From Promethearchaeota archaeon (GTDB lineage Archaea > Asgardarchaeota > Lokiarchaeia > Sigyniarchaeales > SOKP01): DNA of 30,925 nt. The position numbers and the translations under genes were made by a program. Positions 1-30,925 of this stretch are shown here, one piece after another. The notes below the pieces were generated by a model. The model was not told where the DNA came from. It was given only the letters and a program-made list of their open reading frames with translations, and did not search any database. Position 1 is the stretch's first letter; each line of letters begins with the position of its first letter. The stretch covers positions 1 to 30,925 of the forward strand of contig JBHLNT010000035.1 of the NCBI GenBank assembly GCA_048941265.1, read 5' to 3'.

Positions 1-2226
1 ATCATTAAAAATGATCAAAAATCAGAGAAAAGGGAATTTATACAAGATTTAACTGAATTACCCTTTATTCCAACAACCAAAGGTTTAAAAAGACCAAATG
101 AGGTGTATTTGCAACTGGAAAAAATTACTGAGTTGCTTGAAGATTCAGTCCCTTATCCTCTAATTAACATTCCTGATAAACTAGTTAAAAAATTAAGAAT
201 AAACGAAAATCCAATTCCTGAAGATGTAGCTATATACTTATTGGATAATTTAATAAAAGACAAATCTCTTATTAATAAAAATTTTGATAAAATTATAATT
301 AAAAAAAAGTTTGATAAGATCTATTCCTATCTTGGACGAGCGGAAAATTTTAATAGGTTAAAAATTGATACCATAAAAAAACTACTTAATAAACCTATTG
401 TATATCTCCCCAGATACCACTGTTTCGAAAAAGCTTCAAAACTCATCTTATATTCAAGGGAAGCTGAGATGATATATGGAGATAAGAGGAATTTAATAAA
501 ATACTCTGAATATCCGAATAGTTTAAATTTCTTTAAAAGAATAGGTGTGAAAACCTCTATTAATACTGATGACATTGCGGATTATTTAATAGATTATATC
601 ATTCAGGGGAAAATTGAAACTCGAAGACTTTTTATGCTATATCATATCTTAGGACAACGCTATAAATTTCTACGCAAAAGACAAAAATTAAGATTAAAGA
701 AGGCTAAAATTATACTGTGTGATGATTTAACATCTTTCGAATATGTAGATAAAATTTTTATCCCTGATGAAAAATCTTATATAGAAAAATTCCCGTCAAT
801 TAAAGTGAGTGTTATAAATGATAAAATTATAGATTTTTTAGAAAAAATAGGCGTAAAAAAAGTTTCCGAAGTAGTCATCAAGAAGATAATGTTCTCAGGA
901 GAAATTAAGGGATCGCAATACTCTAATACGTTATCAATGAAAGTCGAAGAACTTATACCCTTCATAGAAACTATTGTAAACGAAAGTAATGTTTCTTTAG
1001 ATAAAAATTGGAAAATCCGAGTAAAAAGAATAAATTACTTGATCTGTGAACATATTTTTCATGAACTTCAATATAAAAATAAGAAGAGTAGGATTCAAGG
1101 CAAAACTGTCGAATATGATTCAAATAAAAATATTATTGGAATAATTAAGGATATCTATAAAAAGAATCCAACAAAATTTTTGATAGATTTTTCAAAAGCA
1201 ATCGCATATTGCTTATTTATTGGAAGTGTTCCAAAAGCTAAATTAATAAGCCCTTTAATAGAAAAACTATTGAATTCCGAAAATAAGATTCAGACATTAA
1301 AAGAATTGGGATACTCTACTTTTAAATTAGAAGTTAAAAAACTTAAAGTCCCTAAAGTAAAATTAAATTTAACCGAGATTACAAAATCTGAATATGATGC
1401 TCCAAATTTAAAGAATGATACATTTCTTTATCAAGATTTACCAAAAATCTCTAAAACTCAAAAATTAGAGCCTTATTCATGGACTCCCAAGAAGTTTAAT
1501 ATAATCAAAGATGATGGTGTAATCGAAAATCAAAAAAAATTTATAAAAATAAGCAGAAATCAATTAATTAGTCGAGAGGAGCAGGTTAATATTATCATAA
1601 AATCACCACCATCTCAAAATAAAATGGCTAGTTTTATTAACCAGCAAATTGAAGAGAATTTCAATTTTAACCATAAAAAAATTTCTAATTACTACAAAAT
1701 TGATCGAAGTATTAAAAAAATGTTAAATGGGAAGAGGAAAACTCTTTACAAATCAATGCAGTTCCCAGGAAGAGCAGAATTCGGTGGTTTGGACATAATT
1801 CCTCCCATTCCAAAATTATTAATTGAAAATCATAACGGATTTCAATATTACATTCAAGAAAATCTAAAGATTAATGTTGATACCGAAATTCTCAGAAAAT
1901 TTAAAAAAATGCTGCAATTTATAACCACAATGATGGGCGGAAATCCTGATACGGTTTCTATTGCTCTATTCAATGCACCAATTGAAGCATTTAATTATCA
2001 AGGACAAATGCTATTCAATTATTTATTAATGGTTGATGAAGATCTTGAAGCTGAATACCCCTTATTTTTGATATGGTTAATGATCGTTGCCCATGAACTT
2101 AGCCATAATCTAATTTCTAGTCACAATCAACTCCACTCTAAATATATGATGATTTTTACACTCAATGCACTAAAAAATTTGGAAAGTATTAAGGAAAAAT
2201 ATAATTCACTGTTTAGTAATAATTAA
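1..2226 (+). CDS. 5'-truncated large sacsin/NO VEIN-like (possibly DUF3684-like) protein with C-terminal HEXXH zinc-metallopeptidase-like module
   Basis: Frame is open from base 1 (IIKNDQKSEKREFIQDLTELPFIPTTKGLKRPNEVY...), so the ORF-track start at 103 is internal. Repeated motifs LPFIPT..P.EVY and FFKRIGVK/FLEKIGVK resemble sacsin-type repeats. C-terminus reads AFNYQGQMLFN...WLMIVAHELSHNLISSHNQLH. Confidence 0.6.
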   Translation: MIKNDQKSEKREFIQDLTELPFIPTTKGLKRPNEVYLQLEKITELLEDSVPYPLINIPDKLVKKLRINENPIPEDVAIYLLDNLIKDKSLINKNFDKIIIKKKFDKIYSYLGRAENFNRLKIDTIKKLLNKPIVYLPRYHCFEKASKLILYSREAEMIYGDKRNLIKYSEYPNSLNFFKRIGVKTSINTDDIADYLIDYIIQGKIETRRLFMLYHILGQRYKFLRKRQKLRLKKAKIILCDDLTSFEYVDKIFIPDEKSYIEKFPSIKVSVINDKIIDFLEKIGVKKVSEVVIKKIMFSGEIKGSQYSNTLSMKVEELIPFIETIVNESNVSLDKNWKIRVKRINYLICEHIFHELQYKNKKSRIQGKTVEYDSNKNIIGIIKDIYKKNPTKFLIDFSKAIAYCLFIGSVPKAKLISPLIEKLLNSENKIQTLKELGYSTFKLEVKKLKVPKVKLNLTEITKSEYDAPNLKNDTFLYQDLPKISKTQKLEPYSWTPKKFNIIKDDGVIENQKKFIKISRNQLISREEQVNIIIKSPPSQNKMASFINQQIEENFNFNHKKISNYYKIDRSIKKMLNGKRKTLYKSMQFPGRAEFGGLDIIPPIPKLLIENHNGFQYYIQENLKINVDTEILRKFKKMLQFITTMMGGNPDTVSIALFNAPIEAFNYQGQMLFNYLLMVDEDLEAEYPLFLIWLMIVAHELSHNLISSHNQLHSKYMMIFTLNALKNLESIKEKYNSLFSNN

Positions 2227-2247
2227 TTGTTTTTTGCTTTTTTTTTT
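2227..2247 (+). terminator. putative archaeal oligo(T) terminator
   Basis: Two T runs (ttgttttttgctttttttttt) directly after the TAA at 2226. Confidence 0.45.
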
Positions 2248-2313
2248 AAAATCAAAAGATTAGTAAATTATAAAGTATTTTACCAAAGAAAATACTGATG
2301 CCTCATTTTAATT

Positions 2314-3231
2314 ATGGTAGCCATCTCCCATTCAGAAAAAAAGATTCTCGCGATTCTATTATTAATAATAACTTCAATCTTATGGGGATCAACATTTATT
2401 ATTACTAAAACAGTTACTAAAGAAGTTCCAATTTTCTTATATCTCGGATTAAGATATGTAATAGCTCTCATTGGATTTACTCCATTTCTTATTCACATAA
2501 AGAGAATAAATAGGGAAATTATATGGATGGGAATTATAAGCGGAATCATTTATTATTTCGCCATTACTTTCCAGACCATAGGACTTCAAACAACATCTGC
2601 AGGGAAAGCAGGATTTATTACTGGACTAAATTGCGTGATGGTTCCATTTTTAGCTTGGACTATTTTTAAGAAAAAAGAGATTAATATGAGAATATGGATT
2701 GCAGGTGTTTTATCAGTTATAGGTATGGCTTTTCTATTAATAGAGGGAAATGCCGAAGTAATTATAGGTGATATATTAGTATTGATTTGTGCTGTATTTT
2801 GCGCACTTTTCATTGTTTTTAATGATAAATATGTCCATGCAGTTGATGTTTATCTTTATTCCATTATTCAATTAGCAACATTAGCGTTATTATGCCTTGG
2901 TAGTTCGTTATTATTAAATGAATCCTATGATTTAGTTAGTGCGAATATGAATTTTTGGTTTATAATGATATATATTGGTCTGATAGTGACCACATTGACA
3001 TTTTTATTTCAGAATTGGGGCCAACAATATCAAGGACCATCTCAGACGGCTATTATTTTTACACTCGAGCCCGTCTTTGCAATAATATTTGCAAGTTATT
3101 TAATTGGAAACGAAGTTTTATCATTACAAGTTTGGATTGGATGTGGACTGATTTTTATTGCTATTCTAATAACAGTCATCAAGAATGAGGATTTAAATTC
3201 TAGATATAATGAATCTTCAGAAATAATTTGA
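2314..3231 (+). CDS. EamA/DMT family transporter
   Basis: About 10 hydrophobic helices in two repeats, with motifs LWGSTF, GLQTTSAGKAGFITG, GDILVL, and TAIIFTLEPVFA. Confidence 0.93.
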   Translation: MVAISHSEKKILAILLLIITSILWGSTFIITKTVTKEVPIFLYLGLRYVIALIGFTPFLIHIKRINREIIWMGIISGIIYYFAITFQTIGLQTTSAGKAGFITGLNCVMVPFLAWTIFKKKEINMRIWIAGVLSVIGMAFLLIEGNAEVIIGDILVLICAVFCALFIVFNDKYVHAVDVYLYSIIQLATLALLCLGSSLLLNESYDLVSANMNFWFIMIYIGLIVTTLTFLFQNWGQQYQGPSQTAIIFTLEPVFAIIFASYLIGNEVLSLQVWIGCGLIFIAILITVIKNEDLNSRYNESSEII

Positions 3232-3267
3232 AAAAATCCATAGAAAAATAAATTTGGTAATTATTAT

Positions 3268-5163
3268 TTGAAACAAAATAAATACAGAATTGGAAATTTA
3301 AACGTTAAATCTGAGGTTGTAGAAGTTAGAAATTTAGTAAATCTATCATTCAATTTTAGTATAGAATTCGATTTACCAAAAGACTCATCTTTAATATTTA
3401 GGCTGAGGGGAGGTAGAAACAATAAAAATGATTGGTATTATTTGCAACCATATGATCATAATTTAAATGGATATGTTACTCTTAATTTAGACCCCCCCGT
3501 CAAAACAAATCCTATCCTTATTACTGGAAAAGATTTATTAATAAAATATTTAGTGTGTGATAAAAGAGGCATAAAAAAGGATACTAATTTAAAGCTCAAC
3601 ATTTACAATACTTTAGTTCAATCCTTAGTCGAACAATACAAAAAAATCGAAATTTTGATTGAATTTCCCAACAAAAGCCCTATTCTGATAGAAAACTCTC
3701 CCACAATAAATGTTATGAACAAAAAAAATTTTGACCATATTACAATAATTAGTCCATCTTTAGTCGCTGTTAATGAAGAATTCAAGATTCTAATTAGAAT
3801 TGAAGATCAATTCAAAAACCTTGTAAAGAATTTTAATAGTAAGGTTCAATTATTTGAAATTTTAACCCCTAAAAAAAGGAATTTATTAAATGAAGTTAAA
3901 TTTAATGAAAAAGATAAAGGGCTTTTTATAATAAGTGGCTTAAAATTTTCAAAATCAGGTATATTTTATTTTGAGGTTGCATCCAATCATCAATCTTTTA
4001 AATCGAATCCAATTATTTGTAGAGAAAAACCATTAGAAAAACGATTATATTGGGGGTATATTCATGGTCATTCACTCAAAAGTGACGGTATAAGGGAGCT
4101 AGAAGAATATTTCGATAATATGATAAATGCTGGATTAGATTTTGGTACTGTCACTGAACATGATCATTTATGGGAAACTTCTAATGAAGATTTTGAAGAC
4201 ATAAAAAAAAAGGTTAAGAAATATCATAAAGATTATGAATTTGTATCCCTCTTTGGATATGAATGGGGTACTTGGTATTCGGGATATGGGGATATTTGTA
4301 TTTATCATAATGATGATTCTATACCAATATTTAGATCCGAACTCAATAAGTACAATTCTACACGAAAGTTAATTAAAAACTTAAAACCTTATAAGGAAAA
4401 GGTTTTAATGATTGCCCATCATACTGCTTTAAGACCAGGATATCGAGATTGGACATATTTTGACAATTCACTTGAAAAATTAGTAGAAATATATTCCACT
4501 TGGGGCAACCAAGAATACCCTTCTATAAAGGGTAATCCACTCCCCCCTAGATATAAGTTTTTCGGATATGGAAAATATGCCAGAAAAAGGGGGGCTGTTT
4601 TAGAAAAAAGAGACTCTTTTGTTTCAGATGCTCTTAAAAGGGGATACAAACTGGGGTTTGTTGCAGGAGGTGATGATCATTTCGGGATTTATCCGTCGGG
4701 TTCAATCGATCCAGACAATGGCATTTATCCTTCAGGTATTATGGCTGTGTGGGCTGAAAAACTCACTAAAGAATCTATCTGGAAAGCTCTTCACAATCGC
4801 AAGTGTTATGGGACAACCGGGGCTCGAGTAATTATTGAATTCTTCATAAATAATCATTTTATGGGAGATATCATAGATATAGAAAAGGACCTTTATCTAA
4901 TTTCCGAGAGAAAAATTAGGGGTTCAGTCTATAGCGATATTCCTATTATAAAAATCGAATTAATTAGAAATAATTCTATTATTGACTTTAAAGTAATAAA
5001 TCATGAGAAAGCTACATATGAGTTTGTTGATTCTAATTTATTTTATGATATTGCCCTAAAACATACTCAAAAAAACGAATTATTTATTTTTTACTATATG
5101 AGAGTGTTTCTTTCCAACAATATGGCATGGTCAAGTCCAATATGGTTGATTAAGAATTTATAG
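3268..5163 (+). CDS. PHP-fold metallohydrolase (DUF3604/CehA-McbA-like) with N-terminal beta-rich domains
   Basis: YWGYIHGHS..SDG, GLDF..VTEHD, GYEW, VEIYSTWG, GFVAGGDDH, ALHNRKCYGTTG and terminal AWSSPIW. TTG start. Confidence 0.8.
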   Translation: MKQNKYRIGNLNVKSEVVEVRNLVNLSFNFSIEFDLPKDSSLIFRLRGGRNNKNDWYYLQPYDHNLNGYVTLNLDPPVKTNPILITGKDLLIKYLVCDKRGIKKDTNLKLNIYNTLVQSLVEQYKKIEILIEFPNKSPILIENSPTINVMNKKNFDHITIISPSLVAVNEEFKILIRIEDQFKNLVKNFNSKVQLFEILTPKKRNLLNEVKFNEKDKGLFIISGLKFSKSGIFYFEVASNHQSFKSNPIICREKPLEKRLYWGYIHGHSLKSDGIRELEEYFDNMINAGLDFGTVTEHDHLWETSNEDFEDIKKKVKKYHKDYEFVSLFGYEWGTWYSGYGDICIYHNDDSIPIFRSELNKYNSTRKLIKNLKPYKEKVLMIAHHTALRPGYRDWTYFDNSLEKLVEIYSTWGNQEYPSIKGNPLPPRYKFFGYGKYARKRGAVLEKRDSFVSDALKRGYKLGFVAGGDDHFGIYPSGSIDPDNGIYPSGIMAVWAEKLTKESIWKALHNRKCYGTTGARVIIEFFINNHFMGDIIDIEKDLYLISERKIRGSVYSDIPIIKIELIRNNSIIDFKVINHEKATYEFVDSNLFYDIALKHTQKNELFIFYYMRVFLSNNMAWSSPIWLIKNL

Positions 5164-5326
5164 AATAATTTACCATTTATCACAAGAGATTAAATTTTGG
5201 TAGAGGGAATAAAAGTTATGCGATATTCTTGATCATTAAATTAAAAATTTAAATTATAAATAGTTACTTACACAAAATTATTTATAGAAATTCTATCTAT
5301 AATAAAAAAACATTAAAACTTGAAAC

Positions 5327-5860
5327 ATGCGAACGGCTACCTTTAAAATTTGCATTTTTGGAAGTGGCGGGGTGGGAAAGACCACTCTTATTCAACGATA
5401 TGTTACAGGTCAATTCAGCCAGAGTACGAAAATGACGATCGGGGTTGATATCGTTTCTAAAAAGGTACAAATAGAAGACTGGTTTGTCACTCTGCAGATA
5501 TGGGATTTCGGGGGTGAAGAACGTTTTAGATTTTTCTTACCTGCATATGCCAGAGGATCCTTTGGAGGCATTTATATGTATGATATTACACGGTATACTT
5601 CTTTAATGGATTTAGATGAGTGGTTATCTGTGTTCAAGAAAGGATGTGGATATGATCTTAACCCAATTCCTATATTAATGGTTGGCGGAAAATTAGATCT
5701 TGCGGAAGGACGAGCAATTCCTTTTGAACAAGCTTTTAGTTTTGCCCAATCTCGTCATATTTATAAAATTATTGAATGTTCTGCCAAAACAGGTCAAAAT
5801 GTAGAGTCAATTTTTACAGAAATTACTTCTAGAATAATGAAAAATATGTCCCTGATTTAA
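5327..5860 (+). CDS. Rab-like small GTPase (Ras superfamily)
   Basis: G1 GSGGVGKT, G2 TIGVD, G3 WDFGGE, G4 GGKLD, G5 CSAK. No C-terminal Cys prenylation motif. Confidence 0.93.
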   Translation: MRTATFKICIFGSGGVGKTTLIQRYVTGQFSQSTKMTIGVDIVSKKVQIEDWFVTLQIWDFGGEERFRFFLPAYARGSFGGIYMYDITRYTSLMDLDEWLSVFKKGCGYDLNPIPILMVGGKLDLAEGRAIPFEQAFSFAQSRHIYKIIECSAKTGQNVESIFTEITSRIMKNMSLI

Positions 5861-6039
5861 AATATCTAATTTTAAACATTTTATATTTCTACTTTCTAAG
5901 TTATATATTGGATATATTGGCTATAATATATTTTTTAATAAAATATAAGTAAATTATAAATAAATTTTAAATCATAACTTATATAAAATATTAGATAGAA
6001 ATTTATCTAATAATTGGGATTGAATGAGGATTTAGTAAA

Positions 6040-6573
6040 GTGCGAACCGCGACATTTAAAATATGTCTTTTTGGAGATGGAGGTGTTGGAAAAACAACCC
6101 TTACCCAAAGATATGTGAGCGGTCGTTTTGATAAGAGCACAAAAATGACAATTGGGGTCGATATTGCTACTAAGATTCTAGAAGTCAGGGATTGGAAAGT
6201 AACTCTCCAAATATGGGATTTCGGAGGTGAAGAACGTTTTAGATTTTTCTTACCCGCATATGCCAGAGGTTCATTCGCAGGGATTTTTATGTATGACATT
6301 ACCAGATATAGTACTTTAATGGATTTTGACACATGGATGGATGTTTTTCAAAAAGGGATAGATTTTAAATCGAAGGCGATTCCTATCATTATGGTTGGAG
6401 GAAAGATAGATCTCGACCATAAGAGGGGTGTTTTTTATGATGAGGCATTTAATTTCGCGCTCTCAAGAAATATTTTCACTCTTATAGAATGTTCTTCGAA
6501 AACTGGGGAGAATGTTGAATTAATCTTCAAACTAATCTCCCATATAGTTATGAAAGAAATGGATTATATTTAG
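6040..6573 (+). CDS. Rab-like small GTPase, tandem paralog of 5327..5860
   Basis: G1 GDGGVGKT, TIGVD, WDFGGEERFRFFLPAYARG (identical to the upstream paralog), GGKID, CSSK. GTG start, same length (177 aa). Confidence 0.93.
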   Translation: MRTATFKICLFGDGGVGKTTLTQRYVSGRFDKSTKMTIGVDIATKILEVRDWKVTLQIWDFGGEERFRFFLPAYARGSFAGIFMYDITRYSTLMDFDTWMDVFQKGIDFKSKAIPIIMVGGKIDLDHKRGVFYDEAFNFALSRNIFTLIECSSKTGENVELIFKLISHIVMKEMDYI

Positions 6574-6663
6574 ATAAAGATAAGACCTATCCTTCCAATT
6601 GGAATTCTTAATATTCTATGAATTAATCTATTTATTAAATAAATCCAAAAAAATAGAATCAAT

Positions 6664-6987
6664 ATGTCAGATAGAATGCCAAAATGTAGAATTACTATCA
6701 TTAAGAGAATGCTAAATGAAGATTTAATTAATGAATATATCATTGAGGAATACAAGGGAATGAGCAAATGCGAGTGCTTTGAAGACGGTCAAGAATTCAT
6801 TATTGACCCTAATTTAGCAAAAGTACCAGAGGGTTTTTGTCACTGGGCATGGGCAGATATCCGTAATGAGATTAATTTAATAGCTTCTGGTGGAAATATC
6901 TTCGGGATGAGACAAAAAGGAACTGCTATAACAGCTTGTACCGATTGGTTCAGGCCTGTTTATTTCAAGATTCAGAGACTAGAATAA
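6664..6987 (+). CDS. TIGR04076-family small Cys-containing protein
   Basis: CRITIIKR...CECFEDGQEF...PEGFCHWAW...ACTDWFRPVYFKIQR matches my recollection of this family. Confidence 0.75.
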   Translation: MSDRMPKCRITIIKRMLNEDLINEYIIEEYKGMSKCECFEDGQEFIIDPNLAKVPEGFCHWAWADIRNEINLIASGGNIFGMRQKGTAITACTDWFRPVYFKIQRLE

Positions 6988-7083
6988 GCTAAAATTTTGA
7001 GATACACTCCTTGATATTTTTCTATAAAATTGATTATATCTTAGTAAAAAATTTTAGAGGAAATGCGAGCCCTTAAGAATTAA

Positions 7084-7641
7084 TTAACTTTTCTTAAAGA
7101 TATAAGCATTCATCTTCCCAAGTTCTAATATGTTTAATTTTAAAGGTAAATTTTTAGCGAAATCTCTAGGATCCACCGCATCTGCATGAGATGGAAAAGT
7201 CTTTCGAATTTGTTCAATACCTTCGGGAGTAAATTCTAATATAATGATTATACCATTTTCTTTAACTACTCTGCAGAATTCTTTTAAAGCAGAAATCTTA
7301 TCCTTTATATGGTGAAAAGACGCGTATACAAATATTGCATCAAATTCTGTATTAGCAAAGAGTAGCTTTTCCGCATCAATATATCTAAATGTAATTAAAT
7401 TTTCAACTCCAACTTTCTTCGCTGACGTACGCCAGTCTGCCCAATCATCACCCTCGGGTTCCCCTGTGATGACATGATATCCTTTCAAGGCAAGTAATAT
7501 TGCCATAGTTCCTTGCCCTGTCCCAATATCCAATATTTTTGCATTTTTTTTCAGATTAATGGTTTCTATAACTTTGTTTATAACATTCGCATTACGACCT
7601 ACTTCTTTCCCTAAAATTCCTAAAGCTTTTTCTAAATTCAT
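7084..7641 (-). CDS. class I SAM-dependent methyltransferase
   Basis: ILDIGTGQG motif I, DAEKL.F...FDAI, and HHI.D...LKEFCRVVKENG. Confidence 0.9.
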   Translation of the reverse strand: MNLEKALGILGKEVGRNANVINKVIETINLKKNAKILDIGTGQGTMAILLALKGYHVITGEPEGDDWADWRTSAKKVGVENLITFRYIDAEKLLFANTEFDAIFVYASFHHIKDKISALKEFCRVVKENGIIIILEFTPEGIEQIRKTFPSHADAVDPRDFAKNLPLKLNILELGKMNAYIFKKS

Positions 7642-7820
7642 ATTTCACATCCTTATAAAATAAGATCTCTAACTTTATGCTAATGAAAGTATTTCAAAAT
7701 ACTTTTGTTTATCAGTAAAAAAATAGCCACATTTAAATATAAGATCGATCATACGTTTATTAGTAGTAATACTAAACATAATATAAAAAATATTAATTTC
7801 GTCGGGTTGATAAGAAGAAT

Positions 7821-7934
7821 ATGTGTTATTTTGATGTATATCGCAAAAAAGAATCATTCTATTCTAAAGAAGAACTACCCTTAGAAGAGATTCCTGTGGA
7901 AGAAGTAATACAGGAAGCTGAAAATGCAAATTAA
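7821..7934 (+). CDS. putative 37-aa acidic microprotein
   Basis: Manual translation MCYFDVYRKKESFYSKEELPLEEIPVEEVIQEAENAN*. A TATA-like atataaaa lies ~40 nt upstream and long T tracts follow directly. Below the ORF-track cutoff. Confidence 0.5.
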   Translation: MCYFDVYRKKESFYSKEELPLEEIPVEEVIQEAENAN

Positions 7935-7940
7935 TCTTAA

Positions 7941-7965
7941 TTTTTTTTACTTTTTTTATTTTTTT
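7941..7965 (+). terminator. putative oligo(T) terminator
   Basis: Three consecutive T runs of 7-8 nt just after the 7821..7934 stop. Confidence 0.45.
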
Positions 7966-8245
7966 ATGGTCATAAAAAATTTTTATTCATAATTATTAGT
8001 ATAGTAATAGTATGAATGAGGTTAATATTATTTCAATATGGCGGAGTAATCTACATTAAAAGAATATGTCGGTTAAATAGGGTAAAACTTTTTACGAGAT
8101 GACCGCTAATATTTACAAATTTTTTGATCAAACAAACATTTAAATAAACGGCGAACTATTATTTTTATATATTCTAGGTATAAAAAATATATAAAATCAA
8201 ATTTTTACTAAAAATAAAGTAGTTATTTCACGGGAGTTACGTTTT

Positions 8246-8407
8246 ATGGCCGCACCAAAAACAAAATCACAAACAAAGATATTAATATCTAGTTGTGATA
8301 AGTGCGGCAGTGTAATGGTTGAGAGGATGCTTGCGATAAGAAATTCGAAAGCATTTATTAAGATACTACAATGTAAAGTTTGTAGACATTGGAAAAAAAT
8401 TAACTAA
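8246..8407 (+). CDS. 53-aa zinc-ribbon microprotein
   Basis: Manual translation MAAPKTKSQTKILISSCDKCGSVMVERMLAIRNSKAFIKILQCKVCRHWKKIN*. Contains CxxCG-x21-CxxC. SD-like gggag at 8232-8236. Confidence 0.75.
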   Translation: MAAPKTKSQTKILISSCDKCGSVMVERMLAIRNSKAFIKILQCKVCRHWKKIN

Positions 8408-8581
8408 TTTTACAAACCATTCAAATTTCTGAGGATAAAAGCAAAAATTCTTGACTTTTAGGTCAACAATCTTTTTAAATCCTAAAAATAACATAAGATT
8501 ATATTAGATTGCATTTTACATTTATAAGCTTAAACAAGAGATTTCCAATTTCAAGATGATTTTTAAATTATTATTACAGGG

Positions 8582-9646
8582 TTGAATAAGAAAACGCTTT
8601 CTCCAATAGGATGGCTAAATAGCCTTACAGGTTCGTGTGTTGTGATCTTTGGTTGTATGTTTGGACTTTATTTCATGTACAAATCTAAACAATCTAACGC
8701 CAAGCTATTATTTTTTACAGGAATTTTAACGATCTTTGTAAGTCTTCTATATTTAGGACAATTTATTGATTTTTTAGCAATTCTAATTACCGGAGAGAAT
8801 TTACATCCATATCAGCTATATGCAATCTTATGTTATATATGGGTTGCTCCAGCCGTGATTTTCGGTTTCTATTTAGGAGCTGAAATAATAATTCCAGAGA
8901 GAAAAAAAGTTATCGTAATAATATACACTTTTATAGGGATTATTTTTGAAGTGTTTTTATTTTTAGATACGAATAATTCCTTTATTTTCAGACTCCCTGC
9001 TCATCCAGGAGAAGATATAATTGATGTAAATTTCAATAGAACTTCTCCAACATTCATATTAATTGTCTTTTTCTTACTTTCTGCTTTAATTTTCAATGGC
9101 GTTGGATTTATTTATAAAAGCTTTCAATCAACTGGAATAATAAGGAAACGATTTTTGTTTTTATCAATTGGATGGATAATGTTTGTACTTGCAGGAGCTC
9201 TTGATTCTTTAACATCACCGGGAATTGGTCTATTTTTAGTAAGAATTGGAATGCTAAGTAGCTCTTGGTTTTGGTATTTTGGCTTAAGGGAGGAGAAGGT
9301 TAAGGCAATTGAAATATCTAATAAGAAGTCAATGTCCGAGGAGTCTGATATAACGTTAATAGAAAGACTTTCTTTGTTACACGATGAGCAACTTTCAGAA
9401 AAGGATGTTAATTTATATAGAGAACAAATTATTTGTTTAGTATGTAAAGGAGACGCATTAGGATTTGTTTATATTTGTCCAGATTGTAAAGCTTTATATT
9501 GTGAAAAGTGCGCACGATCTTTGATTGATTTGGAAAATGCCTGTTGGATATGTAACTGTGCTATTGATAAATCAAAACCCGTCAAAATCTATAAAAAAAA
9601 GGAAATTGAAGATTTTAAAAAGCAAAAGAATAATCTTAAAAACTGA
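8582..9646 (+). CDS. 7-TM membrane protein with C-terminal C4C4 RING-like zinc finger
   Basis: Seven hydrophobic segments in aa ~10-235. CLVC-x10-CPDC-x4-CEKC-x10-CWIC at nt ~9434-9553. Confidence 0.8.
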   Translation: MNKKTLSPIGWLNSLTGSCVVIFGCMFGLYFMYKSKQSNAKLLFFTGILTIFVSLLYLGQFIDFLAILITGENLHPYQLYAILCYIWVAPAVIFGFYLGAEIIIPERKKVIVIIYTFIGIIFEVFLFLDTNNSFIFRLPAHPGEDIIDVNFNRTSPTFILIVFFLLSALIFNGVGFIYKSFQSTGIIRKRFLFLSIGWIMFVLAGALDSLTSPGIGLFLVRIGMLSSSWFWYFGLREEKVKAIEISNKKSMSEESDITLIERLSLLHDEQLSEKDVNLYREQIICLVCKGDALGFVYICPDCKALYCEKCARSLIDLENACWICNCAIDKSKPVKIYKKKEIEDFKKQKNNLKN

Positions 9647-9765
9647 AGATTAATCACTCTAGTGTAATTTTAAAATAATGTTTTTATGTTGAATATGACT
9701 ATTTACTTAAGAACAAACAAAATGAGTGAAGATCAATCTCATCTTCAAAGAAAATGTGAAAATTA

Positions 9766-10866
9766 ATGGTATCTTCCTTTGTATTACTTGAGGGAATCAT
9801 TACAATTGGAAATTATGCTTTAGGGGTGAGTATGGGATTATATGCTCTATATAAAGCAACAAAAACGGAAGCAAAAATCTTAAAATATTTTGGCATTACG
9901 ATTTTATTTTTAAGTCAAATCTATTTAGTTACTATTTTGGATTTTTTGACTATTATCATAACAGGAAATAATATGGATAATTCTTTCGGATTATTTTCAC
10001 TTCTCACTTATATTTGGATTGGTCCCTCTATTATTTTAGGAATGTATATTATTTTTGAAGTTACAATTCCAGAGAAAAAGTGGTATATTTTACCAATTTA
10101 CGTTGTATTAAGCGTTGTTTTTGAAATTTTATTATTTTTAGATCCTTTAAATTCTTTTAAGATATCATATACTACTCCGGATGGAGGAATTATTCACTCT
10201 AGTTTGGTTTTTGGTACAGTGCTTTTTGTAATTCTTAGTTTTATATTCGTGTCAGCCTTTATACTTTTTGGAGTAGGATTTTTTATTATAGGAATCCAAA
10301 CAACAGGAATACTTAGAGAAAAATTTATTATTTTATCATATGCTTTTATAGCATTTCTTAGTTTAGGTGCAGTAGATATTTTAACTACTCCCGGTATTTA
10401 TGTAATTTTTCTAAGGATAGGTGAGTTAAGTTGTGCTGTGGTTTTTTATTTTGGAATAAAAGAGGAATCGGTTGAAGTTTCAGAAACTAAAATTATAAAA
10501 TCCGAATTTGAGGGCCCAAAGATTTCTTTGGTAACTTCCCTCGAAACTTATTCTAAACCAGATGAGTTGTCTGAGGAGGCCATACAGTATATGAGGGAAC
10601 AAACGCTTTGCATAATTTGTAAAGCTAAACTCCAGGGTTTTGTATCCATTTATATATGCCCGCAATGTAAAACATTCTACTGTGAAAAATGTGCAAAAGA
10701 GTTAGTACAAATAGATAACATGTGTTGGGGTTGCATGAAAGCGATAGATGATACCAAGCCTATTAAACCGATTGAGGAGATAGATAAAGATATCATTGTT
10801 GATAGTTCTCAAAAGCCTCCAAAAAAGTTAAAAAAGAAAAATAATATTGCAGAAAAGCATGAATAA
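9766..10866 (+). CDS. 7-TM membrane protein with C-terminal C4C4 RING-like zinc finger (paralog of 8582..9646)
   Basis: Aligns end to end with the upstream gene (ITG.N, YIW..P, IPE.K, FE..LFLD..NSF, TG..R..F, T.PG, R.G). CIIC-x12-CPQC-x4-CEKC-x10-CWGC at nt ~10609-10734. Confidence 0.8.
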   Translation: MVSSFVLLEGIITIGNYALGVSMGLYALYKATKTEAKILKYFGITILFLSQIYLVTILDFLTIIITGNNMDNSFGLFSLLTYIWIGPSIILGMYIIFEVTIPEKKWYILPIYVVLSVVFEILLFLDPLNSFKISYTTPDGGIIHSSLVFGTVLFVILSFIFVSAFILFGVGFFIIGIQTTGILREKFIILSYAFIAFLSLGAVDILTTPGIYVIFLRIGELSCAVVFYFGIKEESVEVSETKIIKSEFEGPKISLVTSLETYSKPDELSEEAIQYMREQTLCIICKAKLQGFVSIYICPQCKTFYCEKCAKELVQIDNMCWGCMKAIDDTKPIKPIEEIDKDIIVDSSQKPPKKLKKKNNIAEKHE

Positions 10867-11032
10867 ATTTAATTTATAGGAATATTTTAATAAGAAATGT
10901 ATTTTAAAAACTCTAAATTAGTTTTAAGTGTGTCATCAAAATTAATATATATGTTGGCACTATTTATTAATTAATACAATCAAAATCAATAATTATCGTG
11001 CCAAAATAAGATTATTACCAAGGGTGGAAAAC

Positions 11033-11287
11033 ATGAAAATAAGTGTAGAGGATTCACGCACTGGAAAATTAATTAAACTTGACGTAAAAGAGCACCATAT
11101 AATAGAAAAAATAGTAGACATTATCATAAAACATATGGGCATAATTAGCGTCGAACAACGCTCTTATACCTTAGTCTTGAATGGCCAAGAATTGCCAACA
11201 AATATTACAGTAAAGGATGCTGTACATAAATTCGGTTTAAAAGAAAATGATAAATTAGCATTATGGGCTAGAGTGGTAGGAGGATAA
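11033..11287 (+). CDS. ubiquitin-like protein (beta-grasp) ending in di-glycine
   Basis: MKISVED..TGKLIKLDV (compare ubiquitin MQIFVKTLTGKTITLEV), LVLNGQEL, GLKENDKLAL, and C-terminal ARVVGG*. Alternative GTG start at 11024. Confidence 0.88.
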   Translation: MKISVEDSRTGKLIKLDVKEHHIIEKIVDIIIKHMGIISVEQRSYTLVLNGQELPTNITVKDAVHKFGLKENDKLALWARVVGG

Positions 11288-11351
11288 TTTTATCCATTTT
11301 TTTCTTAATTTTATAATATTTTGAGTAATAGTAGAGTTATAAAGAACTATT

Positions 11352-11933
11352 TTAATCATCAATAATAATGATATCATCAGATTCTTCGGCAGCTTTTTTT
11401 TCTTCTTCTCCTTCTTTAATATTATACTGGTTTCTAAGCTCATCCATAGTATTTTGTTTGAAAAACTCAGCGGCCTCCGCACATATGGGATAATTTAGGG
11501 GATCTTCAGGATTTGGATTTTCAACTAGCAATTTTAAGGCTTTCACCGTCGTTTCTAAATCAGATAATCGGGACCATTTCTTCAAAACATTTAAACAGAT
11601 ATATCCTGTCCCAGGTTTATCTGAAGATGATAGTTCTACGGGATGAATATTAGGATGAAAGATATCCGAATACCAAGCGAAGTCAATTCCTCCTGGATAT
11701 GGAAATGAACGATTTATCTTCAAAAACACGCGATGACTCCATTTCGGAACTAAATCTATGCCTTCACTATCCTTTACATATTCAAAACCTAAAGCTTTAA
11801 TATTAATCATTATTTCGATGCTATTTTCTTCTCGAATAATTGAATTTTCTTCAATAACTGCTAAACTCTTTAATCCCTTTAACTCGTTTTCGAGTCTGTC
11901 CTTCCATATTTCTTGAGGTAGTTCTGGACTCAT
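11352..11933 (-). CDS. ubiquitin-conjugating enzyme E2 (UBC fold)
   Basis: RLENEL, FPYP, IFHPNI (HPN), GYICLNVLKKWS (catalytic Cys), LLVENPNPEDPLN..AAE, and an acidic C-tail. ATG at 11933 has gaggg upstream; the ORF track extends to a TTG at 11957. Confidence 0.93.
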   Translation of the reverse strand: MSPELPQEIWKDRLENELKGLKSLAVIEENSIIREENSIEIMINIKALGFEYVKDSEGIDLVPKWSHRVFLKINRSFPYPGGIDFAWYSDIFHPNIHPVELSSSDKPGTGYICLNVLKKWSRLSDLETTVKALKLLVENPNPEDPLNYPICAEAAEFFKQNTMDELRNQYNIKEGEEEKKAAEESDDIIIIDD

Positions 11934-12067
11934 AAGAAGACCCTCTTTAATTCCCAACCCATTTTTTTTATAATTAATGATAATTTATATTAAAAAATTT
12001 ATTTTTTTCGTATATAATAATAACTTTACAACTTTTTGATTTTGGTCTATTTTGTAAAAATTTTTTG

Positions 12068-12946
12068 TTACTTTTTATATGAACACACCCAGCATTCATC
12101 ATTTTTTATTTTGGTAATAATTTCAAATGAATTTGTTAATCCATTATAATTTAATTGTTTACCAATTAATGGTTCTCCTATATCAGGGTTCCATTCCCCG
12201 CTTTTTTTGAACGAATCTAACCCTAATAAAAACTTTATTACTTGTTGAGATTGTATACCTCCTATAATAGCAGTGGTGGTGATAAGAGTTGCCATTTTTC
12301 CTATAGTTTCCCCATTTGCAGATTCGATTTCCTGACCAGTACAAGAATACTTTTTCCACATAAGATCCAAATCCATACCTGAGACACCGCATTGCATGCA
12401 CGCCGCATCCTTAACTTTCGAATAGACAGCCTGAACTGTTCCGTAAAATTCATCTATCCCAGAATCTACGAAAGGAACTCCGTAATAATATGCATAATTG
12501 TTAGATTGTAGTCGGGCTTCGATATTATCAACGCAGGAACAGATAACGTCTGATTTTTGATACAAACTTTTATCGATATCGTTTAAATCTTCCTTAAAAG
12601 CAATGATTTCTGTTTCTCCTAAATTTTTTACGGCCTTTTTTACCACATCTACTTTATATTCTTGTTTTTTCGCACTTTTTTTATCAAATAATACACAACG
12701 ATTAAGATTGGATATGTTAATAGTATCATAATCAATCAAAATTAGTTTTCCAATACCCGTTAATACTAAATTTTTTATAAGTTCATTACCTGTTGCTCCA
12801 GCTCCAATAACCATTACTGTAGCTTTAGAAATTTTTGTTTGATCCCATCCTATTATTCTTTTTTGACGATCATATTTATCTTCATCAAAAGAGCCCTCAC
12901 TTAAAATTTCATATTCTTCTTCATTTTTATTTTCAGATAATTTCAT
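12068..12946 (-). CDS. ubiquitin-activating enzyme E1-like (ThiF/UBA family)
   Basis: YDRQ, VIGAGATG, DYDTINISNLNR, CVDNIEAR, Zn pairs CMQC and CWVC, and a candidate catalytic Cys in KYSCT. Confidence 0.92.
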   Translation of the reverse strand: MKLSENKNEEEYEILSEGSFDEDKYDRQKRIIGWDQTKISKATVMVIGAGATGNELIKNLVLTGIGKLILIDYDTINISNLNRCVLFDKKSAKKQEYKVDVVKKAVKNLGETEIIAFKEDLNDIDKSLYQKSDVICSCVDNIEARLQSNNYAYYYGVPFVDSGIDEFYGTVQAVYSKVKDAACMQCGVSGMDLDLMWKKYSCTGQEIESANGETIGKMATLITTTAIIGGIQSQQVIKFLLGLDSFKKSGEWNPDIGEPLIGKQLNYNGLTNSFEIITKIKNDECWVCSYKK

Positions 12947-12995
12947 GATGAATCAAGTATTAATCTAAATTAGATTATAAATTCTGATTTCAAAA

Positions 12996-13484
12996 CTATG
13001 GCTTAATAATTGCATAACTTAAATTTTTATATTTTTTATTCGAATTATGGTCTAAAGTAAAGAATTCAAGTTCATTCTTTATGGGGTCAACAACTAAAGC
13101 TACTTGGTAAGATTCAGGAAAAAAAAACTCTTGTGTATGGATATCAGTAGAGGAAAGAAATGGTCCAAATCCAGGATGGCTATGCCACCATCCAACAATT
13201 CTTAATTCTTCATTATTTTTTTTATGCTTTAATTTCTGAAATTTTTTCTCGTATTTCCCAGCTGCACCTTCTATTTGGGATGTTGAATATTTATCACTAT
13301 GGACTGCTCCTATGATAAAAAGCTGGTCTTCAATGACAATATAATTTTTTTCATTCCATTTATAGATATTTCCTATTAAATATCCAAAGATTTCTAATTT
13401 CTCTTTTTTACAAACTTTTGTAATTTCGTCTAATATATTTTTATAAATATAAACGGGGAATACAAAATTTTCTTCAATACTCAT
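12996..13484 (-). CDS. JAB/MPN+ (JAMM) metalloprotease, Rpn11-like deubiquitinase
   Basis: EIFGYLIG...IVGWWHSHPGFGPFLSSTDIHTQ (E...HxH-x7-S-x2-D) and ALVVDP. Confidence 0.93.
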   Translation of the reverse strand: MSIEENFVFPVYIYKNILDEITKVCKKEKLEIFGYLIGNIYKWNEKNYIVIEDQLFIIGAVHSDKYSTSQIEGAAGKYEKKFQKLKHKKNNEELRIVGWWHSHPGFGPFLSSTDIHTQEFFFPESYQVALVVDPIKNELEFFTLDHNSNKKYKNLSYAIIKP

Positions 13485-13541
13485 ATTTATGCTTGTAATT
13501 CTTAAAATTTTAATTAATTGTAAATAAACATATTCATCTCA

Positions 13542-14471
13542 TTAAAAAACTTGCATTTGCTTCATTTCAATCTTTTCGACTACAGATTTTTGCAATATAT
13601 CTTTCAGTAATGAAATGAATTTATCTTTTGCATCATCTTCCGTAGCAGAATACCCATATGTTTTTATTTTTTCGAACATTTCTTCGATTTTTTGTGGTTC
13701 AAAAGCGTATTCTTTTAAATCTTGAAAGTTTGCGATAATATAAAAATCAGTGTTTTTGACCAAAGGTTTTAGTCGGGAAAATAAGTTTTTTGTTCTGGAG
13801 AGATTGCTTGCCGCTGAGTTAGATACGATACAAATAGCATCCACTGAATTTAGTAACGGTCGGTAGAGTTTAGATTTATCAACTAATTCGCTTAAGTCCA
13901 TTTCTCTTAACGTTATTTGTTTTATATTTCTTAAATCAGTAATGTCTATAGGTTTTTGAATAATCTCGTTTAAATCTTCATCCAATTCTAATATTGTTTC
14001 ACCAGGAAATAAGTTCATTATTGTGGTTTTTCCTACCCCTGGCTCGCCAACTAATAATACTTTAGGAGGTATAAATATATTTTCTTCTACATATTCATCA
14101 AACTCGTCGAAAATTGAAACGCATCCACTAAATGCTTTAATATTTTCTCTATATCGTCCCATGAATTCATTTTTCATAAGTTCAAGCTTCACTCTAGCTT
14201 CTTCTTCAGAGTCATCTATATCTATGACTAATACAAACATACAGCCAAATTCTTCATCGTAAGAGTAAATAAAATTGAAATTTCTAAAGTTTAGTGAATC
14301 TATGGCACCTCCTTGGATCTCTTTTGCAAAACTACTTATAGCATTGAGAAACCCGCCAACTAAATCTTCTTCAATTATATTTTCATTCTTTTGAATTTTT
14401 CCAATAAAATCTTTTGAATAACACAATACTCCACCAGGGGCCATTATTAAAATACGCGAGATAATTTTCAA
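13542..14471 (-). CDS. N-terminal longin-like domain fused to a divergent small-GTPase domain
   Basis: aa 1-133: RILIMAPGGVLCYSKDF...LVGGFLNAISSFAKE...MFVLVID...FDEFDEYV (longin pattern). aa 137 onward: KVLLVGEPGVGKTT, ANFQD, YSAT. TTG start preceded by GGAGG. Confidence 0.75.
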   Translation of the reverse strand: MKIISRILIMAPGGVLCYSKDFIGKIQKNENIIEEDLVGGFLNAISSFAKEIQGGAIDSLNFRNFNFIYSYDEEFGCMFVLVIDIDDSEEEARVKLELMKNEFMGRYRENIKAFSGCVSIFDEFDEYVEENIFIPPKVLLVGEPGVGKTTIMNLFPGETILELDEDLNEIIQKPIDITDLRNIKQITLREMDLSELVDKSKLYRPLLNSVDAICIVSNSAASNLSRTKNLFSRLKPLVKNTDFYIIANFQDLKEYAFEPQKIEEMFEKIKTYGYSATEDDAKDKFISLLKDILQKSVVEKIEMKQMQVF

Positions 14472-14623
14472 AAACCTCCATTTTTTATAGATTTCTTTTT
14501 TTTTCCTTTATTTATTTATATGTTTTAATTTAAATTTGAATTTAACTTTATAATAATCATCATTAAAAATATATTAATAAAATAAACTTTATATTAATTA
14601 AATAATACTTTCTGGGGATTAAT

Positions 14624-14773
14624 TTGGGTGAAAAAAATGAAAAAAATTCTTCAGAAAAGCCTCATCCTAAAATCATTGGAACAGAAGAGAAGAAAATCCC
14701 ATACCAAAAACCCCCTAATAATAAAATCATCTATTTTAATATAATTGAAAAAAATTCCGAAAAGGAACAATAA
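14624..14773 (+). CDS. putative 49-aa hydrophilic microprotein
   Basis: TTG-started MGEKNEKNSSEKPHPKIIGTEEKKIPYQKPPNNKIIYFNIIEKNSEKEQ*, with gggga SD-like at 14614-14618 and tttata at 14588-14593. A competing 35-aa frame starts at ATG 14637. Confidence 0.35.
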   Translation: MGEKNEKNSSEKPHPKIIGTEEKKIPYQKPPNNKIIYFNIIEKNSEKEQ

Positions 14774-14874
14774 TATTCGATTAATGTAATTCTATTCTAC
14801 TAAAATTCAATTGGATTTTTACACTTTTTATAATTTAGACGATAAATATATCTTAGTAAATTTGCATAAATAGC

Positions 14875-16296
14875 ATGGAAATGACGAATATTAAAATAGG
14901 TATTGTAGGAGCTGGTTCGGCAGGATTATTTGCCGCTAATGAACTTGGAAAATCGGGCATAAAAAACTTGGAAATTTCTATTTTTGACCAAGGTCCTGAT
15001 ATAGCTGATAGACATTGCCCTATAAATGATGAGGGAATTGCATGTGCATTGTGTGATCCATGTAGGCTTATGAGTGGAGTCGGCGGTGCGGGATGTTATT
15101 CTTCAGGAATATTAAATTTAGATAAAAATATTGGTGGCCATTTAGGAGAGTTGTGCGATAAGGCTAATCTTAACGTAGAAAAAGTAATAGAACAGATTGA
15201 TAATTTCTTTGTCGAAAATGGGGCTCCAGATAAGATTTTTGATCCTTTTGAAAAAGGAAAAAAGGAAGCTCTTAATGAATTAAAGCGGAAATGTGCTGCT
15301 GTAGATATAAGGTTTATCCCTGTCAAACAAAGACTTTTGGGTTCAAAAAAAACTCCTGAGGTAATTAAATCTATTCAAAAATTTTTAGAGTTAAACTATC
15401 AAGTCAAAATTATTCCTAATACTAAAATAATAAGATTTGATGAGAAAAAAAACCTTTATTTCGATGGTGAACAAAGAGAGCACTTTGACTATTTACTTTT
15501 AGCTCCTGGAAGATGGGGGATGATCTGGTTAGCTGAACAGTGTGAGAAAAATGCAATTAAAAGTTTCTATGAACCTCTCGATATTGGGGTTCGCGTGGAG
15601 GTACCAGCTATTATAATGGATGATGTCTGTCATATCCAAAGAGATCCAAAATTTCATATAATAACGCAAACCTATAATGATTTTGTTCGCACTTTCTGTG
15701 TTAATCATAAAGGGTATGTAGTTAAAGAAACATACGAACATAAAATTGCTGGAGTAAATGGACATCAACTTACAACCGAGGGTAAATCTGAGAATAGTAA
15801 TTTTGCATTTCTTATTAGGCAAAAACTCACTAGCCCTCTTGAAGATACTACTGAATATGGCCTTTCCATTTCAAAACAAACATCAATTCTTGGAGGATAT
15901 AAACCTTTAATACAAACACTCGGAGATTTACGTAGAGGACATCGTTCAAGAAAATCTTTAATTGAGCGAAATCCTGTTCAACCGACTTTAAAAGATGCTA
16001 CTCCAGGAGATATTGCCATGGCATATCCTTATCGATTTGTGAAAGATATTATAGAGGGTTTAGAAATTCTTGACAAGGTAGTACCTGGAGTAAATAATAA
16101 TAGCACATTAATTTACGCCCCTGAATTCAAACGCAGTGCCAAGAAAGTAGAAATGAACTCGTTTTTAGAATCAAATAAAATTAAGAATATATTTTTTGCG
16201 GGGGATGGAGCTGGAATATCACGAGGCATCATTGGCGCTGCAGTTACAGGAATTATCGCAGCCAATGGAATCATAAAAAAGATAAAAAATAAGTAA
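14875..16296 (+). CDS. NAD(P)/FAD-dependent oxidoreductase (COG2509-like)
   Basis: IVGAGSAG, Cys cluster CPI...CALCDPC, GVGGAG, LAPGRWG, DIGVRVE, VRTFC, and FAGDGAGISRGI. Confidence 0.85.
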   Translation: MEMTNIKIGIVGAGSAGLFAANELGKSGIKNLEISIFDQGPDIADRHCPINDEGIACALCDPCRLMSGVGGAGCYSSGILNLDKNIGGHLGELCDKANLNVEKVIEQIDNFFVENGAPDKIFDPFEKGKKEALNELKRKCAAVDIRFIPVKQRLLGSKKTPEVIKSIQKFLELNYQVKIIPNTKIIRFDEKKNLYFDGEQREHFDYLLLAPGRWGMIWLAEQCEKNAIKSFYEPLDIGVRVEVPAIIMDDVCHIQRDPKFHIITQTYNDFVRTFCVNHKGYVVKETYEHKIAGVNGHQLTTEGKSENSNFAFLIRQKLTSPLEDTTEYGLSISKQTSILGGYKPLIQTLGDLRRGHRSRKSLIERNPVQPTLKDATPGDIAMAYPYRFVKDIIEGLEILDKVVPGVNNNSTLIYAPEFKRSAKKVEMNSFLESNKIKNIFFAGDGAGISRGIIGAAVTGIIAANGIIKKIKNK

Positions 16297-16334
16297 TCAT
16301 TAATTTCTCAAGCTCTCACTAATTTATTTTTGAG

Positions 16335-16465
16335 AAAAAAAGTGAAGGGTAGCGAAAATCAGGCTTAAAATGTAAAGAATTAGGGAGAGAATTAAACTCC
16401 AATGAGTTTAATAGAGGGCGAAATCCAATGTTTTGCCTGATAATCGTTTATAATTTCCCTTCCTT
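16335..16465 (-). ncRNA. candidate structured small RNA (long interrupted hairpin); strand tentative
   Basis: Nested complementarity: GAAGGG 16344-49/CCCTTC 16457-62, ATCAGGC 16358-64/GCCTGAT 16435-41, ATTAAACTC 16391-99/GAGTTTAAT 16404-12. On the minus strand TTTATA lies ~25 nt upstream and a U7 tract directly follows. Confidence 0.45.
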
Positions 16466-16659
16466 GATAAGATATACGTATTCTAATATAAAAAGATGTA
16501 ATTATTATTTCATTTTGTGTTCTTATAGTACTCACATTCAGAAAAACAATAGCAAGAAGAGTTCTTTAATTTTTATCATAAAAGATCCTAATGTTCACCT
16601 TAAAAGCAATTCTATAAGGAAATTAAGATTTAAAAATAAGAGTAATTTGAAATTTGATC

Positions 16660-17469
16660 TTACTTATTCAATATATTAGAAATCTTAAGTTTTAATCCAT
16701 CCTCTGCCGCGATGATATTTCTTATTTTAGTTTTTTCTTTAAGCTTTTTAACTTGACTAGGGACATTATTTCTTTCAGATCGTGGTCCATCCATGAATGA
16801 ACCAAAATGAGTAATAATCAATCCATCAAGAGTAGGTTCAATTTTGTTTAAATAAGGTATAACTTCATCTGTACATAGATGTCTTCGACATGTAATAGAA
16901 TCCGGTCGTAATAAGTTCAAAATCAAAATATTTACGCCAGAAAACTGTTCTGAAAACCCTTCAAATACCATGGTGTCGCTTGAGAATGCAATAGAGTAAT
17001 CATTTAAGTTAAATCTAATGCCAAATCCTTCCACATTAGGCGAATGAACCACTTTTGTGCCAATTATTTCGGCGCCATTATATATTAATCTCTCTCCTGC
17101 TTTAAATGGAACTACTCTATCAAGCATATTTAAATGATAATCTGAAATGAATTCCAAGGAATTTTTAGTAGAAATTAATATCCCCTTTTTGAAATAATTA
17201 TAATTTTTATCGTGCAGACTCTCCCTAGAAGCTTCGATAATCGCGCTAATATCATTAAAATGGTCGATATGGAAATGAGTCACAATAAATAATTCAGTCT
17301 TTATTGGATCTTCACTATATTGATTTATTCGCACAGTTGCACCCGGACCGGGATCAATATGAGCCTGAATTCCATTAAATTTATACAAAATACCCCCTGT
17401 AGCTCTATATTGAGTTCTGATATGATGCCTTCCCCCACCAGAACCAAGTATAACTATTTCATCTTCCAT
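16660..17469 (-). CDS. MBL-fold metallo-hydrolase
   Basis: VILGSGGG, IDPGPG, THFHIDH (HxHxDH), VVH, FSSDT, HL, and ITHFG. Confidence 0.88.
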   Translation of the reverse strand: MEDEIVILGSGGGRHHIRTQYRATGGILYKFNGIQAHIDPGPGATVRINQYSEDPIKTELFIVTHFHIDHFNDISAIIEASRESLHDKNYNYFKKGILISTKNSLEFISDYHLNMLDRVVPFKAGERLIYNGAEIIGTKVVHSPNVEGFGIRFNLNDYSIAFSSDTMVFEGFSEQFSGVNILILNLLRPDSITCRRHLCTDEVIPYLNKIEPTLDGLIITHFGSFMDGPRSERNNVPSQVKKLKEKTKIRNIIAAEDGLKLKISNILNK

Positions 17470-17606
17470 AATTTGGAAATTTAAGATTATTTTTGTATAT
17501 TTAAATATAATTAATCTAAAAAATTAATTTTAATGAATTATGGTCAGGGAGATTAATGGAGATAAAAATAAGATTAATTCTTAGAAACTCACTTAAACTC
17601 ATGAAA

Positions 17607-18122
17607 TTATTCATTTTTTATAAGCCATTGTGCCATCATTTTAAATACTTTATGAACATTATATCCTGTTTTTGATGATGTCTTTATATAATCCATCATA
17701 TTGAATGTATCCTTGATATTTAGGGCAGTATCATCATTAATTGCAATAGCTTCCTCAAGATCCAATTTGGTTCCAACAAGTATAATTGGTAGATCTAAGT
17801 CGTGTATTCTGAAAATATTAATCCATTCTAAAATTCCACTCATTTTTGGCATTCGAGTCAAATCTATTAAGAGTAATGCACCTCTCGCACCCATTACATA
17901 ACTAGACATAAGATGCCTAAATTGCTCTTGACCTCCTAAATCCCAGAGTTGAAGTGCACATTTTATGCCATCAAAATTCATCTGCTTTATGAAGAAATCA
18001 ACGCCTACAGTCATAATGGTACTCTCATCAAACATACCATCTACAAATCTGCGTAATAGTGTTGTTTTCCCTACACTAGCATCGCCACCGATTAGAATTT
18101 TAAAAAGGAAATATTTTTGCAT
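17607..18122 (-). CDS. Rab-like small GTPase
   Basis: LFKILIGGDASVGKT, TVGVDF, LQLWDLGGQEQFR, VGTKLD, TSSKTG. No prenylation motif. Confidence 0.93.
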   Translation of the reverse strand: MQKYFLFKILIGGDASVGKTTLLRRFVDGMFDESTIMTVGVDFFIKQMNFDGIKCALQLWDLGGQEQFRHLMSSYVMGARGALLLIDLTRMPKMSGILEWINIFRIHDLDLPIILVGTKLDLEEAIAINDDTALNIKDTFNMMDYIKTSSKTGYNVHKVFKMMAQWLIKNE

Positions 18123-18234
18123 TAATTAAAAATCCCTGTTTTGATGAGTATTCAATTAATTAATAATGATTTAATTTTATTAATTTTGGTGTTTTTCTGG
18201 TCTATTTCTCCAATAATATCCTAAAAATATAATT

Positions 18235-20514
18235 TTAGTTTAAATCGAATTTCAAAATCTCATCTATTTGTTTAAAATGAGAATTTAACCTTTTGTTAAG
18301 AATTTTTTGAAGTTTAATTTTTGAAAGATTATGAGGATCCTTCCCCATCAACTCTATGGTCGTTTTCTCTGCAATATTATGACATTCCTTACCAATTTCT
18401 GCTAATAGTTTATGATTTTGATTATTTGCATCAAATTTCTTAATTGGCACCTCAAACGGAATTTTAAAAATATGTCTGGAGCTTTTTTTTATTTTAACCT
18501 GTTTCGATATTAGAATTGAATTTAGGATTGATGATAAATAATAAGCTTCATCAAGATTATTTGTATCATAAAAAGATAAATCACTGGTTATTAAAAAATC
18601 TCCTATGACCACTGCGGAATTTATCATAGAGCCTGAATTATTATACACACATTTTATTTTAGATTGTTGTCGAGGATTTATTAGCTTCGACCATCGATTA
18701 AGATTGTCCATAAGCGATGCATGTTTAGTAGTATCTTTTTTGTTTTTCAAATATATTTGATTGATTTTATCATAGAATTTCTTAGCATTATCAGTTAATT
18801 TATTGTATTTAAAACTTAGATCATTCTTAGAAAGAGGTAAAAAAACATTGTAATAATTAATCACATGAAATTTAATTAACTCCGTACTTTTTATAACGTT
18901 GAAAATATATTTTTTTTCTATAATTTCATTACTAAATTCTTTAATATTCCATGGAGCTTTTGCCCTCTTGAATATTCTCGTATCTGGATCTATTTTAATT
19001 AATTTATTTTTTATTTCTTCATAATTCACGAATATTAGATTTCTTGGATTTAAATCTGCTCCCTTATGGAATAGTTTTTTATAAATACTTTCACCATAAG
19101 GTAAAAGATCTTTAGTTAACTTTTGTGAGATAAATTTCTTTGTATAGGTCCTTTTGCCTCTTTTCTCAATAAAATAAGGTAATAAATTATCTTCCTCAGC
19201 AATTTCTAATACTAATTTACTAAAATAATCAATCTGGTTTGCTTCACTTTTTATTTTCACGTAAAAATGTTTAATCTCTTTATTGTACAATTTTGACTTA
19301 TTTTCTGATTTTTGTGCAAATAGGCAGATGAAATCAATGTTGAACAACTTTTCTAATCGCGGTTCAAAGCTCCATATTTTAACGTTCTTAAATCCCCTAA
19401 AATTGCGGAAACGGGAAGCATGGGAACCTGTTATCACTCCTTTGGTTATAACTAAGAAAACCTTACCATTATTCTTTAAATAAACTTCTTTTGCTTGGTA
19501 AAAAAATAGCGCAGAAATTTCAATATTCAAGATGTTTTTTGGTAAGGGTTTTATATCTAATTTTTCTGCTAACATTTTTATCTGATTTTGATATTTTATT
19601 GAGGAGATTTCCCGAAAAGTATACCAAGGAGGATTTCCGATAATTAAATCAAATGAATTTAAAAAATTTTGAATTAAAACTTTATTATTAGGAATAAATT
19701 GTTGAGGAAAAAGGGAATCTACAACAAATAGACATATCTTTACCTTTGGAGAAAATTCCTTAAGCAATATTAAAAAATTTATTTTAGTTATGAAAATAGA
19801 AATAGGGTTAATATCAAAGCCATAAATATTATTTATCGCTAAAATCTTTTGTTGTTCAGTTTTATTTGACGATAGAATTCTCTTTATTATCTCTATTAAA
19901 AAATTCCCAGAACCACAACAAGGATCAAGAATTCTTTCACCGAAATTATATGAATTATCTATCATTTTTTCTACTAAAAAAGGCATAGTATAAAATTCGC
20001 CACTTTTATGTCTAATTATAGGTGAAATTATTTTTTGAATCAGAAAATCAAACTTATATACAGGTTCAATATCTAATTTAAAAAGATAGTCAGCTAATGC
20101 ATTGATTAGTGATGGAAGAAAACTTATTTTATTGCTTTCAAGTAAGGAAAATATCGGATTAAAATACTCAAAATCAAAAAGATCAATATTTTTAAACTTA
20201 GTTTTGACTTTATATTGTAGATTTTTAACGCTTGAAATGAAATGCTTATTATTATAAACTAATTCAGCTGTTTTTAAGACATATTTTGATACGAAGGAGT
20301 GTCCGATGAAAAATATTAAAGCAATAGTTATATAAAGTTGAATATTTGTATTTTTTGAACCATAAATTATTTTAAAATCGTTTTGCCATTTTTTAAACTC
20401 TGCTACTTCATAAATTTTATCTTCAAAAAGAATTTTCTCTAACTCCGTGACCTCATGTTTAATGATTATAAAATCAAATTTGATATTTTGGGAATGTTTT
20501 GGGTTAGAAATCAA
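18235..20514 (-). CDS. N6-adenine DNA methyltransferase (gamma-class motif order) with C-terminal target-recognition region
   Basis: GEFYT (motif X), ILDPCCGSGNF (motif I), IYGFDIN, FDLIIGNPPW (motif IV), and C-terminal YYLSSILNS. Confidence 0.85.
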   Translation of the reverse strand: MISNPKHSQNIKFDFIIIKHEVTELEKILFEDKIYEVAEFKKWQNDFKIIYGSKNTNIQLYITIALIFFIGHSFVSKYVLKTAELVYNNKHFISSVKNLQYKVKTKFKNIDLFDFEYFNPIFSLLESNKISFLPSLINALADYLFKLDIEPVYKFDFLIQKIISPIIRHKSGEFYTMPFLVEKMIDNSYNFGERILDPCCGSGNFLIEIIKRILSSNKTEQQKILAINNIYGFDINPISIFITKINFLILLKEFSPKVKICLFVVDSLFPQQFIPNNKVLIQNFLNSFDLIIGNPPWYTFREISSIKYQNQIKMLAEKLDIKPLPKNILNIEISALFFYQAKEVYLKNNGKVFLVITKGVITGSHASRFRNFRGFKNVKIWSFEPRLEKLFNIDFICLFAQKSENKSKLYNKEIKHFYVKIKSEANQIDYFSKLVLEIAEEDNLLPYFIEKRGKRTYTKKFISQKLTKDLLPYGESIYKKLFHKGADLNPRNLIFVNYEEIKNKLIKIDPDTRIFKRAKAPWNIKEFSNEIIEKKYIFNVIKSTELIKFHVINYYNVFLPLSKNDLSFKYNKLTDNAKKFYDKINQIYLKNKKDTTKHASLMDNLNRWSKLINPRQQSKIKCVYNNSGSMINSAVVIGDFLITSDLSFYDTNNLDEAYYLSSILNSILISKQVKIKKSSRHIFKIPFEVPIKKFDANNQNHKLLAEIGKECHNIAEKTTIELMGKDPHNLSKIKLQKILNKRLNSHFKQIDEILKFDLN

Positions 20515-20675
20515 AAATCACTTTCCTCTTTCATTAGGAACTAAATTAATCATGTCTTAATATTGAAATATAAATTTTCTTTTTTACTAATAATAAGTAA
20601 TAATATCGAGAAATAAGTATTAGTCAAAATTTAATAAGCAATTTTTTTATATATATTTCAAATCATCTTTAATAT

Positions 20676-21293
20676 GTGGAAACGTTGACTAGCTCTGAAA
20701 TTAAAATTTCAAAAAGATTTGAAAAAGGAGTTTATTTTTCATGTGAAATGTGTGGAGCTTGTTGTCGAGGTTTTGACGAAGGAGAAGTATATATATATGA
20801 AGATGATATTATTAGGCTTACCAAATTTTTAAATATGAAGAATAAATTTAGCCTTAGAAAATTTGCCAGAAAATACCTTAAACTTGTAGACAATACTTTT
20901 TTTTGGAAGGAACCAGGTGAAAGTAGAGGCAAAAACTATAAATTTAAAACATTAGGTTTTAAATTTACCGGTGAAGACGAGCATTGTGAATTTCTAGGAG
21001 AGGACAATAAATGTACTGTTCATAAAGCAAGACCTTTTCAATGTATTGCATTTCCCATGGGATGGAATATGCTAATGAATAGCATTACTAATTTCAAGGA
21101 TTATTCAAAAAAATGTCCGGCGCTCAGAAATTCTCTTGAGAATGAGGGAGGCCATTTTTATTCACGAGAAGAAATTATAAGATTAGCGACTCAAGAATAT
21201 GAAATGGAAAAACGATTTTTTCTGAAAATGAAAAATTATAATTTTGATATTTTTAAAGTGTATAAATTTCTTCCTAAAGATATAACTTGTTAA
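20676..21293 (+). CDS. YkgJ-family cysteine cluster protein
   Basis: FSCEMCGACC...CEFL...CTVHKARPFQCIAFP...CP. Confidence 0.88.
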   Translation: METLTSSEIKISKRFEKGVYFSCEMCGACCRGFDEGEVYIYEDDIIRLTKFLNMKNKFSLRKFARKYLKLVDNTFFWKEPGESRGKNYKFKTLGFKFTGEDEHCEFLGEDNKCTVHKARPFQCIAFPMGWNMLMNSITNFKDYSKKCPALRNSLENEGGHFYSREEIIRLATQEYEMEKRFFLKMKNYNFDIFKVYKFLPKDITC

Positions 21294-21513
21294 TTAAATA
21301 GCAATTTTATATAATTTAAAATTCAAAAAGAAGAAGTTATTAATAAATGAGTTAATACCCATAAGAAAGAGTTGGAGGTAATATTCTTTTTAAGCAAAAA
21401 GGATTAGTTTTATAACAAACTACTTAGATTTTTTATTTTCTATTACGAATAATTATTAAAAATTTAACTTTATATAAATTATAGAGAATTTCTCTTTTGG
21501 AGGAAGACTTGCC

Positions 21514-23913
21514 TTGAAAATTGGATTGTTTATATGTGACTGTGGGAAAAATATCTCGGGGATCATTAATAATAAAAAATTAATTGAGCACTTTAGGGAA
21601 TATCCGGACGTAAATGTTATTGAGAATCAATATTTATGTTCTGAATCGGGATTAAAAGAGCTAACTGATGAATTAAAAAAGAAAAAAATCGATCGGGTTG
21701 TTGTTGCAGCATGTTCTTTTAAATTACATGGGCAACTTTTTCGTAAAACTATTGAGCAAGCAGGAATTAATAGATTTTTAGTTTCATTTGCCAATATTCG
21801 TGAACAAAATTCATGGGTTCATCCAGAAGAACCTGAAAAAGCAACCCAAAAAGCAATAGATCAAATTACAATGGCAATTGAACAAGTTAAACTTTTAGAG
21901 CCTTTAGAAGTACAATTTTCAAATATAACTCCCTCAACGTTAGTAATAGGGGGTGGTATTGCGGGTATTAAAGCTGCGATGGTAATTGCAGATGCGGGAT
22001 ATAAAGTTTACTTAGTTGAGAGGGATCTAACTATTGGAGGGCATATGGCACTTTTTGACAAAACTTTTCCCACTCTAGATTGTAGTATTTGCATTTTGGG
22101 CCCTCTAATGAGTGAAATTAAAGATCACGCTAATATTGAGTTATTAACGTTCTCTGAAGTGAAAAAAGTTGAGGGGTATGTAGGTAATTTTGATGTAACT
22201 ATTCAAAAAAATCCTCGATTTATTGTTGAGGAAAATTGTGTAGGATGTTTTGATATATGTAGAGATGTTTGTCCTATAGACGTAAAAAATACATTCTATC
22301 CGAGAAAAGCAATTGATGTACCTTATCCCCAAGCTATCCCATTACTTCCTAATATTTTACAAGATTATTGTATAGGTTGTAAAGCTTGCCAACAAGCTTG
22401 TGGAGATCGAGATGCGATAGATTTTGATCAAAAAGCCAAGGATATTAACATAAACGTAGGTTCCATTATCGTCGCAACCGGATTTAAGACATTTGATCCA
22501 TCCATTTTAGGAGAATTGAACTACCAAAAATACCCTGATGTTATTACTACGATGGAAATGGAGCGATTGCTTAATAATGATGGTCCCTCGAAAGGTAGGG
22601 TTATAAGACCCTCAACTGGAGAGCCTCCGAAGAAGATTTCCTTTATCTTATGTGTCGGATCTCGAAATGAAAAAATTCATCACGACTATTGCAGTCAAGT
22701 CTGTTGTAATGTATCTATAAAGCAAGCCGTTCTGTTAAAGCAACAATATCCGGATATAAAAATAAGTATATATTATAACGATATAAGAGCTGTTGGAAAA
22801 AATTGTGAGGAATTTTACAACCGAGCAAGGGAAGTCTTTGGTATAAAATTTATTAAAAGTAATATTTCTGCGATTTTAAAAAGCGATGTAAGTGATCAGC
22901 TGTTGATTCGAGGGGAAGATGTTATTGAAAATCGACTCTTCGAAAATAAATCTGATTTAGTAGTATTGGCAGTAGGGTCTGAACCTGCTGAAGGTACAGA
23001 GAAGTTAAGCCAAATCTTAAATATATCTCAAGATCCATACGGATTTTTGCTCGAAAAACACCTTAAAGTTAGACCCTCTGAAACTTCCGTCAATGGGATA
23101 TATTTAGCAGGAATGATACAAGGTCCAAAAGATATTCCTTCTAGCATTGCTCAAGCAGAAAGTGCGGCAGCTAAGGCAATTGCACTTATAGCAAAAGGAA
23201 AAGTAGAATTAGATCCTCATATTGTGTGTCTTGATAAAGAAAAATGCGATTTATGTAGATTATGCGAAAATATTTGTATATATAATGCGTTAAAAATTGA
23301 AAATAAAACATTAGAAGTTATACAAGCTAATTGTACAGGATGTGGTGCATGTGCTGCCATGTGTCCGCAAAATGCATTATATATTCCCGGGTTTACAAAA
23401 CAACAAATTTCGGCACAAATTAGAGCAATCTTACAGAAAAAAAGTGAATCTCCTTTAATAATAGGTTTTCTATGCAATTGGTGCTCTTATTTAGGTGCGG
23501 ATCTGGCGGGGACAAGTAAAATAACGTATCCAACAAATATCAGAACAATACACGTGATGTGTACTGCAATGCTCGATCCCTCATTAGTTTTTGAAGCTTT
23601 CTTTAATGGAGCTGATGGGGTCTTAATTGCTGGTTGCCATGAGCAAGATTGCCACTATCAAACAGGATTTATTAAAGCCAAAACACGATATGAAAGCATA
23701 AAAGAATTACTTGCCGAAACAGGAATAAATGAAAATAGAGTAAGAATTGAAAGCATCTCTGCGGGAGAGGGTGAAAAATTTGCTCATGTTGTCGCTGAAT
23801 TTAAGGAACAACTAAAAAAGCTAGGTCCCATAAAACCTGATGAATACAAAAGACCTATCCTCACAGAAAAAGAAATAAAAGCAAAAGAAAAAGCAAGATT
23901 AAATGAAATATGA
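21514..23913 (+). CDS. hdrA: heterodisulfide reductase subunit A fused to C-terminal MvhD [2Fe-2S] domain
   Basis: KIGLFICDCG, VVVAACS, ANIREQ, VIGGGIAG, DKTFPTLDCSIC, ferredoxin motifs, CVGSR, YCSQVCC, then MvhD motifs GFLCNWCSY.GAD.AG and GVLIAGCHEQDCHY. TTG start with GGAGGA SD. Confidence 0.93.
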   Translation: MKIGLFICDCGKNISGIINNKKLIEHFREYPDVNVIENQYLCSESGLKELTDELKKKKIDRVVVAACSFKLHGQLFRKTIEQAGINRFLVSFANIREQNSWVHPEEPEKATQKAIDQITMAIEQVKLLEPLEVQFSNITPSTLVIGGGIAGIKAAMVIADAGYKVYLVERDLTIGGHMALFDKTFPTLDCSICILGPLMSEIKDHANIELLTFSEVKKVEGYVGNFDVTIQKNPRFIVEENCVGCFDICRDVCPIDVKNTFYPRKAIDVPYPQAIPLLPNILQDYCIGCKACQQACGDRDAIDFDQKAKDININVGSIIVATGFKTFDPSILGELNYQKYPDVITTMEMERLLNNDGPSKGRVIRPSTGEPPKKISFILCVGSRNEKIHHDYCSQVCCNVSIKQAVLLKQQYPDIKISIYYNDIRAVGKNCEEFYNRAREVFGIKFIKSNISAILKSDVSDQLLIRGEDVIENRLFENKSDLVVLAVGSEPAEGTEKLSQILNISQDPYGFLLEKHLKVRPSETSVNGIYLAGMIQGPKDIPSSIAQAESAAAKAIALIAKGKVELDPHIVCLDKEKCDLCRLCENICIYNALKIENKTLEVIQANCTGCGACAAMCPQNALYIPGFTKQQISAQIRAILQKKSESPLIIGFLCNWCSYLGADLAGTSKITYPTNIRTIHVMCTAMLDPSLVFEAFFNGADGVLIAGCHEQDCHYQTGFIKAKTRYESIKELLAETGINENRVRIESISAGEGEKFAHVVAEFKEQLKKLGPIKPDEYKRPILTEKEIKAKEKARLNEI

Positions 23914-24428
23914 AGCTGTTCTTAAATTACTGGAAAGCCTTAAACTTTGCTATAATCAAATATGGAGATTTGAAACGTAAATCTGGAGATATTCATTACT
24001 TTATTCATCCTCTTCGGATTACATTAATTCTTAGAGCTACGGGTTATAATGAATTTGATCATGAGACCCTAATGATTGCTGCATTATTTCATGATTTAAT
24101 TGAAGATACAGATACTTCCTTAAGTGAAATCGAAAATAAATTTGGTAAAAATATTGCCTCCATCGTAAATCAAGTAAGCATCCCAATAAAGGCAGAAAAA
24201 GAAAAGCATCTAAAAAATCTCAAAAATGCGTCTATTGAAGCAAAAATCATAAAATTAGCAGATCGTTTAGATAATCTTATTGATCTGCCCCTAGAAGCTT
24301 GGTCAAAGGATCAACAAAAATCTTATGCTGAACAAGCGAAAATCATTTTAAAATCTTGTGGAGATGCCAATTCTGAATTGGCATTAAGGTTAAAGCAAGA
24401 AATTGACAGAATTTTGAATCAAGATTAG
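23910..24428 (+). CDS. HD-domain hydrolase of the RelA/SpoT small alarmone hydrolase (Mesh1-like) type
   Basis: RKSG..YFIHP, IAALFHDLIEDT, FG..IA.IV, and IKLADRLDNL. 4-nt ATGA overlap with hdrA. Confidence 0.85.
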   Translation: MKLFLNYWKALNFAIIKYGDLKRKSGDIHYFIHPLRITLILRATGYNEFDHETLMIAALFHDLIEDTDTSLSEIENKFGKNIASIVNQVSIPIKAEKEKHLKNLKNASIEAKIIKLADRLDNLIDLPLEAWSKDQQKSYAEQAKIILKSCGDANSELALRLKQEIDRILNQD

Positions 24429-24585
24429 ATAATTCGCTCAAAAAAAATATAGTTAGTAACTCATTTGTTCTAGATAACTTATTTAAAATTTTTATATCTC
24501 CGAATTCTATAAATCTTATTAAGAGAATTATGCTATCATATAATAATAAGAGGATTAAATCTTAAATTTAACTTTAAAAAAGATA

Positions 24586-25869
24586 ATGAGAATAAGAGCA
24601 ATCACTATTGGGCAAAATTTTCCGATTTTCTATGAATTCCTCGAAACTGAGGCATTCCTTGAAGAAAAACTTGAGAAATTTAAACCTTTTTTCAATGGAT
24701 TAATTGAAGAATTTAAAAGAATTAATTTACCGGTAGAAACAAAGCGAATCTGTTCCCAACCTTTATTAATGTACGAAAGTCAGCTAACTTATAGAAAAGA
24801 TGTTCAGGAGACTTTATCTCTTTTACATGAGGAATTCTCAATTCTACAAAAGCTATTCAAAAAATACGGGATTGATTACTTTGCATGTAGCACGATGCTA
24901 GCAGATGAATTAGGGCATTTTGGTATATTTGAAAAGTTAATATTAGACGAGTTTGATAAGTATTTAAAAGAATTTCCAAGCCTTTTTACTTCAATCCCCG
25001 TCATTTCGGAAAATAAAATAAGTTTTCCTGCTTTAAAGTCGGCTGCAAAAATTATTAAAAAGCTCTCTGAGCCTGATCCTTTTAAAAATTTACAGTTTTG
25101 TGTTAGCTGTAATGTTCCGCCAAACACCCCCTTTTTTCCAGCAGCGTATCATAGTAACTCCGATAAACCAGCCTTTTCAATAGCATTAGAAATGGCAGAC
25201 GAGATTATCTCTATATTTAACAAAGCTTCAAATTTAAAAGAGGCAAAATTTAATTTAGAAAAAAGATTCGATGAAATTTATGAAGAAGTTTTGAAGATTT
25301 CTGAAAGAATCAGCTACAAGTATAATTTAGAATTCAAAGGTATGGATTTTGCTCCTGCTCCTTTTCCACGGTTCGATCGGAGTATTGGAACGGCAATTGA
25401 AAGTTTTGGAATTGAATATTTTGGTGGCCATGGCTCATTATTTGCAATTGCTCTTATAGCAAACTCCATACCAAAAAAAGAAAAAGTAATAGGCTTTTCA
25501 GGAGTTATGTTACCCGTATTAGAGGATTTTACTTTATCTCTAAGATTAAAGGAAAAGAAATTTACTATTGACACATTATTGCTGTATTCAACTGTATGTG
25601 GTACTGGGCTAGATTGTGTCCCATTACCTGGTAGTATCACCGAAAGAGAATTATTTTATATCCTATTAGATCTGAGTACTATATCTATCGCTCATCATAA
25701 ACCGCTTACTGCGCGATTAATGCCAATACCCGGCAAAGAAGCGGGAGATGATGTAAAATTTGATTTTGAATATTTTTCCCCCTCTAAAGTAATGGATATT
25801 AAAAGATTATCCGACTCCAAAAAAAATGACATATTTAAACGAAATGAGGACATTTTTAATTTTCTTTAA
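24586..25869 (+). CDS. DUF711/UPF0210 family protein
   Basis: MRIRAITIG, N...TPFFPAAYH, G.D...APFP, IGFSGVMLPVLED, YSTVCGTGLDCVPLPG, and KPLTARLMP. Confidence 0.88.
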   Translation: MRIRAITIGQNFPIFYEFLETEAFLEEKLEKFKPFFNGLIEEFKRINLPVETKRICSQPLLMYESQLTYRKDVQETLSLLHEEFSILQKLFKKYGIDYFACSTMLADELGHFGIFEKLILDEFDKYLKEFPSLFTSIPVISENKISFPALKSAAKIIKKLSEPDPFKNLQFCVSCNVPPNTPFFPAAYHSNSDKPAFSIALEMADEIISIFNKASNLKEAKFNLEKRFDEIYEEVLKISERISYKYNLEFKGMDFAPAPFPRFDRSIGTAIESFGIEYFGGHGSLFAIALIANSIPKKEKVIGFSGVMLPVLEDFTLSLRLKEKKFTIDTLLLYSTVCGTGLDCVPLPGSITERELFYILLDLSTISIAHHKPLTARLMPIPGKEAGDDVKFDFEYFSPSKVMDIKRLSDSKKNDIFKRNEDIFNFL

Positions 25870-26014
25870 TCTAAAGAAAACATTTTTTAACGTAGATACC
25901 TAAATATAATTGAACTATTCTAATGAAATGTAAAAGATTTAAACAATAATATCTAAATATTAAATGGAGTAGATAATAAGTTCCAAAGAAAAAGAATAAA
26001 AAGAATAACGTTCC

Positions 26015-26476
26015 ATGATTGAAAATATTTCTAAAGAAAGAAAAAGTAAGGATTTACTATTTTTTAATGAAGCTATCGAATATTTCAATAGATTTGATAA
26101 GAAAGATTTTGTTTTTAATCAAGATCCTACCCAATTAAGCCCAAATCAATTAAGAGATCAGATGCTCACAGAGTTAAATAATTTAAGAGAGATCATTGCG
26201 AATCATCCCGACTTAAAATTAAAAAATCTTAGCGAAGAAGAGAAAAAACTGTATTCAGAATTTATGAAATTCTACTCAACTTGTCCCATATGCCTCGAGA
26301 CTTTGCATTATGCGAATCTGAAGAAATTCTATTTTGATGAGGACACTCAGGAAATTAAAGAAAAATTAATTCAATTCATGAATATTAATGAAAAAAAGAG
26401 AATTAAAAGATTGAATTATGATTTCGGAATACCTTGCTGTAAGTGTTTTAAGCAATATTTTGAAGATATAGAATAA
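26015..26476 (+). CDS. hypothetical protein, probable zinc-binding (CPIC...CCKC)
   Basis: 153-aa ORF with a helical N-terminal half and two distant CxxC pairs. No family recognised. Confidence 0.65.
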   Translation: MIENISKERKSKDLLFFNEAIEYFNRFDKKDFVFNQDPTQLSPNQLRDQMLTELNNLREIIANHPDLKLKNLSEEEKKLYSEFMKFYSTCPICLETLHYANLKKFYFDEDTQEIKEKLIQFMNINEKKRIKRLNYDFGIPCCKCFKQYFEDIE

Positions 26477-26748
26477 AGATCGAGAAATTCCTTCTTCATT
26501 TTAGAGTTGGATTATCTGCTATTATTAAACTCTTAACAAGGTTTAAATAATTAAGTGATGTAATAAAATTAAGAAAGAATTAATCAATTTAACCAAAAAA
26601 TACTCTTCTTATTTCTATTTCTTATTTTTTAAAGTTGGAATTATAAAATATTACAGAAAAAGATAATAAATTGCTCAAATCTATTTTATTTAATAAATAT
26701 CAATTATTATTCTACACAGATATTTTGCTGTAATATGAGGGATATATA

Positions 26749-29325
26749 TTGGATTTGAGAGATAATGCTAGTGAAAGAATAAAAAGGTTCCGAAGACGTT
26801 TTCTTGATGAAATCCCATTTGTTTCTATTGAGAGAGCAAAGTATTACACTGAGAAGTGGAAGGAGACTGAAAATAGCGCACTTCCCATTGGAATTCGAGT
26901 TGCAAGGGCTATGAAGCATGTCTATGAGAATATGAATTTTGATATAGATCCAGATGATCGCATTGTGGGGACATGGACAGAAAATTTTCTTGGCATACCG
27001 ATAGATATTGAGAGAGGCTTATTTAATGGAGTTTTTGAGATTGAATTTGATAAAAAGAAAATGCGTAAATTCGGTAGTAACGGTAATAAAAGTTTGATGG
27101 AATTTTTGGAAAAAAAAGGGATAAATCCCTTAGAACTCTTAACACATACCAAAAAGATCGGAGCTGCCATGCCTGGTCTCGGAACGGATACTCTGGATAC
27201 AAGAAAAATAAATCCTTATCAAATCCGAGAGGAAGATAAAAATCTCTTACTCAATGAACTACTCCCTTATTGGAATGGGAAAACTATAGCCGATTTGCTA
27301 GGCATAGCATTTAAAGAATCTGGAATTTACCCTGGTGAATTTGAAGATTTTATAGAAAGCTTACCGCGTACCACAGGTAAAAGTGATTATATTACCTCTC
27401 TGGGATCTGCTCTTGGAGTGTGGCAAGGTCATTTAATCCTTGATCATGAAACACCTCTTAAAAAAGGGGTTCTGGCAATGCACCAAGAAGTTGAGGAAAT
27501 GATAAAGGATAATGCTTACAAAGCACAAGAGGAATTAGAATTTCTACAATCTATAGAAATCGCTCTTGAAGGGATAATAACTTACGCACGTAGGCTTGCT
27601 GAAAAGATTCGAGAGGAGTTAACTAAATGTTCTGATTCTGAAAAAAAGAGAATATTGTCTCAAATTCTAGAAATCTGTAAAAAAGTTCCATTTTATCCCG
27701 CTGAAACATTTCGAGAAGCAGTTCAATCATATTGGACAGTTAAAACTGCTGTAGAATTAGCAATTCCGTTTAATGTTCATGCTCCAGGAAGATTAGATCA
27801 AATATTATATCCATATTTTATTAAAGAAATTCAAGAAGGAAGAATAGCGGAAGAGGAAGTTCGCGAATTATGTGAAGAGTTGTTTTTAAAAGTAATGAGT
27901 CATAATATGCGCCCTAATTCGAATGCATCGAGTGAATTTAGCCAACGCTATGAGGGTTCTGAACCAATTACTTTGGGAGGGCTTACTGAGTCAGGGGAAG
28001 ATGCAACAAATGAATTAACATATATTATGTTAGACGCAGCAGATCGTTCGAAAGCATCACTTAATTTTGCTGTGAGAATTCATAAAAACACACCTGATGA
28101 ATTGTTAATGAAGGTAGCTGATCTCCATTATAACGGAGTCTCTAGTGTATCTTTAATGAATGATGAAATAGCCATTCGAGCATTAAAAAATCGGGGCTTT
28201 TCAGAAGAGGACGCAAATGGCTATGCAATAACTGGATGCGTTGACATATGTTCTCCGGGAAAGACTGGAGGAGAGGGATTTTCATCAATATTATTATGCC
28301 GTACCCTTGATATGGCACTTCGCAATGGAGATGCGATGACGCTGGTGGGAATTGTTAAAGATGTGGGTCTTAAAACAGGTGATCCCGAATCATTTAGAAG
28401 CTTTGAAGATTTTCTTAATGCTTTTTATACCCAAATTGACAATATGATTAAAAAAATTGTTGATGCGTCCATCATCCGAGACAGCCTTTATGCAAATTAC
28501 TTGCCCGCCCCACTAATTTCGGCATTTATGAGAGGCTGTCTTGAGAATAAAAAAGATATAGCTGAAGGTGGTGCAATCTATGATTGTGAAGGAATACTTT
28601 TTATGACAAGTATAGCCAATACTATTGATTCCCTATATGTCATTAAAAAATTAGTCTTTGAACAGAAAAAATTCTCACTGAGAGAGTTGATTGATGCTAT
28701 TGATAATAATTTTAGTAATGGTTATGAATGGATTCATAAACTAATTTTGGAGTTAGATGGAAAATGGGGTAATGGTAATCCTGAATCGGATGAATTGGCA
28801 AAAAAAATTACCTCACATATGTTTAAAGAAACTTATAAATACAGAACTTTTAAAGACGGATTCTATGCGCCCTTTATAAACAGTATGACAACGCACACGT
28901 ATGATGGGCGGATTTCAATTGCTACACCTGATGGTAGACTTGCGGCAAGACCATTCGCAGCAAGTTGTAATCCTTATAATGTTGAGAGCCATGGACCGAC
29001 TGGTGTTTTAAGATCGGTTTCAGCTCTTCCATATGAGCATGTTATGGGATGTGCCGTTAATATTAGAATGCATCCGTCTGGAATTGGTAAATCTGAAGAG
29101 GGTAAGAAAAAATGGATCTCATTAATAAAAACTTATTTCAAGCTAGGAGGAGAGCAACTACAACCGACAGTGGTTTCAACAGAAGTTCTCAAAGCTGCTC
29201 AAAAAGATCCTAAGAGCTATCGAAATATCATTGTCAAGGTCGGAGGCTATTCAGCTTATTTCACAGATTTAGGAAAAGAGATCCAAGATGAGATCATTTC
29301 AAGAACCGAACATGATGGAGTCTAA
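26749..29325 (+). CDS. glycyl radical enzyme (PFL2/GRE superfamily), substrate unknown
   Basis: SIERA..YT, PAETFREAVQ, PGRLDQ.LYPY, ITLGG, DATNELT, Cys loop TGCVD, KWGNG, ATPDGR.A, GPTGVLRSV, and Gly loop IVKVGGYSAYF. TTG start. Confidence 0.92.
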   Translation: MDLRDNASERIKRFRRRFLDEIPFVSIERAKYYTEKWKETENSALPIGIRVARAMKHVYENMNFDIDPDDRIVGTWTENFLGIPIDIERGLFNGVFEIEFDKKKMRKFGSNGNKSLMEFLEKKGINPLELLTHTKKIGAAMPGLGTDTLDTRKINPYQIREEDKNLLLNELLPYWNGKTIADLLGIAFKESGIYPGEFEDFIESLPRTTGKSDYITSLGSALGVWQGHLILDHETPLKKGVLAMHQEVEEMIKDNAYKAQEELEFLQSIEIALEGIITYARRLAEKIREELTKCSDSEKKRILSQILEICKKVPFYPAETFREAVQSYWTVKTAVELAIPFNVHAPGRLDQILYPYFIKEIQEGRIAEEEVRELCEELFLKVMSHNMRPNSNASSEFSQRYEGSEPITLGGLTESGEDATNELTYIMLDAADRSKASLNFAVRIHKNTPDELLMKVADLHYNGVSSVSLMNDEIAIRALKNRGFSEEDANGYAITGCVDICSPGKTGGEGFSSILLCRTLDMALRNGDAMTLVGIVKDVGLKTGDPESFRSFEDFLNAFYTQIDNMIKKIVDASIIRDSLYANYLPAPLISAFMRGCLENKKDIAEGGAIYDCEGILFMTSIANTIDSLYVIKKLVFEQKKFSLRELIDAIDNNFSNGYEWIHKLILELDGKWGNGNPESDELAKKITSHMFKETYKYRTFKDGFYAPFINSMTTHTYDGRISIATPDGRLAARPFAASCNPYNVESHGPTGVLRSVSALPYEHVMGCAVNIRMHPSGIGKSEEGKKKWISLIKTYFKLGGEQLQPTVVSTEVLKAAQKDPKSYRNIIVKVGGYSAYFTDLGKEIQDEIISRTEHDGV

Positions 29326-29406
29326 AAAATCCAGATTTTAATAGCAATAATACTTATTTTTTAATAATCAAGACTAATTAATTTTAAGTATAGAATAGAA
29401 CGTCAA

Positions 29407-30315
29407 ATGGATGGTATAATATTTGATATTCAGCATTATGCTGTTTATGATGGTCCCGGTATACGTACAACAATTTTCCTAAAGGGATGTCCTTTGCGCT
29501 GTTTATGGTGTCATAATCCAGAATCCCAAGAACTTAAACCTGAGATTTCATATTTCAAAGAAAAATGTGCAAAATGTGGCTTGTGCGTAGATGCATGTCC
29601 AAATGATGCAATCACGCTAACTGATGAAGGTGTTCTACGGGATAGAAATTTATGTATCGTATGTGCTAAATGCGTAGATGCGTGTCCAAATGATGTTATG
29701 CAATTGGTAGGAAAATTCATTTCCGTCAATGAGATTATTGAGATTGCGGAAAGAGACAAACCTTTTTATGATACCTCTGGAGGAGGTATTACGATATCGG
29801 GAGGGGAGCCCACAATGCAGTTAAGATTTTTATTGGCACTCCTTAAAAATTTTAAAGAAAAAGGAATTCATACCGCGATAGAAACCTGTGGATTCTTTAA
29901 TGAAAATATTATTGATGAGCTTGTTGAATTAGTTGATCTATTTCTATTTGATATAAAGCATCTTGACCCAAATGAACATAAGAAATATACTGATGTTTCT
30001 AACGAAAAAATCCTAAATAATTTTGCTAAAATTCATTCCAAGGTAGGGAATAATAGAATAATCGCACGTATTCCCATTATTCCTGGTGTTAATACCGATC
30101 TTAAAACTATTGAAGAAATCGCAAATTTTTTAAAAAAAATCAATTATTCTGGTCCTGTTCATTTGATGCCGTATAATAAAATGGCGAAAACTAAATATGA
30201 GAAAGTGGGCAAAGGGCATTTGTATAAAGATATGGGAGATCTAACAGAAGAAAATTTAGAGGAAATTACTAAAAAGTTTGAGAACTATAATCTTAAAGTT
30301 GTATGTAATCGCTAA
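29407..30315 (+). CDS. glycyl-radical enzyme activating enzyme (radical SAM with ferredoxin insertion)
   Basis: DGPGIRT..FLKGCPLRCLWCHNPES, two CxxCxxCxxxCP motifs, GITISGGEP, HTAIETCG, DIKH, and RIPIIPG. Confidence 0.95.
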   Translation: MDGIIFDIQHYAVYDGPGIRTTIFLKGCPLRCLWCHNPESQELKPEISYFKEKCAKCGLCVDACPNDAITLTDEGVLRDRNLCIVCAKCVDACPNDVMQLVGKFISVNEIIEIAERDKPFYDTSGGGITISGGEPTMQLRFLLALLKNFKEKGIHTAIETCGFFNENIIDELVELVDLFLFDIKHLDPNEHKKYTDVSNEKILNNFAKIHSKVGNNRIIARIPIIPGVNTDLKTIEEIANFLKKINYSGPVHLMPYNKMAKTKYEKVGKGHLYKDMGDLTEENLEEITKKFENYNLKVVCNR

Positions 30316-30484
30316 TACATAATATTTTCAAATTTAATACTTTAGTTCAATTTTTAAACAACTAAATAAATTCCATAATAATCCAATTATAGTCTAAACT
30401 TAATCTTTTTAAATAAAAATCTTAAAATAATAAAAAAATAATACATAACTTGAAATATTTTAAAATTTAAACCGAGCTGAACAA

Positions 30485-30925
30485 ATGTTGGAAATTATAG
30501 ATAACGCGAGCGAAAGAATAAAAAATATTCGCAGAAGATTTCTTGATGATAAGACTCTAATTTCTATTGAAAGAGCTAAATATTATACTGAAAAATGGAC
30601 TGAAACTGAGAACTATAATTTATCCGTTGGTGTTAGAATTGCCTTATCTATGAAGAATGTTTATGAAAATATGCAAATCTATATAGACCCAGATGATCGT
30701 ATTGCGGGTAAATGGACAGAAAGCTTCCTCGGTATACCTATTGATATTGAGCGCGGTATATGGAACAAAATATTAGAGACTGAAATTGATAAAAAAGTCA
30801 TGAGAAAATTTGAAAAGGAGTTTAACAAATCCTTTATAGAATATATGGATAAAAAAGGAATAGATCTTATTAAATATATAGAAGAGATAAAAGAGATGGG
30901 CGCTGCTATACCAACCATGGGAAGC
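30485..30925 (+). CDS. second glycyl radical enzyme paralog, 3'-truncated by the window edge
   Basis: Manual translation MLEIIDNASERIKNIRRRFLDDKTLISIERAKYYTEKW...IDPDDRIAGKWTESFLGIPIDIERG...GAAIPTMGS, collinear with the N-terminus of 26749..29325. Absent from the ORF track because there is no stop codon in the window. Confidence 0.9.
   Translation, partial: MLEIIDNASERIKNIRRRFLDDKTLISIERAKYYTEKWTETENYNLSVGVRIALSMKNVYENMQIYIDPDDRIAGKWTESFLGIPIDIERGIWNKILETEIDKKVMRKFEKEFNKSFIEYMDKKGIDLIKYIEEIKEMGAAIPTMGS

What the first reader, a model, noticed from the sequence alone, without database searches (positions are those of the whole stretch)
8582..14471. Candidate membrane-anchored ubiquitylation system: 7TM-RING-like pair + Ubl + E2 + E1 + JAB + longin-GTPase
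Seen: seven contiguous genes in two convergent blocks, [7TM-ZnF, 7TM-ZnF, Ubl]> <[E2, E1, JAB, longin-GTPase]. No soluble small RING gene is present. Established: characterised archaeal ubiquitin clusters (Caldiarchaeum type) encode Ub, E1, E2, a small soluble RING E3 and Rpn11. In eukaryotes, polytopic RING E3s (Hrd1, MARCH/Doa10) act on membranes, and longins and small GTPases act in trafficking. Inference: here the E3 slot is filled by polytopic membrane proteins, giving a prokaryotic system that tags proteins at the membrane, possibly ligand-gated and linked to a trafficking-type GTPase. Caveat: as I recall, 7TM+Zn-finger genes are expanded in Lokiarchaeia, so the adjacency could be chance.
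Basis: partly seen in the sequence, partly recalled or inferred. Interest (0 to 1): 0.85.

Follow-up and report, generated by a model that had tools for sequence, protein, structure and literature searches.

The report
Membrane-anchored ubiquitin-like tagging operon, Asgard
An Asgard archaeon carries a conserved gene cluster for a ubiquitin-like tagging system whose probable ligases are seven-helix membrane proteins and which always travels with a longin-GTPase switch protein, joining two eukaryote-like toolkits in one operon.

Summary
All seven genes are present as described. E2 (HPN, Cys121), E1, JAB (full JAMM motif) and a GG-ended Ubl look intact. Models confirm seven TM helices with a C-terminal eight-Cys finger and a longin plus small-GTPase fusion.

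The adjacency is not chance. This E2 subfamily occurs in 73 of 400 genomes of the phylum, all in two families of one order. Across 73 loci of family f1:
- 74 finger genes lie in the flanks, against 1.65 expected from copy number.
- A finger gene sits directly upstream of, and co-oriented with, the Ubl gene in 31 of 58 loci.
- The longin-GTPase gene heads the JAB-E1-E2 operon in 57 of 63.
- 61 of the 74 finger proteins are polytopic.

Genomes with the E2 almost always carry the finger family (70 of 73, against 15 of 88 without it). A complex model docks the finger on the canonical RING-binding face of the E2 (score 0.70, best control 0.00).

Verdict: a lineage-specific, membrane-anchored Ubl system, a new variant of the archaeal Ub operon. 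E3 activity, targets, ligand gating and GTPase role are untested. This scan noted the same cluster earlier on other DNA.

The parts
8246..8407 (+). Small C4 zinc-ribbon ORF (53 aa) at the head of the finger-Ubl block. It is a genus-specific accessory, not a RING.
   Evidence: ORF; only sub-threshold zinc-ribbon hits; found in 5 loci (window, L054, L055, L057, L085), all of genus g1, and single-copy in the window's genome.
8582..9646 (+). 7TM protein with a C-terminal C4C4 RING-like finger (TMZ1), the candidate membrane E3. The finger lies at about 9380-9589.
   Evidence: eight conserved Cys columns, seven of them invariant; AF2: 7 helices; finger profile hits the TFIIH p44 C4C4 RING and RING E3s; docks on the E2; synteny.
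9766..10866 (+). Paralogous 7TM C4C4 finger protein (TMZ2, 42% identical to TMZ1). The finger lies at about 10555-10770.
   Evidence: sub-threshold C1_2, Prok-RING_1, zf-C3HC4_3 and zf-RING_2 hits at residues 278-329.
11024..11287 (+). Ubiquitin-like modifier ending in GG-stop. The start is probably the ATG at 11033 (84 aa).
   Evidence: G86 and G87 at least 95% conserved in 65 orthologs, many with extensions of 1-6 residues after GG; 79% mean column identity. PDB profile hits are nearly all ubiquitin or NEDD8.
11352..11957 (-). Divergent UBC-fold E2 with an HPN motif, catalytic Cys121 and a conserved acidic/Ile-rich C-terminal tail. The start is probably at 11933.
   Evidence: PF00179 over cut-off; eukaryotic UBCs, E 5.5e-7; invariant H101, P102, N103, C121; subfamily restricted to two families.
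12068..12946 (-). Single-domain E1-like adenylating enzyme (ThiF/MoeB/Uba5 size).
   Evidence: ThiF, 158 bits. (Uba1 adenylation domain, E 2.6e-23); conserved Gly-rich loop, R83, D140, zinc Cys183/186/285/288 and a conserved Cys202 in S-C-T-G, a candidate catalytic Cys.
12996..13484 (-). JAB/JAMM metalloprotease, the probable Ubl-processing and deconjugating enzyme.
   Evidence: PF01398, 48.5 bits. E31, H101, H103, S111 and D114 at least 95% conserved in 64 orthologs.
14076..14471 (-). Longin domain (residues 1-132) of the longin-GTPase fusion protein.
13542..14075 (-). Small-GTPase-like domain (residues 133-309) of the same protein. It has a P-loop plus NFQD and SA motifs, but no recognisable DxxG.

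Best explanation
This is a self-contained, lineage-specific ubiquitin-like conjugation system of one order of Promethearchaeota (Asgard). It is separate from the canonical eukaryote-like Ub cluster that the same genome also holds.

Proposed mechanism:
- The 292-aa E1 adenylates the GG terminus of the very conserved Ubl and passes it to Cys121 of the divergent E2.
- The C-terminal C4C4 RING-like finger of the 7TM proteins sits on the cytoplasmic face of the membrane. It docks helix 1 and the SPA-equivalent loop of the E2 and acts as the E3.
- Ubl is therefore transferred to lysines of membrane or membrane-proximal proteins, possibly including the Lys-rich tails of the finger proteins themselves.
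- The JAB protease trims Ubl precursors, since most orthologs carry 1-6 residues after GG, and removes conjugates.
- The longin-GTPase encoded first in the enzyme operon is an obligatory partner. It most likely acts as a nucleotide-dependent switch or adaptor that gates or localises the cascade.

What is shown by computation: gene presence, intact catalytic motifs, folds, conserved synteny, phyletic coupling and predicted docking geometry.

What is inferred: E3 activity, membrane targets, the processing role of JAB and the role of the GTPase.
For: Intact parts:
- E2 has HPN and Cys121 invariant in 19 sequences.
- E1 has its ATP loop, a zinc Cys quartet and a conserved Cys202.
- JAB has E31, H101, H103, S111 and D114.
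- The Ubl GG is conserved in 65 orthologs and the Ubl shows 79% mean column identity.

Finger:
- Eight conserved Cys columns, seven of them invariant, with RING-compatible C4C4 spacing.
- The profile's best PDB hits are the TFIIH p44 C4C4 RING (2e-4), RBBP6, RNF4, RNF113A, PCGF and Mdm2 RINGs.
- The AF2 model gives two short strands then a helix starting at Cys5/Cys6.

Synteny (all 75 non-own places were fetched):
- In 73 family-f1 loci, 52 have at least one finger gene in the fetched flank and 51 have one within 5 kb.
- 74 finger genes were observed against 1.65 expected.
- 31 of 58 loci with at least 1.2 kb upstream have a finger gene under 700 bp upstream of, and co-oriented with, the Ubl gene. 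By genus: g1 5/5, g11 20/35, g12 6/14, g5 0/3, g13 0/1.
- 61 of the 74 finger proteins are polytopic (44 of this 7TM type, 17 other).
- The N-terminal module varies while the finger stays, as expected for E3s.

Phyletic coupling: the finger family (best E at most 1e-15) occurs in 70 of 73 E2-positive and 15 of 88 E2-negative genomes of the class. Eleven of those 15 are under 90% complete (my tally).

Complex model of E2(8-178) + finger + 2 Zn:
- Score 0.70 (runs 0.73, 0.68, 0.70); best of 3 controls 0.00.
- The mark was reached by 116 of 157 solved complexes and 2 of 215 mismatched pairs.
- Contacts agree at 86% or more; partner pLDDT is 81 or more.
- The interface is E2 residues 11-25 (helix 1) and 130-133, against finger residues 20-24, 43-47 and 51-57. 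The E2 positions P11, L13, P14, I17, R21, N24, E25, L131 and D133 are invariant.

Longin-GTPase: directly upstream of JAB in 57 of 63 loci.
Against: - No RING Pfam model reaches its curated cut-off on the window's fingers.
- Across 17 fingers, C1_2 matches more members (15) than any RING model (zf-RING_2 9, Prok-RING_1 8, zf-C3HC4_3 6). Sequence therefore places the finger only in the binuclear treble-clef supergroup.
- Cross-brace zinc ligation could not be inspected.
- The complex score may reflect memory of the many solved RING-E2 complexes. It also used my own alignments and a riding ligand, unlike the calibration.
- Kin are not independent, so the synteny and phyletic counts overstate the number of events.
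- Per-genome finger counts may be undercounts, because at most 37 candidates were scored per genome.
- 21 of 73 loci show no finger in the fetched flank, some because the contig ends. All three g5 loci instead have a CxxCxxCC protein beside the Ubl.
- Three of the window genome's five full-length 7TM-finger genes lie away from any E1/E2.
- In family f4 the E2 stands alone.
- The GTPase lacks a recognisable DxxG.
- There are no expression or biochemical data.
Confidence: 0.6

Rival explanations
1. The cascade is real, but its biological role is conflict or antiviral defence, like the bacterial Bil, Bub and CBASS Cap2/Cap3 Ubl operons. In this reading the diversified membrane finger proteins act as sensors or effectors. 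It concerns the role more than the mechanism and could hold together with the E3 model.
For: - Patchy distribution inside one family (69 of 134 genomes).
- Tandem duplication and a variable number of finger and longin-GTPase genes per locus.
- One locus has a GTPase-TIR fusion beside the Ubl gene (L070:10520-11476, TIR_2 57.1 bits).
- E1 and JAB give domain-level PADLOC hits (E1-E2 54.1 bits, JAB 35.2 bits).
Against: - E2, Ubl, the fingers and the longin-GTPase have no defence-model hit, apart from three weak P-loop matches for the last.
- E1 and E2 are separate genes, unlike Cap2.
- The E1 scores far higher on ThiF (158 bits) and on eukaryotic Uba1.
- The window's neighbours are housekeeping or signalling genes, with no clear defence island.
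- The Ubl is unusually conserved (79% column identity), which is atypical for arms-race parts.
- The passages read in the Asgard defensome paper do not mention such a system.
Confidence: 0.17
2. The finger-bearing membrane proteins are not ligases. They are substrates, receptors or scaffolds: the finger binds the E2 or the Ubl without activating transfer, and the E2 conjugates directly, E3-independently.
For: - By Pfam the finger is as close to C1/DC1, B-box and double zinc ribbons as to RING.
- No conserved basic 'linchpin' residue follows the last Cys.
- Lys-rich tails follow the finger.
- The g5 loci do without a finger neighbour.
Against: - Predicted docking uses the E2 surface and the finger elements (first zinc loop, central helix, CWxC loop) that RING E3s use.
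- The constant finger with a variable targeting domain is the E3 pattern.
- PDB profile hits include many active RING E3s.
Confidence: 0.15
3. The adjacency is chance: an expanded 7TM-finger family simply happens to lie next to a Ub-like locus.
For: The family is expanded. One search finds 18 finger matches in this genome, and three of the five full-length 7TM-finger genes lie on other contigs.
Against: - 74 observed against 1.65 expected in the flanks of 73 loci.
- Direct, co-oriented adjacency in 31 of 58 loci.
- The finding recurs in genera g1, g11 and g12 with different N-terminal domains.
- The phyletic split is 70/73 against 15/88.
Confidence: 0.01
4. The E1 and Ubl form a sulfur-carrier pair (MoeB/ThiF with MoaD/ThiS-like) for cofactor or tRNA thiolation, not protein tagging.
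For: The E1 is single-domain and matches the MoeB/ThiF NCBIfam models at 94 bits, well below their cut-offs.
Against: - An operonic UBC-fold E2 with HPN-Cys and a JAMM protease is present.
- The Ubl profile hits ubiquitin and NEDD8, not MoaD or ThiS.
- The E1's best solved relatives are Uba1, SAE2 and UBA5.
- No cofactor-synthesis genes lie in the locus.
Confidence: 0.02

Closest known systems
Archaeal eukaryote-like ubiquitylation operon (Caldiarchaeum subterraneum Ub/E1/E2/small RING/Rpn11; Asgard Ub-ESCRT clusters). Sources seen: PMC5654768 and PMC6043591 as search listings with abstracts; bioRxiv 10.1101/2023.07.25.550441 as passages.
   Same: Both have an operonic Ubl with C-terminal GG, an E1, a UBC-fold E2, a JAB/Rpn11-type protease and a binuclear zinc finger in the E3 position.
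   Different: - Here the finger is the C-terminal domain of polytopic membrane proteins, often in 2-3 tandem copies, rather than a small soluble RING.
- The E2, Ubl and E1 are a divergent paralogous set.
- The same genome also has a canonical Ub/E1/E2/JAB cluster on another contig.
- A longin-GTPase gene is part of the operon.
- The distribution is limited to two families of one order.
Eukaryotic polytopic RING E3 ligases (Hrd1, Doa10/MARCH6, MARCH family). Recalled knowledge; not checked in a paper here.
   Same: The architecture and the presumed logic match: a multi-pass membrane domain with a cytoplasmic RING-type finger that recruits an E2 to the membrane.
   Different: - No homology of the TM domain was detected. 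The top Foldseek hits are GPCRs with low TM-scores.
- The finger is C4C4, not RING-H2 or RING-CH.
- The system uses its own Ubl, E1 and E2.
- The narrow distribution points to a lineage-specific invention rather than an ancestor.
Prokaryotic RING families of Burroughs, Iyer and Aravind 2011 (Pfam Prok-RING_1, PF14446). I recall that the bacterial versions have TM helices and neighbour Ubl/JAB genes. The paper was not held.
   Same: Both are prokaryotic binuclear treble-clef fingers linked by neighbourhood to Ubl systems. 8 of 17 fingers here give Prok-RING_1 hits, the best at E 2.1e-4.
   Different: - The window's TMZ2 finger scores 16.8 against the 29.1-bit cut-off.
- This family has its own conserved signature: EEEV..YREQ.iCLVCK ... 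CWvC..piD.SKP.
- It is fused to 7TM and other sensor-like domains.
TFIIH p44/Ssl1 C-terminal C4C4 RING finger (PDB 5o85_B, 1z60_A)
   Same: This is the best solved-structure sequence match of the finger profile (E 2e-4, aligned over profile positions 13-63). It has the same C4C4 ligand pattern.
   Different: The score is marginal, the protein context differs (a transcription factor subunit), and no membrane domain is present.
Asgard longin/roadblock-GTPase fusions (Rag-like class). Sources seen as passages: bioRxiv 10.1101/2020.10.19.343400 and PMC10933270.
   Same: Both have a longin domain fused to a small GTPase domain of Arf/Rag/Rab-like fold.
   Different: - Here the longin is N-terminal and G3 (DxxG) is not recognisable.
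- The gene is embedded in a Ubl enzyme operon. PMC10933270 states that small GTPase genes of the cultured strain MK-D1 do not generally sit in operons with their regulators.
- Some orthologs add a C-terminal CN_hydrolase domain.
Bacterial Ubl operons used in defence (Bil, Bub, CBASS Cap2/Cap3). Sources seen: PMC11601596 as passages and PMC10557695 as an abstract.
   Same: Both are operons of E1, E2, Ubl and a JAB peptidase in a prokaryote.
   Different: - The E1 and E2 are separate and not fused.
- The E2 and Ubl have no PADLOC model hit.
- A membrane RING-like finger and a longin-GTPase are present.
- The best relatives of the E1 and E2 are eukaryotic.

Membership tests
RING-type E3 finger | Eight zinc ligands with C3HC4/C4C4-compatible spacing | tested here: met
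   The pattern is C-x2-C-x10-12-C-x2-C-x4-C-x2-C-x10-C-x2-C. Seven Cys columns are invariant and the eighth (C307) is at least 90% conserved in 19 sequences.
RING-type E3 finger | Match to a curated RING model above its cut-off | tested here: not met
   Window fingers score zf-C3HC4_3 15.6 against 27, zf-RING_2 13.7 against 27.3 and Prok-RING_1 16.8 against 29.1 bits. Of 17 fingers, 9 hit zf-RING_2, 8 Prok-RING_1 and 6 zf-C3HC4_3, but 15 hit C1_2.
RING-type E3 finger | Cross-brace ligation of two zinc ions | not testable with these tools
The secondary structure (two strands, then a helix starting at Cys5/6) and the in-register alignment to the p44 and RBBP6 RINGs are compatible.
RING-type E3 finger | Binds E2 helix 1 and the L1/L2 loops through the first zinc loop, central helix and second zinc loop | tested here: inconclusive
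   Prediction only. The score is 0.70 against a best control of 0.00, with this interface geometry. The pass may come from memory of solved RING-E2 pairs.
RING-type E3 finger | Stimulates Ubl discharge from E2~Ubl | not testable with these tools
   This needs biochemistry.
UBC-fold E2 | Pfam UQ_con above cut-off; HPN motif and catalytic Cys | tested here: met
   PF00179 scores 37.8 against 27 bits. H101, P102, N103 and C121 are invariant in 19 sequences. Eukaryotic UBCs are the best PDB hits.
E1-like adenylating enzyme (ThiF/MoeB/Uba superfamily) | ThiF domain with a nucleotide loop and a zinc Cys quartet | tested here: met
   ThiF scores 158.4 bits. G48, G50, G53, R83, D140 and C183/C186/C285/C288 are at least 95% conserved in 67 sequences.
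E1-like adenylating enzyme (ThiF/MoeB/Uba superfamily) | Catalytic cysteine that forms the E1~Ubl thioester | tested here: inconclusive
   A conserved Cys202 (S-C-T-G) lies between the zinc pairs. Calling it the catalytic Cys is inference.
JAMM/MPN+ metalloprotease | E...HxH...S..D motif | tested here: met
   E31, H101, H103, S111 and D114 are at least 95% conserved in 64 sequences. PF01398 scores 48.5 bits.
Ubiquitin-family modifier | C-terminal di-glycine | tested here: met
   G86 and G87 are at least 95% conserved in 65 sequences. The window copy ends at GG.
Ubiquitin-family modifier | Match to a curated ubiquitin model, or a beta-grasp fold | tested here: inconclusive
   Only Rad60-SLD at 16.8 against 23.8 bits. 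The profile hits single ubiquitin and NEDD8 chains at 13-14 bits end to end, and poly-Ub chains at lower E-values. The fold was not modelled.
Longin domain | b-b-a-b-b-b-a-a fold | tested here: met
Ras-superfamily small GTPase | G-domain fold with G1, G4 and G5 motifs | tested here: met
Ras-superfamily small GTPase | G3 DxxG (switch II) motif | tested here: not met
   No conserved DxxG appears in the 18-sequence alignment. The equivalent strand ends in a conserved N-S-x-x-x-N segment.
Caldiarchaeum-type Ub operon | Small soluble RING E3 gene in the cluster | tested here: not met
   No such ORF exists in the window. The only small zinc protein is a C4 ribbon (8246-8407).
Hrd1 / MARCH / Doa10 membrane E3 families | Homologous TM domain and a RING-H2 or RING-CH finger | tested here: inconclusive
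   The finger is C4C4. Foldseek's top 50 for the whole model are GPCRs at TM 0.3-0.45, and none of these families is listed, which does not exclude them.
GPCR-like 7TM receptor | 7TM bundle with clear structural similarity | tested here: inconclusive
   Seven helices are predicted. The best match is E 8.2e-4 with TM-scores of at most 0.49 and rmsd 6-9 A. The Atlas lead to HisKA_7TM scores only 0.89 and covers 10% of cluster members.
CBASS Cap2/Cap3 or Bil-type defence Ubl system | System-specific models for all parts; fused E1-E2 (Cap2) | tested here: not met
   PADLOC hits only the E1 and JAB at domain level. There are none for the E2, the Ubl or the fingers, and the E1 and E2 are separate genes.

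The most novel reading that the evidence does not exclude
The 7TM (and other sensor-type) finger proteins are receptor-E3s. An extracellular or membrane signal, sensed by the variable N-terminal domain, switches the cytoplasmic RING-like finger. The longin-GTPase acts as the nucleotide-dependent relay. Together they form a prokaryotic signal-to-ubiquitylation pathway at the membrane, for example for receptor or transporter turnover or membrane remodelling. It would be an Asgard analogue of eukaryotic receptor ubiquitylation and trafficking control.
Probability: 0.15. Interest if true: 0.9.

Novelty: new variant of a known kind. Interest (0 to 1): 0.72.

Why it matters
Archaeal ubiquitin systems studied so far use small soluble RING proteins. 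Asgard trafficking-type proteins (longins, small GTPases) are usually described as scattered genes with no known partners.

This conserved operon physically links a complete Ubl cascade to polytopic membrane RING-like proteins and to a longin-GTPase. [quoted passage not shown]

The system is confined to one order and its TM domain shows no detected homology to Hrd1 or MARCH. It therefore speaks more to how readily such membrane E3 architectures arise than to direct ancestry of the eukaryotic ones.

Tried and rejected
- Expression: no RNA holder was listed for the locus. Only five DNA or metagenome runs from two studies hold it.
- TM-domain fold: Foldseek gives only weak GPCR matches. The Atlas gives unannotated Promethearchaeota clusters plus a 0.89 lead to HisKA_7TM. 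I make no claim about what the TM domain senses.
- Defence libraries: no system-level PADLOC match.
- Family f4: the three E2 orthologs (L072, L073, L126) have no E1, JAB, Ubl or finger neighbour by phmmer. The two loci scanned with Pfam (L072, L073) show unrelated neighbours, namely TrmI and CDP-alcohol phosphatidyltransferase.
- Genus g5: no finger sits beside the Ubl. A CxxCxxCC protein sits there instead.
- Literature: six full-text searches and passages in nine papers yielded no description of this operon or of membrane-anchored RING proteins in Asgard archaea. Supplementary tables of the asCOG and ESCRT papers were not read and might list these genes.
- Burroughs et al. 2011 was not held, so what I say about it is recalled.
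No fold search of the isolated finger was made.
There is only a 25-nt direct repeat with inverted TGGCA/TGCCA half-sites upstream of the Ubl gene.

Full report
**What is in the window**

One block reads rightwards: 8582-9646, 9766-10866 and 11024-11287. It converges on a leftward block: 11352-11957, 12068-12946, 12996-13484 and 13542-14471. Intergenic gaps are 49-157 bp.

Pfam identifies three products above curated cut-offs:
- a UBC-fold E2 (PF00179, 37.8 against 27 bits);
- a ThiF-type E1 (158.4 bits);
- a JAB protease (48.5 bits).

The 87-aa product ends in VVGG-stop. The two large rightward products, and the last leftward one, give only sub-threshold hits. NCBIfam adds nothing specific. 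The window is AT-rich (about 26-36% G+C) and has no tRNA. Database names of homologs place it in Promethearchaeota, the Asgard archaea.

- *7TM-finger proteins.* Nineteen paralogs and orthologs align over their full length. Seven of the eight Cys columns are invariant and the eighth (C307) is at least 90% conserved, in a C4C4 spacing. The AF2 model of the first one (pLDDT 79.6, TM part mostly above 90) has seven long helices and a beta-hairpin in the fourth loop. Basic residues sit in loops 1, 3 and 5, so I infer N-out/C-in with a cytoplasmic finger (positive-inside rule).
- *E2.* H101, P102, N103 and Cys121 are invariant. Its best solved relatives are eukaryotic UBCs.
- *E1.* The nucleotide loop, four zinc cysteines and a conserved Cys202 are kept. 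Its best solved relatives are Uba1, SAE2 and UBA5.
- *JAB.* The full JAMM motif is present.
- *Ubl.* It is the most conserved part: 79% mean column identity, against 58% for the E2, 45% for the 7TM-finger proteins and 41% for the longin-GTPase. GG is conserved, and most orthologs carry 1-6 extra residues after it, which implies processing. Its profile finds almost only ubiquitin and NEDD8 among solved structures, weakly per unit.

**Is the adjacency chance?**

The family is indeed expanded. This genome has five full-length 7TM-finger genes, TM-only paralogs, and the finger in other architectures (18 finger matches). It has only one E2/E1/JAB/Ubl set of this type.

The window's E2 has single-copy orthologs in 73 of 161 genomes of its class. 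With a profile it is found in 73 of 400 genomes of the phylum. All lie in two families of one order: f1 69/134 plus the window's own genome, and f4 3/4.

I fetched all 75 other places and annotated them with profiles built here. In the 73 family-f1 loci:
- The core is constant: longin-GTPase, JAB, E1 and E2, converging on the Ubl.
- The longin-GTPase gene lies directly upstream of JAB in 57 of 63 loci with enough sequence. One to four copies occur, and 13 loci have a long form.
- Finger genes number 74 in the fetched flanks. Each genome's copy number and size predict 1.65.
- 52 of 73 loci have at least one, and 51 have one within 5 kb.
- In 31 of 58 loci with at least 1.2 kb upstream, a finger gene lies within 700 bp upstream of, and co-oriented with, the Ubl gene.

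By genus, direct adjacency is g1 5/5, g11 20/35, g12 6/14, g5 0/3 and g13 0/1.

Caveats: related genomes are not independent, many loci are cut by contig ends, and per-genome counts may be undercounts. Even a five-fold undercount would leave about 8 expected against 74 observed.

**Phyletic coupling**

I tallied the tables by hand. A strong finger match (best E at most 1e-15) occurs in 70 of 73 genomes with the E2 and in 15 of 88 without it. Eleven of those 15 are under 90% complete. Within genus g12 alone the split is 14 of 15 against 4 of 27.

**What is conserved is the finger on a membrane protein**

Of the 74 finger proteins:
- 44 have this 7TM domain;
- 17 have another polytopic domain;
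- 4 have one or two TM segments;
- 9 have none, and most of those are fragments at contig ends or remnants.

Other carriers include FG-GAP propeller proteins, TPR proteins and a coiled-coil protein with zinc ribbons. A constant E2-docking module on variable targeting domains is the pattern of E3 ligases (established knowledge).

**Is the finger a RING?**

By sequence this is only partly answered. The finger profile's best solved matches are the TFIIH p44 C4C4 RING (E 2e-4), then RBBP6, RNF4, RNF113A, PCGF and Mdm2 RINGs, along with PHD fingers. No RING Pfam model reaches its cut-off. Among 17 fingers, C1_2 matches 15, double zinc ribbon 13, zf-RING_2 9, Prok-RING_1 8 and zf-C3HC4_3 6. Sequence therefore places it in the binuclear treble-clef supergroup.

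The complex model of E2 (residues 8-178) with the finger and two zinc ions scored 0.70 (runs 0.73, 0.68, 0.70), against 0.00 for the best of three controls. That mark was reached by 116 of 157 solved complexes and 2 of 215 mismatched pairs. Contact agreement was at least 86% and partner pLDDT at least 81.

The interface is E2 helix 1 (residues 11-25) and the loop after the catalytic Cys (130-133). These meet the finger's first zinc loop, its central helix and its CWxC loop. That is the canonical RING-E2 geometry as I recall it. The E2 positions involved are invariant.

The tool warns that such a pass can come from memory of solved RING-E2 pairs, and that my alignments and the zinc differ from its calibration. 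I read the result as showing that the pair looks like a RING-E2 pair, not that binding is shown.

**Context in the same genome**

A second, canonical cluster lies on another contig: ubiquitin (PF00240, 27.9 bits), a 410-aa E1, an E2 (86.2 bits) and a 275-aa JAB. The window's system is thus an additional, divergent paralogous system.

**Rivals**

- *Chance adjacency* is rejected by the counts above.
- *A sulfur-carrier role* is unlikely, given the E2, the JAB and the ubiquitin-like profile.
- *A defence role* is possible but weakly supported. In favour are the patchy distribution, tandem expansion and one GTPase-TIR fusion beside the Ubl. Against it are the lack of any system-level PADLOC hit and the very conserved Ubl.
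- *The finger proteins as substrates or scaffolds* rather than ligases cannot be excluded without biochemistry.

**Literature and earlier notes**

Six full-text searches, and passages from nine papers, did not turn up this operon. Longin-GTPase fusions as a class are known. Soluble-RING Ub cascades of Caldiarchaeum and Helarchaeia have been reconstituted. I did not read supplementary tables.

Earlier notes of this scan on other genomes describe the same cluster (e1-3048458) and the shared acidic/Ile tail of the E2 and some longin-GTPases (e1-5603364). I reached both points independently before reading them.

**Verdict**

The core interpretation is supported by synteny, phyletic pattern and predicted docking. 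Ligand gating, a trafficking role and ligase activity remain untested. I class it as a new variant of the archaeal ubiquitin operon, with interest 0.72.

Noticed in passing
window 11352-11420 (E2 C-terminus); also L065:13838-14809 and L066:13809-14759: The E2 ends in a conserved acidic run followed by four Ile/Val residues and then acidic residues (SIM-like). It is present in 18 of 19 aligned E2s. Some tandem longin-GTPase paralogs end in a similar tail. It may dock the Ubl or another part.
   Followed up: partly
window 8246-8407: A 53-aa C4 zinc-ribbon ORF lies upstream of the first 7TM-finger gene. It is single-copy in this genome and found at the same position in four other loci, all of the same genus. 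Its function is unknown.
   Followed up: partly
L061:5368-8010, L064:11778-14420 (13 loci have a form longer than 2 kb): The two long (about 880 aa) longin-GTPase orthologs scanned with Pfam (L061, L064) carry a C-terminal carbon-nitrogen hydrolase (nitrilase-superfamily) domain above the Pfam cut-off (39.5 and 38.3 against 23.2 bits). This is a possible amidase or isopeptidase activity tied to the Ubl system.
   Followed up: no
L070:10520-11476: A GTPase domain of the operon's type, without the longin, is fused to a TIR domain (TIR_2, 57.1 bits) and lies directly beside the Ubl gene in one genome.
   Followed up: no
L058:10705-11451, L059:8641-9354, L060:4340-5053; window 20676-21293: In genus g5 the slot upstream of the Ubl gene holds a 237-248 aa CxxCxxCC protein (PF03692, 45.7 bits) instead of a finger protein. 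The window has a gene of the same Pfam family 9 kb away.
   Followed up: no
window 10935-11003: Two copies of a 25-nt direct repeat (76% identical, 44-bp spacing) lie in the 157-bp gap upstream of the Ubl gene. They carry inverted TGGCA/TGCCA half-sites. The region is AT-rich, so chance is possible. It may mark a promoter or operator of the Ubl gene's own.
   Followed up: no
window 5327-5860, 6040-6573, 17607-18122: Three Ras-family small GTPase genes (PF00071, 130-140 bits) flank the locus within 6 kb on either side.
   Followed up: no
L138 (own genome, contig C327) 786-3936: A second, canonical Ub/E1/E2/JAB cluster lies in the same genome, followed by a 312-aa ORF with 7 Cys and no Pfam hit.
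   Followed up: partly
L061:11126-11302, L069:10617-10793: These are short (58 aa) truncated finger ORFs beside the Ubl gene. They look like remnants of decayed 7TM-finger genes.
   Followed up: no
window 18235-20514 and 21514-30315: There is a 759-aa N6-adenine methylase of Eco57I/MmeI type. Downstream lie an HdrA/MvhD-like flavoprotein, a DUF711 protein, and a glycyl-radical enzyme with its activase. None appears related to the finding.
   Followed up: no

Follow-up and report, generated by a model that had tools for sequence, protein, structure and literature searches.

Seven-helix membrane proteins with a C4C4 RING-fold finger beside a ubiquitin-like cassette in a Promethearchaeota genome: candidate membrane E3 ligases

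The window, by which we mean the whole stretch of 30,925 nucleotides analysed here, is contig C241 of a 5.0 Mb genome. Two neighbouring genes encode the related membrane proteins A and B, and they are followed by a gene for a ubiquitin-like protein (Ubl), which is faced from the opposite strand by genes for an E2, an E1-like enzyme, a JAB isopeptidase and a GTPase-like protein (Table 1).

Table 1. Position and description of the membrane proteins, their domains and the neighbouring cassette genes (coordinates of the window)
Feature	Coordinates	Strand	Description
7TM-RING protein A	8582..9646	+	354 aa, TTG start
A, seven-helix membrane domain (residues 8-235)	8603..9286	+	Predicted GPCR/rhodopsin-like arrangement, TM4-TM5 hairpin loop; AlphaFold, fold searches
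A, C4C4 RING-fold finger (C285-C324)	9434..9553	+	Sequence pattern, profile search, structural matches of model
7TM-RING protein B	9766..10866	+	366 aa; 42% identical to A (over 316 aa)
B, C4C4 finger (C282-C323)	10609..10734	+	Sequence pattern
Ubl ending GG	11024..11287	+	Likely start ATG 11033, 84 aa; directly after B
Divergent E2	11352..11957	-	Likely start ATG 11933; UQ_con above cut-off
E1-like ThiF-family activating enzyme	12068..12946	-	Conserved SCTG cysteine
JAB/MPN isopeptidase	12996..13484	-	WWHSHP motif
Small-GTPase-like protein	13542..14471	-	Weak Roc/Ras/Arf and Rem/Miro/Arf matches

The original prediction gave both paralogs seven transmembrane segments, a linker and a terminal eight-cysteine finger, and both the ORF coordinates and this shared architecture were confirmed, by the ORFs themselves, by an AlphaFold model of A and, for B, by hydropathy and alignment to A (the structure model covers A, and the seven segments of B rest on the latter two). 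Neither protein matched any Pfam or NCBIfam family above cut-off, a whole-protein search of the Atlas returned only Promethearchaeota clusters, none of them carrying a name, and the named homologues of A are labelled mainly Promethearchaeota or Lokiarchaeota, which, together with the several small GTPases encoded in the window, marks the source as a Loki-type Asgard archaeon. A scan for promoters and terminators gave 41 versus 40 counts, i.e. chance level, with a bacterial consensus, and no ESCRT genes were recognised within the window.

Several other genes lie in the same stretch. Upstream of the cassette there is a small Cys-rich ORF (8249-8407, plus strand, about 52 aa, CxxC...CxxC) that is conserved in four relatives. 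Three Ras-family small GTPase genes are found near the cassette (5327-6573, 17607-18122) and are syntenic in genomes G001 and G003, and a restriction-modification-like gene near the cassette is also present in 3 of 8 relative loci of family f1. Further downstream, a 153-aa ORF (26015-26476, CPIC...CCKC) is possibly zinc-binding and has no family above cut-off, and 26749-30925 holds what we take, from the sequence, to be a glycyl-radical-enzyme-like gene together with the activase gene and the beginning of a second paralog.

In the AlphaFold model of A (mean pLDDT 88.5, from an alignment of 95 sequences) the membrane helices span residues 8-38, 41-70, 78-103, 105-128, 156-182, 185-210 and 215-235, a two-stranded hairpin loop joins helices 4 and 5, and the linker is of low confidence. 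Lys and Arg together number 3, 3 and 4 in loops 1, 3 and 5 and 5 in the C-terminal tail, versus 0, 2 and 0 in loops 2, 4 and 6. By the positive-inside rule this distribution would place the finger of A in the cytoplasm, in agreement with the side originally predicted. The best structural match of the bundle is GABA-B (Z 14.7, rmsd 4.3, 230 residues aligned), although class C, A, B and F GPCRs and rhodopsins all score about alike (Z 11.4-14.7), sequence identity to GPCRs is 5-18%, and Z-scores near 13-14 between helical bundles may reflect a common arrangement rather than descent. Microbial rhodopsins bind retinal through a Lys in helix 7; helix 7 of neither A nor B contains a Lys, the conserved Arg221 being present instead, and a retinal protein is thereby ruled out. 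As to the HisKA_7TM-like input that had been proposed, the HisKA_7TM profile (PF16927) has no match in A or B at E 0.1, and of the 95 homologues three match it weakly at a limit of 0.01 (best E 1.4e-4), so that membership of this family would be tentative at best. Polar residues conserved in or beside the helices (D63, W87, Y97, E101 and R221) fit a candidate ligand pocket. The membrane domain also exists in a finger-free form of about 235 aa, and in a FastTree of 95 such domains the finger would have to be gained or lost 3 to 5 times, a rough figure with long branches flagged.

The finger of A reads C285-x2-C-x10-C-x2-C-x4-C-x2-C-x10-C-W-x-C324, and that of B (C282-C323) has the same spacing but for x12 in place of the first x10. 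The residue following the last Cys is Asn in A and Met in B rather than Arg, so that the atypical features pointed out at the start, a last pair of the form CWxC and a missing linchpin Arg, are present in both proteins and recur across homologues. The exact eight-Cys pattern occurs in 12 ORFs of the genome versus never in 20 rounds of shuffling those ORFs of at least 100 aa that hold at least eight Cys, and thus it is not due to chance. The finger belongs to a large family, in which 940 clusters (50% identity) match at E 1e-10 or better, and the eight-ligand spacing is conserved in 227 of 230 homologous fingers. Of the features of canonical RING E3s, the E2-contact Ile/Val is retained, with V or I preceding the second ligand in 226/227 fingers, whereas the helix Trp, the Pro and the linchpin Arg/Lys are absent: the helix Trp position is Leu in 212/227, the residue after the seventh ligand is Trp for Pro in 227/227, and the linchpin position (n = 229) is N in 116, D in 50, E in 37, K in one and R in none; Lys at this position is seen in the distant f4 and stand-alone finger branches.

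A profile built from 26 finger sequences matches RNF4 (E 1.3e-5), RBBP6, p44, PCGF6 and TRIM37. Modelled alone, the finger has a pLDDT of 75.8 (about 90 in its core), with strands at 32-34 and 41-43 and a helix at 44-53, and its structural matches are mainly RING/U-box chains (Z 4.0-5.8; best Foldseek E 5e-3), led by TRIM37 (Z 5.8, rmsd 3.0, 61 aligned) and including TRAF3 (Z 5.6) and RNF213 (Z 5.3, rmsd 2.1). Third in the list is a protein of the archaeal 30S ribosomal subunit, which is not a RING (Z 5.5), and Z-scores below 6 are modest, as expected at about 50 residues. Weak sequence matches to C1_2, B-box, FYVE and DZR were considered; no PHD, C1, B-box or FYVE titles were noted among the 50 structural matches, which makes such folds less likely at most. 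Taken together, the profile and structural matches favour the RING fold that had been predicted, and this fold match implies that the finger would bind two zinc ions in a cross-brace. The p44-like spacing noted earlier was likewise recovered, as x11 variants of the finger align to p44 ungapped over all eight Cys (E 4e-4 to 7e-4). A special kinship with p44 was not, since RNF4 and RBBP6 score better by sequence and p44 ranks only 25 by structure.

The finger is a plug-in tail found on several unrelated host domains. There are 17 copies in this genome, 15 of them on contigs other than that of the window, and the hosts comprise the 7TM family of the window, a second family with 7-9 TM segments, an MFS-like protein, an LRR protein and a 1078-aa surface protein. 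In family f4, surface proteins of 700-2300 aa with beta-helix, Ig or PKD domains terminate in the finger; examples are L102:172-7008, L103:394-6987, L104:798-2948 and L105:874-4734, which are single-pass and carry beta-helix, Ig, PKD or TSP3 domains. A stand-alone RING-like ORF of about 65 aa (L091-L099, e.g. L091:2949-3170), with a CxxH first site and a C-V/I-K-C-K end, occupies a distinct conserved locus that includes longin-like genes, whether or not the cassette is present in the genome, and is a possible source of the mobile finger. Second Ubl copies adjoin finger genes away from the E2 locus (G123:C95:2926-3576; G250:C37:40458-41002), as if the finger and Ubl genes moved together.

Judging from their residues, the catalytic motifs of the cassette E1, E2 and JAB are intact, the JAB retaining its metal motif. 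The Ubl has a weak Rad60-SLD match and weak ubiquitin/RUB1 matches (best E 0.023); its GG is conserved, and most homologues carry a short C-terminal extension beyond it. HPN, the catalytic Cys and the loop-4 PY of the E2 are present in 117/117 homologues, and its loop 7 is WSRL, not WSPA; by family search the genome has three E2s, the other two of which keep W-[ST]-P-S in this loop. The GTPase-like protein, whose N-terminal domain is presumably a longin, keeps the P-loop, lacks DxxG and has ANFQD at G4; in a longer form of 870-890 aa (L020:1712-4333) it is extended by a helical region and by a domain of the carbon-nitrogen hydrolase type. The same genome has a second Ubl-E1-E2-JAB cluster (G000:C327:780-5016), with a canonical WSPS E2 and, at the contig end, a membrane protein with a Cys-rich terminal finger.

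We surveyed 59 loci of the cassette E2 from 57 genomes, leaving out three f4 loci whose E2 has none of the Ubl, E1, JAB and finger genes beside it. Gene order is stable across the 59 loci, which contain the Ubl in 56 cases, the E1 in 57, the JAB in 56 and the GTPase in 53, and the main copies of the Ubl are 65-99% identical. A finger gene is present in 42/59 and immediately precedes the Ubl in 29/59; many of these loci end at contig edges, and where at least 3 kb is available on both flanks the finger gene is found in 32 of 39. The hosts adjoining the cassette, on either flank, are members of two membrane families plus a single soluble protein. Since a tandem finger pair, as in the window, occurs in just 9 of the 29 loci in which the Ubl is immediately preceded by a finger gene, the heterodimer of A and B originally envisaged is neither required nor supported. 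In one genome (G022) a presumably TIR-like ORF (L019:1-378) lies in the usual place of the finger gene before the Ubl.

Finger and cassette are inherited together. The 261 genomes of the phylum that are at least 85% complete were searched at thresholds of 1e-30 (E2) and 1e-12 (finger), set so as to keep out generic E2s and the stand-alone finger; scoring was limited to 22 candidates per genome, which makes the copy counts in this survey lower bounds. The E2 subfamily and the Ubl were each found in 56 genomes and the finger in 61; of the 261 genomes, 55 have both E2 and finger, one the E2 only, six the finger only and 199 neither, counts in which relatives are non-independent data points. Among these genomes the finger was found only in families f1, f4 and f7, close Lokiarchaeal relatives. 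Six genera are mixed, with E2/finger in 2/2 of 3 genomes (g1), 14/16 of 33 (g2), 1/1 of 5 (g3), 2/2 of 3 (g6), 1/1 of 2 (g9) and 34/35 of 41 (g11), and within them the same genomes carry E2 and finger, barring four in g2 and one in g11. As controls, any UQ_con domain is found in 41/41 genomes, i.e. generic E2s do not track the finger, and neither does the 7TM domain track finger or cassette, being present in 36/41 relatives, among them 17/17 good genomes, just five of which have the cassette E2. With 15 of 17 fingers on other contigs, the co-occurrence cannot be due to linkage alone. Among the exceptions, G258 lacks the finger; its E2 is a fragment at a contig end and its Ubl match is interrupted by stops. 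Of the six finger-only genomes, the cassette E1 of G117 is cut by a contig end, G225 keeps Ubl and GTPase while E1 and E2 orthologues are absent, G230 and G234 have no cassette and one intact finger each, G018 has no cassette and finger variants, and G270 is the sixth. In the 41-genome set, G029, G004, G002 and G021 (64-82% complete) also have the finger without the E2.

From the architecture, gene neighbourhood, co-inheritance and motifs observed, together with the predicted folds and a weak predicted RING-E2 contact, we propose that A and B are membrane RING E3 ligases serving one dedicated cascade (probability roughly 0.7). The sensor-E3 idea of the original prediction thereby gains strong genomic support, as regards a predicted ligase, from the Ubl, E2, E1 and JAB neighbours and from co-inheritance. 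In such a cascade the JAB would trim the pro-Ubl to its GG, the E1 would activate the Ubl and the E2 would carry it, the RING would set E2~Ubl beside a lysine of the receptor tail itself or of a partner, and the JAB could reverse the mark. One E2 would then work with 1 to about 20 ligases in each genome through a RING grafted on different sensors, and the first proteins to consider as substrates are the receptors and the co-encoded longin-GTPase. The ligase might be turned on when the membrane domain binds a ligand or oligomerises; we put such gating by outside signals at a little under an even chance. The predicted complex of E2 and finger scored 0.54, which the tool rates as weak, versus 0.00 for the best of three controls. 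The mark is reached by 116/157 solved and 2/215 mismatched pairs, but with a score of 0.60 or less by just 18 of the solved pairs and by both of the mismatched ones. At least 96% of the contacts recur between runs and partner pLDDT is at least 75, although RING-E2 is a textbook pair, which the tool may pass by having memorised it. The lack of linchpin and of helix Trp and Pro, the WSRL loop 7 of the E2, the modest Z-scores, the finger-only genomes and the three f4 loci whose E2 stands by itself all count against an E3. In the available part of the Caldiarchaeum study the linchpin mutant R69A impairs the cascade, and the equivalents of the finger V/I and of the E2 PY residues are essential (PMC5654768).

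One may also consider that the finger is a non-catalytic RING-fold docking module, by which the receptors would be bound to a protein of the cassette (longin-GTPase or JAB) or be singled out as substrates, the E2 acting unaided or together with some other E3. The finger of p44 is a docking module for p34, and the missing linchpin and helix Trp, the CWxC ending and the ungapped alignment to p44-like spacing would all suit such a role; moreover, as the GTPase co-occurs in 53 of the 59 loci, co-inheritance cannot single out the E2 as the partner of the finger. Still, the E2-binding V/I and the PY loop of the E2 are conserved, there is the weak predicted E2 contact, and no other RING gene is a regular member of the 59 loci, as searched with the profile of this finger only, which makes docking an unlikely explanation. 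We regard it as more improbable again that the cassette is a mobile defence or conflict system whose membrane RINGs sense viruses or competing organisms and attach the tag to proteins of the invader or the host, a scenario that would allow for E3 activity and depart from our proposal only in what the tagging is for. Mobile prokaryotic ubiquitin operons with JAB are likened to restriction-modification systems in the available part of PMC3417536, presence of the cassette is patchy inside genera, and there are the restriction-modification-like genes mentioned above; yet one has to set against this the stable gene order, the conservation of the Ubl and the spread of fingers over hosts that include an MFS transporter and surface proteins of the LRR and beta-helix types.

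Finally, the association might be purely historical, a finger gene having come to lie beside the cassette in one ancestor, with joint inheritance and no functional link. Finger and E2 are indeed nearly confined to families f1 and f4, and some genomes retain fingers without the E2, but joint presence or absence inside six genera, unlinked copies that track the cassette, three host types on both flanks and a 7TM domain that does not track the cassette by itself leave this account very little room.

If A and B are membrane E3s, reciprocal changes in the RING and in loop 7 of the E2 may, as a hypothesis, explain why the finger tracks this E2 and not the other two. A more far-reaching and tentative suggestion is that this Lokiarchaeia branch has a third receptor wiring, in which GPCR-shaped and single-pass sensors with a plug-in RING output would act on one private E2 via a co-evolved non-canonical interface (RING Trp for Pro, E2 Arg-Leu for Pro-Ala, no linchpin), and reversible Ubl tagging would control the co-encoded GTPase or the receptors' own turnover.

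Tested archaeal ubiquitin cascades found so far use one small soluble RING. The Caldiarchaeum subterraneum Ub/E1/E2/srfp/Rpn11 system (PMC5654768) and the Helarchaeal E1/E2/RING cascade (bioRxiv 10.1101/2023.07.25.550441), the latter acting on UEV-Vps23, are, in the available parts of both reports, similar to the window in the clustered GG-ending Ubl, often with a pro-peptide, in the E1 and JAB, in the E2 catalytic Cys and loop-4 PY, and in the RING Ile/Val. The window has the GG-Ubl, E1, catalytic-Cys E2 and JAB clustered as in the Caldiarchaeum type, the adjacent RING being a C4C4 tail on a membrane protein rather than a small soluble RING-H2 of the srfp type. In contrast to the single soluble E3 of these cascades, which in Caldiarchaeum is a RING-H2 with Trp and linchpin Arg, the RING studied here is of the C4C4 type, has CWxC as its last pair, lacks the linchpin, forms part of membrane proteins and is present in up to about 20 copies that lie mostly off the cassette, which has a GTPase gene built in.

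Prok-RING_1 (PF14446) was reportedly linked to Ub/E1/E2/JAB by Burroughs, Iyer and Aravind in 2011, membrane-anchored versions included. We rejected membership of A and B, which are far below its cut-off of 29.1 bits (B scores 16.8, its finger alone 20.9, and A has no match); other proteins of the same genome do score as Prok-RING_1. With TFIIH p44/Ssl1 and Not4 the finger has its all-Cys ligands in common, but neither sequence nor structure places these proteins (Not4 Z 4.4, p44 Z 4.3) ahead of ordinary RINGs. p44/Ssl1 is a TFIIH subunit with an N-terminal vWA domain, and membership of that family was rejected too, since the N-terminal part here is a seven-helix bundle with neither vWA nor transcription-factor context. 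HisKA_7TM proteins, E. coli DgcT/CdgI (PMC10760455) and GPCRs combine a seven-helix bundle with a cytoplasmic output, as is predicted for A, although in the prokaryotic 7TM sensors described in the available part of that source the output is a kinase or cyclase rather than a RING. Asgard 7TM proteins have been reported earlier, and an Asgard class C GPCR cluster is described with no RING fusion noted in the available part of PMC13734099; we found no description of Asgard 7TM-RING proteins in the literature, and the asCOG tables of Liu et al. may label the family.

In eukaryotes, RNF43/ZNRF3, MARCH, Hrd1 and the sterol-sensing RNF139/RNF145 join a membrane or extracellular sensing part to a cytoplasmic RING, and the single-pass f4 proteins with large ectodomains have an RNF43-like layout, although no homology was found between the membrane parts of the eukaryotic E3s and those of the window. 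Many modular E3s on one E2, some of them in membranes, are to our knowledge usually treated as a eukaryotic step. On the membrane E3 reading this family would show that step in an Asgard lineage, joined to a GPCR-shaped domain, and the case bears on prokaryotic Ubl-ligation signalling and on how a linchpin-free RING activates an E2; the cassette parts are small, named and clustered, so that the cascade could be rebuilt in vitro. As the finger is found only in close Lokiarchaeal relatives, it looks like a parallel invention rather than the ancestor of eukaryotic E3s, and, if the proposal is true, a prokaryote would have ubiquitin-based signal transduction through a one-E2-many-E3 network, in parallel to eukaryotes.
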